IMG/VR virus record: IMGVR_UViG_3300000304_000038
DNA from: an uncultured virus (IMG/VR IMGVR_UViG_3300000304_000038)
Taxonomy: Duplodnaviria > Heunggongvirae > Uroviricota > Caudoviricetes
DNA length: 64,000 nucleotides
Reading direction: 5' to 3' (one strand)
The position numbers were made by a program, and so were the translations under genes. The notes below the pieces were generated by a model. The model was not told the origin of the DNA. It saw only the letters and a list, made by a program, of their open reading frames with translations, and searched no databases. Positions 1 to 64,000 of the stretch are shown here, one piece after another (within the stretch, counting starts at the first letter, position 1; the number at the start of each line of letters is the position of its first letter).

Positions 1-1
1 T

Positions 2-3000
2 GAACAAATCAATGATTTGCTTATTGATTCTATTATTCAACAAGTCAATAATTCTTCTTTGACCGAAGAACAACAAGCCGAATTACTTTCTAATATAGAT
101 TGGACAGACCCAATAGAAAATATTCTTGGTAATGTTGCTAAGAGTATTGAAACTGGTTCTGTAGATTATATTTCTGCTTCTAATGTTGAGGACGATAGTA
201 GCGAACGTCAAGCCACTCTTACCGAATTCGATATTAGTGATGAAACTTTTGATTCGTATAGAGAGTTAGTAGAAACGGAATCTGCTTTAGCTGAAACTAA
301 TCAGGAAGTTACTGATAGTATAGAAAAAGCTAAACAAGAGTTTGGAGAGAATTCTGAAGAAGTCAAAAATCTACAAAAAGGATATGAAGATATTGATGAT
401 ATTAGTGATGATTTAGCTACCGATTTGATTAGAACTCAAAAAGGTGTGGATAAATTATCTGAATCTTTTGAAGAAAATTATGATATATTGAGTAGAGGAG
501 ATAAAACATCTCTTGAATACGCAGAAGCATTAGCAGAGACTAAAGATGCTTTAGCGGATGTCCTCAACGTCTCGTCTGAAGATATTTCTAATGATTTTAT
601 CGCAAATCATCTTGAGGATATCCAATCTTTGGTCAATGGAGATGTCGAGGCTCTTGATAGATTGCGAATTGCGGCTGGGCAAGAATATGTCCTTGAACTA
701 AATCAAACGGGGAATCTTAGTGACGAAAATCTAAATTATTTACAGCAAAAGATAACAGAAATTGGTGGTATGCAGATAGAAGTCGGGGCTAGTATCAACG
801 ACCAAGCTTTTGTTGATTCTCTCAATAATATGTTACTCAATGGAGAACTTACTAAAGACCAAGTAAATACTATGCTCAATATGATTGGTGTTGAGCCTAA
901 TTTTACTACGGTACCGCATGAAACTACTTTGTTCTCTACAGAGGGAATGTCTATTAGTGGAGATATCTTTGGTATTCCTTATGATATTGATTTACCATCT
1001 TTTACTATCACTGGTATGGTTGATGTTCCGCAAATCACTCCTGCTGAAGGTAGCGGTGGAACAGGTTTATATAAAAAAGCTACCAGCTATAACGGTGGGA
1101 GAGGCTTTTCTGCGCCTAAATCCAGTGGAGGCGGCGGCGGAGGCGGCGGTCGAAAAGGCGGCGGTGGCGGCGGAGGAGGTTCTGGTTCTGGCAAGTCTTA
1201 TGAGCCAAAGACCAAAGACCCCGTAGAAGACGAGCTTGACCGTTATGAGAGAGTTGATACAGAACTCGATGCTCTTGGAAATGATTTTGAAAAGATTGCA
1301 GATGAACAAGACAGACTTCTAGGAGACGATTTAGCCAAGAATATGACTAAGCAAATCGAACTTCTCAAAGAACAAATCTATTGGCAGCAACAGAAGCTTG
1401 AAATCCAAAAAGACGAGGCTGCGGAATACCGCAATCAGTTATCCTCTCAGTATGGTGTGACTTTCAACGACGAAGGCTTCATTACGAACTATGCTGATAG
1501 ATATAAAGCTTATCTCAATAATCTCAACAATCTTATCAATCAGTACAACTCAACAACTACTGAGGCCGGACAAGAGGCTCTCGATAAGCAAATCGAAGAT
1601 GCACAAGAGGCGTTTGATAAGTTCAATGAGTTGATTGATAACTACGATGATTTGATTTCCAACCAAATCAAAGATTCTGAGGCTCAAATCGAGTCTTTCT
1701 ACGACCAGATAGAAGACCTCCAGATTGAGGCTTTCAATAGAGTTGTTGAGACTGTAGATAATATCAAGGAAATCCAAGAGACTCTTGTGGACTTCAACGC
1801 GGTTTTTTCCGGCTTGGACTCCGATTCTCCGTTCAGAGAGATGGCTACTAGCCTAGAGAAGCTGAAGAAATACTGGGATGTTGGCAAAGAATCTATGGAA
1901 GATTACTATGACTCTCTTATCGCCAAGAATAACGAAGCTCTGAAGAGAACCGATTTGTCGGAAGCACAGAGAAACTGGCTACAGTATCAGAACGAAGTGC
2001 TCCAAGAGGGTAAGGCCGCATACGGTCAAGGAACTCTTGAGGCTGGCGGCACCGGATATCTTGACATGGAACTATCTAATCTCAATACTATTATAGGCCA
2101 AATCGCTCAATTTGAACAGCAGGGATTTGCCTCCATCTTTGGAGAGAATGAGTCTGCACTCTTTGAGACAGCTAAGGAAATCTTTGATTCTGCCACAAGC
2201 ATGATAGAAGACTATGAGGGCGAAGTAGATAATCTTCGAGATGCCATCCTTGATGCCATTGACGAAATTGGCGAGCGTATTGATGATAGATTAGAGCAAT
2301 ATCAGAACATCAATGACGAGCTAGAGCATTATGGTTCTTTGATAGAGATGCTTCATGGTGAGAATGCCTATGATGAACTCAACCAAGCTCTGTCCGCACA
2401 GGTAAACAATAACCAATCACAGATTCTAGTCATCAAAGAGTCCATAGAGATTCTAAAAGATATGCAATCTGCGATGGAAGAAGGTTCAGAAGAGTGGAAG
2501 GCGGTTCAGGAGCAAATCAATGACAAGCAATCCGAACTTCTCGATAAGACAGAAGAGACAATGGAACAGCTGGTTGAGATTTACCAGAACGGAGTGAACA
2601 AGGCTCTTGATGCTTGGACCGCTGATTCGCCTCTTGGAAGTGACCTTGATTGGGTAAGCGATGAATGGGAGCTTATCAACCGCAATGCCGATTACTATCT
2701 TGATGATGTAAATGCGGCTTATAATATTCAAAAGCTACAGGGCAAGTACCTTGAACTCTTAGACGGTACGGATGATTTGCTCATTCAGCAGCAAATCACG
2801 AATCAGATGAATCAACAGTTGCAGTATCTCCGTGAGAAGAACAATCTCTCTCAGTATGACGTTGATTACGCAAATGCACAGCTTGAGATTCTACAACGCA
2901 CCATTGCGCTCCAAGAGGCACAGAGGAACAAATCTCAACTTCAATTGCGGCGAGATACGCAGGGTAACTACAACTACGTATATACCGCAAACGAAGGGGA

Positions 3001-4465
3001 TATAGCTAGTGCTCAGGGTGACTTGCTAGACGCTCAGAACAATGCCTATAACCTCTCCAAGGACCAAATCAAACAGACGCAAGATGATTCCCTGTCTGCG
3101 CTTCAAGATGCTAAGAATATGCTCAATGACATTTGGACTGATGCAAATCTGACTCTTGAGGAAAAGACTAAGAGAACTCAGACAATCATTGATTCTTTGA
3201 AGGAGTATCTTGCTGGCACAGGTGAGCAATTATCCACGGCGGAGACAAACATTATAAACGACTTCATTGGTATGTGCGAGCTTCTTACAGACGAGAATCG
3301 CACCAACCTCGAAGATGTCTATAATGAGATTCTACAAGGCAATAATGATGCCTTCGACCAGATTGATACTCGATGGTCTACATCTCTCACTCAATGGCTA
3401 CAGAATCTAACTGACTTCAATGACAAGACAGACGAGACTTTCGATAATCTCCTAAGCAACTATGAGTCTTATCAAGAGTCTCTAGACGAACTCTCTGAGG
3501 CTGCTGGTACCAATTTTGATGATTTGACTTCTCATATCAACAACGCCAATGATGCAACTGCGGCTTTGAATCAGACTTCTCAAGACTTTATGGCTACGAT
3601 TCGTGATGATGCGGGCGTAATCAAGAGCTATGAGAATCAGCTTGCGGAAATGACCGCTAAGATTCAAGATGCCGATAATGCCATGAAGGCATATCAAGAG
3701 CAAGTAAATGAATTGGCAGGAAAGCTTACGGCCAAAGAACAAGAGAATGCAAATCTTTCCAACAGAGTCCAAGAGCTAGAGCAGACAATCAAAAACTATG
3801 AGCAATACGGCAATCCTAATGGGGCCGGTGGTTCTGGTGGCGGCTCTGGTGGGGCCAAGGGTGATTCTGCAACGGCTTGGGGTATTGCTCAGGCGATTTG
3901 GACCTATGGTTCCCGCTCTGGCTGGGGTAATGACCCGATTCGTTCCAGCAAGCTTACCAATGCTTTTGGTAGCGCATTTGCAAGGCAAGTTCAGCAAATC
4001 ATCAACCAAAACACCCGCAACGGCAAGCTTGTGAACTATGACTCTATGAAGTATTCCTCTTATAATCTTATTGGTTATGACACCGGTGGTTATACTGGAA
4101 ACTTCAATGACCCGAGTGGCGCGGGTAGACTTGCAATTCTTCACTCCAAGGAACTTGTTCTCAATGAGAGTGATACGAAGAATATTCTTCAGGCTGTCGA
4201 AGCTGTTAGAAACCTAACCACTAGTTTCCGCAACGGAGCATTTGAGAATGCGGTTGAGGCTCTGTCCAATTACGGTGGTGAGATGCTAATGTCTAGCGTC
4301 GAACCGCAAGACCTTGAACAGAACGTACATATCGAAGCCAACTTTCCGAATGTCGTTGGTGCGGAGGAGATTGAGCGTGCTCTTCTCAATCTTAGTAACA
4401 CTGCTATGCAATACGCCAATCGAAACGGGCGTAATCCGGTAAATTCAAATGGTAGTTTTTCATAG
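2..4465 (+). CDS. Tail tape measure protein, C-terminal part (frame open to the window start)
   Basis: Over 1480 aa, acidic coiled-coil-like sequence with a Gly-rich linker. C-terminal 'GYDTGGYTG...LAILHSKELVLN' is typical of phage tape measures. First gene of the tail module. Confidence 0.85.
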   Translation, partial: EQINDLLIDSIIQQVNNSSLTEEQQAELLSNIDWTDPIENILGNVAKSIETGSVDYISASNVEDDSSERQATLTEFDISDETFDSYRELVETESALAETNQEVTDSIEKAKQEFGENSEEVKNLQKGYEDIDDISDDLATDLIRTQKGVDKLSESFEENYDILSRGDKTSLEYAEALAETKDALADVLNVSSEDISNDFIANHLEDIQSLVNGDVEALDRLRIAAGQEYVLELNQTGNLSDENLNYLQQKITEIGGMQIEVGASINDQAFVDSLNNMLLNGELTKDQVNTMLNMIGVEPNFTTVPHETTLFSTEGMSISGDIFGIPYDIDLPSFTITGMVDVPQITPAEGSGGTGLYKKATSYNGGRGFSAPKSSGGGGGGGGRKGGGGGGGGSGSGKSYEPKTKDPVEDELDRYERVDTELDALGNDFEKIADEQDRLLGDDLAKNMTKQIELLKEQIYWQQQKLEIQKDEAAEYRNQLSSQYGVTFNDEGFITNYADRYKAYLNNLNNLINQYNSTTTEAGQEALDKQIEDAQEAFDKFNELIDNYDDLISNQIKDSEAQIESFYDQIEDLQIEAFNRVVETVDNIKEIQETLVDFNAVFSGLDSDSPFREMATSLEKLKKYWDVGKESMEDYYDSLIAKNNEALKRTDLSEAQRNWLQYQNEVLQEGKAAYGQGTLEAGGTGYLDMELSNLNTIIGQIAQFEQQGFASIFGENESALFETAKEIFDSATSMIEDYEGEVDNLRDAILDAIDEIGERIDDRLEQYQNINDELEHYGSLIEMLHGENAYDELNQALSAQVNNNQSQILVIKESIEILKDMQSAMEEGSEEWKAVQEQINDKQSELLDKTEETMEQLVEIYQNGVNKALDAWTADSPLGSDLDWVSDEWELINRNADYYLDDVNAAYNIQKLQGKYLELLDGTDDLLIQQQITNQMNQQLQYLREKNNLSQYDVDYANAQLEILQRTIALQEAQRNKSQLQLRRDTQGNYNYVYTANEGDIASAQGDLLDAQNNAYNLSKDQIKQTQDDSLSALQDAKNMLNDIWTDANLTLEEKTKRTQTIIDSLKEYLAGTGEQLSTAETNIINDFIGMCELLTDENRTNLEDVYNEILQGNNDAFDQIDTRWSTSLTQWLQNLTDFNDKTDETFDNLLSNYESYQESLDELSEAAGTNFDDLTSHINNANDATAALNQTSQDFMATIRDDAGVIKSYENQLAEMTAKIQDADNAMKAYQEQVNELAGKLTAKEQENANLSNRVQELEQTIKNYEQYGNPNGAGGSGGGSGGAKGDSATAWGIAQAIWTYGSRSGWGNDPIRSSKLTNAFGSAFARQVQQIINQNTRNGKLVNYDSMKYSSYNLIGYDTGGYTGNFNDPSGAGRLAILHSKELVLNESDTKNILQAVEAVRNLTTSFRNGAFENAVEALSNYGGEMLMSSVEPQDLEQNVHIEANFPNVVGAEEIERALLNLSNTAMQYANRNGRNPVNSNGSFS

Positions 4466-4492
4466 TAGAAAGAGAGCAAATGAGTAAAAATG

Positions 4493-4532
4493 AGGGGGTA
4501 GGAAGCCTTATGTGCTTTCTGCCCCCTTTTTT
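4493..4532 (+). terminator. Rho-independent terminator-like hairpin
   Basis: AGGGGGTAGGAAGC / GCTTTCTGCCCCCT stem followed by a T-run. Confidence 0.7.
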
Positions 4533-4557
4533 ATTTAGAGAGAAAAGGAGTTGAGTA

Positions 4558-7500
4558 ATGGCTAATCAGAGCGAACTAGAGAAGTCTCTTCTTGAGGCTA
4601 TTGGATATCTAGTGGACAATCGCGTGCAAAATGTAGATAGAGATAAGACCATTACTGCTACAATTGTATCTTGCGATAATGCTCTAGAGGGAAAATATAA
4701 GATACAATACAACGATGGAATTCTAACGGCTTATGCGCAAGACGGAGCAAGTTATAATACAAACCAAACCGTATATGTGCTCGTTCCGTTGGGGGATTTC
4801 AGCAAGACTAAGACAATTATAGGCAAGACGTCAAACGTAAGTGACGATAACAATCTTACTTTCGTAAGTTCTATGCTAAACAGCTACAATATGATAGGCC
4901 GCAATGTTATCATAGATGATGATAATAGTACGCCTATTGGTTTGAATACATATTATAAAGATGATTATGTTTTGCTTTATGACAGAGACTATCCAGAAGA
5001 GAGTCTGTTACAGGTAAACCAAGACGAATTTCTAAGCTATATAAAAAATGCCAATGCACTTCTCGTAGAGGGAACTTTTCAGACACGACTTCCGAGGGCA
5101 CATAGGCTTTCCAAGACTGGCATATATGGCATTCAGTTTGTTCTTGCGTTCAAAGACCAAGACAATCCAGAAGAGATAAAGCATCTGTCTTATGTTCTTG
5201 ATACGAACAATATGACAGGTAATCCACTTCTTTATACTCAATATACTAACCAATATGCTATCTATCCAATAGATACAGAGAATTTTCTCTACATAGAAAG
5301 TATCCTTGCCTACTCCAATGATTTCGTTACGGAAGACGATACATCCAACGCGACTCTTTGGGGCGACGATATATTCATAAAGGAATTCGAGATATATGGT
5401 CTGCAAGAGATATCCTCTACGAACGGAGACTATACTTTGCGGCTGTCCACGCCGCAAGGAGCTTTGTTTAGTAGTTTGCGGCCAGAGGAGACTTTGGACG
5501 TAGTTGCATCCACTCTATATCAAATCAATACCGATTTGTCTGATTCTTCTTCTTACTATTGGTTTGTGAAGGATGATAGAATCAATGCCACTTCCGAAGA
5601 GTATCAGATGTACGGTGGGGCCGGATGGCGCTTTATGAAGGATATGGGATACAACAAGTCCATAACTCTCAAAGCGTCAGATAACAGAGCGTATGAGAAC
5701 GTATACATGGTGGTGTCTGTTTATAAGGAAAGCGTAATCCTGAAGCAGACTTTTACCATCTATAACGAGGCCGCAAGAAGAGACATCGAGATAGAATCTG
5801 ACCTTGGACTGAAGTTTTCTTTTGACAGAGGCACTCCAACGTTGACTTGTTTGGTCAATGGCCGCAAAGAGAACTTTGATGACAACCATGACGATGCCCT
5901 ATTCTCCTTCTCTTGGAGTAAGATAGATGAAAGTGGCATCACCGTGTCTTTTTCCCAAACATATACGGAGCTAGAGGAACAATATAATCAGGCAATTAGT
6001 GATGGGCTTGGATATTCTCAGATTGTCGCAATCAAGAATCAAATGCTCGCTATGCAAGGGGTCGAGTTTGATAGAAATGTTTTGAAGTATCCAATCAAAC
6101 AGATTGATTCCAAGGCAACTTTCTCGTGTTCTGTCTATCTGCGAGAGACGCCAGATGCCGCAGAGTATTTTGTGGGTTCGGCTGAGATAACACTACAAAA
6201 CGAGAATGCGGCTGACCCTAATGACTATTACATTCTAATTGAAAACGGAGACCAAGTATTTCAGTATAGCGAGTCTGGTGTAAGTCCCGCGAGTGAGAGA
6301 TATACTGACCCATTAGAGATAAAGCCACTCGAATGTCACTTCTATGACCCAGCGGGACTAGAGGTAAATCCTGAGACATATTCAGTCAAATGGAAAGTCC
6401 CTACGACTAGCACTCTTATTGTGACTCCTGCGGAGGGGATGAACACAAATCCCGCAAATGACAAGCTAGAATGGTATACGCAAGCAACGTATCCAACGGC
6501 TATTGCGAACTCTTATGATTATCAGGCTTTGAACAATCAGGTTACTTGTATCGTGACCTATGATGGTCAAGACTATATGCAAGATACCAATTTCCTATTT
6601 GTGAAGGTAGGAGACAACGGTACCAACGGTACCGACATGGTAGGTAAGGTAAGTGCTATCACCGAGCCAAAAGAAGGCAGACTTGCTCTTGTAATCAGAG
6701 ACAATGATATTCCAAGGTGGAATACCGGAGAGTCTGCGGCGAATGCTGGGTTGAAGTTCGAACTATATCAAAGAAATGAACTAATCAATCTAGAGAATAC
6801 TTATTGGACTATCTCTGGCGGTAATTCCAAGTTCATAGATATTGACATGTCCACAGGAATCATTAGTTGGGAGCCGCAAACTAGTTCCAATCTTCTTACC
6901 AATTTGATTGTGCGGGCACAGACAACTTTTGAGAGTCAAGACTATTATGCCTTCTATCCTGTGCCAGTTATAAACTACAAGAATAGCGATAGCTATGAGA
7001 TTGTTCTAGACAAGACCAAGACTCTAAAAGATATTTTATATAATGCGGATGGCCGCAACCCCCTATACAACAAGAATCAAGGAATCTTCTTTACTCTAAA
7101 GAGCGATTCTGAGCTGACAAGATATATCACGATTTCTTGTGAGGGTGGAACGACCGATGGTGAACCAACCGCTGCATTCTTTGTATCTTCCGATAGAGAC
7201 GATGATACCAACGAAGATATCTCTACTTACTCTATTGGAGAAGAGGTCAGGACAAATGAGGAGATAGGGTTCTTTGTTCATCCTGACGATATCTATGATG
7301 GTTCTTTTACTAATAACAGAGTCCACGTAAAGATTTATATGTCTAGGTCGGCGGCTCAGAACAGTGGCAACACTGAGGCAGAATTTTACGTTCCTATTTA
7401 TATGTCTCTCAATACCTTTGGTCTTGCTTCCCTGAATGCTTGGGATGGCAACCATATTGAGATAAACGAAGATGGTAACTATATCGTAGCACCGCAGATA

Positions 7501-9621
7501 GGTGCTGGTGTGAAGGACGAGAATAATCGCTTCACGGGTATCGTCATGGGTACAGCAAAGACATATGACCAAGACGAAGCTTCAGTTGGTCTCTTGGGAT
7601 ATTCTAAGGGAAAACAATCTATCTGGTTAGACGCTGATACTGGTAATGCAATATTCGGTCTACCAGAGGAGCAAGCAAGCACAAATAATGCATACACCGA
7701 AGGACGAATAGAACTTATTCCCGGAGGGCAATCCAAGATAGGAATGTGGAACATCGGTTCACGTGCTATGTATAATATGACTAGACCTCCACAACCTATT
7801 GGTAAAGACGAAGAGGGCAATATCGTATTCGAAGATGACTATGTTGGAGTAGAACCAGATGGTCCATATAAAGACTATCCTGTGCCTGATGCTCAAATTT
7901 CGGTTCCACCGAAAGCACAGGGCCTTATTCTGAATGCAAATCCAGCATATATCTCTGTAAAGGGTATGCCTTTGGATGACACTAACTCTAATATTGAATG
8001 GGATGGCGCAAATACTACCATTCGACAAGGAGATAGTATTGAAGTGGAACTTGACCCGCGCAAGAGTTCAGTATTCTCAATTTATCGTCATACCACTTGG
8101 GATGGTGATGTAAATACTGGTAATTGGCGCAGGTATCCGATGGTTGGTATCAATGCTAATGGTCAGTTCTATACGAATGCAATTGAAGATGGTGAATCTT
8201 CGATGGGCATTGGTAAGATTGGTGCATTTGGTTCTTCTGCAGCAGATGATAAGTATGTTGGTGCTCAGTTCGCTTATCAGGGAGCAAATATCTTCAAATT
8301 CTTCTTGGACCAAAACGATACGAATGTTAGCACAAGACCACTTTATCTTTCTACGGGTACAACAATATCTAACGAATATGCTAGACCGTTCAATATCTAT
8401 GGTAAGACAGTCAATCTCTACGCGAGTAATGGTAATTCGACCTCTAAAACCTCTCCAACTGGATTGACTATTGCTACGTCAAACGTCAAGCTTTTTACGA
8501 GCAATTCTAGTGTCTCTATGCCGAACCAGAATACTGGTACTATGAGCATAGACACGGATGCAAATCTAAGCATCACAAATGACGATAGCCGCAACGTCAA
8601 TCTGTCTTTTGGAACGACTACTTTGCGGCTTGCTAGAACTCTGTCGGCTACGATAAATCCTCTAGGAAGTCGTACACAAACTGCAATAAACGCCAATGTT
8701 TTGGGTAGAATAAATATTAGTGGGCTTAGCAATTTAGCTATTGCCAGTGACAGTGGCTCTGGCTCTTGGAGAATGAACATCTCCAATTCTGCTTCTACCA
8801 CCGGAGTTGACAATTCTACCGCCGTAACCAATAGCCAAATATTATTGGGCAACAGCATTGCAAAGCTAGAGTTGAACAATGCTACTGTCACTAGACTGCA
8901 ATCTAGCAGAGGTATCAACCTTGTTTCTTCTGGAGGCAATGGTATTCACGTAAGCTCTGACCAAGGGTCTATCAATTTAGATGCGACATGGAAAAGTACC
9001 GGCGGTGCGTCCGCATATTTGCATCTGACTCCCGCAAGTGACGGATACAGTAGCTTCTATCTGAACAGTGGCTATGGTTCTATTCGTTCTGTTGGTAGTG
9101 CCCAAGGATTTAGTAGAAATGGTGTTCAGATTACTGATGGTGTATTTACTCCTTGGGGCCAGTTCACAGGAACTATCTCTGGCAGTAATAACACCATTAT
9201 TGCTCAGAGAGATATTAGAAGTTCTAATGGTTGGCTTTATGGCGGAAACTTCTCGTTCAATACGAGCAAGAGTTGGAACGCTCATGGCGGTACTTATAAT
9301 AGTGCAAGTCTAGAACAACATTTAGCAAATCTTTATAGTTTGGTGAATGGTGCTTACAATAGAGCAGATGCGGCTTACAACAGGGCACAGAGTTATTATG
9401 ATTCTCATATTGGTGGCTCTCTGAGTGGATATGCGACTCGTTCTTGGGTCGATTCCAACTACGTCAGTGGCCGCAGTAGTGACTTCGTTAGAGCCTCCAC
9501 TTATAATAACCACACTCACTCGTTGGCTTATACTCGTAGCCAAATCGATGGCAAAGAGGTAGTTACGTCTATTAGCTCGTCTAGTGGTAATGTCCATATT
9601 TACACTGGCGGTCCGGCTTAG
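4558..9621 (+). CDS. Large tail/baseplate protein (central spike or host-specificity-like)
   Basis: 1687 aa, AAAGGAG RBS, follows the tape measure; beta-rich body and S/T/N/G-rich C-terminus. Confidence 0.7.
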   Translation: MANQSELEKSLLEAIGYLVDNRVQNVDRDKTITATIVSCDNALEGKYKIQYNDGILTAYAQDGASYNTNQTVYVLVPLGDFSKTKTIIGKTSNVSDDNNLTFVSSMLNSYNMIGRNVIIDDDNSTPIGLNTYYKDDYVLLYDRDYPEESLLQVNQDEFLSYIKNANALLVEGTFQTRLPRAHRLSKTGIYGIQFVLAFKDQDNPEEIKHLSYVLDTNNMTGNPLLYTQYTNQYAIYPIDTENFLYIESILAYSNDFVTEDDTSNATLWGDDIFIKEFEIYGLQEISSTNGDYTLRLSTPQGALFSSLRPEETLDVVASTLYQINTDLSDSSSYYWFVKDDRINATSEEYQMYGGAGWRFMKDMGYNKSITLKASDNRAYENVYMVVSVYKESVILKQTFTIYNEAARRDIEIESDLGLKFSFDRGTPTLTCLVNGRKENFDDNHDDALFSFSWSKIDESGITVSFSQTYTELEEQYNQAISDGLGYSQIVAIKNQMLAMQGVEFDRNVLKYPIKQIDSKATFSCSVYLRETPDAAEYFVGSAEITLQNENAADPNDYYILIENGDQVFQYSESGVSPASERYTDPLEIKPLECHFYDPAGLEVNPETYSVKWKVPTTSTLIVTPAEGMNTNPANDKLEWYTQATYPTAIANSYDYQALNNQVTCIVTYDGQDYMQDTNFLFVKVGDNGTNGTDMVGKVSAITEPKEGRLALVIRDNDIPRWNTGESAANAGLKFELYQRNELINLENTYWTISGGNSKFIDIDMSTGIISWEPQTSSNLLTNLIVRAQTTFESQDYYAFYPVPVINYKNSDSYEIVLDKTKTLKDILYNADGRNPLYNKNQGIFFTLKSDSELTRYITISCEGGTTDGEPTAAFFVSSDRDDDTNEDISTYSIGEEVRTNEEIGFFVHPDDIYDGSFTNNRVHVKIYMSRSAAQNSGNTEAEFYVPIYMSLNTFGLASLNAWDGNHIEINEDGNYIVAPQIGAGVKDENNRFTGIVMGTAKTYDQDEASVGLLGYSKGKQSIWLDADTGNAIFGLPEEQASTNNAYTEGRIELIPGGQSKIGMWNIGSRAMYNMTRPPQPIGKDEEGNIVFEDDYVGVEPDGPYKDYPVPDAQISVPPKAQGLILNANPAYISVKGMPLDDTNSNIEWDGANTTIRQGDSIEVELDPRKSSVFSIYRHTTWDGDVNTGNWRRYPMVGINANGQFYTNAIEDGESSMGIGKIGAFGSSAADDKYVGAQFAYQGANIFKFFLDQNDTNVSTRPLYLSTGTTISNEYARPFNIYGKTVNLYASNGNSTSKTSPTGLTIATSNVKLFTSNSSVSMPNQNTGTMSIDTDANLSITNDDSRNVNLSFGTTTLRLARTLSATINPLGSRTQTAINANVLGRINISGLSNLAIASDSGSGSWRMNISNSASTTGVDNSTAVTNSQILLGNSIAKLELNNATVTRLQSSRGINLVSSGGNGIHVSSDQGSINLDATWKSTGGASAYLHLTPASDGYSSFYLNSGYGSIRSVGSAQGFSRNGVQITDGVFTPWGQFTGTISGSNNTIIAQRDIRSSNGWLYGGNFSFNTSKSWNAHGGTYNSASLEQHLANLYSLVNGAYNRADAAYNRAQSYYDSHIGGSLSGYATRSWVDSNYVSGRSSDFVRASTYNNHTHSLAYTRSQIDGKEVVTSISSSSGNVHIYTGGPA

Positions 9622-9650
9622 TGGACTATTAGAGATAAAAGGAGACAAAT

Positions 9651-9869
9651 ATGACAAACGAACAGAAGAGAATTGAAGTATACAGCGCAATCGACCAGTA
9701 TCTAGGAAGCTTTATGGTACAAAATCAAGTACCAGCTTCCATGATGGAAGATGCTTTGAACAAATGTATGCTAAATCTCAAGGACAGAGTTGTTCAAGAG
9801 TTTATCGAAGCTGCTGTCCAAGAGAGTGCAATGTTGACTCAAATGACAGCAGAGGAGGACAATGGCTAG
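9651..9869 (+). CDS. Hypothetical protein (possible tail chaperone)
   Basis: 72 aa, AAAGGAG RBS, overlaps the next gene. Confidence 0.7.
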   Translation: MTNEQKRIEVYSAIDQYLGSFMVQNQVPASMMEDALNKCMLNLKDRVVQEFIEAAVQESAMLTQMTAEEDNG

Positions 9870-10131
9870 TAAAGAGACTATGCCACTTGTCCGCAAAGTA
9901 GCGGTAAAGCAACAAGATGGTAGCCTCGGTAGTGACAATACTATCGGGGCTACCTTCGCCGACGTTATTGACGCGGACAGAAGTGGTGCTACTGGTTATT
10001 CTCTTGACCAGTTCTTTGATTCTTATATGAAGTTTATGAATGAATTCGACTTTACTTATGTTGGAGACATTGAGCCTACCAACAGACATATCAAAATTTG
10101 GGTTGATACCGGACACACTAACCAAGAATAG
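9862..10131 (+). CDS. Small tail-associated protein
   Basis: 89 aa, GGAGGA RBS; ends 'YVGDIEPTNRHIKIWVDT', a fibre-type motif. Confidence 0.65.
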   Translation: MASKETMPLVRKVAVKQQDGSLGSDNTIGATFADVIDADRSGATGYSLDQFFDSYMKFMNEFDFTYVGDIEPTNRHIKIWVDTGHTNQE

Positions 10132-10146
10132 ACGGGAGGCGTAGTA

Positions 10147-10848
10147 ATGTCAAATAAAGAGTATACTGTCTATATGCATATCAACAAAATCAATCAAAAA
10201 AAATATATTGGCATTACTAGCCAACCAGTCAATCGAAGATGGAGAAGTAGAGGACAAGGATATAAACAATGCACTCTTTTTTATAGAGCTATACAAAAAT
10301 ACGGCTGGGATGAATTTGAACATATTATTTTATATACTGATTTATCTGAAGATGAAGCAAAGAAAAAAGAGAGAGAATTGATAAGTAAATATCATAGTAA
10401 TGAGAAAGCTTATGGCTATAATCTTACAGATGGCGGAGAGATGTCTCATTATAACGAAGAAGCTAGACGCCGCATTAGTGAAGGAGTTCGAAGAAATCCT
10501 CCGCGTAGAGATCACGAGGTATTATCTCGTGGGCGTAAAATATTCTGGGAAAATGCATCCGAGGAATATAAAAAACAATGGAGAGAAAAAATAAAAAAAC
10601 AAGCACAAAACCCTATAATATTACAGGCGAGACGTGCTTATATGTCTTCTGATAAAAATCCTAGGCTCCAACCAGTAAAATGTATAGAGACAGGCGTCTG
10701 CTATCGATCTAATAAGGAGGCCGCAGAAGCGATGCACGGACATTCTTCAACTTTTTACAAAATTTGGTCTGGACATCAAAAAACCGCTTGGGGGTATCAT
10801 TGGGAAAAAATAACTTTGGAGGAATATTATGAGTATAAATCAAATTAG
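10147..10848 (+). CDS. Free-standing GIY-YIG homing endonuclease
   Basis: 'VYMH..KINQKKYIGIT...RW...E..LI..Y..N...GYN...GG' motif, basic C-terminal DNA-binding region, AT-richer than its neighbours. Confidence 0.85.
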   Translation: MSNKEYTVYMHINKINQKKYIGITSQPVNRRWRSRGQGYKQCTLFYRAIQKYGWDEFEHIILYTDLSEDEAKKKERELISKYHSNEKAYGYNLTDGGEMSHYNEEARRRISEGVRRNPPRRDHEVLSRGRKIFWENASEEYKKQWREKIKKQAQNPIILQARRAYMSSDKNPRLQPVKCIETGVCYRSNKEAAEAMHGHSSTFYKIWSGHQKTAWGYHWEKITLEEYYEYKSN

Positions 10849-13603
10849 TACACTATATCCTCCTCAATTCCCTAGCACATTTGCTCCGGCTTTCCCAACG
10901 ACCGCAAGCCCAAGAATATACTTCTCCATCTCTGAGTATAACAGCTCTAATGATATCAGAAGAGTCCATGTTTCCATAGTCAACCAATCCAATAGTGAGA
11001 GTGCGGTCAACAATTCGACAGGTATTCTCTTCAAGGATTTGAACTATGACACAGAAGAAGGAATGTACTATGTTGATATCTCGGTGACAGAGATTCGTTC
11101 GACCAAGACAGAGAACACCTTAGACTCTACTGGACACGTTATTACGACAGTAGATACGACAAGCGGTTGGAACTATAATCAATACTATAAACTACAACTT
11201 AGATTCGACAACAATGAGGATAATGTAGTCAATAATAGTGATTATTTCGTTACCTATTTGGAGAATTTCTCTGAATGGTCTCAGGTTCTTCTTTTGCGGC
11301 CAATCGTTCAACCAGAGATTCTTATTCGCCCATTTGACTTGGCTGAGGATTCTTCGCATGTATTGGCAGTGAACAAGGGCATCTTGCATCTCTCTGGACT
11401 CCTCCAGTTTGGCGATGGCCGCACCGGAGAGACAGAGACTATGCAAAATTACAAGGTAGAGATATTGAATACAAACAGTGATACGGTACTCTATTCTTCG
11501 GATACTATCTATACCAACAACAGCGTTGACCCAAATGCCATTGACTATCTTTTGGATTTGGCCGGATTGGATACCACTGAGACGAATACGTTCAGGGTTC
11601 GTGTCACTATTACCACCAAAAATAACTATACAACCTACAAAGACTATGAGTTTGCTATTGCGGACTATGTTACGGAAGATGCTTTCAGTCCTACAGTTAC
11701 GGTTGATGTGGATAAGGAGAATGGCATTGCTACCTTGCATATAGAGAATGCTCAGACAGTGTTTGGCACTCTATATGTGCGGCGTTCCTCTAGCATATCC
11801 AACTTCAAAGAGTGGGAGGCGCTGAGAGAGCAGACTGTCGCCGGACCAATAGATTTGGATATCGTGGACAATACCGTTGGCAGTGGCATATGGTATAGAT
11901 ATTATTGTCAGCTAGAAAACACTGTTGGTGGGCTTACCAGACTCTATTACTCTGACAAGTTTTTCCCAGACTTCTATGATGCTATCTTTTCTCGTGAGGA
12001 CAGACAGATAGCTGTTCGATTCAACTATAATATATCAAATATGAAGCCAGTGGTCAACAGACAAAAGATTGACACTCTTGGCGGACGCTATCCAAAGTTT
12101 GCGGAAAACGCGGCCATGAACTACAAGCAGTTCTCTATCTCCGGTCTTATCTCCACCCAAGAGGATGAAAATGAGATGTTCTTGGGTAAAGAAGATTACT
12201 TTGGGGACGAATACGATAACTATACCATCTATGAAGAGGGTGAGTATCGTGACCAATATACCATAGAGAATTACAATTATTTCTGGGAGAGAGGTTTCAG
12301 GGAAGAGCTGGTCAAGTGGCTCAACGATGGCGAACCAAAGCTATATAGGTCTATGACTGAGGGGCTTATGGCGGTAATGCTCACAGACATAAGTCTCACT
12401 CCGAACAAGACCCTGAGCCGCAGACTATACGATTTTTCCGCGACTGTGTATGAGATTGCCGATGGTAACTCTCTAGAAAGTCTAAATACTCTTGGGATAT
12501 ACAAGACAGTTACTCTAGACAATCAGACAGGTGGTAGCGGTGGCGGGACTGGACCCGACCCAAAGCCAGAATATGTGGATGTTGCGATTCCGGGTCAGCT
12601 TTATGAGGAGTCCATCTCTAATATCGTTTCGGGTAGGGTTGATATCGTGTCCAACGTTATCCTATCTAGACTCCAAGAGAAATACAGTGGGGTCAGGGAG
12701 GATAAGATGCCGCGAGACCTTTATATCAGATATGTGAAGATTCAATTCCTCAACAAGCCGCATCTCTTCTTACAGAACAACAGCGGTATCTATCTGGTTG
12801 ATGACCCCAATTCCTATAGTGAATCAGACAGACAGAAGATGCAGTCGGGATATACCTTCGAGGTGAACAATCAAAGCACCAATCCCAACTCTAGTTCCAT
12901 CTTCTTTGTGAACAGAAAAGGATATTATGCGATACCGGATAATATCGATGTGACTTCTCTCTTCTTCCCGCAAACAGACGATGTTGTTCTCTTGGAATAT
13001 GTTGCGTTCTACAAGGAGGCAAATAACTCTAGCACGCAGGTTTCTACGACTACCGTTGAGAGAACCGTGGTAGGCCAAGAGAGAGGGGTATTTGCGGCGG
13101 GAGACTATCTCGGAGAGAAGATTCGAAAGAAGTATAGCTATGTCGTTCCGGGTTCCTTTTATCAACAGATGCAAAGATGGAAGGGAATATGTCTTGATGT
13201 CACGCCTTTTGCGGTTGCCAATATTCTCTACGATGGAGAGACCGAATATGTTCAGGCTGTCGTTGGTATGACAGGAGTCTTACATCTCTTGGAGAACTGC
13301 GTTGTTCAAGATTTGTACTTCTCCGGTCGTAGAATGAATAAGATAGATATTTCTAACCTACCTTATGCCAAAGACTATGAGTTTGCGGTCGATGATGGCT
13401 CTTATGATAACGTGTCTGATATCATAAATCCGCAGATTCAGATGGTCTATAAGGTAAGAGACAAGTATTATATCTATTATAATGATTACAGTTTTTACGA
13501 ATTCACCTTTGAGGAGAGTTCTACGACAACTGGAATCGCCGCAGTGAACATCGAGGGTGATATCAACTACTATGGAGACATTCAAAGATTTACCTATGCT
13601 TAG
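10829..13603 (+). CDS. Tail/baseplate structural protein
   Basis: 924 aa, GGAGGA RBS, in the tail operon; 'DTLGGRYPKF..N....YKQFSISGLIS' segment. Confidence 0.65.
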   Translation: MSINQISTLYPPQFPSTFAPAFPTTASPRIYFSISEYNSSNDIRRVHVSIVNQSNSESAVNNSTGILFKDLNYDTEEGMYYVDISVTEIRSTKTENTLDSTGHVITTVDTTSGWNYNQYYKLQLRFDNNEDNVVNNSDYFVTYLENFSEWSQVLLLRPIVQPEILIRPFDLAEDSSHVLAVNKGILHLSGLLQFGDGRTGETETMQNYKVEILNTNSDTVLYSSDTIYTNNSVDPNAIDYLLDLAGLDTTETNTFRVRVTITTKNNYTTYKDYEFAIADYVTEDAFSPTVTVDVDKENGIATLHIENAQTVFGTLYVRRSSSISNFKEWEALREQTVAGPIDLDIVDNTVGSGIWYRYYCQLENTVGGLTRLYYSDKFFPDFYDAIFSREDRQIAVRFNYNISNMKPVVNRQKIDTLGGRYPKFAENAAMNYKQFSISGLISTQEDENEMFLGKEDYFGDEYDNYTIYEEGEYRDQYTIENYNYFWERGFREELVKWLNDGEPKLYRSMTEGLMAVMLTDISLTPNKTLSRRLYDFSATVYEIADGNSLESLNTLGIYKTVTLDNQTGGSGGGTGPDPKPEYVDVAIPGQLYEESISNIVSGRVDIVSNVILSRLQEKYSGVREDKMPRDLYIRYVKIQFLNKPHLFLQNNSGIYLVDDPNSYSESDRQKMQSGYTFEVNNQSTNPNSSSIFFVNRKGYYAIPDNIDVTSLFFPQTDDVVLLEYVAFYKEANNSSTQVSTTTVERTVVGQERGVFAAGDYLGEKIRKKYSYVVPGSFYQQMQRWKGICLDVTPFAVANILYDGETEYVQAVVGMTGVLHLLENCVVQDLYFSGRRMNKIDISNLPYAKDYEFAVDDGSYDNVSDIINPQIQMVYKVRDKYYIYYNDYSFYEFTFEESSTTTGIAAVNIEGDINYYGDIQRFTYA

Positions 13604-13615
13604 AAAGGAGGCTCT

Positions 13616-15703
13616 ATGCGCAAGACCTATCCATATCTCAATGATGGCTACGAAACTGTAAACGAGCAGATAGTCCGCAGAGAGTTTCTTTCTAAGATTG
13701 ATAATTTTGTGAATCAAAAGCGCTATGTGAAAATGACGCTTCTAAACTGGCAGGAGGAGCCGTTGAAGGAAATCGAGGGAGACATTTCCTCTGGTACCAT
13801 GACCTTGGACGGCTCCTCTTCCGTTCGCCGCACATGCAATCTTACGGCAGCGGTCGATGCCGGTTCCTATGATGTGGAAGATGCGGAGATGGATTTTTCC
13901 ATAGACAAGAAGATATTCATAGAGGTTGGCATAAAGAACTATACTGATGAATATCCCGATTATCCTATCCTGTGGTTTCCGCAAGGAGTTTTCTTTATCA
14001 GGGACTTTGGATGCAACTCTAGCACATCTTCTGCTTTGAATATTTCTCTTACATTGATAGATAAGATGGCACAATTGAATGGAACCGTTGGCGGAACTCT
14101 ACCCGCCTCCACTATCTTTGATACTGAGGTCACTCAGTTAGAGACAGGAGAGAGCGCAGAGATAAAAGTTCCAATATATAGAATCATCCAAGAGAGTGTG
14201 AATCACTTCGGTTGTGAGGATTTGAACAATATCGTCATAGAAGGAGTTGACAAGAGAATCAAGCGTATCGTCCAATGGACGGGAGATACGCCACTGTATC
14301 TTGTCTCGAATGGTGGGTCCGCGGAGACAGGTACTCTTACCTATGTGCCGCAAATAGAGAAGCCTGAGAGCGGCACATATCTTCAAATAAGCAACGGACA
14401 AGATGCGGGATATGTCTATGACGATTTCACCTATCCGGGTGAGCTTGTCTTGAATGCTGGTGAGACAGTTTGCTCTCTCTTGGATAAGATAAAATCTTTG
14501 CTCGGAAACTATGAATATTTTTATGATGTATTTGGTGTGTTCCATTTCCAAGAGATAAAGAACTATCTCAACACCACTCATGCAACGACTCTCTTGGAGG
14601 ATATGGACGAGAAGAGCTATCTCTTAGACAGAGCTGTACCGAAGAGCGTCTATACGTTTACAGACAACAGCAATCTGATATCTCTCAACTCGACCCCGCA
14701 ATATGGAAACATAAAGAACGATTATGTTGTTCAGGGTTTGCGGAAAATGACCAACAGTGACATAAGCTATCCCATTCGCTATCATCTTGCGATTGACAAG
14801 AAGCCTGAGATAGGCAAGCGTTATACTAATCTACTAGTATATAAGGAACTAGAGACTGAGAGTCAGCTTATGATAGTCCCTATCGTAGTATCCGAGCTTC
14901 CTGAGATAGGAGAGTTCAACAGCATATATAAGACAGCGGACAAAGCATATGTGTGGGATGATCAGACTTGGAAAGAGGTTGAGATTGTAGCCTATTTCGA
15001 CAACATGAATCCTTATATCGTCAAGGATTGGCGTACACAGCTCTATATCGAGGGTTTGATTGCGGAGCGCTTGGGGACTAGTCGCAATTACTATTTCCAA
15101 GAGCTAAAGGCATCTTGGCCGCTGATATACAACGTGGCAGAACAGAGATTCTGGGGCGAGGAAGAGGATGAACCGCTACAGGTGGCTGCTCTATGTAGCG
15201 GCAATTTCTATCTTGACTTCATAGACTCTTCTGGCCCCCTTGGAAAGTACAGTGTGAGCGCTATTGGACGTAGAACAGATGCGGTCGTAGACGAGGACGT
15301 AAACTGTCTCTTTGAGCCGGAGATTCCAAACATTGTTTTCTTGAATCTTGACTTAGCTGATTCTGACCCCGAGGAGTTTGAGAAGCTGAGAGACGAATGT
15401 ATGGACTCTGGACAGCCATATGCTCAGACACGAGGGGACATCTTCAATGCTTTTATGACGGGCGGCTATCATAACAGCGCATATGATAGAATCTGTCTTG
15501 AGCTGTACAATCATACGAATTATCAGAAGACCGTATCAATGACCGCATTGCCGATATACTATCTAGAACCTAACTCTAGGGTATATGTCAATGACCATGT
15601 TACTAATACCGTAGGAGACTATATGATACAGAACATGTCAATTCCATATGCGGTTGGGTCTGTCATGTCCGTTACGGCCTCTGAATGCACTATCAAGCGT
15701 TAG
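13616..15703 (+). CDS. Tail/baseplate hub-like protein
   Basis: 695 aa, AAGGAGG RBS; N-terminal 'G...LDGSSSVRRTCNLT' and C-terminal 'PIYYLEPNSRVYV' resemble phage hub proteins. Confidence 0.65.
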   Translation: MRKTYPYLNDGYETVNEQIVRREFLSKIDNFVNQKRYVKMTLLNWQEEPLKEIEGDISSGTMTLDGSSSVRRTCNLTAAVDAGSYDVEDAEMDFSIDKKIFIEVGIKNYTDEYPDYPILWFPQGVFFIRDFGCNSSTSSALNISLTLIDKMAQLNGTVGGTLPASTIFDTEVTQLETGESAEIKVPIYRIIQESVNHFGCEDLNNIVIEGVDKRIKRIVQWTGDTPLYLVSNGGSAETGTLTYVPQIEKPESGTYLQISNGQDAGYVYDDFTYPGELVLNAGETVCSLLDKIKSLLGNYEYFYDVFGVFHFQEIKNYLNTTHATTLLEDMDEKSYLLDRAVPKSVYTFTDNSNLISLNSTPQYGNIKNDYVVQGLRKMTNSDISYPIRYHLAIDKKPEIGKRYTNLLVYKELETESQLMIVPIVVSELPEIGEFNSIYKTADKAYVWDDQTWKEVEIVAYFDNMNPYIVKDWRTQLYIEGLIAERLGTSRNYYFQELKASWPLIYNVAEQRFWGEEEDEPLQVAALCSGNFYLDFIDSSGPLGKYSVSAIGRRTDAVVDEDVNCLFEPEIPNIVFLNLDLADSDPEEFEKLRDECMDSGQPYAQTRGDIFNAFMTGGYHNSAYDRICLELYNHTNYQKTVSMTALPIYYLEPNSRVYVNDHVTNTVGDYMIQNMSIPYAVGSVMSVTASECTIKR

Positions 15704-15710
15704 CTTTCTA

Positions 15711-15748
15711 TTGGGCAGGACTTAGTTTCAGTCTTGCCCAATTTTTTA
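15711..15748 (+). terminator. Terminator-like hairpin
   Basis: TTGGGCAGGACT / AGTCTTGCCCAA followed by a T-run. Confidence 0.7.
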
Positions 15749-15793
15749 TAATTAGATAGGTATGGAGTTCTAAGGAAAACAGAAGGAGGTCCG

Positions 15794-16735
15794 ATGGCGA
15801 GTATAGGCCAATATCGTTTCAGGGGCACGGGTACTTGTGTCTCTTCGGTTGCCTCTGAGAAGAGTTATCTCAACACAGCAACGGTTGGCGCTGGTGAGAC
15901 CTCAACTTCTTTTCAGGATATACAAATAATTACCAATCAACAACTACAAGCAAATAGAGATTACTATCTCTATGTGAAAATTCCGCAAGATATGAACTAT
16001 GATATGACCTTCAATATCAAGCTCGTGCGGCCTGAGACGGCTGGAAGCGACGAGATGGTATATCAGTTCTTGAAGAGCATCACTGTTCCAAGAGGCGGAA
16101 GTGGTACAAACGTATATAACGTTGCTCTCTACGGAACGGGAGAATATGACGATAGCGGCAACGAGAGAGTCCAAGCGATGATTCCTTTGACTTACGTTGC
16201 CAACCAACAGAACACCAAAGGTGCTCTCTATATGGATGCCAATGGAAACTATTATGTTGGCAACGGTAACAATACCTATACGCCTACGACTCATGTGAAT
16301 GATATCTCAATGTCCGCAAGTTGGATTCACAAGACTGGTACGAACTTTGGGTATGCGGAGCTTGTGTTCAGGCCGGTCGAGACCTCGTTCTCCCAGATTG
16401 TCATTGAGATGGTCAGAACGGCTGAGGACTACAACATTCAGCAAGAGATTGGCGGACAGATAGTCTATGGCCGCAGAGTCGATCTTGATGAATTCGATTA
16501 TACTTTGTATAGTCTGACAAACATCGTTGACGAGATAAACCAAGATGGCTCGCTCAATAGCATTGGCGTATGGGGCCATAGCGGGCTTCTCATGGCAGTG
16601 AATGGAGAGGAGATTAGGATTGGAGCTTCTGGCTATTATGAGCTTCTAGATATTATTCCTATCACTTCTCTTGGAATAGTCGCAATTGACTATAATGATA
16701 ACTTTAGTGTCGATTATTCATATGATAAGGTATAG
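15794..16735 (+). CDS. Virion structural protein (baseplate region)
   Basis: 313 aa, AAGGAGG RBS, beta-rich. Confidence 0.6.
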   Translation: MASIGQYRFRGTGTCVSSVASEKSYLNTATVGAGETSTSFQDIQIITNQQLQANRDYYLYVKIPQDMNYDMTFNIKLVRPETAGSDEMVYQFLKSITVPRGGSGTNVYNVALYGTGEYDDSGNERVQAMIPLTYVANQQNTKGALYMDANGNYYVGNGNNTYTPTTHVNDISMSASWIHKTGTNFGYAELVFRPVETSFSQIVIEMVRTAEDYNIQQEIGGQIVYGRRVDLDEFDYTLYSLTNIVDEINQDGSLNSIGVWGHSGLLMAVNGEEIRIGASGYYELLDIIPITSLGIVAIDYNDNFSVDYSYDKV

Positions 16736-16749
16736 GGAGAGGAGGAAAA

Positions 16750-18969
16750 ATGAGTCTTGATAGCTTCTATGGCGGTCACGCGGGCCTGAGCTTTATTTTG
16801 CAGGACAGTTTTGCGAGTGTGGCTGATGCTATCGCTGCTTGCAAGAGAGGCACGGAATATACTCAGACTTGGTATGGCGAGTATCTTATCATTGATACAG
16901 AGAACATCAATGATTTGGATAATGGTAAGATATATAGACGTGGATTGAACTACACCAACAGCATGGGCGGACTCGAATATGTTGCCCAGATAGTTGGTCC
17001 ATCTAGCGGCACTCCTTTCTTCAATATAAATACCTTGGACGAGGTACAGAGAATTGCTGACCTCGACTATGCTGATGATACTGTTCTTCGATATCCGATA
17101 GAGTATAAGGAGGATGCTGAAGGACATGTCATTGGTTATGTTATGAACGACGAGAAAGAGGGCGATCCAGCCGTCTTTCCTATCTCTACCGCTAGAGATA
17201 CCTCGCTCGTCCCCGGAAAGACCGATACTGGTTCTTTCAATGACGAGATTCTAATGACTTGGATAAACGTCCGCACGAACGACAAAGACAAGGATTCTTA
17301 TTTCTACGCGGGCGTACAGATTCCATATCTGGTGTCTGAGTATACGTCTCATATGGTGTCTCCCTATGATTCTAGCGGTAACCTAAACGAGAACCCAATG
17401 ACCGCAACCAGAACGGATGATAAGTCACATCCGTTCTTTATGAGTTGGGACTTTGGTCTGCCAAAGGGTATCAAAGGCGACACGCTCAGAAATCTCAGAG
17501 TCATTACTCCTACAGTTGGAGATACCATCTATGACCCGGCGAACATCACGATAAACGGCCAGACTGGCGAGGTGACTCTCGGTGCGGCTGGATATACCGG
17601 TCAGCAAGATGATATCACCAATGGCCGCAAGATTCTAGTCTATGACCTCTATTGGTATGACCAAGAGCTGGTTCCTGACCCCGTGATGGTATATCTCGGA
17701 GATTTCAACAAGATTGACAACATTACCATTGCGGATGATGGTACCGTCACGATTGACTATAGTCACGACAATAACACGGTATTTAGCCGCAGAATCAAGT
17801 GGATAAACAGCGTCACGCTATCTCCTGATACGGGTGTGTTCCAAGTTATATATAACAACGGAGACCCCGCATTTACCACGACTCTTGATTGGATAAAGGA
17901 AATCGTTCTCGATGATGATGGTACGATTCATTATATTCATACTGCGAACAACAGAGACGAATCCTATGCCAACAAGATAAAATGGGTGACTAGCGTTGAT
18001 TTGAACACCGCCAACGGTGTGTTCACTATGAACTTCAACTATGGTGAGCCATTGACCAGAGTTCTTGATTATGTCGATGATGTCGATATTGACGAGACTG
18101 ACGGCACTATTACTATCCACAAGGTAAACAGCGGAAATCAAGAGCTAGATGCGAAGTTGAAGCTGATAACTTCTGCGTCTGCGGCGGCAAATGGTATCGT
18201 TACTTTCTATACCAACACCGGCGAGCAGTTCAATGTCGTAAAGACAGAGAACGGCGAGCAGGATTTCCAAATCAAGATGATTGATAACGTGCGGCTTCAG
18301 ACGAGACTTGCGGATGATAAACACATTCAAATCAAGTATAATACCGCAAACGAGTATGCAAACATCGGAGACCCAATCAACTACGTTCAGGATATGGTTG
18401 TGCGGGATTCTGACTTCCATCTCTTGGTTCTCTTCAATGACCCAGAGCATAGAGTCACCGACGATGATTTGGATGATAATAACAAAGATGCTGAGGGTCA
18501 TACTTGGGTAAATAATGTTATCGGCTCCGATGGTGTGAATACTGGACAGACTATCTATTGGCGAGACTATGGTACTATCAAAGACCAAGCAGGAATTCTC
18601 ATTGGCAAGCAGATTACCGATGAAGATTTGGGCGGCGAGAGCAACGTTCTCGACTATCTCAATAGGGTCTATCCAAACGGTCTGACGGAAGGTGCGACAA
18701 AGCAGAAGATTATCGTCTATACCCCAGAAGACAGCGATCTGAGAGAGTTCTATGCCTTTGACTATGATGCCTACGAGTGGTTCTTCTTGGGCACTCTCTC
18801 CGATTCTGGTATGAGAGACGCTAAGCTTATTATTCAAGGTGGCTTCACTGGAGCAGACTTGGAGAACATCACTACGGATGGTCTTGCCTTCAAGGTTATC
18901 AATTCGACAGGACTAAAGACAACTCCTATTCCCGACTATTGGTCTGTTGACTACAATACTTGGGTATAG
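16750..18969 (+). CDS. Virion structural protein (baseplate/tail)
   Basis: 739 aa, GGAGGA RBS, internal repeats of the 'I.SV.L..D.G.F.I.Y' type. Confidence 0.6.
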   Translation: MSLDSFYGGHAGLSFILQDSFASVADAIAACKRGTEYTQTWYGEYLIIDTENINDLDNGKIYRRGLNYTNSMGGLEYVAQIVGPSSGTPFFNINTLDEVQRIADLDYADDTVLRYPIEYKEDAEGHVIGYVMNDEKEGDPAVFPISTARDTSLVPGKTDTGSFNDEILMTWINVRTNDKDKDSYFYAGVQIPYLVSEYTSHMVSPYDSSGNLNENPMTATRTDDKSHPFFMSWDFGLPKGIKGDTLRNLRVITPTVGDTIYDPANITINGQTGEVTLGAAGYTGQQDDITNGRKILVYDLYWYDQELVPDPVMVYLGDFNKIDNITIADDGTVTIDYSHDNNTVFSRRIKWINSVTLSPDTGVFQVIYNNGDPAFTTTLDWIKEIVLDDDGTIHYIHTANNRDESYANKIKWVTSVDLNTANGVFTMNFNYGEPLTRVLDYVDDVDIDETDGTITIHKVNSGNQELDAKLKLITSASAAANGIVTFYTNTGEQFNVVKTENGEQDFQIKMIDNVRLQTRLADDKHIQIKYNTANEYANIGDPINYVQDMVVRDSDFHLLVLFNDPEHRVTDDDLDDNNKDAEGHTWVNNVIGSDGVNTGQTIYWRDYGTIKDQAGILIGKQITDEDLGGESNVLDYLNRVYPNGLTEGATKQKIIVYTPEDSDLREFYAFDYDAYEWFFLGTLSDSGMRDAKLIIQGGFTGADLENITTDGLAFKVINSTGLKTTPIPDYWSVDYNTWV

Positions 18970-18978
18970 GTGATTCAT

Positions 18979-19278
18979 ATGCAACTTATTCAATATATAG
19001 GGCCGTTTGCGGCGGGAAAGACTTTCAGTCTTCCCGCCCAGATGGGCTATAGATATACTCACATAGGTCTACAGGTACCATATCGTCAACCAATATCTTT
19101 GATAAATTCTGCGGCTTTGCCGATTGATATCTCAATAAATGGGGTACAATATAGAGTGAATGACAAAGACATATTGGAGTTTGATAATATGCGAGAGACC
19201 TCTTTGGAGATAGAGATAGAGGACGATTTGCCTTGGGGGAGTATCATTGATATCGCCCGCGAGGAGCAACAGGACTAA
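18979..19278 (+). CDS. Small structural protein
   Basis: About 100 aa, AGGTGA RBS; resembles the C-terminal domain of 15794-16735. Confidence 0.6.
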   Translation: MQLIQYIGPFAAGKTFSLPAQMGYRYTHIGLQVPYRQPISLINSAALPIDISINGVQYRVNDKDILEFDNMRETSLEIEIEDDLPWGSIIDIAREEQQD

Positions 19279-19293
19279 AAAGGAGGTAATGTA

Positions 19294-20814
19294 ATGCCCA
19301 ACGGCGAAGATAAGAAGAATAACTTTGTCCTGAAAGTTTGGGACAATGTAAAGCAAGAATTCAGACCAAGCTACATTGCCCCCGACGCCACGGATACCGT
19401 TCAGGGAGACGTGAAGCTTTCTGACGCAACAGATAGCATTCTTGATGCGGCGAATGGCATGACCGCCGCGACCCCAAAGGCAGTAAAGACGGTACAGGAA
19501 AATGCCAACAACAAGCTTGACAAGGTAAGTGGTGCTGACCAGACGGTTGCTTCCAAAGTGACTTTCAATGAGTCTCTCACTCTTCAAAAGGGTGCCACCA
19601 TTCCAACTGGACAATTTCTTGCTGGAAACGTAAATGGCAACGCAACAACAGCTACCACTCTACAGACGGCTAGAACGATTGCCGTCAAGAATGGCAATGC
19701 GACTCAGGGAAGTGCTAGTTTCAATGGTGCGGCTAATATCACAATCAATGTGCCGCAAATCGATGCCACCACTTTGACTGGTCTTGTTCCTATGGCATCG
19801 ATTCCGCAGGGAGCTATGGAAAGGCTCGTCAAGGTACAGAACGAGGATGCTCGTTTCGCACTCACGGCAGAAGAGGTTCAGCTTGGTGACTCTGTTTTAC
19901 AGCTCGATACACAGGTCATGTATGTGGTTGTTGACACTAACGAGCTTGATAACGCGGCGGGATACCAAGAGTACAAGGCTGGTACCGCTGTTCTTGCCGA
20001 TACCGCCGAGAGAGTCGAGAACGCTCTGACGGTTCAGAAGAACGGTGTGACGCAGTTTACTTATGACGGTTCGGCCGCACAAACAATCAACATCGCTTCT
20101 AGCTTTGCGGACTTGTCTGGACAGATTGCCGCCGACCAGATTCCTGATGGTATTATAACAGATACAAAGTTGGGAGTCAATTACGCTGGTTCTGATACCA
20201 AAGGCGGAGCGGCTACGAGCGCGAACAGACTCTCTGCCGCAAGGACGATTTCTCTGACAGGAATCATCACAGGCAGCGTCGAGTTTGACGGTTCTCAAGA
20301 CGTATCTCTCACTTCCACTCTTGGAAACGGTGTGATTCAGACGAATCATCTTGCCGATGATGCCGTTACCACAGACAAGCTTGGCAACAGCTCGGTCACG
20401 AGTGCTAAGATTGTTGACGGTACCATTACCGGCACGGACATAGCGAATTCTACCATCACTGGTGGTAAGATTGCAACCGATACCATCACCGCAGGAAACA
20501 TCGCCGCAGGAGCCGTTGGAACGAGTGAGATTGCGGCCAACGCAGTGACTTCTGCGAAGATCGCGGCTGGCAATGTTGGCACAACTCAGCTTGCAGATGG
20601 GTCTGTTACTTCNNNNNNNNNNNNNNNNNNNNNNNNNNNNNNNNNNNNNNNNNNNNNNNNNNNNNNNNNNNNNNNNNNNNNNNNNNNNNNNNNNNNNNNN
20701 NNNNNNNNNNNNNGTACCATTGCTCTTGGAGATTTATCTAATACTATTGGTACGGTAGTTGTCTCTAGCTCAGAACCGAGTGACAGTCACGTGTTGCTTT
20801 GGGTGAAACCATAA
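19294..20814 (+). CDS. Tail fibre protein (contains an assembly gap)
   Basis: 'AT..VQGDVKLSDATD.....AATPKAVK' fibre repeat, 'AT.L.TARTI...G...GS..FDGS' repeats, 10-aa 'VT..KIA.G' repeats; ends LWVKP. Confidence 0.85.
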   Translation: MPNGEDKKNNFVLKVWDNVKQEFRPSYIAPDATDTVQGDVKLSDATDSILDAANGMTAATPKAVKTVQENANNKLDKVSGADQTVASKVTFNESLTLQKGATIPTGQFLAGNVNGNATTATTLQTARTIAVKNGNATQGSASFNGAANITINVPQIDATTLTGLVPMASIPQGAMERLVKVQNEDARFALTAEEVQLGDSVLQLDTQVMYVVVDTNELDNAAGYQEYKAGTAVLADTAERVENALTVQKNGVTQFTYDGSAAQTINIASSFADLSGQIAADQIPDGIITDTKLGVNYAGSDTKGGAATSANRLSAARTISLTGIITGSVEFDGSQDVSLTSTLGNGVIQTNHLADDAVTTDKLGNSSVTSAKIVDGTITGTDIANSTITGGKIATDTITAGNIAAGAVGTSEIAANAVTSAKIAAGNVGTTQLADGSVTXXXXXXXXXXXXXXXXXXXXXXXXXXXXXXXXXXXTIALGDLSNTIGTVVVSSSEPSDSHVLLWVKP

Positions 20815-20839
20815 AAGACGGAGATGAAAGGAGAAAGTA

Positions 20840-20942
20840 TTGAACAAATTTGTAATTAGTGACCTTCGTGGGGGGGCAATACCGTGTAGGTAGCCTCAAA
20901 GATAGATTCAATTCACCTTCTCTTGGAGGTGATAGATTATGA
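20840..20942 (+). promoter_or_regulatory. Leader ORF 1 with G7 tract (currently out of frame) and RBS-occluding hairpin
   Basis: AAAGGAG RBS, TTG at 20840. With G7 (20870-20876) it stops at TAG 20891-93; with G6 or G9 it reads to TGA 20940-42, overlapping the ATG of tip 1. TCACCTTC can pair with GGAGGTGA. Confidence 0.6.
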
Positions 20943-21377
20943 TAGACCAACAGAACATGCAGGTCAAGAATGGTTCTACTTGGCATACTATCTGTCCCTT
21001 CCCCGTGGGTTTCATATATCTTGCGGCCACATCGACCAGTCCGGGAATCACTTTTGGTGGAACTTGGGCGGCTCTTTCTAGCGGCTATTTTCTAAGACCT
21101 GCTGGAACTTTTAGTGGTACTGGCGGAGAAGCTACGCATACTTTGACAACTGACGAGATGCCTGCACACTCACATCATGGAGGTAGTTTTGGTAGAACGA
21201 TAAAGGAAGCCTCCTCTTTCGGCGTAGTAAAATCAGAAAGTTTCGCTAATAGGGTTCTAGTCTTTTTAGGTACTAGTTCCCCCGATACTGCTATAAGCAC
21301 CACTATCAACGGGGGGGGCATCTTACAACAATCTGCCGCCTTATCAAAATGTGTTTGGATGGAGAAGAACTGCCTGA
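20939..21377 (+). CDS. Tail-tip/receptor-binding cassette 1 (Gp10_C-like), frameshifted at a G8 tract
   Basis: 'CPFPVGFIY...P...FGGTW...GGEATHTLT.DEMP.HSH'. The conserved ending ASYNNLPPYQNVFGWRRTA* lies in the +1 frame after G8 at 21311-21318. Confidence 0.85.
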
Positions 21378-21396
21378 CAGGAAGTTGGTGGTCTAG

Positions 21397-21807
21397 GTGG
21401 CTACCATAAATTATTTTGATGGTGCGGTTTGGGATGATGCGATTCACCCTGTTGGTAGCTTTTATTTTAGCATAGAGTCCACTAGTCCATCTAGCTTATT
21501 TGGCGGTCAATGGACTCAGATAACTGGCGCGGCAATTCGTGGGGCAGAAGAGATGGGGTATGTTGGTAGCGATACTCATACGCTAACTTTGGCAGAGATT
21601 CCTTCACACCGTCACGTAAGTTCTAACTATTGGGGAGTTGTCTGTTCTCAAGGAATGAACACGGGAAACTTGAATGCCACTTATGTCAGTAACAGCAGTG
21701 GTAATCTTCTGTACGGAGGTTATGTGTTGAACTGGGAGGGGGGTGGGGCTGCTCACTCTATTCTTCAACGTTCCTTCAACTGTTACATCTGGTATCGTAC
21801 AGCCTAG
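21397..21807 (+). CDS. Tail-tip/receptor-binding cassette 2 (Gp10_C-like)
   Basis: 'HPVGSFYFS...PSSLFGGQW...THTLTLAEIPSHRH...GGGAAH...WYRTA'. Confidence 0.85.
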   Translation: MATINYFDGAVWDDAIHPVGSFYFSIESTSPSSLFGGQWTQITGAAIRGAEEMGYVGSDTHTLTLAEIPSHRHVSSNYWGVVCSQGMNTGNLNATYVSNSSGNLLYGGYVLNWEGGGAAHSILQRSFNCYIWYRTA

Positions 21808-21819
21808 ATAAAAGATTCG

Positions 21820-21873
21820 CATAATAATATGCCGCAATATCAATCTTGTTGCTGTTGGCGTATAATATCATAA
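21820..21873 (+). pseudogene. Orphan cassette C-terminal fragment
   Basis: Encodes HNNMPQYQSCCCWRIIS*, homologous to the cassette ending HNNMPPYRNCYCWYRTA*. Confidence 0.7.
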
Positions 21874-21930
21874 TCAAAAAATGAATCTATCTTATATTGC
21901 AAAAATTCTTTAGAAAAGGTGATATAAGAT

Positions 21931-22014
21931 ATGATATTAGATAAATTCACCTCTCTCTGGGGGAAGAGCATAGTCTATAGCTATGCGGCTTCCCAGATTG
22001 GGGGCTGCGCATGA
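21931..22014 (+). promoter_or_regulatory. Leader ORF 2 (27 aa), coupled to cassette 3
   Basis: AAAGGTGA RBS; MILDKFTSLWGKSIVYSYAASQIGGCA*; its TGA overlaps the cassette 3 ATG (ATGA). Confidence 0.6.
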
Positions 22015-22433
22015 TAGAACTTCAAAATATTCAAGTAAATAATGCGTCTGTTTGGAATACCATTTGTCCTTTCCCTATTGGATTCATTTATATGAGCGCC
22101 AATAGTGACAGTCCTAGCCTTCTTTTCGGAGGAACATGGAACCCAGTGACAGATGGTTATATGTGGAGACCAGCAGATAGTTGGAACGATACAGGCGGGG
22201 AATCAACTCATACTCTTACATATAACGAGCTGCCACGGCATAATCACCTTGCCAATTCTTGGTGGATGGGCAATGGTAGCATTCCTGTTCGCTCTACTGG
22301 TTGGGCTTATCGAGACAGTGGTACATCCACCGCAAATCCGCAAAATATAGGTACTTATAATTCCGGTGGGGGGGGGCCACACAACAACATGCCGCCCTAT
22401 CGCAACTGTTACTGTTGGTACAGAACAGCCTAA
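22011..22433 (+). CDS. Tail-tip/receptor-binding cassette 3 (Gp10_C-like), in-frame G9 tract
   Basis: Same conserved N- and C-terminal motifs as the other cassettes; G9 at 22368-22376. Confidence 0.85.
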   Translation: MIELQNIQVNNASVWNTICPFPIGFIYMSANSDSPSLLFGGTWNPVTDGYMWRPADSWNDTGGESTHTLTYNELPRHNHLANSWWMGNGSIPVRSTGWAYRDSGTSTANPQNIGTYNSGGGGPHNNMPPYRNCYCWYRTA

Positions 22434-22455
22434 ACCATGAAGTAGGTGCTGCCAC

Positions 22456-22875
22456 ATGATAAATCTTCAGAATGTGCAGGTAAAGAATGGCAGCACTTGG
22501 CAAAAAATATGTCCGTTCCCCATTGGCTTTGTATATAGCAGTTATACTGATGTCTCGCCGGGTTCTACATTTGGTGGAACGTGGACACCTATCACGGGAC
22601 GGTTCCCGTACTTCAACGCGGGAACCGATACGGGCGGCTCGAACTCCATCGTGCAGACCATCGAGCAGATGCCGAGGCACGACCACCCGACGGATTGGCA
22701 GAGTTTCAACGAGTACATGGTGCATTCAACAGGGACGGAGCCGCAAGCGACGAGTTATAACGCTGTGTATTGGTACGTCAAAGAGAGCACAACTGTTGCC
22801 CCGCAGGGCGGCGGTCAGCCGATGAACAATATGCCCGCATATCAGACTCTATACGCATGGAGACGAACAGCCTAG
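22456..22875 (+). CDS. Tail-tip/receptor-binding cassette 4 (Gp10_C-like), GC-rich core
   Basis: Same motifs; ends MNNMPAYQTLYAWRRTA*. Confidence 0.85.
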   Translation: MINLQNVQVKNGSTWQKICPFPIGFVYSSYTDVSPGSTFGGTWTPITGRFPYFNAGTDTGGSNSIVQTIEQMPRHDHPTDWQSFNEYMVHSTGTEPQATSYNAVYWYVKESTTVAPQGGGQPMNNMPAYQTLYAWRRTA

Positions 22876-22914
22876 ACTATATTTATCTAATATCCTTTAT
22901 CGAAAGGATATTGT

Positions 22915-23007
22915 TTGATTATGATTCAAATAGCAATTAGTGAGCTGCTTAGGGAGGAGCATAAAGTAAGTCTTTCCCCAAGCAGTTCTATTGGTGGTGA
23001 TATATAA
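22915..23007 (+). promoter_or_regulatory. Leader-like ORF 3 with no downstream cassette
   Basis: AAAGGA RBS inside the hairpin 22889-22912; TTG 22915 / ATG 22921 MIQIAISELLREEHKVSLSPSSSIGGDI*, resembling leader 1 (..ISDL..SPSLGGD). Confidence 0.45.
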
Positions 23008-23040
23008 GCCCTAGTCTTTATGGCTAGGGCTTTTTCTTTT
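23006..23040 (+). terminator. Rho-independent terminator closing the cassette array
   Basis: AAGCCCTAGTC / GGCTAGGGCTT followed by a T-run. Confidence 0.8.
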
Positions 23041-23126
23041 TATACCAAGGGCATATTCTAGCAAAATAATCAGGGCGGTTTTCAGATGTATTAGGTATGT
23101 TTCTAGATAACAGGAGGGAGAAAATA

Positions 23127-23663
23127 GTGGAACCACTTACTGCTCTTTTCTCTCAAATGTCCATTGAATCAATAATCTTGTTTATTGGTGCAATTCTTCT
23201 TGCGGCGAAGGCTATGAGTGAGGTTATGGACTGGGCATATTTCAAACTAAAAAAATACTTCAATGTCAAGTCTCAGAAGGAAGAGAAACTTGACGATATC
23301 ATTGAGAGACTAGACCGTTCGGAAAAGCGCTCTATCAAAAGAGACGAGAGAGTGGCTAACATAGAGAATCAGATAAACCTCATTCAGAACCGACTACAAG
23401 ACAGCACCCGCAGTTATATAATCGACAAGTACCATTATTATGTCCAAGAGCTGGGGGTGATAGACGAAGCCGCCTTACAAGACATTGAGAGACGATACTT
23501 ATATTACAAGGAGGCGGGCGGCGATACGTTCATAGAATTGCAGATGGAGAAATTGAGGAACTTACCTCTGGTTACTCCTGAGCAGATAGCCGCAGACCGC
23601 AAGGAACACATATCCAAATTACATACTCTCTTGGGCGAGAAAACAAGTGACGATGGGAGGTAG
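23127..23663 (+). CDS. Membrane protein, possibly holin-like
   Basis: AGGAGG RBS with GTG start; one N-terminal TM helix, coiled coil, 'Y..YK.AGGD' tail. Confidence 0.55.
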   Translation: MEPLTALFSQMSIESIILFIGAILLAAKAMSEVMDWAYFKLKKYFNVKSQKEEKLDDIIERLDRSEKRSIKRDERVANIENQINLIQNRLQDSTRSYIIDKYHYYVQELGVIDEAALQDIERRYLYYKEAGGDTFIELQMEKLRNLPLVTPEQIAADRKEHISKLHTLLGEKTSDDGR

Positions 23664-23666
23664 CGA

Positions 23667-24317
23667 ATGCCCAATCAAGAATTGAAAACTTTTACCGTAA
23701 ACATGAAGTCTCTTGGGCAGGATATCGATGACCCCATCGTACAAGGTGGCGGTGATGCTAATGGCCGCACGTTTAGAATCATCTTCACCCAAGAGGCCGC
23801 AGAGATGTTCACGCCAGAAACAAAAGTATATTTGAAATGGCGGCATCAGCAGTTGAATGTGCGGGGATACAACGTGTTTACCCATGTCCAAGGAGATGGC
23901 TCTTGCTGCTTTGAGCCTCCAGTTTGGGAGATACATTGGCCCAAGGCAATGCTCCATGAGGGGGATGTGCTTTGCCGCATAGAAGTCGTTGACGATATCT
24001 CCATTGCTCCCTCTACTAACTTCATTGTCCATGTGCTTGCGGACCCGGACGATGGTAGCAATTTCGTCGTAAGTGACGATTACACCCTCTTCCAGCAAGC
24101 AGTTATTGATATGAACTCAACTGTAGACAAGGCTGAACAACAACTCCAAGAACAAGTAGAGGAGTTTGATGCCATGCGGCAGGAGTTCGACGGAATGAGG
24201 CAGGACGTTTCTACTGCCCTAGATAAGGCAAACCAAGCCTATGATATGGCGCAAGAGGCATTAGACCAGATTGGCGAGAAGACAACGGCAACTGGTATTT
24301 ATATGAATGAATATTAG
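23667..24317 (+). CDS. BppU-like baseplate upper protein
   Basis: 'IVQGGGDANGRTFRI' N-terminus followed by a coiled coil. Confidence 0.6.
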   Translation: MPNQELKTFTVNMKSLGQDIDDPIVQGGGDANGRTFRIIFTQEAAEMFTPETKVYLKWRHQQLNVRGYNVFTHVQGDGSCCFEPPVWEIHWPKAMLHEGDVLCRIEVVDDISIAPSTNFIVHVLADPDDGSNFVVSDDYTLFQQAVIDMNSTVDKAEQQLQEQVEEFDAMRQEFDGMRQDVSTALDKANQAYDMAQEALDQIGEKTTATGIYMNEY

Positions 24318-24332
24318 ACAGAAAGGAGAGAA

Positions 24333-25328
24333 ATGCCTGCTGATAAGGTTATAAAGTTTTTCCACGGACCTTCCACCGGAGTTGAAGCAAAAATCGGTGA
24401 TGGAACTATCAATGAGAGCGACTTCGTTGTAACCAGCGACACCGACGAGTGGATTTATATTGACGAGAACAAAGACCAGAAGGTTCTAGGTTCTTCCAAG
24501 ACGAAGGAGAAGCACGAAGTCAATCTTGGTGGCTCCATTGGAGGGCTTACGGACGGTACGGAGATTCCAACTGGCACTACGCTTGACGAGTTCATTGCGA
24601 TGCTCACTCAAAAGGCAATTCCCGCAACCTACACCCAGCCCGCAGTTACCATCCGCAACTCTACTGGACAGGCCGCAGGAGCCTATGAGGTTGGTACTAA
24701 CATCAACACGACTCTTCAGGCTCTATTTACTCAGAACGATGCTGGTGCTCTGACCAATCTTGCAATCTATAAGCAAGGCACGAGTGATGCTCTTATCTCT
24801 GGTGCATCCTCTCCGCAATCCACTGAGGCCCAAGAGTTCCAGCTAACTGATGGCTCTGTTACTTTCTATGCAACCGCGACTTACGCTGAGGGTGAAATCA
24901 AGAACAACAACCTTGGTCAGCCTTCTCCTGAAGGACATATTGCAGCTGGTTCCAAGAACAGCTCCAACTTTACCTTTACCGGTCAGCGCAATATGTTCTA
25001 TGGTACTGGCGTCGGTGCGGCTCCCGAGGCAACTTCTGAGGCTGTCCGTGCGCTGACCAACAAGAAGCTCAATCCTACACAGGGATATAGCTTCAACATT
25101 ACTGTAGCACAAGGACAGCAGTTTGTCCGTATCGCTTATCCAGCAACTCTCCGCAAGATTACCAAGTGCTTCTACGTTGAGCAGAATACCGACCTTGCTG
25201 AGAACTTTGCGGAAACTACTGTTTCTGTAAACGGTGCTAACGGTGCGGCTGGTGCTGATTATCGCGTACTTACTTATGAGATGGCTGTTCCTGCTGCCGC
25301 CGCAATGACTCTACAGGTACAGATTTAG
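24333..25328 (+). CDS. Virion fibre/decoration protein
   Basis: 331 aa, AAAGGAG RBS, T/G/A-rich beta structure. Confidence 0.6.
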   Translation: MPADKVIKFFHGPSTGVEAKIGDGTINESDFVVTSDTDEWIYIDENKDQKVLGSSKTKEKHEVNLGGSIGGLTDGTEIPTGTTLDEFIAMLTQKAIPATYTQPAVTIRNSTGQAAGAYEVGTNINTTLQALFTQNDAGALTNLAIYKQGTSDALISGASSPQSTEAQEFQLTDGSVTFYATATYAEGEIKNNNLGQPSPEGHIAAGSKNSSNFTFTGQRNMFYGTGVGAAPEATSEAVRALTNKKLNPTQGYSFNITVAQGQQFVRIAYPATLRKITKCFYVEQNTDLAENFAETTVSVNGANGAAGADYRVLTYEMAVPAAAAMTLQVQI

Positions 25329-25347
25329 GAAAGGGGAGGTAAAGTAA

Positions 25348-26595
25348 ATGGCTATTGATGCTAAAAATCTAGTTGTTGCCGCTAAGGTATACAGCCGTGG
25401 TGTCGCTCTCCCTCTTGATGCTTCTTCTGTATACGAGTCTCTTGGTGAAGCTCAGTCTTATGCAAAGAATCCTATTGCTTATGCTGGTCAAATTATCACT
25501 GTCAAAGAGGGCGAGAACTACAACGCCTACATCCTCGATGGCGATGCTGGTGCTTATACTCTAAGCAAGGTCGGCATTGACGCTTCTGCGGTCAAGAACT
25601 ACGTTCAGGTAGTCTCCGAGTTACCGGGTACGGGACAGGAGCAGGGTGTTATCTATATCAACACTACAGATTCTAAGGGTTATATCTATGATGGCTCTGA
25701 GTTCCAAGTAATCTTCGAGGACGTTACCAATGAAGAGGGTGAATCTCTCCAAGAGCAACTAGAGAATCTTGAAACCGAGCTTGCGGCCAAGGCTCCTATC
25801 AACAACCCAGTGTTTACTGGCACCGTTACTCTTGCTGCTGACCCTCAGAGTAATCTAGAGGCCGCAACCAAGCAGTATGTTGACCGTCTTGTTGCCGGTA
25901 TCAATGACTTCACTGTAGGCGTTGTTGATTCCTCTACTCCTCTTCCTGCTACCGACTATGAGGTTGGTCAGACTTTCCGCGTTGCTGAAGCTGGTACTTA
26001 CGCAGGTGTCGAATGTGAAGCCGGTGACTTGATTATCGTTATCGCCGACTACGCTGATACTTTCAAAGATTCTGATTTCCTAGTTGTTCAGGCTAATGTT
26101 GATGGTGCGGTTACTGGCCCAGATGCTTCTACTGATGCCAACATCGTTGTCTTTGATGGTACTACTGGCCGCAAAATCAAAGATTCCAGCGTAACCATTG
26201 CAAGTGTGTCTGATGCAATTGCCAAGGCCCACGAGCACACCAACAAGACTCAGCTTGACTCCTTCACCAAGACCGAGACCGAGCTTCTTGGTGAGGTTGA
26301 TTCCAAGATTGCTACTGCTCTTGGAGATTACGCGACCACGGAAGACCTTGCGGATTATGTCAAAACTGAGACTTATACAGCCGACAAGTCTGCGACTGAC
26401 CAGAGAATTGGTACCGTTGAGACTAATCTGAATTCCAAGATTGGACAGACTGAACTTGATGCTGCTATTGGAGATATCAGTCCTTCCGAGACTGTCAAAG
26501 AGTACGTTGATGCGGCTGTTCAGTCTGGTGGCGCGGATGTGAGTGAGGCAATCAATTCAGCTATCGAGGCCGCTCTTACTATCAACGAATTCTAG
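25348..26595 (+). CDS. Fibre-like structural protein
   Basis: 'KAPINNPVFTGTVTL..DP...LEAATKQYVD' fibre motifs. Confidence 0.7.
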   Translation: MAIDAKNLVVAAKVYSRGVALPLDASSVYESLGEAQSYAKNPIAYAGQIITVKEGENYNAYILDGDAGAYTLSKVGIDASAVKNYVQVVSELPGTGQEQGVIYINTTDSKGYIYDGSEFQVIFEDVTNEEGESLQEQLENLETELAAKAPINNPVFTGTVTLAADPQSNLEAATKQYVDRLVAGINDFTVGVVDSSTPLPATDYEVGQTFRVAEAGTYAGVECEAGDLIIVIADYADTFKDSDFLVVQANVDGAVTGPDASTDANIVVFDGTTGRKIKDSSVTIASVSDAIAKAHEHTNKTQLDSFTKTETELLGEVDSKIATALGDYATTEDLADYVKTETYTADKSATDQRIGTVETNLNSKIGQTELDAAIGDISPSETVKEYVDAAVQSGGADVSEAINSAIEAALTINEF

Positions 26596-26606
26596 GAGGC
26601 TAAGAT

Positions 26607-27029
26607 ATGGCCGCAATTGCAAAGTTTTATCATACGGTAGGTTCTAAACTTGCGCAGTTGCCGGTGAGAGACGGGAACCTTGTTTTTGTAACTGATACGA
26701 AGACAATGTATCTGGATATCAACGGGAACAGACTCCCTTATGTTGATATCCAGATACTTTCCCAAGAGACAGATAGAACATCTATCTTAGCTCCTATCGA
26801 GGGGTTCTATTTTGTCGAGGAGACAAACGTTCTCTGGCGATATAAGGGGAGTTGGAAACAAATAACCCCTGATAACATAACTCCCCTCTTCTTTGGGAGC
26901 TATGAGGACTTCCCCCCACAAGGCAATGCGGGCGTCCTCTATGTCTCCGATGATGCAACTTACAAGTGGGACTCTACCACTTCTCAATATCTATGTGTAG
27001 CTAATAAGACAGAATGGATTCAACTTTAG
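26607..27029 (+). CDS. Small fibre-associated protein
   Basis: 'LPVRDGNLVFVTDTK' N-terminal motif; 'FP..G....LYV....Y.WD' motif. Confidence 0.6.
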   Translation: MAAIAKFYHTVGSKLAQLPVRDGNLVFVTDTKTMYLDINGNRLPYVDIQILSQETDRTSILAPIEGFYFVEETNVLWRYKGSWKQITPDNITPLFFGSYEDFPPQGNAGVLYVSDDATYKWDSTTSQYLCVANKTEWIQL

Positions 27030-27037
27030 GAGGATTG

Positions 27038-28444
27038 ATGGCTCTAGTCAAATTTGTTACTGCTACTGCTGCCCAGTTTGCAGGAGTAGATTCTAAGGAT
27101 GCGGATACCCTATATTTCATTAGCGATCAACGCCGTATTTATAAGGGTGACATCCCCTATTCTGGTGGTATTTATCAGACTGTAGATAGCTTTCCCGTAA
27201 CAGGTGTTGTAAATACTCTTTATGTAAACACTGCCACTGGTGAAGTTGCCTATTGGAACGGCACCGGATATCAGACGGTGGTTCCTGCCACTGGCAAGAC
27301 CATTTCTGGTGCCGGTGACAACGACCATCTAGCAACCACCAAGGCCGTAGTTGACTATGTAGCAACTCAGATTGGCGAGCTTGATGTTAGCGCTCTTGCT
27401 GATCGTGTTGATACTCTTGAAACCGAAATGGATACGGCTCAAGGCGATATTACTACTATCAAAGGTCAAATCACTACAATCAACGGTGAGGGCGAAGGCT
27501 CTATCAAGAAGGCTCTAAACGATGCCAAGTCTTACACCGATCAAGAAGTAGCTAAGAAAGCTGACCTTGAACACACTCACGAGATTGCTGATGTAACCGA
27601 CCTACAGACTACTCTTGATGGTAAGGCTAATAAGGCTACCACTCTTGAAGGCTATGGTATTACTGACGCTTATACTAAGAGTGCCACTGACTCTGCTATT
27701 GCATCTGCGGTTGCGGCTGCTCCGCACCTAAAGCGTTCTATCGTAGAAGACCTTCCTGACGCTGGTTCTGCTGACCAGAATACTATTTATATGGTTGGCA
27801 CCGGTGCTGGCTCTAAAGATTCTGCTTACGAAGAGTATATGCTTATCAATGGTGCCTTTGAAAAAATTGGTAGCTCTAAGGTAGACCTTACGAACTATGC
27901 TGAGAAGACTTACGTTGATACTGCTAAACAAGAGGCTATTTCTACTGCGGCTACCGACGCTACTCAGAAGGCTAATGCCGCCGAACAAAATGCTAAGACC
28001 TATGCAGATGGTCTAATTGCTGGTCTTGATGTTGAAGATTCTGCTCAAGAGGGTAAGTACGTTAGTGCTGTTGCCGAGGTTGACGGTAAGATTCAAGTAA
28101 CTCGTGCAGACCTCCCTGCGGCTGCTACCCTTGTCGAGGGTACCGCAAATGGTACTGTCAAGTTCAACGGTACTGATGTTCCTGTTCATGGTCTAAAGTC
28201 TGCGGCTTACACTGAGGCTTCTGATTATGCTACTTCTGCGCAGGGTGCTCTTGCTGACTCTGCTCTCCAGAAGGCCGATATCGCCACTGGTTCTGCTAAT
28301 GGAACTATCTCTGTCGATGGCGACGATGTGACTGTCAAGGGTCTCGGTAGTGCTGCTTTCACTGAGACTACTGCTTATGCTACTGCCGCACAAGGCACTA
28401 AGGCTGACCAAGTATTTGCTGCTCTAACTTGGACTACTCTATAA
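27038..28444 (+). CDS. Head/tail fibre-like protein
   Basis: AGGAGG RBS; 'LATTKAVVDY', 'HTHEIADVTDL', 'ATTLEGYGITDAYTK' and 'GLGSAAFT' fibre motifs. Confidence 0.7.
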   Translation: MALVKFVTATAAQFAGVDSKDADTLYFISDQRRIYKGDIPYSGGIYQTVDSFPVTGVVNTLYVNTATGEVAYWNGTGYQTVVPATGKTISGAGDNDHLATTKAVVDYVATQIGELDVSALADRVDTLETEMDTAQGDITTIKGQITTINGEGEGSIKKALNDAKSYTDQEVAKKADLEHTHEIADVTDLQTTLDGKANKATTLEGYGITDAYTKSATDSAIASAVAAAPHLKRSIVEDLPDAGSADQNTIYMVGTGAGSKDSAYEEYMLINGAFEKIGSSKVDLTNYAEKTYVDTAKQEAISTAATDATQKANAAEQNAKTYADGLIAGLDVEDSAQEGKYVSAVAEVDGKIQVTRADLPAAATLVEGTANGTVKFNGTDVPVHGLKSAAYTEASDYATSAQGALADSALQKADIATGSANGTISVDGDDVTVKGLGSAAFTETTAYATAAQGTKADQVFAALTWTTL

Positions 28445-28454
28445 ATGAATTTCT

Positions 28455-28493
28455 AGGGGAGGGGGTTTTCCGACCCCTTCCCCTTCCTTTTTT
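28455..28493 (+). terminator. Terminator-like hairpin
   Basis: AGGGGAGGGGGT / ACCCCTTCCCCT followed by a T-run. Confidence 0.7.
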
Positions 28494-28511
28494 AGACAGG
28501 TAGGAGATGAT

Positions 28512-28940
28512 ATGGCACTTTTACAACCTTGTAGAGTTCAATCTACCCAACTGTCTTCTCTGCCAGTCAAGGAAGGACAGTTGATTTTTTCCATTGATGA
28601 TAAGAAAATCTATATAGATACTGACAGCCGCATAGATATGACACCCGAATTTTCTGGCTCACTTTCCTCTCTTGGAATCACTGCAACAGTAGAAGAGCTA
28701 AACTATATGGATGGTGTTACCTCTAACGTCCAAGAGCAGTTGAATGGTAAGGCTGCTTCCTCGCACACTCATAGCGCCGCCGACATTACGTCTGGTGCCC
28801 TTGATGTTGTGTATGGTGGTACCGGAGCCACTACTGCCGCAAGTGCTCGAAGCAATCTAGGAGCCGCTGCAAGTGATATTATCCTTGTGCAAGCAAGTCA
28901 ACCAAGCTCTAGCACTTGTAAGCTTTGGATAAAACCATAA
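28512..28940 (+). CDS. Short fibre protein
   Basis: 'ELNYMDGVTSNVQEQLNGKA..SHTHSAADITSG...GGTGATTAASARSNLG'; ends LWIKP like the main fibre. Confidence 0.75.
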   Translation: MALLQPCRVQSTQLSSLPVKEGQLIFSIDDKKIYIDTDSRIDMTPEFSGSLSSLGITATVEELNYMDGVTSNVQEQLNGKAASSHTHSAADITSGALDVVYGGTGATTAASARSNLGAAASDIILVQASQPSSSTCKLWIKP

Positions 28941-29022
28941 AATTCTGTATATGTTTCTTTTCTTTTGGGTATAAATAAAGTTAGGAAAAGAGCTTTTGTC
29001 AAGAGATAAAAGGAGGTAATAT

Positions 29023-30153
29023 ATGCGAATTCTCAATGAACAAGACGTTGAGATTCAAGCCGAAGATGTTGACTATGAACTCGGTTATCTGACTGAGGAT
29101 AAGATTCTCAAGAAGCATCACGAGGCAACCGAGGCGAAGGAGCGAATCACTCACTACTATCCTCTGACTTACTATTTTGAGGATGGCACGGAGTACAAAA
29201 CCGAACTTGGTCTGTTCCGTGCGGCTGAGAGAGAAACTCTCAGCGATGACCCTCTAGATGAAGAGAATAACAAGCCGACTCAGGATGTGGCCGCTTATGA
29301 GATGAACGAGCGCGTTGTCAAAAATGATGATGGTGTGTCCTTTGGTATCAGGATGGAGGACGGCTCTGTTGCACAATGCGGCGATACGGTTCTTCGTGGA
29401 GTTGACGTTGAGGAAATCGTTGACCAAGAGGAAGTAAAAGCTAAGGAGGCTTGGGACGAGTACGAGGATATTCAGCGTTACAAGCTTTATACCGAAGAAG
29501 AACTGATTGAGCGTGCCACGGATAGGGCCAATATGGAGCGCTACCAAGCGGAACAGACTCAGGCTGTCTCTTTCATGCGAATGATGGCCGCACCGATGGC
29601 TATCTCCATGACTGACGAGGCAGTTCAACAGATTGCGACCTTTCTCCCCGACTTTGAGGCTGGTCAATCATATGAAAATAAGGCCGTTGTTAGATATAAG
29701 GGAGCACTTTATCGTGCGATTCAGGCAGTAGGTTCCAGTGTGACCTCTATCTATACCCCTGATGCTGCTAACTCCTATTGGAAGAGAATCGGTGAGCCTA
29801 ACGAGGATGGTATCTATCCTTGGACTCAACCTCTTGGAGCGACTGATGCCTATATGAAAGGCGATGTGGTTGAATATAAAGGTGCTATCTGTGAGAGCAC
29901 TATGGACAATAACGTTTGGTCTCCTGACGCATACAGCTTTGGTTGGAAGAAGGTAGAAGACGAGCCTTCTGGTAGCGAAGAGGGTGAGGACCAGCCGCAA
30001 GACGAGTATCCTGAATTCGTGCAGCCCACTGGAGGACATGACGCCTATCATATTGGAGACAAGGTAATTTATAATGGTAAGCATTATGAGTCTACTATTG
30101 ATAACAACGTCTGGGCGCCAGACGCTTATCCACAGGGATGGAAAGAAGTATAG
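29023..30153 (+). CDS. Protein with C-terminal carbohydrate-binding (ChiA1/CBM12-like) repeats
   Basis: Two 'QP.G..DAY..GD.V.Y.G...ES..DNNVW.P.AY..GW' repeats. Confidence 0.7.
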   Translation: MRILNEQDVEIQAEDVDYELGYLTEDKILKKHHEATEAKERITHYYPLTYYFEDGTEYKTELGLFRAAERETLSDDPLDEENNKPTQDVAAYEMNERVVKNDDGVSFGIRMEDGSVAQCGDTVLRGVDVEEIVDQEEVKAKEAWDEYEDIQRYKLYTEEELIERATDRANMERYQAEQTQAVSFMRMMAAPMAISMTDEAVQQIATFLPDFEAGQSYENKAVVRYKGALYRAIQAVGSSVTSIYTPDAANSYWKRIGEPNEDGIYPWTQPLGATDAYMKGDVVEYKGAICESTMDNNVWSPDAYSFGWKKVEDEPSGSEEGEDQPQDEYPEFVQPTGGHDAYHIGDKVIYNGKHYESTIDNNVWAPDAYPQGWKEV

Positions 30154-30160
30154 GAGGTAA

Positions 30161-30508
30161 TTGAAGATGGATATTGTTTCTGAGTTGACCGGAATGTTGA
30201 ACATTCCGATTCTCATTCTAGGTCTTTTGATTGGTTTTGTGGTAAAGCATGTTATTTCTGACGAGACCATTCAGAATAAGTGGATTCCTGTAATCAACGT
30301 TGTCGTTGGTGCTATCCTTGGTATTGTTCTTTGCGTTACTGGCGGCGCGGCTGTTACTGCTGAGGCTATTCTTCTTGCTATCATTGGGGGAGCAGTATCT
30401 TGTGTTGCTAGCTCGGGCTGCTACGATGCCTTCGCTGCATTCATCGAGAAGGGTCAAACCGATGATAGCTCCACTATTAATGTAGACACTGAGGAGGCTG
30501 AAGGCTAA
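30161..30508 (+). CDS. Holin
   Basis: Three hydrophobic segments, 'NKWIP' motif, upstream of the endolysin. Confidence 0.85.
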   Translation: MKMDIVSELTGMLNIPILILGLLIGFVVKHVISDETIQNKWIPVINVVVGAILGIVLCVTGGAAVTAEAILLAIIGGAVSCVASSGCYDAFAAFIEKGQTDDSSTINVDTEEAEG

Positions 30509-30624
30509 TGGCAGATGTTCTAGAAGATGTTGTTGAAGCTCCTGTAGAGGGAGAGGATACTTCTATTGAGATTGTTCTCGAAGGACACGACCTCAATGAG
30601 GATATGAGAGGGGACGAAGAATAA
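30508..30624 (+). CDS. Acidic 38-aa peptide (not in the ORF track)
   Basis: MADVLEDVVEAPVEGEDTSIEIVLEGHDLNEDMRGDEE*; TAATG overlap with the holin; its TAA abuts the endolysin ATG in frame. Confidence 0.6.
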   Translation: MADVLEDVVEAPVEGEDTSIEIVLEGHDLNEDMRGDEE

Positions 30625-31803
30625 ATGTCTTATACTATCTCTAAGTATCATGGTAGCTATAATATCGTAAGACGCAGCGCCACCGTCAAGTACATTGTAT
30701 GCCACTATACTGGCTCTGGTACTTCTGCTACTGGCTCTGCTCGTGCTAACTGCATCTATTTCTCTGGCGGAAACCGCAATGCTTCCGCCCACTATTTCAT
30801 CGATGATGGCTCTATCTATGAATACGCTGACCCTGCGGCTTATGCCACTTGGCATTGCGGTGACGGTCATGGAGCATATGGAATCACCAACGCTAACTCT
30901 ATCGGCATCGAAGTCTGCATGAATGGTAACAATCCTTACACTGCGGCTGAGATCGATAGACTCACTTGGCTTGTCCAAAAGCTGATGAAGCAGTTCAACG
31001 TCCCTGCAAGCCGCGTTGTTCGTCACTATGACGCAAGCCGCAAGGCATGTCCTTACTACTACACTCCTGCTGGTGCGGGTGGAAACGCCGCATGGAACAC
31101 TCTGCGTGCTCAAATTACTGGTGGAGCAGTAAGTGGCAATGTCTCCGGTGGAGGTTCTTCCTCTTCTGGCGGCTCTAGCTCTTCTGGTTCCGCTCATACC
31201 GGAACCGGCTTTGGCGGCGTATATGTATGTCAGGTTGCCGCGCTCAATGTCCGCAGCGCGCCTTCCACCTCTGCCAGCGTCGTTGCCCAGTACAAGAAGG
31301 GACAGACTGTTACACTTGATGATTGGTATAAAATCAGCGGTGGCTGGGTCTGGGGACGCTACACTGGTGCTTCCTCTGGCCTAAAGCGTTATGTCGCTGT
31401 TGGTAAGCCTACTGGTGGTGTCGCTGCCGACGATTATCTAATCAAGAAGGGTGCAAGCGTTGGCTCTTCTAGTAGCTCTGGCAAGAGCGTTGATACCGTT
31501 GCTCGTGAGGTAATCGCGGGCAAGTGGGGTACTGGTAACATCCGCAAGCAAAGACTTGAGGCTGCTGGCTATAATTATAACACCGTACAGAATCGAGTCA
31601 ATGAGCTTCTGGGAGTAAAGACTTCTTCTGGCTCTCGCCCTTCTAAGAAGAGCAACACAGAGATTGCCAAGGAGATTATTAGGGGCACCTGCTCTGACTC
31701 TCGTTGGAGCACATGGGGTACCGGCAATACTCGTAAGCAAAGACTAGAGGCTGCTGGATATAACTATAATGCGGTCCAAAAGATTGTGAACCAACTACTC
31801 TAA
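30625..31803 (+). CDS. Endolysin: Amidase_2 + SH3b + two CW_7 repeats
   Basis: 'IVCHYT', 'ASAHYFID', 'WHCG', 'SIGIE', 'HYDASRKACP'; 'LNVRSAPST' SH3; 'VAREVIAGKWGTG..RKQRLEAAGYNY..VQ.RVN' CW_7. Confidence 0.92.
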   Translation: MSYTISKYHGSYNIVRRSATVKYIVCHYTGSGTSATGSARANCIYFSGGNRNASAHYFIDDGSIYEYADPAAYATWHCGDGHGAYGITNANSIGIEVCMNGNNPYTAAEIDRLTWLVQKLMKQFNVPASRVVRHYDASRKACPYYYTPAGAGGNAAWNTLRAQITGGAVSGNVSGGGSSSSGGSSSSGSAHTGTGFGGVYVCQVAALNVRSAPSTSASVVAQYKKGQTVTLDDWYKISGGWVWGRYTGASSGLKRYVAVGKPTGGVAADDYLIKKGASVGSSSSSGKSVDTVAREVIAGKWGTGNIRKQRLEAAGYNYNTVQNRVNELLGVKTSSGSRPSKKSNTEIAKEIIRGTCSDSRWSTWGTGNTRKQRLEAAGYNYNAVQKIVNQLL

Positions 31804-31810
31804 ACAAATA

Positions 31811-31848
31811 AAGGGGGTACTCGTAAAGAGTACCCCCTATTTTTTTTA
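31811..31848. terminator. Bidirectional terminator between the convergent arms
   Basis: A-run, GGGGGTACTC-GTAAA-GAGTACCCCC, T-run. Confidence 0.85.
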
Positions 31849-31853
31849 TGCCT

Positions 31854-32114
31854 TTAGCAAGTCACTTTATTCGCATCTATATTTGGATTCATCCACCACG
31901 GAGCATTCTCGTAAGTGAGAACTGGACAATAATTTTGTCTTTCTCGGAACTCCTTGAAGCAATCATCGCAAAGAGCAAATTTGATGCCTAAGACATTGAC
32001 CTCGTTCAAATGCCCGTATTTGCCGCAATTGTGGCAATACTGCCTGACAGTCTGATGATATTCTATCGTTGGAGGCGGGGCGGCATCAAGAACATAACTA
32101 CTACGAGAATCCAA
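31854..32114 (-). CDS. Small Zn-finger hypothetical protein
   Basis: AGGAGG RBS with TTG at 32114; CxxC...CxxC. Confidence 0.55.
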   Translation of the reverse strand: MDSRSSYVLDAAPPPTIEYHQTVRQYCHNCGKYGHLNEVNVLGIKFALCDDCFKEFRERQNYCPVLTYENAPWWMNPNIDANKVTC

Positions 32115-32592
32115 TGGTATTCTCCTCCTTCTCTTTGATTGCGGCCATGCCGAGACAAATCGCATCGGCTTCATCGCTTGAAATAACCACACCATACTTC
32201 TCTTGGACTAATTCGATTGCGTGTTCCTTTTGTTCTTGGCGTTTGCGGCCAAAGCCTCCTCCGAGAACTTTCCGCCAATGACTAGCAGAGAGTATCTCAT
32301 AAGATACCTCGTTGACCGCACACCATAAAATGATTGTTGCTTGGACGTAGGCAAGATGTTTGTATGTCAAAGCATTCCCGGCTTGTAACTGAATATCCTC
32401 GAAATAGATTTTCTCGAATTGGTAGTCATGCCACAGCTCGTTCAATTGCCGCCAGATATCCATCAACCGTCTTTCCATCTTTTGGTCCGGTTTGATTGAG
32501 AAAGCCTCGTAATGAACCAGCTTCTTGTTCTCAAAAATGGCCGCACCGGAGACTTTTAGACTCTGATCTAGTGCTAGTATGGTGTAGGACAT
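32101..32592 (-). CDS. ruvC: RuvC-like Holliday junction resolvase
   Basis: 'ILALDQS...G', 'FEDIQ', 'S.W...', 'DEADAI' RNase H-fold motifs. Confidence 0.85.
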   Translation of the reverse strand: MSYTILALDQSLKVSGAAIFENKKLVHYEAFSIKPDQKMERRLMDIWRQLNELWHDYQFEKIYFEDIQLQAGNALTYKHLAYVQATIILWCAVNEVSYEILSASHWRKVLGGGFGRKRQEQKEHAIELVQEKYGVVISSDEADAICLGMAAIKEKEENTIGFS

Positions 32593-33449
32593 ATGTTATC
32601 AATTGCTCTCGTAAATAGCTTGGCAAATAGAATGCGAACCGTGATGGGGCCGATGCCTCCAAGAGCGGGAACGTATTTCGTACCATTTCGCTCCAGTACG
32701 TCCTCGGGGAAGTCCCCTACCATGCGGCCATCTTTTTCGTGCATTCCGACATTGATTACAGTGGTATTTGGCAGTTCCTCCCCAAGATAGGTATCGTCTA
32801 ATCTTGTCCAATCACTATCTCCTGCACCACAGACAAGAAAACTATTATCCTTGAAATATGAGGCGCGGGCCTTGCTTTTTGAGTGGAAGACAGATACCGC
32901 AAAGTCGCTATGTTTCAACAGCAACAGAGAAAGCGGTAGTCCAAGAGTGTCAGAGCGACTGACGATTGTAACCTGAGAGTTCCATTCACTATCTATCGAA
33001 ACAAAATAATCTTCTTCTGCGATATACTTGATCGCCGCATAGACGGCCAGAGCGGTACATGGCATATAGGATTCATCCTCAAACCACTTTCTCTTGGACG
33101 AATCTAGAAAACAATCTAGGTCTTTCTCAGGATAAGAGTCTAAGAATTTTATTAGTATCTTGCGGACTTGTTCATCGAACTTTGAAAGAACAATGAACCC
33201 GTCGCATCTCTTTGCCTTTCCTGCTAGAGTGTTCCAATCAGAACCCCCAACAAAGAAGTATTCAATTCTGACTTCGTAAGTATCGGCCACTTTTTGTATG
33301 GTGTTTCTATAAGAATCTTCAGGCAGCTCTTCACTCAAGTTATCCATGACAACCAGTAGACAAACTTCTTCTGGTACTGCAAATTTTGGGTCCAGATACT
33401 TCTCTGTGATTTTCTTCTTCAGAGGATATAAATCGATTCTTCCACTCAT
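32574..33449 (-). CDS. folD: Divergent FolD-like methylene-THF dehydrogenase/cyclohydrolase
   Basis: 'PEKDLD', 'PCT', 'VSRS..LG.PL..LL', 'HSK', 'INVG', 'GD', 'GGIGPITV'. Confidence 0.75.
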   Translation of the reverse strand: MSGRIDLYPLKKKITEKYLDPKFAVPEEVCLLVVMDNLSEELPEDSYRNTIQKVADTYEVRIEYFFVGGSDWNTLAGKAKRCDGFIVLSKFDEQVRKILIKFLDSYPEKDLDCFLDSSKRKWFEDESYMPCTALAVYAAIKYIAEEDYFVSIDSEWNSQVTIVSRSDTLGLPLSLLLLKHSDFAVSVFHSKSKARASYFKDNSFLVCGAGDSDWTRLDDTYLGEELPNTTVINVGMHEKDGRMVGDFPEDVLERNGTKYVPALGGIGPITVRILFAKLFTRAIDNICPTPY

Positions 33450-33451
33450 AT

Positions 33452-33964
33452 TTATGCTCCTGATGTTCCGAACCCACCCCTTGAATCATCGTCAAGAGAA
33501 ACTACCTCGTCAAAGATAATCTGCGGCTGAACTTTGTTGATACGGAACTGGCAAAGACGAGTCCCCTTTGGAATTGTCACTGGACGAGTAGCATATACGG
33601 GATAGCGCCACATGNNNNNNNNNNNNNNNNNNNNNNNNNNNNNNNNNNNNNNNNNNNNNNNNNNNNNNNNNNNNNNNNNNNNNNNNNNNNNNNNNNNNNN
33701 NNNNNNNNNNNNNNNAGTTGGGTCTACCAATCCCTCGCTATTCGTTTGAAGAACGCCCCATCGCTTGAAGGTAGAAGAACGTGGAAGAAGATATGCCTCA
33801 TAACCCTCTGGTAGCTTCATAGCAACGCCAAGAGGAATGGTAGTATATTCGCCTTCTTGGAGAGTGGTGTCCTCGTAGCAATAGAGGTCAATCCAAGAGC
33901 CATTGGGGTTTACCGAGAGGTGCGGCGAATTGGGCCAATATTGAATCTTGATTGTCTCGCACAC
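33452..33964 (-). CDS. dut: Trimeric dUTPase (contains an assembly gap)
   Basis: 'WIDL', 'PRSS', 'G.VD', 'RLCQ', 'RGGFGTSG' motifs. Confidence 0.9.
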   Translation of the reverse strand: MCETIKIQYWPNSPHLSVNPNGSWIDLYCYEDTTLQEGEYTTIPLGVAMKLPEGYEAYLLPRSSTFKRWGVLQTNSEGLVDPTXXXXXXXXXXXXXXXXXXXXXXXXXXXXXXXXXXMWRYPVYATRPVTIPKGTRLCQFRINKVQPQIIFDEVVSLDDDSRGGFGTSGA

Positions 33965-34257
33965 TAGGCAACACTCTCACTCTCTGCGGCGTCAGGCTCT
34001 TCTGTGTAATATTTTACGGGGCCGTAAGCAGGACGAATAGGTTCCTTCTCGGAATTGAACTTCTTCTTTACAGTTACGACATAGTAATAACCGATAAGCT
34101 CCTTGCCTTCCTTGTCTGCCTTTTCGGTATAGCCAAAGCTGTTGATATCATAGCCTTGCTTGCCGCCATCCTCATAGAGCCACTTCTTGAATGCGTCAAC
34201 GTCAGTTAGGTCCTCTAGACGATACTTCTCAGTTGTCTCAAGAATATACTTTAGCAC
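33964..34257 (-). CDS. Hypothetical protein
   Basis: 97 aa, AAGGAG RBS, tightly packed. Confidence 0.7.
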   Translation of the reverse strand: MLKYILETTEKYRLEDLTDVDAFKKWLYEDGGKQGYDINSFGYTEKADKEGKELIGYYYVVTVKKKFNSEKEPIRPAYGPVKYYTEEPDAAESESVA

Positions 34258-34259
34258 TT

Positions 34260-34529
34260 CTACTCCTTTCCCGGTGACACGAGCGAGATTTCCGCAATCT
34301 CCGCCGTATCGAACTCCTTCTCAATCTTATCTTTGATTCCTTCGATATAACTCTGGGGACCATAGAGAGTACACATATCAAATGCACCGTAGTTCTCTAG
34401 AAGCTCGACCATAGCAGGAATCATATCCGGCTCGAAAGCTAGAGAGCGGGCAATCTCGTTGTCTTCTGCATCTGCCACGATGATGTTCAGAGCTGCCTCT
34501 GGAAAGGCCGCAATAATAAGCTGATTCAT
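34260..34529 (-). CDS. Hypothetical protein
   Basis: 89 aa, acidic, AGGAGG RBS. Confidence 0.7.
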   Translation of the reverse strand: MNQLIIAAFPEAALNIIVADAEDNEIARSLAFEPDMIPAMVELLENYGAFDMCTLYGPQSYIEGIKDKIEKEFDTAEIAEISLVSPGKE

Positions 34530-34539
34530 TCAAATCCTC

Positions 34540-34977
34540 CTAAATCTCGATAATGAAATCGCCGCACATAAAGAGCTTATACATATGAACCTTGCCGTCT
34601 AGAGAAGACACCAGCCAGAAGTCGTATGTGTTGGTATCATGGTTATACACGATATCCTTTAGGTCTTTGGCTCTTGTGTGAATAAGATTACACAGTTCCT
34701 CTTTTCCAAGAGAGTAGTTTGGATTCTTGAAATTGAAAATTGTAAAATCAAATAGCTCACGGCAGAAGAACATAAAGTATTTGTTATCTGGTTCAGAAGA
34801 GAACCACATGGCCGTATTCTGGAGCATCTGCTCAAACTTCTTTGGGTCGATTGATGGCAGTTGCTCATAGAAATATAGATTCATATCATAGAGGGTTCCC
34901 ACTGTGGCCTTCTTTTGACCACTCTCTTGGATTTTCTCCTTTGTGCTCTTGGGTTTGAATTGAATTACGTCTCCCAA
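34540..34977 (-). CDS. Hypothetical protein
   Basis: AAAGGAG RBS with TTG at 34977, downstream of a promoter. Confidence 0.65.
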   Translation of the reverse strand: MGDVIQFKPKSTKEKIQESGQKKATVGTLYDMNLYFYEQLPSIDPKKFEQMLQNTAMWFSSEPDNKYFMFFCRELFDFTIFNFKNPNYSLGKEELCNLIHTRAKDLKDIVYNHDTNTYDFWLVSSLDGKVHMYKLFMCGDFIIEI

Positions 34978-35007
34978 AGAAACTCCTTTCTCTCGTTCCT
35001 TTTTTAT

Positions 35008-35037
35008 ATTATAGCAAACATTGGCCGCACAAGTCAA
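35008..35037 (-). promoter_or_regulatory. Sigma70/SigA-type promoter
   Basis: TTGACT-N18-TATAAT with TG extended -10. Confidence 0.7.
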
Positions 35038-35040
35038 TAA

Positions 35041-35100
35041 AAAAAATAGCCACAACTACCAACTTTATATTCAATTGTAGGTAGTTGTGGCTTTATTTTT
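35041..35100 (-). terminator. Terminator after nrdG
   Basis: AGCCACAACTACC / GGTAGTTGTGGCT stem flanked by A- and T-runs. Confidence 0.75.
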
Positions 35101-35692
35101 ATATACAGTAAAGAATTGGATTTTGTCCTAGGCCATGTGCTAGAGTTGTTTGAACAGATATGACCCTTTGATTGGACGAGCCGCGCCATTTGAGAGTCAA
35201 GTCTTTTTTCTCTTGGATGAAAGGTCCATCTACGAGAACATCAATGTTCTCTAGAAGAATTTGCAAGTTGGCTTTATCTTCCAATGTCCATCCAGTCTGC
35301 TTGCCTCTAGTTTTGATTCCTATTTGAATTGCATTACCATAGGCTAAATCATAAATCTCCTCCCAAAGATATCCAGACCAAAGCCAAATTTTCTTTTGCG
35401 GCCAATGGCTTTTTATTTTGAGACAAAGTGTGGATAGCTCTGGCATATTTTCTTTTAGTAGAGGTTCCCCGCCTATCACTGCAACATGATCTATATAAGT
35501 CTTATCTAATAGATTTAGAATTTGTTCTTCTATTTCTTTCGTATATTGTTTACCAAAAAACATATTTTGTGCTTCTGGGTTGAAACAACCGGGACAATGC
35601 ATTCTACATCCACTCAAACAAATGGTTACGCCGACTCCTTGGCCGTTTTGTAGATCGGCATCATAAATAGCATTGATATACATATTATTCAC
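35099..35692 (-). CDS. nrdG: Anaerobic ribonucleotide reductase activase
   Basis: 'NGQG', 'GCRMHCPGCFN', 'GGEP', 'DVLVDGPF...WRGSSNQR'. Confidence 0.95.
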   Translation of the reverse strand: MNNMYINAIYDADLQNGQGVGVTICLSGCRMHCPGCFNPEAQNMFFGKQYTKEIEEQILNLLDKTYIDHVAVIGGEPLLKENMPELSTLCLKIKSHWPQKKIWLWSGYLWEEIYDLAYGNAIQIGIKTRGKQTGWTLEDKANLQILLENIDVLVDGPFIQEKKDLTLKWRGSSNQRVISVQTTLAHGLGQNPILYCI

Positions 35693-36416
35693 CCAGTTTA
35701 TTTATATGGTCATGTTTGACTCTATCTTCTGTCTCTGCTACTTTTCCCGAGTTGAAGGCCGTCTTGTAGTCTCCTGTCAAATCAACATTATTTTGTTGGA
35801 CTATTTCTTGCTCCGTAGAGCCAGTGTGTTTAGTCTCTGCATTTAGATATTCAATATCAAAATCTAGAATTTTTTTACTTTTTCTTTTTAGTCTGTAGCG
35901 GATACTTTCAAAAGTTCCATTATATCTTGCTGCTAAAAAACGAGAACATGCAGCATAGCTCTCAAATATATATTGTTCCTGCCCGTTCGTTATCCTTACA
36001 GGCTTCATCCTCTGTTGTCGAGCTAATTCTAGATTTTGACTACCTTGTTTAGAGATATTTGAATGGTCTCTATTCTTCATTTGTTCGCTTTTAGAAACGT
36101 ATCTAAGATTACGATAGTCGTTATTATGAGTATTTCTATCTATATGGTCAACCTCTAGTCCGTTAGGACATGGACCCAACCAACATTCTGCAACTACTCG
36201 ATGTATCATCACTCTTTTAGGTTTCTTCTTGTATCGACAAAAAGTAACATAGTATCCTACTTCTGAGTGGTGCATGTCTAATTTTATTTTATTTTGTTTT
36301 TTAGATTTTACATTTCTAAAAATAGTGCCATTCTCATTTACTTCGTATAAGAATCCTAAAGAAGGTATTTTTCTAAACTCAAGGTTTGCATTTTGCATCT
36401 CTTGATACCCCTCCAA
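35685..36416 (-). CDS. Intron-encoded HNH homing endonuclease, reading through into nrdD exon 3
   Basis: 'IHRVVAE.W...EVDHIDRN..NN...NL.Y'; its last 31 aa are the NrdD C-terminus. Confidence 0.85.
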   Translation of the reverse strand: MEGYQEMQNANLEFRKIPSLGFLYEVNENGTIFRNVKSKKQNKIKLDMHHSEVGYYVTFCRYKKKPKRVMIHRVVAECWLGPCPNGLEVDHIDRNTHNNDYRNLRYVSKSEQMKNRDHSNISKQGSQNLELARQQRMKPVRITNGQEQYIFESYAACSRFLAARYNGTFESIRYRLKRKSKKILDFDIEYLNAETKHTGSTEQEIVQQNNVDLTGDYKTAFNSGKVAETEDRVKHDHINKLGE

Positions 36417-39400
36417 TCATTATTTTATTTCCGACCCTTATTAGGGTACCAATTAGAGGAATCCTCTATTTAGTAGAGGTTTACACTAGTTTAGGGGCAT
36501 TTCCACAGGGATAACCCCGTCACCCGTCTTAGCTGTTGGATATGTTCACTACCGCATTCAGGGCATGATTCATTGAATTCGTCAGTGTATCCACAATCTA
36601 GACAAGTATCATTGGGTACGTTGATAGCAAAGTAAGGAATATCTTTGTCCATAGCATAATTGACAATAGTTTCAAGTCCATCGATATTATTCTTTACACT
36701 GCCCTCTAGCTCGACATAGGTAATGCAACCTGCTGAGCTATAATTTGTAAGTTGAGATTCAATATCTATCTTTTCAAAAGGAGTTAGCTTTTTCCAAACA
36801 GGAACATGGATACTATTTGTAAAATATTCCTTGTCAGAAACATTTGGAATAATGCCGTATTTTGCTTGGAATTTTTTCATTGCGGTTTTACATAAATTTT
36901 CTGCCTTTTTGTTTGGACTATATTTTCATCGCACTTCTCGTGCGAGGCTACCCTTTCGTTTTTTTACGACTCTACTTTACCTTATCGGATTTCGATAGTC
37001 TCTACGCATTTATTACTCGTTGTAAAAAATATGTGCCACTTTTAGTTTTTGTTTTTGGCTTCCAGCCATTGTTACACTGTTGCCCGATTGTCTTTTCGTT
37101 TATTCCTGTTTGTCTAGAAGCTTCTTGTGCGTTCCAATATCTTCCTATCTCTTCATCAGTATAATAATCATACTGTATTATAATTGGGGGCGGGCATATT
37201 GACTTATCATCTTGAAACCTAAAATAAAAAGGTTTTCTTACCGGTTTTTTATATTTACATTGCCGCATAATAGTATTTACACTTATTCCGGTTTCTCGAT
37301 TAGCTTCTCTGGCACTCCCGTATCTTCCTAGTTCTTTATTTGTATAAGTATCAAACATCACAACAGGATGTGACTGAGAATCTTCGTATCCTTTGGCGTT
37401 TACTGCCAGACCATCATCAAATGCTTTCTGGGTGTTTTCTTTTGGTGTGGTCCAATATAAGTTTTCTACGCGATTATCGGATTTTATATTGTTTTTATGC
37501 CCGACAATAGGAAAGTTGTTTGGGTTATCTAAAAAGGCTTCTGCTACAAGAATATGAACTCGTCTTTGTCTATTTTGATAAATTTCCGCAGATATTTGAT
37601 ATTTTATTGGCGCATACACATATCCATTATGTTTATTGGTTATCAAACTATATTTGAAATATTCTCCATAATGTGCGTGAGGAGTTTTTATATCTTTGCG
37701 CCATCTATTTGGGACTGTACGAGTTTCAATTCCGTAGACCTCTCCACGAGGAGTTATCCAGCAGAGAGAATTTGGGATTTGTTTTGCATCTTTTGGTAAT
37801 TCTTGAACATAATGTGCCATATTACTCCAATCTTTTTTATTTGATATATGGCACTTTTTTACGAGTAAAATTAGCTCGGTATTCCTTTCGGTTCACCGAA
37901 TTAGGTAGCTTTCACAAAGTATTTTGCAATACTAAGCCCCCACAGAAGTTATATGTTACTCTCAGGGGTAAAATAAACTCCGAAATTTAGTTGATATTGA
38001 ACTTTGAATTCTTTACAACGTTGTTGAAACAGACTTTCAATTCTTTTTGCTAGGACCATTCCTTCTTCTGTAGTTTGGTCTGTCCCAATAAGAAGTTGCA
38101 AAGTTTCTGCAAGTCCAAGCTGTCCAAGAGCAAGAGTACCGTGTTTTAGGGCACTTCTAATACCTTCTTCTGGCATATATCCATACATAGTGCCATTTTC
38201 GTACATAAATTTAGCCGCTTCTGGAGGCTGAGAACAAATATATTCAAATCTTTCAAGAAGCATATCTTTTGCTTCATGTATTTTTTTGTCCAATAGAGTC
38301 ATAAATTTTTCTACATCTCTATCGGCTTCCATAGCAAGCGTCGGCATGATGATAGTCACAGGGCAGATATTTCCGCGACCATCTTTTAGTTGACCAAACC
38401 CGTTTATATCAAAACCGTTATAAGTTCTACAACCCATCGTAGCTGTATAAGTTCTTGGGTCATTACGGTCATATCCTTTATTCACTGACCAATCCACATT
38501 CACATAGTTAGGATATAGCCGCAAGGCGGTGGACTTCAGAGCTAGTCTGAACATATCATAGTTTGGTTCTCCCGGCTTACGATTCACACCTTTCATACAT
38601 TGAAAAATACCACATGGGAAGATACTTGTTCTATGAAGCTTTCCTAATCCTTCGATAGAAACTTCAAGCAAAGCCTTGATTACCATTCTGCCTTCTGGAA
38701 GAGTACAAGTACCATAGTTGATGCTAGTAAAAGGCAGTTGGTTGCCACTTCGAGATTGAAGGGTATTTAGATTGTGATACATTCCCTCTACCGCTTGGTG
38801 AGTCTCTTGGATAGTTTTATCCATAGCATATTTATATGCTATAGGATAGCGTTTATACAATGGATGTTCAATAGAATGAGATGTGACAAAAGTCCGATAT
38901 TCTTCTTTTGTGCGGCCCATACATTTATTAGCTAAATGGAGTTCGATTTGTTCGTTGTCCATACATTCACAATACTTCAGCCCATCAATAAAATGTTTGC
39001 CAAAACTTTTTCGGACATATGGAACCATCGTCCAATCAAGATGCGTGGCGGCTACACCGCCAAATTGCATAAGACTCTGCAACTGAAAGATTACTGCCAC
39101 TAATTGAAACGCGGTGTTGATTGAGTTGGCTGGCCGCACATCTGTTTGGCGAGTATTGAATCCTTTAGCGAGCAAATCATCAAATGGGATAGATAGGCAA
39201 TTATGGTCTCCAAGAGCGTAATGAGAAAGGTCGTGGATATAAATTTCATTGTTGAGATGATTATCACGAGACTTTTTACTCATTAGGTGATTGAGAGCAT
39301 ATTCTCTGAGCACCTCGTCTGCAACCTCCCCCATGCGGCCTCCGAATGAATGTTCATCTACATTGGCGTTTTGATTTTGCACATTAGAAGCAAAAAGCTT

Positions 39401-39736
39401 TGTGGCAATGCGATTGTCATAATCTTCTTTTTCTTTCTCCTGCCGTTCAAGCTCGTGTAGATATCTATAACGAATATACGCTTTAGCTACGTTATAGTAT
39501 CCTTTCTCCATCAGCACATGCTCTACGATATCTTGAATCTTCTCTACCGTGATAGTATCTCCAAGAGAGTCTTGCAAATGAATATAACTTAGAACTGTGC
39601 TGAGGATACTTTCATCATAGCAGTCTCTTTGCCCTATCTCTTGGAAGGCCCCATCGATTGCTCGCTTGATTTTGTCTTTATCAAACAATACTTTGCGGCC
39701 ATCGCGTTTTATAACATATTTACTCAATCGCATCAC
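35685..39736 (-). CDS. nrdD: Class III ribonucleotide reductase, three exons (39736-37964, 36904-36514, 35782-35685)
   Basis: ATP cone, 'IYIHD', 'GCR'. Splicing restores YFTP|AENLCKT and RRVTG-Y|LTGDYK (glycyl radical loop). Confidence 0.93.
35783..36513 (-). mobile_element. Group I intron nrdD-I2
   Basis: 5' exon ends in U, intron ends in G; GCAGAGACTA...ATAGTCC P7 elements; removal restores the frame. Confidence 0.88.
36905..37963 (-). mobile_element. Group I intron nrdD-I1
   Basis: CCU| ... AAAAAG| boundaries; GTAGAGACTA...ATATAGTCC core. Confidence 0.88.
37002..37820 (-). CDS. Intron-encoded HNH homing endonuclease with NUMOD1-like repeats
   Basis: 'VHILVAEAF..N...VGHKNNIKSDNRVENL.W'; two 'RY.SA.EA.R.TGI' repeats. 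Confidence 0.88.
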   Translation of the reverse strand: MAHYVQELPKDAKQIPNSLCWITPRGEVYGIETRTVPNRWRKDIKTPHAHYGEYFKYSLITNKHNGYVYAPIKYQISAEIYQNRQRRVHILVAEAFLDNPNNFPIVGHKNNIKSDNRVENLYWTTPKENTQKAFDDGLAVNAKGYEDSQSHPVVMFDTYTNKELGRYGSAREANRETGISVNTIMRQCKYKKPVRKPFYFRFQDDKSICPPPIIIQYDYYTDEEIGRYWNAQEASRQTGINEKTIGQQCNNGWKPKTKTKSGTYFLQRVINA

Positions 39737-40641
39737 TCTCTTTCTCTATGAATAACAGCTAGCATTTCTCTGATATCTTCGAGGAGAGGATAGCGCTTGT
39801 AGGCAGTTGAGCAACGTGCAAACTGTTCCTTCACCATATCGACGTACATGGTAGATACACCATCTGCGCCCATATAGAACTCGTTCCATTCCTTCTTTGT
39901 CATTAGCTCCCGCACGGCTAGTTGTTTCAGGGCAAGATTGTCAAAGCTAATATTGGAGAACCAGCTCTGAGCAATCATCTTCTTGAGGTCAATGCGCATC
40001 GCATGAAGATTTCTGCTTACCGAGCTATGGAAGTTGTCAAGATAGTCAACACCTCGACCAAATTCCTTGTATCCAAGAATCAGAATCTTCAGATTCCTAT
40101 TAGCAAGCATCTCCAGCTCTCTCATGCTGACAACTCCCGCAATCACATGAATGACCGCATTCGGGAAAGTCTCAATCTGCTCGATGAATGTGGTGGTTGC
40201 CTTCTCAAGAGAGACACCAAGACCATATAGTAGCTTCTCGTTGACGAGCTTTCTGATATAGCTCTGATTGTCTTTATCCATGAAATGATGTTGGTTGATA
40301 GTGATAGAGGGAACGAGTTCACAATCTTTGCAAAGCAGAAGAAGTTCAGTCAGCCAAGGATATTCTAGGACGTTCCCGCCGCCAAGAGCAAGTTGTGTGT
40401 GCTTGGGAAGTCCGACAATGAACTTCTCCAGACTACTCCAATTGGCATGACATCCATCTTTCGTGGACTTCTCGTGGCACCACGGACAACCTCTATCACA
40501 TCTATTAGTAATCTTCATATCCATAGAATCTGGAAACTCGGGCCGCAATTGGTCTGCCTCGGTGTAACGAATCATCGTACCGTCATTGAGATCAAGAATT
40601 ACGTTGTAGTTGCCGTTCTTGTAAGTAACAATGTTAGCCAT
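39733..40641 (-). CDS. Radical SAM protein
   Basis: 'ITNRCDRGCPWC' CxxxCxxC, 'LGGGN'; ATGA overlap with nrdD. Confidence 0.88.
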   Translation of the reverse strand: MANIVTYKNGNYNVILDLNDGTMIRYTEADQLRPEFPDSMDMKITNRCDRGCPWCHEKSTKDGCHANWSSLEKFIVGLPKHTQLALGGGNVLEYPWLTELLLLCKDCELVPSITINQHHFMDKDNQSYIRKLVNEKLLYGLGVSLEKATTTFIEQIETFPNAVIHVIAGVVSMRELEMLANRNLKILILGYKEFGRGVDYLDNFHSSVSRNLHAMRIDLKKMIAQSWFSNISFDNLALKQLAVRELMTKKEWNEFYMGADGVSTMYVDMVKEQFARCSTAYKRYPLLEDIREMLAVIHRERE

Positions 40642-40643
40642 AA

Positions 40644-41075
40644 TTAGTAATTAGTCCCATACTCTCCGAAAGCTACCATCTTATCGCCGCTAGGAGTCGT
40701 GAACTTCTGCACGTAAGTCTCTAGATACTCTTGTTCAAACCAGTCCTCAAACGAAAGAACACCCTCTTCCTTTGCGGGAGAGTCAGAATACCAATCATTT
40801 TCGTCTCCCTCAAAGAAGCTATCATCGGTTGGATATCTATCATCCCCAGTAAGATTCTGCTCCTCGTTCACCTTTGCGGCCATAGCTAGAATCTCGTCTT
40901 TGGTCACAAACTCCTTACCAAAACGTGCTTCATCAAAAGCACCATAGGCACCACCCACGTAATATACGTCTTTGTTGTTCTTCCAATAGTCGAACTCGTC
41001 TTGGGTGACAATGCTTAGGGAATGTGTCGAGCTAGAGTTTGTCTCGAACACGCCACGTCTTACCTGAACAATCAT
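40644..41075 (-). CDS. Acidic protein with N-terminal FETNSSSTH motif
   Basis: MIVQVRRGVFETNSSSTHSL. Confidence 0.8.
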   Translation of the reverse strand: MIVQVRRGVFETNSSSTHSLSIVTQDEFDYWKNNKDVYYVGGAYGAFDEARFGKEFVTKDEILAMAAKVNEEQNLTGDDRYPTDDSFFEGDENDWYSDSPAKEEGVLSFEDWFEQEYLETYVQKFTTPSGDKMVAFGEYGTNY

Positions 41076-41084
41076 CTTATCTCC

Positions 41085-41573
41085 TTAGTTCCGTTTGTCG
41101 AATACGTCGAAATCATCCTCATTTTCACAACCGACCTCTGTTTCTGAGTTGTCGTTTCCCATGTGGATGACACTCTCTGGCCGCATCAATGCCCGCATGA
41201 GCAAATCCTCGTCATCAAGAATCTTGTCGAGGGTTCCTTCCCTTTCGAGAGTCTCTGAATGGTCAATATAGAACCACATGTTGTCTCTTGGCTTCTCGAA
41301 CGTATAAGTGACTCCATACTTGTCCAAGAGGCTACGAATCTTGTTCAGTCTCTCCTTGGCTTTCTCGTGTCTCTCTTCATTGAACTCAGAATCAAGGTCC
41401 ATGATTGCCGTATAGAGATAATCCGCAAAGTTCGCATCGTCAAAGTCCCAACCAAACTCTCCTAGGTGAAAGTCAATGTGACCGGGCATATCATCGACAG
41501 GTCGCTTGGAGATATTCAGCGTGTGCGTCGAACTGCTATTGGTCTCGAACACGTTTGCTCTGATTTGAAGCAC
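41085..41573 (-). CDS. Acidic protein with N-terminal FETNSSSTH motif
   Basis: MLQIRANVFETNSSSTHTL. Confidence 0.8.
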   Translation of the reverse strand: MLQIRANVFETNSSSTHTLNISKRPVDDMPGHIDFHLGEFGWDFDDANFADYLYTAIMDLDSEFNEERHEKAKERLNKIRSLLDKYGVTYTFEKPRDNMWFYIDHSETLEREGTLDKILDDEDLLMRALMRPESVIHMGNDNSETEVGCENEDDFDVFDKRN

Positions 41574-41617
41574 CTCTCCTCCTTTCGGTAATAAATATTG
41601 AATTCTAGCTCATTATC

Positions 41618-42214
41618 CTAATTCAGATTTGAACCGCAATATTTAGATTTTTCTAGTTTATATGATACCATATATTGAATCGACTGAATAGCCGGAAGAG
41701 TACATGTTGTAGAATCTACTTGAAGGAAAGTATCGAATTGTTTTGCGAATTCCTTGACTCCGAGAAAATCAATGGTGTCTGCGGCCCAACGTCTAAGAGC
41801 CTCCAATGAGAGCTTACCGTCCCTTTGAACATATCGCTTCAGCCGCACATAGAATGGGGCATTCATGTAGATTGGGATAATATCATAGGAACAAGCAAGC
41901 GCCACAAGACCGTGGAAGTCAACGACCACAATGTTTGCTTTGTCTGCGACAATTTCTTTCCTTTCTATTCCGTAATACCATCCTCTGAACTCGTTGGTCT
42001 CGATGAACTCGCCAGAATATCTTCGTTGTTTGAAAGTATCTTCATCAACAAAGTGGTATTCACGTCCTTCCATCTCACACGCTCTCTTGGGCCTAGTCGT
42101 GGTGGAGACAACGAGGTGGGCCGCATCGCCAAGATTGTCTGCCAAGTCTCGCGCGAAAGTATCCTTTCCACTTGCGGCCTTACCGAAGATAGCAATGACA
42201 ATAGGGAGACTCAT
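41618..42214 (-). CDS. gmk: Guanylate kinase
   Basis: 'GKAASGKDT' P-loop, 'STTTRPKR..E..GREYHF', 'YYG'. Confidence 0.9.
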   Translation of the reverse strand: MSLPIVIAIFGKAASGKDTFARDLADNLGDAAHLVVSTTTRPKRACEMEGREYHFVDEDTFKQRRYSGEFIETNEFRGWYYGIERKEIVADKANIVVVDFHGLVALACSYDIIPIYMNAPFYVRLKRYVQRDGKLSLEALRRWAADTIDFLGVKEFAKQFDTFLQVDSTTCTLPAIQSIQYMVSYKLEKSKYCGSNLN

Positions 42215-42522
42215 TATTCTGCCTCGGGCGCGTCACTTACTAGCTGAAGAGGTGCCCATTCGTCAGTCACAAGATACTGAACTCCGGTGGAATTATCTGT
42301 CAGCTTGAAGCCCGTGATGGGATTGCCTTCCTCGTCAGTCGCATCAACGAACTCTACACGCTCGACGCCAATAGTCGTAGGGTCTGTTGCTCCAAGGTTA
42401 TAATAACCATAAAAAATGGCCGCAACTGTTCCCATAGAAAACCCAATGGAAAGAATAATGATGATTACATACTCTAGAATCTTCTTCCAACGGGTAGTGA
42501 AAAATGTCTTTACCTTTTCCAT
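42214..42522 (-). CDS. Small membrane-anchored protein
   Basis: AAAGGAG RBS with ATG at 42522; one TM helix; 'D..TGVQYL'. Confidence 0.65.
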   Translation of the reverse strand: MEKVKTFFTTRWKKILEYVIIIILSIGFSMGTVAAIFYGYYNLGATDPTTIGVERVEFVDATDEEGNPITGFKLTDNSTGVQYLVTDEWAPLQLVSDAPEAE

Positions 42523-42557
42523 CAATCTCCTTTCAAAATGAGAAGAGGGGGAGGACA

Positions 42558-45500
42558 TCAGTCCTCCCCGTAGCGTTTATCCGTCCCTCTGAGAATATAT
42601 CCCTTGTAAAGCTCTGTTATCTTGTATATCTGCGGATAGACGGACTTCTTTCTTGAGCGGCATCTGAACATGTCACCGTTTCGCCATCCAGTGAGCATGA
42701 GAAGCGTGCCGCGATTGAACCAACTATTTTCGACAACCTTGTTCTCGCCGTCTACGATATCACTTATGCGGCGATTGTACTTTGCAAAATATTCAAGATT
42801 GAACTTTACTGTGACCACGCCAGACTCCGGTGTTAGCAAGTCAACCGTAGCCTTGGTATTATTCTTCCCAATAACTGTTCCGGCTATACGGCTCAGCTCA
42901 TAAATAGGAATTTCCCTTCCGTTCTTACTAAAAGTATACTCCACCTTGGGTTCACTTGTCAACGAGGAATATGGAACGACACCATAGGCCGCAAAGTCAA
43001 CATTAGCAAGTTCGTGGTCGTGGTAGTAGTAACCAAGGCTGTCCATCTCCCAAGTCGAATAGGTTCCTTGTGCGTACTTTTTCCATTGCTCTTGGAAGAG
43101 AACGTCATTGAAGGCGTTGAGAAGTTCCTCTTGATGCTCTTGGATATATTTCTTTGCTGGTTCCATAGCCTTCGTATAGAGCTTCTGCCATGTCTTCTGC
43201 GGAATGACGGTTGTTCCCTCGTATGGCTCCAAGAGGTCTAAGTCAAAGAACTGCTCGTAGAAGTCATAATAGCTATAGTTTATCACGTAGTAGTCTTTTA
43301 GTTTCTTCTTTGCGCGCAGAGCTTTGTTGAATACGAATACTCTCCTTTGAAATTCTAGCTCTTGCGGCAAAAGTCCGAGGTCAACAAGTCCCTTGAAATT
43401 CTGTAGAGTAAGACGCTTCTTTGGTTCGCTCGCTCGCCGCAAATATTGTTCCATCAAATCCTTGCGCTCACCGAATTTGTCGAATGCGCCAGATTTGATT
43501 AGAGCAATAATCATGGTCTTGTTAGAAGAAGTCACTTTGGATTCAAAATCCTCGATGGAAGTGTATGGACGATTCTCGATTATCTCTTGGATAGCCTCAC
43601 CACCAACACCTGTCAGTGACTTCATACCATAATAGATTGAGTTGGTAGCTTCGTCTGGCTCGAACATATAACCTGAGCGGTTGATATCCACTGGAAGGAC
43701 TTTGATATTATGGTGTTGGATATCTCCCACAGCTTTGGAAACCTTAGTATAGACCGTTGAAGAGTCTTCATCAAGTCCGCTGGTGACTCGAAGATACGCT
43801 GTGTTCCAATAGACGGAAGGAAAATAGGTTGCTAAATATGCGGCCTGAACTGCGATGTAAGAATAGCTGGTTCCATGAATCGAGGAAAAAGAATAACCCA
43901 TACTCGGTTGTAGTAAGAACCAAACATACTTTCCCATCGCAGGGCTGGTAGCACGGTCAAAAATCTTTTGCCGTTGTAGGGGGATTTCGTCCATATGCTT
44001 CTTGGCGACAGTTTTTCTCAAAGCGTTGCTTTCTTTTAGACTAAAGCCGCAAATCCTATCATCCATAACGATACGCATTAGCATTATATACTTCAACTTT
44101 CATTGAAGAGTAGACTATACCATCTTTACATCATAGCAAAGTCCCCATTATAGTCGTTGAACGTCCCTCTGAGCTAGAGGTTTCGATGCGTCTGGTTGCC
44201 CAATCCTTAGCGATGTTACCTTACCTTGGTCGCTAACCTCGCCGCTAATATATCCCTATATTAGTTTGGTTGCTAAGGCTCTAAGGGTATTCCCGCAGTT
44301 TAGGGGATTTATAGAGTGCCTAATACTTGTTCAAAAACTAACTTTTTTCTCGTAAGATATCGGTATTCGGTCTGATTGTAAAAAGCATTATATAAGAATC
44401 TCATATTTTCTCTATGATTATATCCAGTTCCTATTTTGAGCTGATACAAAGGCCGATTGACATTTATATTGTGTTGCGTTGTATATGGTCTTTTATATTC
44501 GCCTTGCATATTTATAAAAATCGAACTGGGATATGGGAGTATTGAAGAGAATTTTTGTTTGATTTGTTCTTCAAACTTTATATCTCCAACTATAGATATT
44601 CCCGGAGAGTGCTTGTATGGATGTACCGTTCCATCCCCATCAAAATACCCGTGGAAGAAAGAAAGAAAAAGATTGTCATTTTGTATAATACGAGAGTCAA
44701 TATAATTTTCTATAGAACTCTTATTTTGAACAATCCCATATTCAGTAACAAAAGTATGAAAGTTTTGTTGTTGAATAGTTATCGCAGCGCTTCTGCCGTG
44801 ATGCCCAAGATAGATTCTTTCTTTTCTTAGTCCTAATGTGTTACAAAAGTTATATAAAATCTCTATATCATCTATTTTTACTTCAAGAATAAGACGTTTA
44901 GGGCCATCTATCTTCTTATAGTCTTGAGGGGCAACACATCCATCTGCCATAATATATCCGAGCCAATATGCTCCCAATGTGGATAGCGGTTCATCAAATA
45001 GATTGAACGTTCTTATAATCTTTTCTGTAACATCAGGAAAAACATAATAGTCTTCTATTTTTCTATTTCTTTTTTGAAACCATTTTTCTGCGACACCCAG
45101 CTTTTTAGAGATACTATAAATACTAATAGGAGTATTATGATTCTCTATAAATAGTTCTAATGCTAAATCAGCGATTTCTTTATTATCTATCTCACGTTTG
45201 CCAATAAACATAATAATCATCTCCTTCACTTGTAAGATGATTATTATATACCCACTAGAAATATATTTTATACACAGGTTGACACTCTTGGTCAATTAGA
45301 ACTCCGTTACGAACGTATTTCTTGATTACGTTTTGCTCTTCTTTTGTCAAACCATAAGCATCCATCTCTTTATCCCATTGTTCAGGATGATTCATTATTC
45401 TAACATATCTATCAGTAGGAGTTTCGCCGCTATCATCTGCCATAAGCCGCATAATACCATTGCAGTCGTTCAAAGTTTCTATGTCTCTTGGAAGAAGCTT

Positions 45501-47797
45501 CTTGACTGTTTGTGAGCCTACGTCTGACACAAGTTGGAATAGGGCAAGAATATCTGTACTGTCAACAGCATCCCAGAGTTTATCATCGTTCATTGGCAAA
45601 ACATCTGGTGATACATACTTGTCATATGCTTGCCGCAAAGTTAGTTCTGGCTCAATCTTACCGTGCTCTTGGAGAAGTTTGATACACTGAGCCATAATAT
45701 CCATTTGCTGAGTTACAAGAATATCTACTTTGGTAGTTCCAGCATACTCTTGGTCGTGGAGTGACCATTGGGTAATAATCGAACCGTCTTTTGCTTTCAT
45801 AAAACAAGCTTCAGAATAAGGGTCATCATTATCGTAGAACCCCACTCCAGATGCGTGGATAGAACGATTTTGGATAAGTCCTTCTATTCCAAGCAAAATC
45901 TCTTTCAATCCCGGATACAGATTCACAACTTTGATAAACTCCTGAGACGGCTTTCTTCCTTTTTCTTGATTGCCATAGAAGCAATCTGACAAGCTATATA
46001 AGAAACCTCTCTCTTGGGGGACAAGACTTGAAAGATATTCTGCTTCATCTAACTCAATTCCATCTGGACAATCATTACTTCTATATCCTCGTGCGGCTAT
46101 TTTGATAGCTGCCTTGGTGGAGATAGTTCCATAAGTACAAATCTGTACGCATCCTAACTGACCTCGCTCTTCTCTAATCTTCTCAAAAACCTTTGGCCGC
46201 AAAGTGGGAGAGATATCAATATCAATCCTAGTTACCCTCGGTTTCCCGATATTTATTAGGGGAGTGGACTATACCATCATCCGTTCTGGATGGGCGTTGG
46301 TAGTCTCTACGGGCTTCTCTTGCGAGCTGTCCCACGGGATTGTCTTGCTCTTATGAGTTTAGATTTTCCCCGTTATTCCGCCTTTGCTTAGACTATTCCT
46401 AGTCTAAGGGACAAGTATGTTTATCCGGTAACTCGATACGCTCCTTATTGAGAAAACGCCAATAGGCAAAATGATGTTTGATTGGGTCAAGGCCAGTTAC
46501 ACCTAATAGCCAATGATTGAGACCAGCAGCCGCAGAGCCTCGTGCTACTCCAATAGGTGAACCAACGTCCCATATCATATCAATATAGTGTTGAAGAAAA
46601 TTAGGATAAGCAAAAATACAAGTATCAAGATGCTGACCAACATAATCCATAATATCAGCTTCGTATTCAAGCCGTTCGAGATAAGTATCACAGCCTAGAT
46701 GCTGAGGACTCAGATGCCGCAAATTTAGTTCGTTCTGACATTCGTTTATCCAATAGCGTTCTTGGGGGTTCTGTGAATGCATTAGTTTGTCAAGAGTAGG
46801 ATATTTTTCTTTATCATAGAAGTGATGATTTTCTGGCTCTATTGGATAGTTTGGGACTGGAGCTTCAACAATATGTTGATTTTTATGAAGAGTATAATAT
46901 TCACATCTATCATATATCTTCATAGAGTTAGCGCAAAGCTCTTCGTAATCAAGCCCAATACCTTCTAGGTTCTCTCTGATTTCTTCTTCGGATTGAAGAT
47001 ATGCATAAGCATAGAAAGAATCTACTTCTCTATCTCCTTCTTTGGAGTTTAGAAGAGCTTTGTGAACATATCTATCTTCTTTGCGGAGATAGTGACTGTC
47101 GCAAGTAACGCAGATAGGGAGGTCGAAAGCCTTAGCGATTGCCCCCATTCTTTTGTTTACAATCAACTGCTCTTCTGACCTCGCAGGTTGGACCTCAAGA
47201 GAGAAGTTATTATCTCCATAGGTATTCTTGCACCAAAGGAGAAAATCAACAATGTCCCTGTGAGCTTGGTTCATTTCTGCGGCGTTTCCGATAATCTCTG
47301 CCTCATGCAAATCAAGAATACGTTTGTCCAAGAATGATCCCAGGCAGGCACTTGATCCGTATATGTGTCCCTGTCCATATTTTTTGATAACAGCTTCTAT
47401 TTCAGAATAAAGAGTAGGGACTCTTTCTCCTCTGTCAAAATAGCTTTGTATCCAAGATTGAGAGGAAAGCTCTCTTAGCATCTTATGTCCCGTGGCATCC
47501 AGAGCCAAGAGTATGTGATGGTAGTATTGCTGTCCAGAGCTTCTATCTTTTGTGAGATATATCTCGTTTCCGCGAACAATCTTGAAGTCAGGATATTTTT
47601 CTTTATATTCTTCCTGAAGGCGGTCTAGCTCTACATGAGCACCAAGACTTTCGTGATCGGTAAGTCCTACGCCCGCAAGTCCTAATTCAATTGCTCTATC
47701 TATAAGTTGTCTTGGTCTGTTAGTTGCATCGAGAAGTCTGATGTTAGACCTAAGAATAGTGCGAGTGATTGTGAAAATCAAGCCTCGGCACTATCAT
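42558..47797 (-). CDS. dnaE: DNA polymerase III alpha: exons 47797-46423 (with 7 extra nt at 47749-47755), 46226-45282, 44081-42558
   Basis: PHP 'HNHSHYS', 'TDH', 'RGSAA', spliced 'ELPD|IDID', 'SIHASG', 'DQEC|LM', 'YSFS..H..SY', HhH and OB regions. Confidence 0.92.
44082..45281 (-). mobile_element. Group I intron dnaE-I2
   Basis: UGU| ... AUAAUG| boundaries (inferred); TTCAACGACTA...GTATAGTCTA core. Confidence 0.82.
44309..45213 (-). CDS. Intron-encoded LAGLIDADG homing endonuclease
   Basis: 'AYWLGYIMADG' and 'FFHGYFDGDG' motifs; start uncertain. Confidence 0.88.
46227..46422 (-). ncRNA. ORF-less 196-nt group I intron dnaE-I1
   Basis: GAU| ... CUAGG|; AATCCCGTG, GTAGAGACTA, GTATAGTCC; removal restores PDIDID. 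Confidence 0.88.
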
Positions 47798-48254
47798 TGG
47801 CATCACCTCCAGAAGTATCAAAAAGTCCTACGTGCCAATTTGTAAATATCTTATTTGACACGTCAATGAGAGCATTCTCAAGAGTCTTTAGTCTATTCTC
47901 TAAGTCTTTGATTCTTTCATCGTACAACTTGAATCTAGTTAGATCAATATCTCTCAGAGTTGGAGGCCAATATCCACCAATAGGAAAATTGTCTGGATTG
48001 GCTTTACGGAAACAAAGTCCCTCCAATTGTCCTTTTCTTTTTACCATATCAAACGTCTGAAGAAAAGCGTTTTCTCCAAAAGAGTTTACTATATAGACAG
48101 GCTCTTCGAGACTGTTATAACAAAAGTAATCACGTATAAACTTAGCTCTGCCTACTCCGCTCTCATTTTCTAGAAACTTACAGTTGTCTTTTACCACGTC
48201 TAATTTCGCTGGCGGATTGTATTCATAGGTCATATTATCAGCCGTCCAAGACAT
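47778..48254 (-). CDS. Hypothetical protein
   Basis: ATG at 48254 overlaps the upstream stop (TAATG); C-terminal coiled coil. Confidence 0.6.
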   Translation of the reverse strand: MSWTADNMTYEYNPPAKLDVVKDNCKFLENESGVGRAKFIRDYFCYNSLEEPVYIVNSFGENAFLQTFDMVKRKGQLEGLCFRKANPDNFPIGGYWPPTLRDIDLTRFKLYDERIKDLENRLKTLENALIDVSNKIFTNWHVGLFDTSGGDANDSAEA

Positions 48255-48517
48255 TATTGAATTACCTTCCCAGCTCTGATTTCCTTCTTCATATATGCGC
48301 CCTTCTGTCGGCCACACATTTCATCAGGAAGAACCTCTCCGGTTAGCTTCTCATAGTTGATATTCCAGCGATAACGTGAGAGCTTCCTCGAATTATCTTG
48401 CTCGTCAATCACGGTATAGCCGCAATCATAGCATTTTGAACCCCAACACTCGGGATTCTTGTGTTTGAAGCCGTTCACATTATGCCCACCGCACTTGGGA
48501 CATTTCGCCATTCTCAT
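48254..48517 (-). CDS. Lar-like Zn-ribbon protein
   Basis: 'CPKCGG...C.DCG...WN'. Confidence 0.6.
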   Translation of the reverse strand: MRMAKCPKCGGHNVNGFKHKNPECWGSKCYDCGYTVIDEQDNSRKLSRYRWNINYEKLTGEVLPDEMCGRQKGAYMKKEIRAGKVIQ

Positions 48518-48554
48518 AGGCTACTCCCTTCTCTATAGGATTTTCCTTGATTAT

Positions 48555-48599
48555 AGTATACCAAAAAAGAGGGCAGATGCCAAGGAAACATCTACCCTC
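48555..48599 (-). promoter_or_regulatory. Terminator overlapping a SigA-like promoter
   Basis: GAGGGTAGATG / CATCTGCCCTC hairpin with T6; TTGGCA-N17-TATACT inside it. Confidence 0.55.
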
Positions 48600-48602
48600 C
48601 TT

Positions 48603-49277
48603 CTAATTTGCTCGTTCGATTCTCTGTTGCGCCAATTTTACATAATCTTCATCCAAATCAATACCTATGAAATCCTTGTCTAATAGCTTGCAAGCAACTC
48701 CAAAAGAACCTGAGCCGCAAAACGGGTCGAGAATCTTATAGTCTGCGGGAATTATCCCAATGAGCCACTTGCATATCTCTATTGGCATTTGGCAAGGATG
48801 TGTAATTCCTATGCCGCCATCGTCCTTGTTCTTGTTCTTTATTTGCGGGCATTCCTTCCAATCGTATGAACGAGCGCCACCAGTCCTCTCAAACAGCTTC
48901 CTCACTCTTGGGTCATTCATGTCCTTATAAGGTTGTTTGTAGAGGTTGAAATCTGGCTTGATACCAAAGTATGCCGCATCCCTATGTTGTTTTTCTGTGT
49001 TAGCATTATAAACCCATGAACATACCTTGGTAGGAATCTGATTCATCCAAGAGGAGAGAACATATAGGCTCTCAGGATACATGACCACACAAGAAGGAGC
49101 AAGAGAGAATAACTTTGCCAAGTCTCTCCAATAGTCCTCGTCCTTCTTGTTGTCGGTGTAGGTTCTATAGTGGTATCTGATGTTATAAGGAGGGTCAGTT
49201 ACTATGACCGTCTTATCATCTATATAGCTCTCAGCCTCTTTATAGGAATCGCCGCAAACTACAATCTGTTCGCTCAT
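48603..49277 (-). CDS. Orphan DNA methyltransferase (m6A/m4C, beta class)
   Basis: 'TDPPY' precedes 'HP', 'LDPFCGSG', 'FIGID'. Confidence 0.9.
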   Translation of the reverse strand: MSEQIVVCGDSYKEAESYIDDKTVIVTDPPYNIRYHYRTYTDNKKDEDYWRDLAKLFSLAPSCVVMYPESLYVLSSWMNQIPTKVCSWVYNANTEKQHRDAAYFGIKPDFNLYKQPYKDMNDPRVRKLFERTGGARSYDWKECPQIKNKNKDDGGIGITHPCQMPIEICKWLIGIIPADYKILDPFCGSGSFGVACKLLDKDFIGIDLDEDYVKLAQQRIERAN

Positions 49278-49492
49278 TCGTCTACGCTTGGCTGACGCGC
49301 CTTGATGTTATCCACCTGCTCTTGGAGGGTCTCGATAATGAACTTATATCCACCGTCTCCGAAGAGATACCTTAGCTCCTCGATTATATCGTCTCCAACA
49401 GAGCCATGACATTTGCCGCCATTCGTCAGAATATCCATCATACGGTCTAGGTCTACGAGTTCATAGCCCAAGTCTATCTTATAATTATACAT
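49274..49492 (-). CDS. Hypothetical protein
   Basis: About 72 aa, overlaps both neighbours. Confidence 0.6.
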   Translation of the reverse strand: MYNYKIDLGYELVDLDRMMDILTNGGKCHGSVGDDIIEELRYLFGDGGYKFIIETLQEQVDNIKARQPSVDE

Positions 49493-51273
49493 TAGAAAAC
49501 CCACTCCTTATCTAATTCACATATCTCTACTAGGTCATAATCTTCTATCTTGATTTGCGGCGTTACGTTTCCCATCCATTCATTTTTTCCGCAAGTCCCG
49601 ACCACTATGATATAGTCACTCTCTAGAATCTCTTCCATTTCCTCTTGAGAGCTACCAAATTTGATATATTCTATACCACAATGCGTTATCTTGATGGTAG
49701 GATGTTTGTCAGGGCTAAGCAAGGCTACGTTACTCTCATTTACAGGTATATCCTCAACAACCACTAAGCATTCCGGCATCTCCTGTCCCCAGATGTTCAA
49801 GTCCGCAATCTCAAGAATTGCCGCCGCATTCACATTATCAGCTTGCCAGATATAGTCCACCCAATAGGTAGGAGTGAAATCAACGTCTTTGTATAGTTCG
49901 TTTGCGGCCTTTGTGAAGTTTTCCAAATCACTGGCTGCAATGCTAATCCCAGCAGCGCCTTGATGGCCCGCAACATATTCCGTATATCCAGTTGCCTCAC
50001 ACATATCCTTCATATTGTCTATTGGACAATGAGAGTAGTTTCTAAGTGAGCCTCTATAATAGTCTTCCTTATCCCCGGCTTTTCTCGTGCGGCGAGCTAC
50101 GATGCAAGGATGTTGATACTTGGCTTGTACTTTATTTGCTACGAGGCCGCAAACGCTAGACTCTACCTCGTTTGGCTCGCATGTGAGGAGGATGATGGCA
50201 TTATCTGTCAGATGCTCTTCCTCTATTCTCTTGGCGAATAAGTCCATAGCTTCTTGTGCGAGCTTATCTTGATTTCTCTTTACCCTTTCTGCTGCTGTCA
50301 CGGCCTCTTGGTATCTATATACCTCGATGCCGCTTTCGCCTCTCTTGGAGGATGGCACCTTATCAAAGGCAAAACGAGTGAGCATGGCTTGGAATACCAT
50401 ATGCTTGTCTGCCATAGTTCCCGTGCGACAGACAGCATTCACGAATGGAACCGCCGCAAACGCCATGCTCAGATAGTTTATTCCGCCTCGTTTTTGGAGG
50501 GTATAGTCATGCTTCTTACATAGCTCGTGTAGGAATGGATTCTTGATATTAGAAAAGCCTACGTTGATGATACCTCTGATTTCTAGCTGTCTAGAATCTG
50601 CCATATCAGCGCAATTTCCAATAGCACACAAGTCCATGAATTCATCTGGCTGATTGCCGTGGATATACAAATCTTCAAAGGCAGAGATGAATTTATATGC
50701 GACTCCCGCACCAGTCAATGCCTTATTAGGATAATCTTCCAATTGAATGTTCACAATGAGGGCGGGGTCAGAATCAATCATATCTGGGTCTTCTACTAAG
50801 TGGTGGTCTAACACGAGGCAGTCAATTCCCAACTCATGCAACTCTTGGTGCTCGTCCCAGTCGTTTGTGCCGCCATCGGGGCTGATTACGAGCTTGCAAT
50901 CATCGAATATATCAGACATAATATCTGACAACCCGTGGTCTTTCCCTTTGTGGTGTATGTAGAATAGATGATGCTCTACCCACTCCGGAAATCTCTTCCA
51001 TAGATAGTTATAAATTATGGCGCTGCTTGAAAAGCCATCATAATCGCAATCTACAATAATTTGAACCACATCGTCATTATCAATATGCTTCTTTAGCATG
51101 GCACAAGCATCTTCTAGGATGGGAAGGGCTGTCCAATCATAGATACTCTCCCATCCAGCATCAAGCCACCTTTCTTGTTCTTGCGGCGAGTTGATACCTC
51201 TGTCGTACATTATGTGCTGAGTCGCTGTTATAAACCAATCAGGACATGCTTGTGTATATAACTTGTAGTTTAT
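49492..51273 (-). CDS. recJ: RecJ-like ssDNA exonuclease (probable ATA start)
   Basis: 'DCDYDG', 'HG', 'LDHH', 'GAGV', 'GS.R', 'GH..AAG'. Confidence 0.88.
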   Translation of the reverse strand: MNYKLYTQACPDWFITATQHIMYDRGINSPQEQERWLDAGWESIYDWTALPILEDACAMLKKHIDNDDVVQIIVDCDYDGFSSSAIIYNYLWKRFPEWVEHHLFYIHHKGKDHGLSDIMSDIFDDCKLVISPDGGTNDWDEHQELHELGIDCLVLDHHLVEDPDMIDSDPALIVNIQLEDYPNKALTGAGVAYKFISAFEDLYIHGNQPDEFMDLCAIGNCADMADSRQLEIRGIINVGFSNIKNPFLHELCKKHDYTLQKRGGINYLSMAFAAVPFVNAVCRTGTMADKHMVFQAMLTRFAFDKVPSSKRGESGIEVYRYQEAVTAAERVKRNQDKLAQEAMDLFAKRIEEEHLTDNAIILLTCEPNEVESSVCGLVANKVQAKYQHPCIVARRTRKAGDKEDYYRGSLRNYSHCPIDNMKDMCEATGYTEYVAGHQGAAGISIAASDLENFTKAANELYKDVDFTPTYWVDYIWQADNVNAAAILEIADLNIWGQEMPECLVVVEDIPVNESNVALLSPDKHPTIKITHCGIEYIKFGSSQEEMEEILESDYIIVVGTCGKNEWMGNVTPQIKIEDYDLVEICELDKEWVF

Positions 51274-51277
51274 AGTA

Positions 51278-51505
51278 TCACCTCGCTTTGCTTCTTAGTA
51301 TGTGTTCGGCTAGATATTTTTCGCTATCTGGTTCGACCCAAATGGATTCTACATTATATTTTTCTTCTTGAGCATTACACCATCTAAGACAATCAAGTTC
51401 ACTTTCAAAGAATTTTATATACTCCTTGTGGCTTCCATCTTGAAGATAATATTCATTCGGTATCATATGATAGGCCGCATATATAGTGTATTTAGTCATC
51501 ATCAA
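51278..51505 (-). CDS. Hypothetical protein
   Basis: 75 aa, tightly packed, GAGG RBS. Confidence 0.6.
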   Translation of the reverse strand: MMMTKYTIYAAYHMIPNEYYLQDGSHKEYIKFFESELDCLRWCNAQEEKYNVESIWVEPDSEKYLAEHILRSKAR

Positions 51506-51698
51506 CCTCGATTACCCTCATGCGATATCCATGTATGGTGCAATATTCTACACACTTCTTCTTCTTTTTGAAGGTCTTGTGAACCATCTCTGGGTATTTC
51601 TGCGTGTAGAAATTATTCTCTTGTCTCCCGTTTACAACAATTGGGATACCTTTTCTTACTTCCTCGTGGCAAGGTGTATATGCTTGATAAACCTTCAT
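51492..51698 (-). CDS. Hypothetical protein
   Basis: 68 aa, ATGA overlap with the primase. Confidence 0.55.
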   Translation of the reverse strand: MKVYQAYTPCHEEVRKGIPIVVNGRQENNFYTQKYPEMVHKTFKKKKKCVEYCTIHGYRMRVIEVDDD

Positions 51699-52768
51699 AG
51701 AAAAATCCTATCTCTCCAAAGCTCCATAAACACTTCTTTTCCTTGGTCTGTTGGGCTGCTCTTATATGGCAACAAAGCTCCGCTCCTATCGTAGAGAAAA
51801 CTCACGTTCACCTCAGAGCTGAATTTCCTATACAGCTTTTCCCAACGAGTAGTTGCTCTCTGCCAATCACTGTCTCCAATAGAGTTCCAGTCGTTATCAA
51901 AAGCAATACAAAGCTCGTTTATTCCAAGGTCTTTCAGAAGTCTGAACTGATATTTGGAAATGCTAGAGCCGCAAACCGCCACACCAATAGAGGAAGAGGT
52001 TCCCAGATAGTTCATGGTCTGGAGAGCTGACTTCTCGCTCTCAAATACGATGGCTATTTGCATAGCGGCGATGTTCTCTCTTACCTTATTCAATCCATAG
52101 AGATTGAATGCTAGAGGGTGATTGAACATCCTGTTGCCATCTTTCCAAGGTCTATACTTGCCCCACACTTCCTCCTCTTGGACAAGGGTTCTCTGACGTA
52201 TTCCAACGAGCCTATCGTTTTCGTCATAGTGCGGAATCAGAATGGCTCCGGCTATGGGGTCATATCGAATGCCCATGAAGTCACAGACCTCTTTTGAGAT
52301 ATGCTCCCTTTCCCAAGGTAGGATATGCGGCTGAGGGTAGTTGTCAATGATATGCGGCTCGATTTCCGGCAGAACAACCTTCTCATTATTGATTTTGATA
52401 GAGGCAAGCTTCTCGTATGTCTCAATCGTCTTCCACTCGTCTCTATCTATCGCAGAATCGTCCGCAGTATCAAGCTTGCTGAACAGGTTGAACATGTTGA
52501 CTATATAGTTGATTGCGGTGTCCAAATCAACTTGTTGAACCCTTTGGACTAACTCGAATATATCAAACGAATCGCCGCAATCTGTATAACAGTGGCATAG
52601 TCTTGTGTTTAGGTAGAGATATAACTTGCGGGAATCGCCACCGTGGCAGATTGTCTTACATTCGTAATACTCACCCATATCTCTTGGCTCTGCGCCAAGC
52701 TGTTCCAATAGCTCAAAGATATCCTCGTCTGTAAGGGCATCTTTGACCTCGTTCTTATCGTAACCCAA
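51695..52768 (-). CDS. dnaG: DNA primase
   Basis: N-terminal Zn finger 'CH...CYTDC'; TOPRIM 'FESEKS' and 'FDND'. Confidence 0.85.
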   Translation of the reverse strand: MGYDKNEVKDALTDEDIFELLEQLGAEPRDMGEYYECKTICHGGDSRKLYLYLNTRLCHCYTDCGDSFDIFELVQRVQQVDLDTAINYIVNMFNLFSKLDTADDSAIDRDEWKTIETYEKLASIKINNEKVVLPEIEPHIIDNYPQPHILPWEREHISKEVCDFMGIRYDPIAGAILIPHYDENDRLVGIRQRTLVQEEEVWGKYRPWKDGNRMFNHPLAFNLYGLNKVRENIAAMQIAIVFESEKSALQTMNYLGTSSSIGVAVCGSSISKYQFRLLKDLGINELCIAFDNDWNSIGDSDWQRATTRWEKLYRKFSSEVNVSFLYDRSGALLPYKSSPTDQGKEVFMELWRDRIFL

Positions 52769-55430
52769 CTATACCACCTTCTTAGTGGTGGCGTTGATGT
52801 TCAATCCGGGAATGTCGTATGGCTGCAACTTCCAATCTGTCGTACCTATTGGATAGAAACGACAAGTGCCTTTGTCCGCGTATATCCATACGTAACAATT
52901 CACATATTTGCCACGACGGTTCTTATATATGGAAAGCTTTTGATTTGGCATATGCCCCCAGACGCTAGGCCAATTAGCCGCATTCAAATCCTCTTCATCT
53001 TCTTTTGTGACATTGAGAAGAATGCTGCCAAGGTCGATTTTATCTGCGATACTCTTCGACCCCCTTAGCAAGTTCTGGTCTGGAATTGAATCTGTTTTCC
53101 AACTCGCGTTCTCTATTGTTTCCAATAGTGCTGACTATATCTTATTCTATAAAGAAAATTCTGTTTCGCTTTTCATTTGCTTCGTTACCTAAAACAAAAC
53201 TACGTATCAATAGTAGTGCTACTTCCCGGCCCATGTAGACTGAGGGAATAGTCGATACACGTTCATTATAGCTGAATCCATAAGCCTATTTTCCTATCAA
53301 AGAAAGGAATTGCATCATAACAAGTTCCTTTTCTGTAAATAATAGCATCAATGGTTTTTGGTCTTATTTCTGGAAAAGAATTGTAAATTTCTTCTAAAGG
53401 ACAATAGGTAGCATATTTTTGTCTAATTTTATAAGCTGTTTCAAGAGAACATGCTCGTTTAGCCTGATTCGGTAGAGAGTTTACAACACATTTAGATATC
53501 CCTGCGTTTTTTCTAAGAGGATAATTTAATTCCTCTTTATGCCAATTTTTCCCTTTGTTAATATTGCAAACAGTAGCAGGTGATACATTGTATTTTTTGG
53601 CTATTTCTCTTAGAGTTAATTTGTTTTCTAAAATTAGTTGAATAATATTATCAACTTCTACTTGGGTAAGTTTAGCTTGAGAATGCTGTTCCCCTGATAG
53701 GTTAAATCCTTTTTGGCCTCCGTCTGCTAGATTATATCCAATATTTGGGTCTTTAGCGTGATAGTATTTAATCCAATGCCGTTCTCGTTCGTCTAATTGG
53801 TCTTGTTCGCAGAATTCAATCACTTCAACCGTAACATTTTCTAACCCATACTTATGCATGGCTCTATGGATGGGAAGATTACTATCTTTTCTTCCTCCGC
53901 GAGCCGACCTAATATGTCCTTGGAAACGAACATATAAATCTACCGCTTGTCCTATGTATATTTTAGAGTTTTGTAAAATTGTAATTTTATAAATCCCAGA
54001 ACTATGATTCAAATCATTTATCATTTATACACCTCTTCTCTGTAAAAAAAGTGCATATGATAATCCAGCTATAATTATTCGCACGGGATTAGCATGGTTT
54101 CTTTACTTTAGCTTCCCCCGTTGGCAACTTAATTTAATAAGCTACTTCGTTGATAAAACGATTAAAAATTACCGCCAATTTCAAAATAGATTTTAGCGTT
54201 CAGTTGTGTCGCTGATTCAATAAAGATATTATATTGAACAGCTAATTCTTTTAGTCTGGTAGAAAGAAGATATAAAACACTATCTTCTCGCATGTTAGAT
54301 ATCTTCGCTTTGCCGCCCACTTCTTCAAGAATGCCAAGAGATGTACTAAGATAATCGTAAAAGATATAATTACATTTATCCTGAATATGAGCTTTTTTTA
54401 TAGTATTCTCAACATCCGATACTGTAAAGTTAGGAAGCTGTTTGAAAAATAACGGGGCACCTCTTAGTTCTTCTTTTGCTTGTTTTAGAATCTCGAACTC
54501 TTGCGGAGTCAATTGGCGAGAAATAATTTTTTCCTCGTTTATATTTGAGATAAAAGAAAGAGCTAAGGTAAACAGCTCACTATCGTCTAGCTCCGTGGAG
54601 ATAAAAAGGACTCCTTCTCTTTGACCGTCTACATCATCGCAGATAGGAATCCATTCTCCATCGATGATAATTTTTCTACAAGCAAGCATACAAGCATCAG
54701 CCATCATATACCTTGTCTTTCCGACACCCGATGCTGCTGAACGAATAAAGAACTTTCCTTTTCTCGCCCCAAACGTAACCCTATTCAGAATGCCAGAATA
54801 TACTTCGTCAAAGCCGCCGAAACAGAATGGCATTCCCACTTCCGGGGAACTCTGTAATCCCTCCCAGAGAGCGTCAATCTTGTCCCCAAGCCGCATGGCA
54901 TCTTCTTCACCCTTGTTTACTGTCTCAACACGGACTAGAGATACCTTATTCTCGATTCTTTCGGCCACATCTGATAAGCTAAGTTGGTCTAACTGATTGA
55001 GTTGTTTTTCTTTCTTTTTAGGTTCTATGAGGTTGTTTGGGTCATAGAGCCAAGTAACATCGACGCCCGCATCACAGTAGTTGCGTAGCAAGGTCATTTT
55101 CTTCACTTTGTCGTAGTAGTATTTGAAAGACTCTGGCTCCGCATATTCGATTGCGTTTCTCAGATATTCTGGACCATTTGCGGCCTTGTAGGTGACTGAG
55201 GCATTCTCACGTCCCTTGATATAGTTCTCAACGTCCATGAGAGTGATTACCTCAGCACCATTCGCATATAGATTGGAGGCGGCTCCGTATATAATCCTAT
55301 GTGCCTCGTTCACAAAATCTTGTGAAGTGAGAAAATATTGTCCGTTCTGGTCTAGGAGAGATGGCTTCTTGAATATACATCCAAGCACTTGTCGCACGGC
55401 ATCGGTATCATAAAAACTCTTGCTATCCAC
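52769..55430 (-). CDS. dnaB: DnaB-like replicative helicase, two exons (55430-54195, 53104-52769)
   Basis: Walker A 'SAASGVGKT', 'YDYL', spliced 'TQLNA|SW', 'LRGSKSIADKID', 'KNRRG'. Confidence 0.9.
53105..54194 (-). mobile_element. Group I intron in dnaB
   Basis: GCU| ... GCG|; AATCCCGTG, GTATCGACTA, ATATAGTCAG core. Confidence 0.87.
53266..54024 (-). CDS. Intron-encoded GIY-YIG homing endonuclease
   Basis: 'SGIYKI...KIYIGQA...R...H...ERE..WI.....GYN'; HTH tail. Confidence 0.9.
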   Translation of the reverse strand: MINDLNHSSGIYKITILQNSKIYIGQAVDLYVRFQGHIRSARGGRKDSNLPIHRAMHKYGLENVTVEVIEFCEQDQLDERERHWIKYYHAKDPNIGYNLADGGQKGFNLSGEQHSQAKLTQVEVDNIIQLILENKLTLREIAKKYNVSPATVCNINKGKNWHKEELNYPLRKNAGISKCVVNSLPNQAKRACSLETAYKIRQKYATYCPLEEIYNSFPEIRPKTIDAIIYRKGTCYDAIPFFDRKIGLWIQL

Positions 55431-55441
55431 ACCCCTCCCAT

Positions 55442-55822
55442 CTAGTCAATCTCAAAGTAATATATTCCAATGGGCTTCTTGATTGACGTTATCTGAGCTG
55501 TCACTTCCTCTGTATTTTGTGGCGAATCCTTTCTCTTGGAGTTCTCCTTGGCTATCGCCTCAAGCCTTCGACGTTCTTTCCAATAGGCACGAGACTCATT
55601 GATAATATAGGGGACTATTCCTATGCCTCCATTCGTTATCTTGGCATCGGTCGGATTTCCCTTTATCTCGAACCAGTATTTGATTGCATCAGCCATATCA
55701 TCGTTGTTGATACCGTCCTTGCGGTATTCGGCTGTCTGCTTGGTACAGATCGTCCTATTGTAATCCTGTTGGAAGATACTCTGTATGTACTCTAGTAAGT
55801 CTTGATTTCTAAAACGCTTCAA
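55442..55822 (-). CDS. Hypothetical replication-associated protein
   Basis: GGAGG RBS with TTG at 55822; 'GIGIVPY' motif; upstream of the helicase. Confidence 0.6.
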   Translation of the reverse strand: MKRFRNQDLLEYIQSIFQQDYNRTICTKQTAEYRKDGINNDDMADAIKYWFEIKGNPTDAKITNGGIGIVPYIINESRAYWKERRRLEAIAKENSKRKDSPQNTEEVTAQITSIKKPIGIYYFEID

Positions 55823-55843
55823 AGCACCTCCCCATATATAGAT

Positions 55844-55884
55844 AAAAAGGAGGGTACAGCTAGTCAAGTAAGCCGTACCCTCCT
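55844..55884 (-). terminator. Terminator
   Basis: AGGAGGGTACGGCT / AGCTGTACCCTCCT followed by a T-run. Confidence 0.75.
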
Positions 55885-55898
55885 CTCAGATAGTTATA

Positions 55899-56906
55899 TC
55901 AGATTCCGTTTTCAATTTCTGTGCGTAGATCATCTACGATTAGTGCAAGCTGTTCGACTTGTTCTGAGGTAATGTCACGCACCTTCTTTCCCTTGCCGAG
56001 ATACTTGGAAGTAATCTCTACAATCTTCGGACCCCAGACCTTGTTGAAGTCCTCCTTAGAGACGTTCTGCTGAACGGCCTTGGTCATTTTATTGAACTCG
56101 CTTAGGAGAGCATCGAAGTCTAGTTCCTCTACCTCTGTTTGAGCTTCTTCCTTCGTTTCAACAACACTACCCTTACCGCTTTCCTTCTCTTGGGCATCAA
56201 TAGCGTCTCCAATAGCCTTGACTAGATTATCATAAGTAAACTCAATATAATCTGGAGTATACTTGAATCGAGAACCAGCGTCAAATCTAGGGGTGCCACG
56301 CATAAAGAGAAGCGTGCGAATAGCTCCATCTTCTTCTTGGACAGGACGAGCATAACCAATGATATCGCTCATACGATCAACTACAAGACGTGGTTGGTTA
56401 CCAAGAGTAGGAACAATTTTGTTATATTCGTTACCGTCCTCGTCGGTGAAGGTCTTGTCCTGTGCGTGACTAATCATAATGAGGCCATATCCCATTTGCG
56501 GAATTGCTCGAAGGGCTTCATCAAATTCTCTCTTGGCTTGAGTATAGCCGCCGCCATAAGGAATTTCAGCAATCTTGCTGACTCCATTAGCATCACATAC
56601 ATACTTCTCACAAAGGTCAAAAGCAATATCAGCAGTATCTACAATAATATTATCGTACATAGCATGAGCATCATCAGATTTTAGCTGCTTGATAATTTGT
56701 TTGAATTCTGACCAACGACTAACTGGAACAGCACGAATATTGGGAATTGCTGAATATCCAACTTCAAATCCTAGAAGAAGAGAGTTAGGAAAACGACAAG
56801 CGGTTGTGGTCTTGCCGGTTTTGGGCTGGCCGTAGAATAGAATCGTATATCCTTTGAGGTCTCGACTAATCTTATGCGGCTCGATGCTTAGAATATCAAT
56901 TGCCAT
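55899..56906 (-). CDS. AAA-domain NTPase (Sak4-like)
   Basis: 'YGQPKTGKTT', 'IIVDT', 'MISH', 'DIIGY'. Confidence 0.85.
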   Translation of the reverse strand: MAIDILSIEPHKISRDLKGYTILFYGQPKTGKTTTACRFPNSLLLGFEVGYSAIPNIRAVPVSRWSEFKQIIKQLKSDDAHAMYDNIIVDTADIAFDLCEKYVCDANGVSKIAEIPYGGGYTQAKREFDEALRAIPQMGYGLIMISHAQDKTFTDEDGNEYNKIVPTLGNQPRLVVDRMSDIIGYARPVQEEDGAIRTLLFMRGTPRFDAGSRFKYTPDYIEFTYDNLVKAIGDAIDAQEKESGKGSVVETKEEAQTEVEELDFDALLSEFNKMTKAVQQNVSKEDFNKVWGPKIVEITSKYLGKGKKVRDITSEQVEQLALIVDDLRTEIENGI

Positions 56907-56920
56907 TTACTAAGACCTCC

Positions 56921-57886
56921 TTAGAATGGGAAATCATCGTCAAAGCTGGCAACAGCCTTCTTCTTCGGGGCCGCAGCCGTGCTTGCACTTGCGGGGAAAC
57001 CAGCCTGACCGCCCGCAGAGTTGTTACGAGCCTCCGCACGAGCTTTCACATCCGCAAGACGCTCCTCGCGGTGGGCAACCATGCGCTCTAGATCAGATTG
57101 CTCGACAGTCTCAGCAGAAAGGCCAAGATTGATGTTGGCACCCTCAACATCCCAAGTGCGAAGAGTGCGGGTAGATTCGGTAACATTAACCGCACCAAAG
57201 CCTACCTGAGAGTCATCAACCTCGCGTTCGATGTGCTGGATGCTGGAATGAATCTCGCCCCAGACCTTGCCAAAGTAAGGCTCAGAAGGAGTAATGTCAC
57301 AATCCTCGAAGAACTTCTGACCAGCCTCACCCGGAACAGAGAAGGTCACTGGGAAGATGTTGTCACCCCAGCCAAAGACAAAGCCCTTTAGCTCCATGTA
57401 CTCGTCACCAGTCTGACTCTCGCGCATAACCGCGTTCTGAGCGAGCATATCCGCAGAGAACTTGGCACAAGGAGTGGTCTGCTCGGTTGCAGTAAGCATA
57501 TGGCAGAACTGACCAGTTACCTGCTTGGGACTTACAAGTTCGCCCTCACGAGTGACCCAATCATTAGTCTCAATGCTACCATCAATGCGGACTCTTGGAG
57601 CACTTTCCTTGCCGTCATTCTTCCAAGAGGAGCCGTCCATAAGCTGACCAAGACAATCATAGGTGTCGTTGTTCTTGCCATTCTTGTAGGTGCGGCGAGT
57701 ACCGAGGAAACCCCAAGAGACGCGAACGATGTTCAGTCCATCTTCGTCAGTTGCGATGTCGGTCCAACCACTGATGAAGTCCATGTCAGGAGTGTTAGCT
57801 GTCGAAGAAGTCTTACGCTCGTCTAGCTTATAATCCCAAACCCATCCTCTGATTGAAACCTTGTTCTCAAATCTGTCTTTTGCCAA
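56921..57886 (-). CDS. Single-stranded DNA-binding protein
   Basis: Two OB-like halves, acidic tail DDDFPF. Confidence 0.8.
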   Translation of the reverse strand: MAKDRFENKVSIRGWVWDYKLDERKTSSTANTPDMDFISGWTDIATDEDGLNIVRVSWGFLGTRRTYKNGKNNDTYDCLGQLMDGSSWKNDGKESAPRVRIDGSIETNDWVTREGELVSPKQVTGQFCHMLTATEQTTPCAKFSADMLAQNAVMRESQTGDEYMELKGFVFGWGDNIFPVTFSVPGEAGQKFFEDCDITPSEPYFGKVWGEIHSSIQHIEREVDDSQVGFGAVNVTESTRTLRTWDVEGANINLGLSAETVEQSDLERMVAHREERLADVKARAEARNNSAGGQAGFPASASTAAAPKKKAVASFDDDFPF

Positions 57887-57934
57887 AATAATCTCCTATT
57901 CAGTTGTAAAAGAACTTCTTGACCCTAATATTCT

Positions 57935-58189
57935 CTACTCCTTCTCGGCATAAGGGTCAGCGGCAAGACCTTCGTCAGTTAGACGAACATACTTCACAGT
58001 CTTACCGTCAATCTCTGCCTCCTCACGTACAGCAAGACCACGACGAGCGAGACCAGTCACGCAGCCATTGACGGTGCGGGGAGCTAGAGAAACAGCCTCC
58101 GCAAGGTCGTTCGCGGTCATATTGACGTTAGGATTGTCCTGAAGGAAATTTAGAATTACCTGTGCATTGTCTGAAAACATCTGAGCCAT
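57935..58189 (-). CDS. Winged-HTH DNA-binding protein
   Basis: 'T..DLAEA....RTV...V..L.RRGL..R......V.LT..G'. Confidence 0.8.
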   Translation of the reverse strand: MAQMFSDNAQVILNFLQDNPNVNMTANDLAEAVSLAPRTVNGCVTGLARRGLAVREEAEIDGKTVKYVRLTDEGLAADPYAEKE

Positions 58190-58240
58190 TTTATACTCCT
58201 TTTCTCTCTAGAACAATAGTTCTTTTTTCTTGCTAAACCT

Positions 58241-58270
58241 ATTATACCCAAATCCTTTTTTCTAAGTCAA
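58241..58270 (-). promoter_or_regulatory. Sigma70/SigA-type promoter
   Basis: TTGACT-N18-TATAAT. Confidence 0.7.
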
Positions 58271-58296
58271 TACTCTGACCCGATATTTTTTGAGCA

Positions 58297-61200
58297 TCAA
58301 GCTATATTTTTTCCTACACTCCCAAGCTTGCCACAGACCTTGTTTCCTTTATTAGTCAAAACGGCTTGCTCGATTCTGTCATTCGCCGCAAGCTTCATCG
58401 CCTTGCGACCGGGACTTGCCTTGGCAAGAAGGGAAACATCATCAACGTTCAACAGCAGTTGCTTCTTTGTGGTTGTCAATGCAAGGCACTCGTAGTCCTC
58501 GCAACATTGGATACCGACAACCTCAGCCGCATCGTGAAGTTTGACAATCGGCATACCCTTTAGATTCTGGGTGGCGCCATTCAGATCACTTGACTTCACT
58601 CTCTTGGAATAGCCATCACTTGTCGTAATTATGATGCTATCTTCGCATCGAGGGGTGGTGAACGTCACGATTCTTTCTTGCGGCTGGAAGTCTAGAATGG
58701 TACCAAGAGCTGTTCCCTTGTCAGAGTTCAAGCATTCCTTGAACGTAGATGTCTTTACCCTGAATGCCCGTCCAAGAGACGAATAGAATACGACAAGTTC
58801 GTTGTTCTCTACCTTCTCCTCGCGGACGTTATTAGGACTCGTGCGGAACTTGGCAACCGGGACGGACTTTACGTAGCCGTTCTTGTCGAGACATATGATT
58901 ACGCTGTGCGGCAGTTCCTTCTGCTTTTCTTTTGGAGACTTCTTCTGAATCTCCTTGTTGATTACTTGCGTGCGGCGCGGAGTTCCAAATTCCTCTGCGA
59001 GATTGACAAGCCTCTCAATGAGAATGTCTTTTTGTGCCTCTTTAGACTCAACAATAGTCTGTAGTTTCTTTGCAAGCTCTCTTTTGGCCGCAAGTTCATC
59101 TAGAATCTCTTGTTTTTCTAGATGGGCAAGTCTACTTAGTTTCAAGGCAAGGATAGCATCCGCTTGTCTTTCTGTCAAACCTAGTTTGTTAGTCATATAT
59201 GCTTTTGCGTCAGCCGCGCTCTTGGAGCTTCTGATTAGCTTGATAACGTTATCAATCCCATTATAGGCACGCTCTAATCCTTCAAGAATCTCTATCCTAT
59301 CGAGAGTCTTATCTAGGTCAAATTGATATTCTCTCTTGATACAGGATAGATTATGATCTTTGTATATGCGGCATACGTCCTCTAGGTTCAGAAGTGTTGG
59401 TGTCTTAGAGACAACAGCCATCTGATTTACATTTATCTGTGTTCTGAGCGAGGTATATTGAAATAGCTCTTCTAGTAGAGTTTGCACTTTGGCCGCAGAC
59501 GTAGCTTCCACCACAAGAAGGGTTCTCTTCTTGTCTGTTCTATTGGAACAGTCAGCGAAACCATCAAGCTTTCCCTCTTCATAGGCTTTTTTGATTTCTT
59601 CTACAACAGGTTCAATATAGACTTGGTGTGGAAACTCTGTGAAGTATATCTCCTTACCGACAAGCTCATATCTAGCTTCTAGAATGATGCGGCCTTTGCC
59701 GGTTTGGTTTATCTTCCCAAGCTCGTCTTTGTTGATGATAGTACATCCTGTTGGGAAATCTGGGTAGTAACTATCATTTTCTACTTCTGATGTTTTCAGA
59801 TAATTGACCAGAAGATTTGCGGTTTCTTGAAAATTATGGAGCGTCCATACATTTGCGACAGATACTCCGATGCCCTGCGAACCATTTACCAATAGACGTG
59901 GGAAGATAGCAGGGAGAACCGTTGGCATTTCTTCGTCTTCTGAGAAGTTGAGCATCATGTCAACCGCATTCTTATTGATACCATCCAAGAGACCTTGCTC
60001 TGTTATCTTAGAAAGCCGCACCTCCGTATATCTATCTGCGGCGAAAGCATCAGAGCCGAGAACAACGTTTCCGTTTGCACCGTGGAAATCAATCTCAGGA
60101 TTGTTATTGGTAAATGGCTGAGACATATGGACAAAAGTCTCGTAGATTGCCTGTGTCAATTTTTGTTATCCTAAAGGCTTTTTATCCTTTAGTTCTTATA
60201 GTTTCCTATAAGGTCGGCATATCTTTTCTATTATATATAAATAGTTGCTGTCTCTTGGAAGGATTATATTCTCTTGCGAGTTTCACCTTCTATGCTCTGC
60301 CCCTGACTAAAATGTTACCTTTAGCCTTCGGTTCGGGTTAGCATAGCTTTTATAAGCTTTAGCCTTCCCGCTTAGTACAGCAATTTTAGCACGGCACACA
60401 GTTTTTTCTTTTTAGATATAGTTGGTACTTTCTGTCTAAATAGATATCTGCGTGTTGATACAAGATATCTAGTGCTCTATTAGCTAGTTTTTTTGAAGTA
60501 ATATTGAAGCGATATATGGTTCCGTGTTTGAGGATATTATTTGGAATTTTTTCTATCAAAGTTTTTTCAAAAAAATTTTTGACATAGAGACAGGTTTCAA
60601 AAGAACCTACTATACCAATTCTATCGTCATAAGTGCTAATATATCCATCTCCGTCAAAAATTCCTCTAACATAGGCAGCAGCAAGATTGTTATCGCCTAA
60701 AATAGTAGGTATTTCTTTACCACTTTTTGCACCAGATAAGCCATATTGCGATAGATTTTGAACAATATTTTTATTGCTTATTTTGATTACGTGGCACAGA
60801 TTATCTTGAGTATACGCCCCACCGCTACAATCTTTGATAATATGATTAGAGTTATACCCTAAATATTTAGCAAATTTTTCTAAATGTCTTTTATCTTTAT
60901 GAGCCAGTTTGATTTGTAATAAAGGTTTTTTGTCACTATCGGATACATATCCATCTGCTAAAATAAAACCCAGCCAATAAGCATCTTGTTCATTTTGGAT
61001 TCTATCAAACGCATTTGTATTATAACTATATCTCATTTTTCATACCCATCTCTAATCTTTTTGGGTATAAGAACAAACTGTTTTTATTCTACCGTGCGGC
61101 CACCAGTTAGCTGCAACTCCGCCGTCTACCTTTGCAGACTTTACGTGCGGCTTCTTTGAGGAGTATCCTTTGGTATACATCTCCCAAAGAATGCACCTTT

Positions 61201-61318
61201 GCCCAGCTTTCAATCCATCGCGTGCGTCTGGGAAGGCACGATTGGTGTTTGTGTCGTAAGAGAAGTCAATAAAGTTTTGACTTACCTCTTGGACAACATC
61301 TATTGATTCGTTAGTCAA
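58297..61318 (-). CDS. gyrA: Type IIA topoisomerase subunit A, two exons (61318-61091, 60156-58297)
   Basis: 'RAFPD.RDGLK..QR', 'KSA', spliced 'PHG|TQAIY', catalytic 'AADRYTE', 'PDFPTG'. Confidence 0.92.
60157..61090 (-). mobile_element. Group I intron in gyrA
   Basis: GGU| ... AUUG|; GCAGAGCATA / AGATATGCC P7 pair. Confidence 0.85.
60386..61036 (-). CDS. Intron-encoded LAGLIDADG homing endonuclease
   Basis: 'AYWLGFILADG', 'YVRGIFDGDG', 'YLDRK'. Confidence 0.9.
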   Translation of the reverse strand: MRYSYNTNAFDRIQNEQDAYWLGFILADGYVSDSDKKPLLQIKLAHKDKRHLEKFAKYLGYNSNHIIKDCSGGAYTQDNLCHVIKISNKNIVQNLSQYGLSGAKSGKEIPTILGDNNLAAAYVRGIFDGDGYISTYDDRIGIVGSFETCLYVKNFFEKTLIEKIPNNILKHGTIYRFNITSKKLANRALDILYQHADIYLDRKYQLYLKRKNCVPC

Positions 61319-63424
61319 TTCGTGCCTCCTCTGAATGTTCTAGAATGAACTTTACTCTTGGTTCAACCGCCTTACCATAAAGGTCTTGGAATAGTTGATT
61401 AGTTGTAGGAACGTCATCGACAGTAAGCTGGACAATATGTCTTGTATTGGAATCCAATAGACATTCTGAGAGTTCGCTGCTGTCCATCTCTCCCAAGCCT
61501 TTCAGGCGATTTATTGATTGAATATTTTTATATTTTGCTTTATACGATTGCAAAGCATTATCATCTTTCAAATAGACATATTTATTCTTTGTGGTTGTGA
61601 CTTTATACAGAGGGGGTACGGCGGAATAGACATGACCATTGATAATTAGCTCAGGACAAAGATTCCAAAGAACATTGAATAGCAAATTCTCTATCGCAAA
61701 GCCGTCAAAATCCAGTAATGCTTATATTGCTATAAGACTTAGACTATATCTTTCCTACTAGAATAGTAAGGGTATTGTTTCGGATTACGTATCAATAGCA
61801 ATCCTACTCCCCCGTTTCGGGGATAGTCGTTACAGGTTTTTATTTCCCACGGGATTGCCTTATAAAAGGTTCCCCCGTTAGCAATAAATATTACCTCAGC
61901 GATAACTGAAAAAATACAACACAGCCAATTTTATTTAGCATCACAGCAAGCGATAATTTTTCCATATCTTAGTTTATCTTTGTCGTATACCATCTTACCC
62001 GTTTGCGGATTATAATCAAGACCAAGAGCCACAACTAAATTGTTGATTTCTTGATTCTTCATAATTGCATTTGCGGCTGCTTTGAGTACGTTTAGAATTT
62101 TTCCTCGTACACCATATACTGCTTGAAACTCGGAAGAACGACCAGCTACAAGCCCTGATTTTGCTGAGTCTCCTTCGCAGACGAGCAGCTCACATTTGTC
62201 TCTATTCTTTGACCAACAATCAGTAAGCTTTGTCGGCATCTTGAATACTTTGTCTTTTTTCTCTGCCTTTTGCCGCACAGCTTCTCTTGCCTTCTTTGCG
62301 GCCTCAGCAGCTCGTCTAGCAAGAAGAGCCTTCTCAATGATAACCTTACCATCTTGCGGGTTATTGTCTAACCAAATCTCTAACGCATTGCTAAATACCT
62401 CGTTTATAAACGGATTATCTGCGGTACTAGTTACTCTTACCTTTGTTTGAGAGTCATATCTGATATCTTTAGATACTAAATTGAATACAATTATCATACC
62501 CTCTTGAAGAACAGAACCAGACAGAGTTTCTTTAGGCTTTAGTAAACCTTGTTCTTGCCCCCATTTATTGAGTGTTTTGGTAATAGTTCCTTTGACGCTT
62601 GTAATCGGAGTACCAGCTTCAATCGGAGCATAATTGCAAAAAGCAATAATGTTTCCACCATTATCAGAAACAGTCAATCCTAAGTTCAATCTACGATAAT
62701 CTTTAGTTTCATCTAAAATAAAACGGCTTGTGAGGATTTCTACTTTACTCTTCGTTTCATATTCAAGATAATCATTTAGCCCTTCTGGGTGGGCAATTTC
62801 TTTTCCGTTGAAAATATAAGTAAGATTAGGGCAAACACAAGTAATCTTATGTGCATTTTCCAAAAGAAGAGATTCATTTGGAATTGCGCTATCAAAAAAT
62901 TCCTCGCTTGGTTGGAATTCTACAATAACGCCATGTTCGTTCTTATCACACCTACCGGTTTCTCTGCGTGCGAATTTTCCTTCATCGAAAAAGACCTTCT
63001 CAAAGATTCCATCTCGTTTTGTGGTAGCAATAAGATAGTGCGAAAGATAACAAGTTAGAGCGGCACCAATACCAAAAGCTCCAGTAGAAACTTTATATAC
63101 AGCATCTTCATCTTTATTGAATTTCCCAGAAGAATTTACCTCTCCATAGACTAACTCTAGAGTAGTTTTATCTCCTTGTTTATTGTTTGGAAGAATACCC
63201 TGTCCCCAGTCTTGTACTGTAACAATATTTTTTTCGCTGTCTATAGTAACGGATATTTTATCGCAATTGCCAGCAAGATGTTCATCTACTGCATTAGAAA
63301 CGATTTCTGTTACTAGTTGGGTTGAATCTACGGTAGAGCCACAGTATACATCTGGCCTATGGCGACAAAACGTTAAAGGGTCCATTCTTTGAATAGAATC
63401 TTTATGATAAGTATTATGATTCAT
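61311..63424 (-). CDS. gyrB: Type IIA topoisomerase subunit B, two exons (63424-61937, 61712-61311)
   Basis: GHKL 'EIVSNAVDE', 'D.G.GI', 'EGDSA', 'RGKILN', spliced 'DA|DFDG', 'KGLGEM'. Confidence 0.93.
61713..61936 (-). ncRNA. ORF-less 224-nt group I intron in gyrB
   Basis: GCU| ... ACUG|; AATCCCGTG, GTAACGACTA, ATATAGTCT. Confidence 0.88.
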
Positions 63425-64000
63425 AAATGACCCCTCTTTCTATTAAATACTCTATATCAAGATTATCATAGTCTGTATAGGGGATTGTTATTAACTTTAG
63501 ATTATGACTACAATAAAATTGTTTTTTCCAGTTATCCCTGTTTTTAAGTTTCTTGAACCCTTCTTCTCCGCCAAAATATTCAATTGGACGATAATGCTGT
63601 TCGCCATTATATTCAATAACTATACTTTGATTCGGCAAATAGAAATCTGCAAAGCAGCATCTCGTCGTATCGGGATGCTTAAAAGTTTTATTAAAATTTT
63701 CTTGTTGAGAAAAATATATCCCCATATTTTGTAAAATACTTTTAACTTTATTTTCTCCCTTAGAGACAGTGCATTTTCCACAACTTTGTTGCCCGTTTTT
63801 TCTAAGAAGAAAGGCAATAGGAACTTGAATAATATTTCCGCAATCACATTCAGCTGAACATAACAAGCCTTGATTAGTAGCTCTATCATCCTTAAGAATT
63901 TCTATCACTACTAATTTACCAAATCTTTCACCAACATAAGATAATGCGCGTCTATATGTTGCACATTGAGGACAATATTTCACATGCCCGCTTTTTAGAC
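63414..64000 (-). CDS. Free-standing Zn-finger / DUF559-like endonuclease (5' end probably outside the window)
   Basis: 'FGKLVV...CDCG...SCG', 'SKGE', 'DFYLP....IEYNGEQHY', 'D..K..F......I.Y'. Confidence 0.75.
   Translation of the reverse strand, partial: LKSGHVKYCPQCATYRRALSYVGERFGKLVVIEILKDDRATNQGLLCSAECDCGNIIQVPIAFLLRKNGQQSCGKCTVSKGENKVKSILQNMGIYFSQQENFNKTFKHPDTTRCCFADFYLPNQSIVIEYNGEQHYRPIEYFGGEEGFKKLKNRDNWKKQFYCSHNLKLITIPYTDYDNLDIEYLIERGVIYES

Follow-up and report, generated by a model that had tools for sequence, protein, structure and literature searches.

Poly-G leader ORFs and kilobase-range RNA complementarity in a candidate contingency locus for phage receptor-binding tips

Invertible tail-fibre segments, such as those of Mu (Gin and the G segment) and P1 (Cin), and the R64 shufflon provide a choice between different receptor-binding ends, the variable segment lying between inverted repeats. 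In ermC/cat attenuation and trp-type hairpins, the travel of a ribosome along a leader chooses between overlapping RNA pairings, and in one of these a downstream ribosome-binding site (RBS) is masked. In MS2-type RNA phages, the long-distance 'Min Jou' interaction couples replicase to coat translation, so that long-range intramolecular pairing ties a gene start to ribosome traffic through another gene. Contingency loci are also described: the receptor-binding genes of Campylobacter Fletchervirus carry hypermutable poly-G tracts (Sorensen et al. 2021, Cell Rep 35:109214, as cited in bioRxiv 10.1101/2025.10.21.683753), with G7-G11 in host-recognition genes giving sub-populations that bear different receptor-binding proteins. 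According to the same preprint, homopolymer slippage at T2/T4 contingency loci frameshifts the gene itself, and coliphage tail-fibre genes are depleted in simple repeats (bioRxiv 10.1101/2025.10.21.683753).

The locus analysed here lies in a 64,000-nt window (the whole stretch of DNA that was analysed) from an uncultured large phage, in which alternative host-recognition tip genes sit 3′ of a tail-fibre gene. We judge it to join leader-ORF translational control to a phage contingency locus. Like the Fletchervirus genes, two of its tip cassettes (1 and 3) have in-gene tracts; set against what the cited text gives for Fletchervirus, however, the tracts of the window's family lie mostly in separate mini-ORF leaders that would gate downstream translation by coupling, the tips form arrays of stand-alone domains whose units are joined by long-range RNA complementarity, and the phage is unrelated. 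Homopolymer slippage as reversible bet-hedging in lytic phages is common to this locus and the T2/T4 loci as the preprint presents them, whereas here simple repeats are concentrated in the tip array. Compared with attenuation, the input would be heritable tract length rather than ribosome stalling, the competing partner is 1-2 kb away rather than tens of bases, and modules are chained along the array. In MS2, upstream translation opens the start; here the reverse would hold, with upstream silence opening it, and on the mRNA of a DNA phage. Unlike in Mu, P1 and R64, searches found no recombinase, no opposite-orientation alternatives and no inverted forms. The first-pass annotation knew of no described system with this layout, and searches of open-access literature text likewise gave no description of tip arrays with poly-G in leader ORFs or with pairing over long distances.

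If the proposed reading is right, lytic phages of gut bacteria would need neither a recombinase nor a diversity-generating retroelement to diversify host recognition, using heritable slippage in tiny leaders and gene-spanning RNA pairings to rank alternative tip sets. This would be a new route to ordered, possibly exclusive cassette choice and a naturally occurring example of translation in a DNA phage being controlled by mRNA structure over kilobase distances. Host range would then be unreadable from one consensus genome, because tract lengths need counting. The compact design would lend itself to reporter assays and to reuse as a stochastic selector in synthetic biology.

Array layout and tip cassettes

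Four stand-alone Gp10_C tip genes, forming two units, lie 3′ of the fibre gene:

19294-20814, + strand: tail-fibre gene, 506 aa, matching Pfam Phage_fiber_2 and several PHROG tail-fibre families
20939-21409, + strand: cassette 1, Gp10_C tip (PF21939, E 4e-8, N-terminal part only)
21397-21807, + strand: cassette 2, Gp10_C tip (PF21939, E 2.3e-12)
22011-22433, + strand: cassette 3, Gp10_C tip (PF21939, E 1.5e-14), with an in-frame G9 at 22368-76
22456-22875, + strand: cassette 4, Gp10_C tip without a G tract (PF21939, E 1.9e-10)
23006-23032, + strand: intrinsic terminator at the array end, the sole convincing + strand terminator within 19200-23700

Bases 20613-20713 of the fibre gene are masked as N. 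Orthologues of its product at 61-70% identity were identified in lineages L001, L002, L082-84 and L136, with a cassette array after each. All four cassettes pass the PF21939 gathering threshold of 27 bits (34.7-55.5 bits), and they resemble the C-termini of longer tail proteins as well as the Lactobacillus phage Ld3 'antireceptor'. On this sequence similarity the cassettes are predicted stand-alone Gp10_C receptor-binding heads. They belong to the domain family of the T4 gp10/gp12 C-terminal head (PF21939), from which they differ in being free-standing, about 140 residues long, without a fibre shaft, and grouped into arrays, with from 2 to at least 11 members each.

Cassette 1 has a frameshift at a G8 tract (21311-18); its +1 frame reads ASYNNLPPYQNVFGWRRTA before a stop, its off-frame tail runs into the beginning of cassette 2, and with one G fewer the protein would end in ...GWRRTA at 21377. 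The tract in cassette 3 is one base shorter in related contigs of runs X3 and X5, and those of runs X1 and X2 have C>G at 22377. Related contigs of runs X1 and X5 lack cassette 2 (joint 21437->21846).

A sigma-70 scan detected no + strand promoter-like site at any leader or unit boundary, its one + strand match (9/12) lying inside cassette 3 (22215-22244); the terminator and promoter scans are consistent with the array and the fibre gene sharing one transcript. Among the sequencing runs listed for this sequence, none was of RNA. No Rfam 15 family reached its gathering score, and three sub-threshold matches all fell on the terminator region (22939-23042). Cultured phages showed no DNA similarity to the array or to a neighbouring gene for a 739-aa protein, and single-protein locus searches with cassette 3 and with the 739-aa protein returned no match. 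The phage has about 42% GC and an endolysin of a kind usual in phages that infect Gram-positive bacteria; a fibre-alignment search of contigs recovered a single 130-kb contig that had been assigned to a Prevotella MAG, a placement not taken as host evidence.

Leader ORFs, poly-G tracts and local hairpins

Each unit begins with a short leader ORF bearing its own Shine-Dalgarno sequence:

20840-20942, + strand: leader 1, TTG start at 20840; with G7 as assembled, the ORF spans 20840-20893 and reads LNKFVISDLRGGAIPCR before its stop
20870-20876, + strand: leader-1 poly-G tract, G7, with +G, +AG or +AGG at this place in related chicken-gut contigs
20913-20932, + strand: cassette-1 hairpin masking the Shine-Dalgarno GGAGGUG (-11.7 kcal/mol)
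21919-21935, + strand: 3′ arm of the leader-2 hairpin, covering the leader-2 Shine-Dalgarno GGUG and AUG
21931-22014, + strand: leader 2, MILDKF..., its TGA overlapping the cassette-3 ATG, with arm a at 21933-46 and arm b at 21970-77
22922-23007, + strand: leader 3, vestigial, a leader-1 paralogue (73% identity) with a degenerate G tract and no cassette behind it

The first-pass annotation had described three units, each opening with a leader. Three leader ORFs are indeed present; the third, however, has only the terminator (23006-23032) behind it and no cassette, and its homologue in L002 stands before further cassettes.

At G6 or G9, the frame of leader 1 extends to a TGA at 20940-42 that overlaps the cassette-1 ATG as ATGA. 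Leader 1 in its G6 frame and leader 2 thus both finish in an ATGA overlap with a cassette, as do the leaders of relatives, and the leader-1 N-terminus (MNKF..., then poly-G) is conserved in other lineages. Across the family, leaders carry a G7-G11 tract whose length differs among otherwise identical genomes. One of the three tract-length classes carries the leader ORF across the arm and the masking hairpin to the cassette start codon, and the other two frames stop a few bases past the tract. A start was found for 23 of the 26 leaders listed, and for 22 of these 23 there is a single tract length at which the ORF ends at most 20 nt upstream of the first cassette-HMM residue; leader 1 of L085 has no read-through frame. 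As assembled, 7 of the 22 are 'on' and 15 'off', and a systematic '+1' tract offset, considered as a hint of programmed frameshifting, was dropped with 7/22 leaders in frame.

All runs of at least 7 listed in the 57 loci are G on the coding strand, and none is C. In comparisons of assemblies, where homopolymer miscalls are possible, L085 and L087 have 0 substitutions over 9,503 aligned bases and two single-G indels (one in a leader G9 tract, the other in a run of fewer Gs), 4,000 bases of L001 and L084 show 1 substitution and 1 poly-G indel, tract length also differs between L002 and L082, and related chicken-gut contigs depart from the window at both of the tracts checked. The marks of a contingency locus are thus found here, namely homopolymers that alter frame (G7, G8 and G9 in the window) and length variation between near-identical genomes. 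Read from the sequence, the hypermutable leader tract would decide whether translation passes the arm, a switch input that the first-pass annotation understated.

Leader 2 is fixed in frame because its tract is only G5. A variable upstream leader followed by a locked-on downstream leader is found in the window and also in L095, and in L090 leader 1 is locked off and leader 2 locked on. Leaders are 'on' in pairs in L118 and L085, so the DNA does not itself enforce exclusivity.

Local hairpins accompany these leaders. The stem TATCTTATAT (21888-97)/ATATAAGATA (21922-31) is present, and the fold of 21885-21900 with 21919-21935 reaches -13.7 kcal/mol (z -4.0). The stem AATATCCTTT (22889-98)/AAAGGATATT (22903-12) is likewise present; the corresponding fold (22888-98/22903-13; -12.7 kcal/mol, z -3.5) pairs the Shine-Dalgarno AAAGGA of leader 3. 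These two folds agree with the earlier claim that the stems bury the RBS of leaders 2 and 3. Local hairpins across lineages range from -9.5 to -15.8 kcal/mol (z -1.3 to -5.2), and most hairpins of the type at the first boundary (B1) have the Shine-Dalgarno in a 22-nt loop, which counts against the relay. Relatives' equivalents of the cassette-1 hairpin have co-varying stems (CCCCU/AGGGG, CCUCC/GGAGG, CUCCC/GGGAG and CACCCC/GGGGUG).

Long-range arms and the proposed relay

Sequence reading and a repeat search recovered every repeat and stem that the first-pass annotation had listed. Three elements carry the long-range complementarity:

20876-20913, + strand: unit-1 5′ arms, GCAATA (20876-81) and AAGATAGATTCAATT (20899-913)
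21866-21900, + strand: composite 3′ arm X(B1), from the repeat search and folding
22873-22913, + strand: boundary 2, with TAGACTAT (22873-80) spanning the cassette-4 stop and ATTTATCTAATATC (22881-94) pairing with 21933-46

In unit 1, AAGATAGATTCA (20899-20910) is the reverse complement of 21882-21893, the match extending to 15 nt at 93% (20899-913/21879-893), and both off-frame stops of leader 1 (20887-93) lie immediately upstream of this main arm. X(B1) also complements the cassette-1 start region (21866-75 with 20935-44) and, through TATTGC (21895-900), the GCAATA at 20876-81; its bases 21885-900 double as the 5′ arm of the local hairpin. In unit 2, GATATTAGATAAAT (21933-46) pairs with 22881-94 over 14 nt at 100%, and ATAGTCTA (21970-77) pairs with TAGACTAT. 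The boundary-2 element is nearly identical in L002, L082 and L136, and an exact IMG/VR scan for its hairpin matched only the contig of L002 itself. From the window alone, the unit-1 pair is weakly above chance (z 2.2 against shuffles). The arms are judged non-chance because, in eight lineages, these two positions are occupied by arms that differ in sequence from lineage to lineage yet remain complementary.

Poly-G leaders and kilobase-range complementarity probably let the phage vary the tips it makes. We propose, with confidence about evenly divided, that the array is a contingency locus for receptor-binding tips, wired at the level of translation, with a relay between its units. Slipped-strand changes in tract length would switch a unit on or off, and ribosomes in frame on the leader would unfold the masking hairpin and go on, by coupling, to translate the cassette. 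The arm that follows the tract has its complement in the composite sequence 1-2 kb downstream, just after the unit's last cassette, where this sequence overlaps the 5′ arm of the local hairpin predicted to bury the next leader's start or Shine-Dalgarno. With leader n off, its ribosome-free arm would pair at long range and release the next leader, and in the window this pairing would also cover the cassette-1 start codon; with leader n on, ribosomes would occupy the arm, the local hairpin would form and the next unit would be shut. Unit 1 of the window (G7, off as assembled) would be the variable unit, and unit 2, with its fixed in-frame G5 leader, the default. The tracts within cassettes 1 (G8) and 3 (G9) would add what we infer to be a second, independent on/off layer.

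Constrained partition-function folds, in which translated regions were kept single-stranded, bear on the earlier proposal that a free 5′ arm opens the next RBS. In the 'off' state, the long-range helix has a probability of 0.78 in the window, 0.81 in L001, 0.74 in L086 and 0.71 in L132, and is low in L118 (0.30), L085 (0.18) and L002 (0.00); the window unit-1 helix is at 0.78 in the naked fold as well. Accessibility of the leader-2 RBS in the 'off' state equals or exceeds that in the 'on' state in 7/7 lineages. In the window it is 0.46 with leader 1 'off' against 0.21 with unit 1 translated, and in L132 it goes from 0.34 to 0.50, these two being the only lineages of the seven with a sizeable gain. 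The models fit the proposal in the window, and a large predicted change is confined to 2/7 lineages. We infer the relay with modest thermodynamic support from these models. As to the order of events in transcription, the local hairpin forms before the distant competitor gets transcribed, a point against the relay.

The layout recurs in related phage contigs of about 125-147 kb, in the order leader with G7-G11, two-frame stops, arm, Shine-Dalgarno-masking hairpin, cassettes and composite arm, the last being complementary to the leader arm before it as well as to the start of the following leader. In 7/7 lineages, the composite 3′ arm shares 4-10 nt with the 5′ arm of the local hairpin, and the pairings are therefore mutually exclusive; an RBS-masking hairpin with an overlapping alternative pairing, as in attenuation, is thus present. 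Arms were compared by a local complementarity score in place of RNAduplex, which for 112-140-nt segments ranked the window worse than shuffles, chaining long interior loops and pairing poly-G with CU-rich runs. Over seven lineages the mean score is 32.0 for cognate and 20.0 for non-cognate arms (z against shuffles 2.2 to 8.2), and for unit-3 arms 29.8 and 19.4. Arm sequences are unrelated between lineages, with AGACAAACCAAAAGT/ACTTTTGGTTTGTCT in L085, ATTAGATTTGAATTCT/AGAATTCAAATCTAAT in L086 and, in an eighth lineage (L136), TAGATGAACCTAT/ATAGGTTTATCTA at the L002 site of TAGATAAACTAG/CTAGTTTATCTA. The earlier statement that the geometry is kept while arm sequences differ is borne out by these co-varying complementary arms in relatives.

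These data also bear on an alternative, which we regard as unlikely: that poly-G switching and local Shine-Dalgarno-masking hairpins suffice, and that the kilobase complementarity is a by-product without a regulatory role, duplicated palindromic boundary modules having left the 3′ half of one matching the 5′ half of the next. A core, ATCTAATATC/GATATTAGAT, is common to the boundaries of all lineages and makes up most of the unit-2 pair, as duplication would predict; the unit-1 and unit-3 arms, however, are lineage-specific and unrelated to this core (L085, L086, L118 and L136). In four near-complete genomes and in the window, the core motif ATCTAATATC occurs almost exclusively within the arrays, and is therefore not a general promoter or operator. 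The leader arms are under coding constraint because they encode a conserved peptide motif (LDK[LF]/MILD), and the single-unit arrays L094, L097 and L106 keep a leader arm that has no downstream partner; both points fit a by-product. Against it, the unit-1 and unit-3 arms exceed the local stems in length in several lineages, and one part of the composite 3′ arm matches the distant leader only. In 11 of 18 tests, moreover, the best complement of a leader arm in the downstream array (1-5 kb) fell at the predicted 50-140-nt boundary, where chance is 1-7% for each test. Leader 1 succeeded in 6/7 and leader 3 in 4/5, which argues against a by-product, and leader 2 in 1/6; the main arm of leader 2 is at the start codon and is translated at any tract length, so the relay from unit 2 to unit 3 is weakened. 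Across 47 helices, G.U and A.C mismatches number 20 and 17, giving no strand-specific RNA signature, and within lineages there are uncompensated single arm changes (C.A in L090; in L096, a mismatch at a helix end).

Other readings of the long-range helices

The helices might instead act as bridges for ribosome hand-off, a prokaryotic analogue of ribosome shunting as known from caulimoviruses; this seems to us quite improbable. Ribosomes would load at leader 1 and, on an out-of-frame tract, terminate 5-25 nt before the 5′ arm. The helix would bring the stop codon beside the start of the next leader, 19-39 nt past the 3′ arm, where the same ribosome or subunit would re-initiate and test the next tract. 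The units would thereby be scanned one after another from a single loading site, and whichever leader is first in frame would set the tips of the virion.

The long-range stems could also be RNA-processing or stability elements, with an interrupted duplex of about 20-30 bp cut by RNase III or controlling decay, and silent units removed or new 5′ ends made. Stems flanking 16S and 23S rRNA in their precursors are the precedent. The combined window helices amount to about 31 bp for unit 1 (6 + 15 + 10) and 22 bp for unit 2 (14 + 8), with internal loops in each; they enclose whole units and would form only when the unit is untranslated. We nevertheless consider this role rather doubtful: the stems are AU-rich, 12-21 bp long and often bulged, and processing needs neither the conserved overlap with the next leader's hairpin nor arms placed right behind the off-frame stops.

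The translational relay remains the reading that we prefer over DNA inversion, the alternative named by the first-pass annotation, in which the inverted repeats would be crossover sites for unit inversion of the shufflon or Gin/Cin type. Although 12-21-bp inverted repeats flank each unit, with arms identical within a pair and different between pairs, inversion is highly unlikely because no serine or tyrosine recombinase was found in relatives or among window ORFs (PF00239 and PF00589, 0/2 near-complete relatives, 91% and 100% complete, with positive controls in 12/14 and 14/14 reference genomes; none in a scan of 58 window ORFs) and 187 of 188 cassette HMM matches in 57 loci are co-oriented, the exception being an unrelated two-hit locus, L117. 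The annotation's own claim of no recombinase thus agrees with these searches, which also yielded no inverted cassettes, and contigs of four runs contain no strand-changing joint; rare variants are not addressed by this last comparison, because it covers contigs only, with 5-9% of sampled words present. A 12-mer in the fibre gene (20732-43), considered as a third recombination site, was dropped: it encodes DLSN and lacks conservation in L001 and L002. Inverted cassettes, moreover, would be antisense to the sole transcript, the start of leader 2 would be lost, and several of the repeat pairs have 1-nt bulges.

The tip-cassette array and its relatives

The window, with a GC content of about 42%, derives from a large lytic phage. 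Besides structural genes, it carries an Amidase_2/SH3/CW_7 endolysin and a replication module (NrdD, DnaE-type polymerase, gyrase) whose genes are broken up by homing-endonuclease ORFs; similarity searches with the array and a 739-aa neighbour returned no cultured relatives. The gene at 19294-20814 encodes a tail fibre, whose C-terminal third is not fully readable because 101 bases (20613-20713) are masked as N. All four small genes behind it pass the Pfam Gp10_C cut-off, and their products match the C-terminal portions of longer tail proteins, with 36-45% identity to the Ld3 "antireceptor" and to structural proteins of streptococcal prophages. By this homology, the four cassettes are predicted to encode receptor-binding head domains that stand alone. 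A G8 tract shifts the frame of cassette 1; its +1 frame reads ASYNNLPPYQNVFGWRRTA and then a stop, the conserved C-terminus of the cassette family. Cassettes 1-2 follow leader 1 and cassettes 3-4 follow leader 2, whereas leader 3 has none, a leader being a short ORF with its own Shine-Dalgarno sequence and often a poly-G tract. A plus-strand sigma-70 scan found no promoter-like site at leader or unit boundaries, the sole match (9/12) lying within cassette 3 (22215-22244). Since a terminator also closes the array, the sequence would fit one transcript running from the fibre gene through that terminator.

Relatives were collected through the fibre protein, which gave two contigs of 131 and 144 kb (L001, L002), three metagenome contigs (L082-84) and one 130-kb MAG contig (L136), and by a cassette alignment search, which added 51 loci, many on 125-147-kb contigs. 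A cassette HMM matched 188 times across 57 loci, and 187 of these matches share the orientation of their locus; the exception is L117, a two-match locus without G tracts. Seven arrays (L086, L090, L106, L118, L128, L129, L132) have a terminator-like hairpin (tgggcaaa...tttgccc, then a T run) and an AT-rich stretch between fibre gene and leader 1, so that, in contrast to the window, each may form its own transcription unit. Two more distant arrays (L104 3640-5009, L116 1172-2442) interleave other small ORFs with the tip cassettes, have a different conserved start context (ttatgataataaat) and place poly-G leaders before some cassettes only.

Poly-G tracts and leader reading frames

Among the runs listed for the 57 loci, homopolymers of at least 7 were all G on the coding strand and lay in short intergenic leaders or in the GGG motif of cassettes. 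A start codon and Shine-Dalgarno sequence were identified in 23 of the 26 leaders listed. In 22 of them, read-through occurs at a single one of the three tract lengths, with the ORF ending at most 20 nt upstream of the first cassette-HMM residue, and the other two lengths meet a stop 3-30 nt past the tract; the one exception, leader 1 of L085, lacks any read-through frame. In the assemblies, 7 of these 22 leaders were in frame ("on") and 15 out of frame ("off"). Leader 1 of the window (20840-20942), with G7, stops at 20891-93, whereas G6 would yield an ORF ending in QYRVGSLKDRFNSPSLGGDRL and terminating on the cassette-1 ATG (as ATGA).

Tract length appears to be the fastest-changing feature of the arrays. 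L085 and L087 show no substitution in 9,503 aligned bases and differ solely by two single-G indels, of which one falls in a leader G9 tract and the other in a smaller run of Gs. Over 4,000 bases, L001 and L084 are set apart by a single substitution plus one tract indel, and several tracts differ between L082 and L002. In chicken-gut relatives (contigs of four runs, 80-99% identity), the leader-1 tract carries +G, +AG or +AGG relative to the window, and the cassette-3 tract differs as well. In some genomes the tracts are interrupted ("locked"): leader 1 is off and leader 2 on in L090, and leader 1 is on in L094, L097 and L103. A variable leader 1 is combined with a fixed in-frame leader 2 in L095 and the window.

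A hairpin lies directly before cassette 1, with the Shine-Dalgarno sequence paired to an anti-SD. Its stems co-vary by lineage (CACCUUC/GGAGGUG in the window; CCCCU/AGGGG, CCUCC/GGAGG, CUCCC/GGGAG and CACCCC/GGGGUG elsewhere), with predicted folding energies of -10.8 to -15.3 kcal/mol, and similar CCUC-UUUU-GGAGG mini-hairpins precede most inner cassettes. The leader ORF in its read-through frame traverses the cassette-1 hairpin, and coupling of translation by unmasking classically relies on just such a short ORF running through an SD-masking hairpin. This sequence logic makes it quite probable that the leaders are gated by poly-G length and translationally coupled to their cassettes.

Two loci carry rearranged leaders. 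At L103 4419-4530, leader 1 continues into the post-tract part of a later leader, the equivalent of a whole-unit deletion through leader-leader recombination; L098 (4393-4499) has lost the arm together with the anti-SD strand of the masking hairpin.

Complementary arms between units

The first-pass annotation had proposed a relay in which the free 5' arm of an untranslated leader pairs about 1 kb downstream and opens the next leader's ribosome-binding site (RBS), which stays shut when the leader is translated. A sequence and repeat search recovered every element on which this was built, together with two further complements (lines five and six).

Complementary segments and terminator of the window array
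20899-913 and 21879-893: unit-1 arms, 15 nt, 93%; 12 nt exact
20876-81 and 21895-900: GCAATA and TATTGC
21933-46 and 22881-94: unit-2 arms, 14 nt exact
21970-77 and 22873-80: ATAGTCTA and TAGACTAT
21866-75 and 20935-44: complement to the cassette-1 start region
21867-82 and 22910-25: complement to the leader-3 start region
23006-32: terminator closing the array

The two local stems likewise exist and cover the Shine-Dalgarno sequence and start of leaders 2 and 3 (-13.7 kcal/mol, z -4.0; -12.7 kcal/mol, z -3.5). The 3' arm has two parts: the distal one complements the upstream leader only, and the proximal 4-10 nt also form the 5' arm of the local hairpin containing the next leader's start. Because these 4-10 nt are common to both, long-range and local pairing are mutually exclusive. 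Across lineages, the arms are complementary at matching places even though their sequences differ, and the stretch that runs from the off-frame stops to the masking hairpin is, in every lineage, complementary to sequence just past the unit's last cassette.

Arm pairs in the window and related arrays
Window: AAGATAGATTCAATT
L001: 19 bp, one bulge
L002: TAGATAAACTAG
L136: TAGATGAACCTAT/ATAGGTTTATCTA, one G.U pair
L085: AGACAAACCAAAAGT, 15 nt perfect
L086: ATTAGATTTGAATTCT, 16 nt perfect
L118 and L129: 18-21 bp, bulged
L132 group: 17 bp, bulged

Unit-1 complementarity scores averaged 32.0 for cognate and 20.0 for non-cognate pairs (non-cognate maximum 34); the cognate pair was the strict row maximum in 4 of 7 cases, tied in 2 and beaten in 1, with z against shuffles from 2.2 (window) to 8.2. 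Cognate and non-cognate scores were 29.8 and 19.4 for unit 3, and 25.3 and 16.0 for the unit-2 post-tract arm. Each leader arm was also scanned against its own whole downstream array (1-5 kb), and the best complement fell inside the predicted target of 50-140 nt in 11 of 18 tests (leader 1, 6/7; leader 3, 4/5; leader 2, 1/6; chance per test 1.3-7%). That duplicated palindromic boundaries produced the complementarity as a side effect is, in our judgement, unlikely. Slightly less credence is given to the long-range stems being processing or stability elements, for which the stems of rRNA precursors provide a parallel.

For seven lineages, partition-function folding covered the region from leader 1 to leader 2, translated parts being kept single-stranded. 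The long-range helix had an "off"-state probability of 0.78 in the window, 0.81 in L001, 0.74 in L086 and 0.71 in L132, and of 0.30 in L118, 0.18 in L085 and 0.00 in L002. In none of the seven was the mean unpaired probability of the leader-2 RBS lower "off" than "on", the direction that the relay expects, but the effect was weak, the gap being large in the window (0.46 vs 0.21) and L132 (0.50 vs 0.34) only.

The 5' arm lies directly past both off-frame stops, and the 3' arm either runs across a stop codon or comes after one and adjoins the next ribosome-binding site, a placement that points to RNA and translation. Mismatches in 47 helices comprised 20 G.U and 17 A.C, a near-even split that gives no strand signature of RNA. 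DNA inversion between the repeats is very improbable: no serine or tyrosine recombinase was found in two relatives (91% and 100% complete) or among the window ORFs scanned, no cassette is inverted within an array, contigs of four chicken-gut runs contained no strand-changing joints, and inverted cassettes would be antisense to the sole transcript. The stop precedes the 5' arm by 5-25 nt, and the following start is 19-39 nt past the 3' arm; these spacings would suit a shunt-like transfer of terminating ribosomes over the helix to the next leader start, though we hold it doubtful. Regulatory pairing in the sense of the relay is the best of the available readings, and the full proposal, poly-G-gated coupled leaders plus regulatory long-range pairing, stands evenly poised between right and wrong.

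An "anti-start" segment beside the 3' arm complements the cassette-1 start in the window (21866-21882), L002 (8490-8498; counterpart TGATATTTT, 7625-33) and L136 (around 10565), so the silent unit's start codon would also be covered by long-range structure. The core ATCTAATATC was considered as a general promoter or operator and rejected because it is almost confined to arrays (four genomes and the window). A 12-mer within the tail-fibre gene (ATTTATCTAATA, 20732-20743) equals the boundary-2 arm at 22881-92 and is inverted relative to 21935-46; as it encodes DLSN and neither L001 nor L002 conserves it, the match is probably due to chance.

Known parallels, split replication genes and mosaic tips

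Leader-ORF attenuation, coupling through hairpin melting and the MS2 long-distance interaction each parallel the array, which would combine a contingency locus with leader-ORF translational control, both of a known kind. Receptor-binding genes of Campylobacter Fletchervirus phages are already known to carry poly-G tracts, and contingency loci have recently been reported in T2 and T4 (10.1101/2025.10.21.683753). In the open-access literature searched, neither leader ORFs that gate tip cassettes by a G tract nor pairing over kilobases between units of this sort turned up.

On the minus strand of the window, replication genes are split by homing-endonuclease ORFs (36491-39736, 42558-47781 and 60386-63424): nrdD is in two pieces around an HNH/NUMOD1 ORF, the DnaE-type polymerase gene in three with a LAGLIDADG ORF, and gyrB in two with a LAGLIDADG ORF. 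These interruptions probably represent introns or inteins. The tip cassettes have a mosaic make-up and a hypervariable centre: in related contigs from three sequencing runs (X1, X3, X5), the central parts of cassettes 1 (21147-21325) and 4 (22592-22838) are replaced by unrelated sequence of similar length, and the ends are retained.

Follow-up and report, generated by a model that had tools for sequence, protein, structure and literature searches.

The locus examined here raises the question of why a short open reading frame (ORF) carrying a run of seven guanines should stand between a phage tail fibre gene and a row of small related genes, and what a change in the length of that run would mean for the genes behind it. 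A sequence-only reading had proposed a contingency locus in a regulatory leader ORF, currently OFF, that gates translation of the first of these genes. Taking our findings together, we propose that the locus is quite probably a heritable tail-tip selector, operated by poly-G slippage together with translational coupling.

The fibre locus, its cassettes and leader 1

The window (the whole stretch of 64,000 nucleotides that was analysed) represents the tail region of a large gut phage whose gene content is of the lytic type. Pfam and PHROG scans place the tape measure, tail fibre, holin and endolysin on its plus strand, and the DNA polymerase, primase, helicase, topoisomerase and ribonucleotide reductase on its minus strand; relatives are found on contigs of up to 145 kb. 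The endolysin has matches of 35-62% in Collinsella, Eubacterium, Blautia and Ruminococcus, and the nearest named phages stand at about 32% to the window phage, with no G run of seven or more (G7+) in the stretches of them that were examined. No tRNA genes were found within the window, and a sigma-70 scan was uninformative (8 sites versus 6.1 expected). The DNA polymerase and topoisomerase genes are interrupted by endonuclease ORFs (42558-47781 and 58297-63983), which suggests several group I introns or free homing endonucleases.

The tail fibre gene just 5' of the array (19294..20814, plus strand, like all array features below; Pfam Phage_fiber_2, PHROG tail fibre) contains 101 N at 20613-20713 and ends in a C-terminal motif common to the fibres of relatives. 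This Pro...Trp motif, conserved at the fibre gene ends of the clade (20716-20811 in the window), is a candidate docking strand for the products of the genes that follow; a motif of the same type also ends the ORF 28512-28940 (at 28842-28937). The four cassette ORFs 3' of the fibre gene encode 136-156 aa, and all four exceed the 27-bit cut-off of the Gp10_C family (PF21939), with 35.4-55.5 bits. A profile comparison with the C-terminal domain of T4 gp10 (PDB 2fkk) gave an E value of 1e-6, and the predicted structure of cassette 3 (mean pLDDT 74.7, below 50 in the middle) matched the same domain with a Foldseek E value of 2.6e-4 and a VIA Z of 5.2 (rmsd 6.9, 112 residues), the next matches being other fibre collars or tips with weak scores. 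Like the T4 domain, the cassettes have collar-like ends and a variable middle; in T4, however, the domain terminates a 602-aa baseplate protein, whereas the cassettes are free-standing proteins of 120-170 aa in arrays of 2-11. From the fold, the gene position and the variable middle, we infer that they are interchangeable receptor-binding tips on the fibre. Across 20988-22646, three related sequencing runs (X1-X3) keep the cassette ends and the leaders, and have the middles replaced or the order changed, a pattern that shows fast modular turnover.

Leader 1 (20840..20942) starts with TTG behind an open ribosome-binding site, AAAGGAG (20827..20833; opening energy 1.7 kcal/mol), and contains the G7 switch tract at 20870..20876. 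When the tract length was varied in silico, the frame at G7 or G10 ended at TAG 20891-93, 48 nt short of cassette 1, and at G8 it ended at TAG 20887-89 (both OFF); at G6 or G9, it ran for 33 or 34 codons to TGA 20940-42, forming an ATGA overlap with the cassette 1 ATG at 20939 (ON). The strong ribosome-binding site, the TTG start at 20840, the tract and the stop at 20893 were thus all where the sequence-only reading had put them, and the variation in silico bore out both the overlap that it had claimed for G6 or G9 and its parallel, the same ATGA overlap of leader 2 (21931-22014) with cassette 3. The reading of TAG needs attention here, since leader 1 uses it for both OFF stops and phAss-1, a distant relative and code-15 gut phage (TAG=Gln), is described as recoding it. 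Such recoding was considered and rejected for the present phage: TAG is the commonest stop, ending 13 of the 19 listed plus-strand genes (17-31803) and 26 of 69 cassettes, so that the OFF frames of leader 1 do stop.

A further claim had been that the ribosome-binding site of cassette 1 can be sequestered. The 8-bp hairpin concerned (20913..20932, arms 20913-20 and 20925-32), which would hide the cassette 1 Shine-Dalgarno (SD) sequence, is indeed the centroid structure, at -11.7 kcal/mol, but by itself it is unexceptional against shuffled sequences (z -0.56 to -1.85). Opening the cassette 1 start is predicted to cost 12.7 kcal/mol versus 1.7 for that of leader 1. Just three G7+ runs (G7, G8 and G9) occur in the 64 kb, all inside the array and within 1.5 kb, against a compositional expectation of about one across the window, in which no C run of seven or more was found. 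As an exact pattern, the flanks of leader 1 had 0 matches in viral contigs.

Cassette 1 (20939..21409) is itself out of frame at present at a second tract, the G8 at 21311..21318: its current ORF extends 10 nt beyond the start of cassette 2, whereas the intact frame would end at 21377. Hence, the gate that had been claimed for leader 1 is supported, but its object has to be widened from cassette 1 to a two-cassette unit, and since cassette 1 is broken, turning leader 1 ON now would send ribosomes through to cassette 2, yielding cassette 2 and not cassette 1. Cassette 2 (21397..21807), the last of this unit, has a GTG start that is ATG in a relative, and its sole G-rich run is an interrupted G6-T-G4. 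In the second unit, leader 2 (21931..22014), with a short G5 tract at 21959-63 and a long hairpin over its ribosome-binding site and start (21885..21934, z -3.79), is ON; cassette 3 (22011..22433) is intact and carries a G9 tract (22368..22376), which at G7 or G10 would create in silico an ATGA overlap with cassette 4; and cassette 4 (22456..22875), the last of the unit, has no tract. An orphan third leader (22921..23007), whose tract is degenerate and which no cassette follows, ends in an SD-like motif directly 5' of the terminator-like hairpin that closes the array (23006..23032). Extra letters are present at this point (23005/23006) in related contigs, and in one of them they end like a cassette; probably, then, a cassette has been lost behind this leader. 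With leader 1 OFF, cassette 1 shifted, leader 2 ON and cassette 3 intact, cassette 3 is predicted to be the one cassette made now.

The ribosome-binding sites or starts of internal leaders lie inside strong hairpins in the window (21885-21934 and 22890-22911) and in most relatives. These regions fold with z scores of -3.8 and -4.0, and a TCTAAT motif is frequent in the 5' arm. One speculative possibility is that a promoter could start inside the hairpin, so that only the leader's own transcript has a free start.

Leader frames and tract-length alleles across the family

Scans with the gene behind the array retrieved 75 loci, of which 22 have the array; these reduce to 12 non-redundant loci, which together with the window make 13, with 80 cassettes in all. 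Scans with two other proteins added no further array-bearing genome. A single G7+ run was found in total among 28 related loci of at least 10 kb that have no array, none in ten other Gp10_C loci, and one in the Gp10_C locus L008, where it lies away from the cassette; the poly-G design thus appears to be specific to this clade. In L008, an unrelated phage, a short ORF with a G9 and a strong SD overlaps the start of the next gene (3840-3900) and is possibly the same kind of switch.

Across the 13 loci, 36 leader tracts lie in short ORFs, nearly all of them 3' of a clear AAAGG-type site. We tested 35, omitting the one at L040 8680, whose cassette is deleted and which fits the design through a remnant mini-ORF. 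Exactly one frame reaches the next start in 34 of the 35, versus 13.1 expected from dinucleotide shuffles of the spacer. The ON frames end between -6 and +17 nt relative to that start, many in ATGA or TAATG overlaps, and the other two frames stop 12-82 nt earlier. The leaders belong to 19 sequence families, for which the product of the null probabilities is about 9e-11, a value to be read with the facts that the test window (-9..+20) was set after the data had been seen and that the loci are related. The exception, L018 6091, is closed in all three frames by a single base that makes a stop lacking in its L040 homologue. Leader peptides are unrelated from family to family, which suggests that what counts is the frame rather than the peptide. 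Among the leaders before Gp10_C cassettes, 10 of 31 are ON.

Five of the 35 tested leaders precede accessory fibre genes rather than Gp10_C cassettes; such poly-G leaders are seen in L020 (5044-5990), L021 (4454-5030) and L022 (6392-6450), and one of them begins in the stop codon of the main fibre. There are also tract-less leaders or mini-ORFs that end at the next start (L018 8739-8818, L016 7924-7990 and L040 8733-8817), which resemble what is left of deleted cassettes after fusion and would serve as fixed-ON entries or as relays. Tracts at L018 4246, L040 6248 and L018 10625 comprise G8/G10 within the opening codons of an accessory fibre gene, which is an ordinary in-gene switch, and a G8-9 run between genes outside the array, situated between a stop codon and the following start.

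The lengths of these tracts differ among close relatives. Four of nine listed related sequencing runs (X1-X4) were compared as contigs. At 20870-76, run X1 has a G8 contig (depth 184.8) and a G9 contig (depth 6.0), which differ in other letters too and so represent two strains and not one varying clone; X3 has a +2 allele; in X4, two contigs end or begin inside the tract; and X2 has a loose contig end at 20868. The leader 1 tract is therefore not of uniform length among relatives. In X3, moreover, leader 2 has a -1 allele as well as a longer G run, and the cassette 3 tract has a -1 allele. Five near-identical pairs of loci (L017/L037, L018/L019, L023/L024, L023/L043 and L034/L035), two further pairs having been set aside as identical contigs, differ at 11 places in 70,290 columns, 5 of which are tract indels, one per pair and each in a G8-10 tract; a near-identical pair without the array has 5 substitutions and no indel. 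Within the five pairs, 5 of 22 G runs vary versus 0 of 11 A/T runs of seven or more, a comparison of small numbers with unmatched run lengths, and a homopolymer or assembly error could account for any single pair. Repeat length sets the reading frame, and length alleles occur among near-identical genomes above the level of other homopolymers, in the manner of a contingency locus.

The starts that follow the tracts are predicted to be occluded. The median opening energy is 13.6 kcal/mol after leaders (n=35) and 14.3 kcal/mol after cassette tracts (n=33), versus 6.4 kcal/mol at ordinary starts (n=126; p of about 1e-12 for coupled against ordinary); the somewhat stronger SD pairing of the coupled starts (-12 versus -10) adds to the opening cost. 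A stop at, or a few nucleotides from, a poorly accessible downstream start is the arrangement of translational coupling. The length alleles at the leader 1 tract, the one-open, two-closed frames of the leaders and these occluded starts together uphold the earlier proposal of a contingency locus in a regulatory leader that is OFF at present.

Relay tracts, bypass frames and the proposed routing of ribosomes

The sequence-only reading lacked a second layer, namely, the relay G tracts near the cassette ends (in the window, the G8 at 21311 and the G9 at 22368). In all, 35 cassette tracts lie in a Gly-rich stretch 5' of the conserved C-terminal motif; 33 were tested, and two in last-of-unit cassettes were omitted. 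At 31 of the 33 junctions, the intact cassette frame terminates 15-33 nt short of the start that follows; at the two others, which are homologous, the distance is 84 nt, and both shifted frames cross the gap. Overall, the start of the next cassette is reached in both shifted frames at 32 of the 33 junctions, versus 12.2 expected under synonymous recoding, the exception being cassette 3 of the window, where one shifted frame forms the ATGA overlap and the other stops at -18. A G7+ tract is present in 33 of 39 cassettes directly preceding another versus 1 of 37 last-of-unit cassettes (76 of the 80 cassettes, those with a recognisable end; Fisher p 3e-14, uncorrected for kinship). The six direct junctions without such a tract consist of three bypassed cassettes and three with G5 or interrupted runs. 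In the last 51 nt, a shifted-frame stop occurs in 0/62 for tract-bearing and 43/82 for last cassettes, as counted under the first cassette classification, in which three ends were miscalled.

In three loci (L016, with the junction at 5117-6033, L047 and L038), one shifted frame crosses a whole middle cassette, over 153-178 codons, and stops 2, 2 and 4 nt, respectively, before the third start. These three are the only ones, of 156 shifted frames, that stay open through an entire cassette; all lie at the middle cassettes of three-cassette units, and the null probability under synonymous recoding is 0.001-0.003 per case. The bypasses form two families, the DNA of L038 being unrelated to that of L016 and L047. 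As a bypass would otherwise be useless, these frames are the most forceful argument that ribosomes are not handed on efficiently by an intact cassette.

We accordingly envisage a unit made of a leader ORF and one to three Gp10_C cassettes whose starts would be folded shut and would depend on a ribosome terminating at or across them. The leader tract would act as an ON/OFF gate, one of its three length classes bringing ribosomes to the first cassette. With a relay tract in frame, the protein would be complete and the stop about 20 nt short, leaving the next cassette largely off; with the tract out of frame, the conserved C-terminal strand would be lost, and the ribosome would reach the next start and turn that cassette on. 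In some units, the third frame would skip a whole cassette and start a third, giving a one-of-three selector. Slippage during replication would alter the tract lengths, so that progeny would differ in the tip made. A descriptive walk through this model from hand-picked entry points, in the 13 loci of 2-11 cassettes each, gave a single product for 8 loci, two products for 3 loci, three for 1 locus and no product for L040, which has one product if its remnant is counted. The array may thus be a ribosome-routing decoder that works without a recombinase, in which chained three-state tracts direct ribosomes by way of leaders, disrupted cassettes and stop-free bypass frames, allowing at most one of up to three tips per unit. 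We favour this reading, though with less assurance than the selector as such; that the chained relay with its three-way bypass is exclusive as modelled we hold on balance, a little more guardedly still.

At relay junctions, the anti-SD arm overlaps the intact stop or lies within 10 nt of it in 14 of 15 cases with an upstream arm; a terminating ribosome might therefore open it in the intact state too, which tells against a simple model of hairpin melting, and the exclusion at these junctions must rest on distance. A gap of about 20 nt is reported nearly to abolish termination-reinitiation in native gene pairs, with gene-specific leak at gaps of 14-15 nt (Huber et al. 2023, PMC10666635); the studies cited there and in a review (PMC12548453) disagree on the effects of distance. 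Some leak at relay junctions is likely.

It is conceivable, if unlikely, that a genuine leader gate is followed by cassette tracts that represent ordinary phase variation within a gene, with a non-polar bypass: each cassette would be made whether or not the one before it is intact, and the shifted frames would stay open only to keep the loss of one cassette from silencing its successor. The 15-33-nt spacing of intact stops, seen at 31 of the 33 junctions and frequently next to the anti-SD arm, would suit this, as would an Escherichia coli pair reported to reinitiate over a 15-nt gap (PMC10666635); but a stop-free bypass of 150-180 codons would be needless were the middle cassette already coupled to the third, the two 84-nt gaps are crossed by both shifted frames, and some leader OFF stops (-12 to -31) are as near to the next start as intact cassette stops. 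Long homopolymers can slip during transcription, an established phenomenon, and the tracts might act mainly through RNA-polymerase slippage or ribosomal frameshifting, which would yield a graded mixture of cassettes from every genome and no heritable state. We regard this as very improbable, given the DNA-level length differences between near-identical genomes and among relatives, and the share of leaders that are ON, about one-third, as drifting DNA states would predict.

Control could alternatively be transcriptional, with leader translation blocking a terminator, or with polarity cutting untranslated RNA. The pil1 operon of Streptococcus gallolyticus offers a precedent (PMC3894217), and the hairpin at 21386-406 over the cassette 2 start passes the terminator-like scan. 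Against this stand the leader 1 hairpin (20913-32), which contains the SD and was not called by the scan that gave 4 terminator-like sites in 19200-23200, and the ON frames, whose ends at the start codon itself (-6 to +17) are a mark of translational coupling; we give this explanation scant probability. It is scarcely credible that the G7 arose by misassembly or is a fixed allele of no effect, its overlap being due to chance: the assembly is metagenomic and homopolymers are error-prone, but the design recurs in 13 loci and 19 leader families, and the 28 array-less related loci of at least 10 kb have one G7+ run among them. This explanation is already largely refuted, and a wrong G count would alter the present state only.

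Relation to known switches and significance

The nearest parallel to the leader gate is the leader-peptide phase variation of pil1/pil3 in S. gallolyticus (Danne et al. 2014, PMC3894217). As described for pil1, slippage of a repeat in a short upstream ORF shifts its stop, and a ribosome running further opens a downstream hairpin, the output being a surface adhesin; in leader 1, likewise, the repeat moves the stop of an upstream ORF with an open SD and start, across all three frames, and the leader is presumably translated. However, pil1 is described with GCAGA repeats, a transcription terminator, two of three frames ON and one switch per operon, whereas the phage arrays have poly-G, a hidden SD with a start/stop overlap, one of three frames ON and switches chained through coding genes. 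Among phages, Fletchervirus (Sorensen et al. 2021, as cited) similarly has G7-11 tracts and phase-variable host-recognition genes, but the tracts sit inside the receptor-binding genes that they switch, and the citing passages mention no leader gate or relay. The contingency loci of T2/T4 (Gomez et al., bioRxiv 10.1101/2025.10.21.683753) likewise use reversible homopolymer slippage as bet-hedging, though there A tracts inactivate their own gene; the same work reports repeats to be under-represented in coliphage tail genes, and the available part of its text has no instance of "translational coupling." Termination-reinitiation coupling (PMC10666635 and PMC12548453) shares with the arrays its overlapping or near stop-start pairs and a steep loss with distance, but as published it concerns the fixed geometry of a gene pair, whereas the geometry of the array shifts with tract length; neither "phase variation" nor "frameshift" appears in the consulted part of the review (PMC12548453).

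Systems that use one alternative fibre tip at a time are otherwise exemplified by the Gin invertase of Mu, Cin of P1, shufflons and diversity-generating retroelements. Invertases, shufflons and retroelements of these kinds rearrange or rewrite DNA with an enzyme, whereas the array consists of separate co-directional genes that would be chosen at translation. No recombinase or reverse transcriptase was found with PHROGs among 49 scanned proteins of the 64-kb window, and no long DNA repeats between its cassettes. A search of titles and abstract openings, mostly of freely accessible papers, found no published description of a repeat-switched coupling relay. The leader gate is, then, a variation on repeat-driven phase variation, and the chained relay with its three-way bypass is the surprising part.

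Phase variation by repeats usually toggles the gene that bears the repeat, and an exclusive choice usually needs a recombinase; here, slippage together with translational coupling appears to give an exclusive choice, even one of three, and overlapping frames of 150-180 codons appear to be kept only for the transport of ribosomes. The arrays provide compact natural parts for testing how distance governs termination-reinitiation, which is disputed, and for building random switches synthetically, and annotation would render them as pseudogenes and junk ORFs. Should the decoder operate as we are inclined to believe, host recognition in this clade of large gut phages would take heritable states that exclude one another, and a phage could carry as many as 11 tip variants while producing only some of them.

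What the first reader, a model, noticed from the sequence alone, without database searches (positions are those of the whole stretch)
47735..47810. dnaE interrupted by 7 nt (TCT-TAG-G-TCT): candidate ribosomal hop site
Seen (minus strand): RBS GGAGGTGA and ATG 47797 give MIVPRLDFHNHSHYS (TCT 47755-53), then TAG, G, and TCT 47748-46, after which the long frame continues NIRLLDATNRP. Removing 7 nt gives the typical PHP start HNHSHYSNIRLLD. Matching take-off and landing codons around a stop is the signature of translational bypassing (T4 gene 60: GGA-UAG...GGA). A small stem, AGGUCU/AGACUU, starts in the stop codon. Alternatives: (a) a relic or collapsed group I intron, since U|TCTTAGG| fits the U/G boundaries and dnaE-I1 also ends in TAGG; (b) re-initiation at TTG 47781, which overlaps the upstream TGA and would give a polymerase lacking the first PHP histidines, possibly proofreading-deficient; (c) assembly error.
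Basis: partly seen in the sequence, partly recalled or inferred. Interest (0 to 1): 0.8.

Follow-up and report, generated by a model that had tools for sequence, protein, structure and literature searches.

The report
Ribosome-hop gap in phage polymerase gene
A gut phage's DNA polymerase gene is broken after 15 codons by seven real bases starting with a stop codon; related phages carry 5- to 14-base versions, some beside a selfish nuclease gene, so ribosomes most likely hop over the gap, a rare way of reading a gene that has not yet been tested at the bench.

Summary
Confirmed and real. The phage dnaE reads 15 codons (HxHxxYS), then TAG-G-TCT, then the 1,264-codon body. The same site is broken in 16 of 80 relatives found by protein search. 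Pattern scans give 23 gap types (5-14 nt, all three frames). The codon before the stop is TCT/TCC in 23 of 23 types (4 of 54 intact alleles). The codon before the resume Asn is TCN in 18 of 23, always the first TCN downstream, never AGY. The 15-codon part is under purifying selection and all seven downstream PHP ligands are kept. In several relatives the break is the 3' end of a mobile cassette: stranded original dnaE start, Vsr/I-Bth0305I-fold endonuclease, new RBS, replacement N-terminus, gap. This is the layout of T4 MobA/gene 60. The window has no nuclease beside dnaE. Longer gaps pair with upstream codons; the window's gap barely does. Best reading: seryl-tRNA stop-hop (about 0.76), inferred, with no RNA or protein data. 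Assembly error and intron relic are rejected; re-initiation cannot be general. The scan noted similar dnaE hops on other DNA before (e1-5644472 and others). I found no paper on it.

The parts
47802..47810 (-). Extended Shine-Dalgarno (GGAGGTGAT) of the replacement dnaE start
   Evidence: Sequence. GGTG(A/G)T lies upstream in 40 of 51 distinct broken alleles and 1 of 54 intact alleles.
47753..47797 (-). 15-codon N-terminal part of DnaE with the first two PHP histidines (HxHxxYS)
   Evidence: Translation. HxH aligns with the N-terminal HxH of T. aquaticus DnaE via intact relative L001. pN/pS about 0.11 across 11 clades.
47753..47755 (-). Inferred take-off codon TCT (Ser)
   Evidence: TCT/TCC in 23 of 23 gap types vs 4 of 54 intact alleles; 40 of 40 DnaE loci from scans that left this codon free.
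47749..47752 (-). Stop TAG plus 1-nt spacer G
   Evidence: TAG is a normal stop in this genome: 18 of 45 listed ORFs end in TAG.
47746..47748 (-). Inferred landing codon TCT; decoding would resume at AAC 47745-43
   Evidence: First TCN after take-off in 18 of 18 TCN-type gaps.
46423..47745 (-). dnaE exon 1 body (PHP domain, start of polymerase domain)
   Evidence: Pfam PHP and DNA_pol3_alpha; PHP ligand columns kept.
46227..46422 (-). Inferred group I-type intron 1 (196 nt), U before, G at end
   Evidence: Removing both introns gives one open frame of 1,264 codons. No Rfam match, so the class is inferred.
45282..46226 (-). dnaE exon 2
44082..45281 (-). Inferred group I-type intron 2 (1,200 nt) with a LAGLIDADG-like ORF
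   Evidence: Frame test; PF14528 E 2.3e-5; phrog_4645.
42558..44081 (-). dnaE exon 3 (finger, HhH, C-terminus)
47778..48317 (-). Upstream ORF of unknown function whose stop overlaps the dnaE start region; not an endonuclease by Pfam/PHROG
   Evidence: No hits. A contig lacking the 7 nt (X3 record 14) aligns across 47300-48100, so the 3' part of this ORF is shared with the intact allele.

Best explanation
The 7 nt are a minimal translational-bypass (stop-hop) insert left by a homing-endonuclease cassette. SHOWN (comparative): in relatives, a Vsr/I-Bth0305I-fold endonuclease element sits inside the dnaE 5' end. It strands the original start after Y-S-N-I-R and supplies a new RBS and a replacement 12-17-codon N-terminus, which ends in Ser(TCY), a stop and a short gap, joined to the resident body at Asn. 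The window has the replacement end but no nuclease beside it. INFERRED: (1) the nuclease cuts intact alleles in the conserved HxHxxYSN-coding region and the gap makes carriers immune; (2) the ribosome pauses with peptidyl-tRNA-Ser on UCU and UAG in the A site, the anticodon detaches, the mRNA slides 7 nt, the tRNA re-pairs on the next UCU, and decoding resumes at AAC, giving a normal Tyr-Ser-Asn junction and a full polymerase of about 1,278 aa; (3) in gaps of 8 nt or more, a hairpin between the gap and the codons just read helps set the distance; (4) the strong RBS offsets a hop efficiency below 100%.
For: Same-site break in 16 of 80 relatives from a protein search. 23 gap types, 5-14 nt, frames 0/+1/+2 = 4/11/8. 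Take-off TCY 23 of 23 vs 4 of 54. Landing TCN 18 of 23; the other five (ACC x2, TTT x2, GCT) pair at least 2 of 3 positions with a GGA anticodon. Landing is AGY in 0 of 23 vs 20 of 54 intact Ser codons, which points to codon matching rather than selection for serine. Mini-ORF: 26 synonymous vs 13 non-synonymous changes. Seven downstream PHP ligands kept in 46 of 46 broken alleles. L035 is 98-99% identical to intact L021/L024 3' of the site and diverges 5' of it. Stranded original starts in L067 and L362, decayed in L142. Endonuclease tail within 230 nt in 7 of 53 broken vs 1 of 57 intact alleles. All 6 of 80 endonuclease loci at 61% identity or more abut a broken dnaE. Best fold matches: I-Bth0305I (Z 10.0) and Vsr (Z 9.9). 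Gap-to-upstream pairing beats swapped combinations for gaps of 8 nt or more (p 0.001).
Against: There is no direct evidence of a hop: no RNA, ribosome or peptide data. The window lacks an adjacent nuclease, as do most broken alleles (46 of 53). The 6 close endonuclease loci are contigs I already held, and the query came from a broken locus. Distant homologues abut intact dnaE (L065, L619/620, L635/636, L673, L677). The window's own gap pairs at only -1.1 kcal/mol, and short gaps show no covariation (p 0.84); with one allele per lineage the pairing test weakens to p 0.03. In L035/L331, TGA is read as Trp elsewhere in the gene, so their A-site codon may be sense; L576 may be similar for TAG. Four types have ATG/GTG directly before the landing codon, which fits re-initiation. 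The gene 60 signals (strong take-off stem with UUCG, mini-SD, long nascent peptide) are absent. Unprogrammed stop-hops are low-efficiency (passages in 10.1101/2022.08.31.505936), which is a problem for a replicative enzyme. The 23 types are not independent events.
Confidence: 0.76

Rival explanations
1. Split enzyme: the 15-residue peptide terminates normally, the body re-initiates (TTG 47781 here; ATG/GTG next to the landing codon in others), and the peptide complements the PHP barrel in trans or is dispensable.
For: TTG 47781 opens the body frame. 13 of 23 types have some ATG/GTG/TTG in the body frame upstream of Asn, and 4 have it immediately before the landing codon. Purifying selection on the mini-ORF also fits a functional free peptide.
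Against: 10 of 23 types have no such start. In these the first in-frame start lies at body codon 2 to 89, and at codon 14 or later in 8 of the 10. The upstream TTG/ATG are by-products of conserved Phe-Asp/Glu codons and have no SD of their own. This reading does not explain TCY-only take-off or TCN landing. The ATG in TGATG is also explained by pairing with upstream CATTA.
Confidence: 0.1
2. Local recoding without codon re-pairing: a +1 shift here (reading AGG-TCT-AAC, two extra residues), readthrough for in-frame gaps and -1 shifts for others.
For: Shifty stops are known in bacteria (established knowledge). For gaps of 5-7 nt the distinction from a hop is small.
Against: It needs three different mechanisms for three frames. 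Three long types have a second stop in the body frame directly before the landing codon. None of 54 intact alleles has extra residues at this junction. No slippery re-pairing codon exists at UCU-UAG.
Confidence: 0.07
3. The gap is a micro-intron or intron relic removed from the RNA, for example in trans by one of the gene's group I ribozymes.
For: The window's gap has U before it and G before the landing TCT, and intron 1 ends in TAGG. 13 of 23 types have G just before the landing codon.
Against: 5 of 23 gaps contain no G at all. Take-off TCC puts C, not U, at the 5' boundary in 8 types. No long intron at this site in the 80 loci. Several broken alleles have an intron-free dnaE (single 1,257-1,316-codon body frames in L006-L015, L593, L596). 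The G before landing is partly explained by hairpin pairing.
Confidence: 0.05
4. Assembly error or dead pseudogene.
For: Close relatives in runs X2 and X3 lack the 7 nt. No raw reads of the source sample were seen.
Against: The same gap occurs in independent contigs. There are 23 versions at one site, with purifying selection on both sides. The gap-free relatives also differ at a cluster of nearby bases, as expected for a different allele.
Confidence: 0.02

Closest known systems
Phage T4 gene 60 bypass within the MobA homing-endonuclease element (Manning and Atkins, bioRxiv 10.1101/2022.08.31.505936; Bonocora 2011 as cited there)
   Same: Endonuclease gene, element-borne replacement of the target region (homR), stop or hungry codon after take-off, matched or wobble landing codon, 3' junction at the bypass, later loss of the nuclease with the gap kept. 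One of their clades also uses a VSR nuclease.
   Different: Target is dnaE (PHP motif), not topoisomerase. Gap is 5-14 nt, not 20-50. tRNA-Ser rather than Gly/Asp. Take-off comes after only 12-17 codons. No UUCG take-off stem or mini-SD. The stranded 5' piece is an 18-19-codon stub rather than a functional subunit. No homology to MobA was seen.
Streptomyces phage Hau3 terminase bypass (PMC10732093)
   Same: Short gaps (7-10 nt) in a conserved phage protein; the junction tolerates no added residues; bypass of such a gap was shown by MS in E. coli for a UAA variant.
   Different: Triggered by the rare sense codon UUA and proposed to be regulatory; 3 of 100 ter genes; no endonuclease link reported in the sections I read.
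Synthetic stop-hops (Weiss 1987, as described in PMC5009743)
   Same: Matched codons flank a stop. L209 and L362 (TCT-TAG-TCT) are exactly the 9-nt, one-residue case.
   Different: Those were constructs. The 2016 review says of natural in-frame stop hopping that no occurrences are known.
Magnusiomyces mitochondrial byps (passages in PMC5009743 and 10.1101/2022.08.31.505936)
   Same: Mobile inserts neutralised by bypassing; imperfect take-off and landing matches occur.
   Different: Mitochondrial, 27-55 nt, unused sense codon, many genes.
I-Bth0305I / EDxHD (Vsr-like) homing endonucleases
   Same: The C-terminal domain of the relatives' ORF has this fold (Z 10.0, rmsd 2.8, 92 aligned).
   Different: Free-standing, with three Cys-rich N-terminal repeats, not intron-encoded. 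Activity untested. Absent next to dnaE in the window.

Membership tests
Programmed translational bypassing (general) | Matched or wobble take-off and landing codons flanking a non-coding gap | tested here: met
   TCT/TCT in the window; TCN landing in 18 of 23 types, near-cognate in 5.
Programmed translational bypassing (general) | [quoted passage not shown] | tested here: met
   TAG is a true stop in the window. In L035/L331 the TGA may be a Trp codon. The pattern scans required TRR here; the 16 protein-search loci did not.
Programmed translational bypassing (general) | Both sides needed as one protein, with no residues added | tested here: inconclusive
   Both sides are under selection and intact alleles have no insert, but one chain is not shown.
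Programmed translational bypassing (general) | Gap retained in mRNA and junction peptide observed | not testable with these tools
   No RNA run was listed; no proteomics.
T4 gene 60 / MobA element | Insertion in the topoisomerase large subunit, with CTE/NTE and a MobA HNH nuclease | tested here: not met
   Target is dnaE; the nuclease domain is Vsr-like. It works like the MobA element but is not a member.
T4 gene 60 / MobA element | Endonuclease plus element-borne copy of the target region, with the bypass at the 3' junction | tested here: met
   In relatives L067, L362, L142, L035, L596. The window retains only the replacement 5' end.
T4 gene 60 / MobA element | Stable take-off stem-loop (UUCG-type) | tested here: not met
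   Window -1.1 kcal/mol. 7-8-bp hairpins occur only in the 10-, 13- and 14-nt gaps of relatives, with other loops.
T4 gene 60 / MobA element | Mini-SD 5-7 nt before the landing codon | tested here: not met
   Only 4 nt separate take-off and landing in the window.
T4 gene 60 / MobA element | Nascent-peptide stimulator | not testable with these tools
   Only 15 residues are made at take-off; in gene 60 the key signal lies 30 residues back (PMC5009743 passage).
T4 gene 60 / MobA element | Gap blocks cleavage by the linked nuclease | not testable with these tools
   Inferred from position only.
Group I intron (relic or micro-intron) | U before the 5' splice site and terminal G | tested here: not met
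   Fits the window, but 5 of 23 types have no G and 8 have C at the 5' boundary.
Group I intron (relic or micro-intron) | Catalytic core, or full-length introns at the same site in relatives | tested here: not met
   7 nt only. None in the 80 loci; the pattern scans covered gaps only up to about 25 nt.
EDxHD/Vsr homing endonuclease (ORF in relatives) | Vsr-like catalytic fold | tested here: met
   Model pLDDT 87; top matches 3r3p Z 10.0 and 1cw0 Z 9.9. Foldseek gave no hit at E<=0.001. PHROG homing/HNH endonuclease families hit.
EDxHD/Vsr homing endonuclease (ORF in relatives) | Site-specific cleavage of the element-free allele | not testable with these tools
   Needs an in vitro assay.

The most novel reading that the evidence does not exclude
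A widespread family of minimal, evolvable natural stop-hops: 5-14-nt gaps read by seryl-tRNA re-pairing, spread by a Vsr-type homing cassette, in which longer gaps evolve a hairpin ending exactly at the landing codon. The hop is kept after the nuclease is lost because it gates polymerase output (sensitive to release-factor or serine/tRNA status), so it is a regulatory switch and not only a tolerated scar.
Probability: 0.25. Interest if true: 0.9.

Novelty: new variant of a known kind. Interest (0 to 1): 0.77.

Why it matters
Programmed bypassing is known from very few natural systems, and the 2016 review states that natural in-frame stop-hops were unknown (PMC5009743 passage). This site offers a natural allelic series of 23 gap versions at one position in an essential enzyme: 5 to 14 nt, three frames, exact, wobble and near-cognate landing, with and without a hairpin. 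That makes the minimal requirements of bypassing directly testable in short reporters. It also shows the MobA/gene 60 solution (nuclease, replacement N-terminus, bypass insert) arising on a second gene with a different nuclease fold. Gene callers will truncate or mis-start these polymerases and lose two PHP metal ligands; 16 of 80 of the nearest relatives are affected.

Tried and rejected
No whole genome is held for this window, so I could not check for a second polymerase or tRNA genes outside the window; the window has no tRNA. No RNA holder listed. Raw-read run X23 gave one partial read, which is no test. Rfam: no match at gathering level in the window, or at E<=1 in 43900-48100. GenBank phages: no DNA match to the site; protein relatives are all below 60% identity and I did not inspect their 5' ends. 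A scan of the window for other matched stop-hops gave about 45 motifs; by eye, none other marks a broken gene. Stop-codon reassignment in the window is rejected. Foldseek and PDB sequence search of the relatives' nuclease were uninformative; the wide structural search resolved it. The careful tree did not finish; the quick tree was used. Earlier-findings searches by sequence returned nothing relevant. Literature searches listed no paper on a dnaE bypass.
Full report
Observation. The minus strand carries GGAGGTGAT (47810-47802), ATG 47797 and 15 codons ending HNHSHYS, then TAG, G, TCT (47748-46) and a frame that continues NIRLLD. The body is a PHP/Pol III alpha polymerase. With two inferred introns removed (46422-46227 and 45281-44082) it is one open frame of 1,264 codons from the landing Ser. 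The window is a phage segment with tail, lysis and replication genes. It uses the standard code: 20 TAA, 18 TAG and 7 TGA stops among the 45 ORFs I listed. A matched codon pair around a stop is not rare by itself; about 45 such motifs occur in the window.

It is real and recurrent. A protein search of viral contigs confirmed 158 relatives and kept the best 80; 16 of 80 are broken at exactly this site. Pattern scans of viral, metagenome and genome contigs raised the set to 169 DnaE locus records including the window, 96 of them broken; many are the same contig fetched twice. They reduce to 51 distinct broken and 54 distinct intact site sequences and 23 take-off/gap types. Left out of these counts: L059, L061 and L063 (a nearby 1-nt frameshift) and five records of an HNHTHRSN allele. 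Gaps run from 5 to 14 nt and cover all three frames (4, 11 and 8 types). Contigs from bird-gut runs hold both states: X1 record 4 bridges the site with no gap, while X2 record 8 and X3 record 14 (about 90-93% alike over the stretch) lack the 7 nt and differ at a cluster of neighbouring bases. Two genome hits lie in MAG contigs labelled uncultured Bacilli; the window's host is not known.

Codon pattern. The codon before the stop is TCT or TCC in 23 of 23 types, against 4 of 54 intact alleles. Searches forced TC there, but searches left it free and gave 40 of 40 TCY (14 types), and the 16 protein-search loci are also all TCY. The codon before the resume Asn is TCN in 18 of 23 types and is the first TCN after take-off in all 18. 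It is never AGY, although 20 of 54 intact alleles use AGY. The other five (ACC twice, TTT twice, GCT) pair at least two of three positions with a GGA anticodon. Types share ancestry, so the p-values overstate independence.

Both sides matter. In the last 11 codons before the stop, 11 clades show 26 synonymous and 13 non-synonymous changes (pN/pS about 0.11). The HxH aligns with the N-terminal HxH of T. aquaticus DnaE. That these are two of nine PHP metal ligands is established knowledge (nine positions: PMC3919608, passages). The other seven ligand columns are intact in 46 of 46 broken and 54 of 54 intact alleles long enough to test.

A mobile cassette. On a quick tree of 104 bodies (18 short or stop-containing records left out) the broken state needs 11 changes, 8 of them forced by starred branches. 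L035 is 98-99% identical to intact L024/L021 downstream of the site and diverges upstream; its 5' segment is closest to broken alleles from distant clades. L035, L067, L142, L362 and L596, with five different gaps, carry a closely related endonuclease ORF ending at the dnaE RBS; L005 and L011 carry a second subfamily. In L067 and L362 the original dnaE start survives about 1.07 kb upstream, ending Y-S-N-I-R just before the element. L142 has a decayed stub, and L596 and L035 look decayed by eye. The nuclease C-terminal domain matches I-Bth0305I (Z 10.0) and Vsr (Z 9.9) best. Its tail lies within 230 nt in 7 of 53 broken and 1 of 57 intact alleles (Fisher p 0.028). In a reverse search, all 6 of 80 loci at 61% identity or more abut a broken dnaE, but these are contigs already held; more distant homologues precede other genes or intact dnaE. 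L331 and L345 seem to keep only a nuclease tail (weak scores); L356, L373 and L576 have an HNH-like gene instead. An extended SD marks 40 of 51 broken and 1 of 54 intact alleles, as expected if the element brings its own RBS. The window has the replacement end but no nuclease beside it; a homologue lies at 63414 to beyond 64000, in front of topoisomerase II.

RNA structure. Longer gaps are instead complementary to the codons just upstream: 8 bp in the 10-nt types (L122/L401, and L560 with different paired bases) and in the 14-nt types, 7 bp in the 13-nt type, 5 bp in L035/L331, each ending at or one base into the landing codon. Cognate pairs fold better than swapped pairs for gaps of 8 nt or more (p 0.001, 13 types), not for shorter gaps (p 0.84, 10 types); with one allele per lineage p is 0.03. 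The window's own pairing is only -1.1 kcal/mol. The complementarity could also record how the insert arose (template switching); the sense strand folds better than the antisense in 6 of 10 cases, equally in 2 and worse in 2. Pairing of mRNA leaving the ribosome is proposed as the driver of gene 60 bypassing (PMC5009743 passages; title and abstract of 10.1101/2024.12.09.627546).

Mechanism. Most likely (0.76), peptidyl-tRNA-Ser detaches from UCU at the UAG pause, re-pairs 7 nt on, and decoding resumes at AAC. The anatomy and the cassette are shown; the hop, the nuclease target and the protective role are inferred. Against it: there are no RNA or protein data and no gene 60-type stimulators in this allele. 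TGA is read as Trp in L035/L331, so their A-site codon may be sense; Manning and Atkins report hungry-codon variants. Four types have ATG/GTG directly before landing. Re-initiation (0.10) fails for 10 of 23 types that lack an upstream in-frame start. Mixed frameshift/readthrough (0.07) needs three mechanisms. RNA excision (0.05) fails on 5 G-less gaps. Error or pseudogene (0.02) fails on recurrence and selection.

Comparison and novelty. It works like the T4 MobA/gene 60 element but is not a member: different gene, nuclease fold, tRNA and gap size. Papers seen: 10.1101/2022.08.31.505936 (abstract, parts 1 and 3 of 7, passages; supplements not seen, and they may bear on whether other target genes are listed); PMC10732093 (abstract, first part of the introduction, sections 3.4 and 3.6); PMC5009743 (passages); PMC3919608 (passages); 10.1101/2024.12.09.627546 (abstract, closing section); PMC3239194 (search listing only). 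Bonocora 2011 and Weiss 1987 are known to me only as cited there. Searches listed no report of a dnaE bypass; the library lacks most subscription papers. The scan's own notes describe similar dnaE hops on other genomes; e1-5644472 (10 nt after 13 codons) is probably this same family. I reached the cassette model before seeing them (notes). They are unchecked AI notes and I do not count them as support. Verdict: a real, most likely functional new variant of programmed bypassing; interest 0.77.

Noticed in passing
window 63414-64000 (minus): Homologue of the Vsr-type endonuclease, ending at the RBS of a topoisomerase II large-subunit gene (61931-63424). No break seen at that gene's start. Other family members also precede gyrase-like genes (L611, L614, L615, L626, L648, L666).
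   Followed up: partly
window 46227-46422 and 44082-45281 (minus): Two inferred group I-type introns in dnaE, the second with a LAGLIDADG-like ORF; neither is detected by Rfam.
   Followed up: partly
window 60386-61036 (minus): Endonuclease (phrog_4645) upstream of a topoisomerase II ORF (58297-60159) whose PHROG match starts at profile position 82; probably another intron or split gene.
   Followed up: no
window 10147-10848, 35685-36416, 37002-37820, 53266-54024: Further homing-endonuclease-like ORFs (two GIY-YIG, two HNH); the genome is rich in selfish nucleases.
   Followed up: no
L123 (also L212, L247, L289, L291) at the dnaE 5' end: Intact-frame allele reading HNHTHRSN (CAT AGG TCT). It could be a revertant of the 7-nt type by a different 7-nt deletion that removed the Tyr codon.
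   Followed up: no
L067, L142, L345, L555, L565, L569, L576, L590 dnaE starts: In the three checked (L067, L142, L345), no ATG/GTG/TTG lies at the expected distance from the SD; an in-frame ATA sits there in these and in the other five. Possible AUA initiation.
   Followed up: no
L018, L029, L035, L046, L066, L331; L045, L067, L080, L142, L590: In-frame TGA at Trp columns (code 4-like) in the first group; in-frame TAG, often at Gln columns, in the second. L067, L142 and L590 use TAA at the hop site.
   Followed up: partly
L004 vs L002: Intact L004 shares the RBS and first codons with broken L002 up to HNHT and diverges right after: a crossover inside the motif, apparently restoring an intact allele.
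   Followed up: partly
L356, L373, L561, L392, L576 upstream of dnaE: An HNH-like gene replaces the Vsr-type nuclease next to broken alleles, like the nuclease swaps reported for the MobA element.
   Followed up: partly
L059, L061, L063: One extra T a few codons into the body in three records from separate contigs; sequencing error or another recoding site.
   Followed up: no
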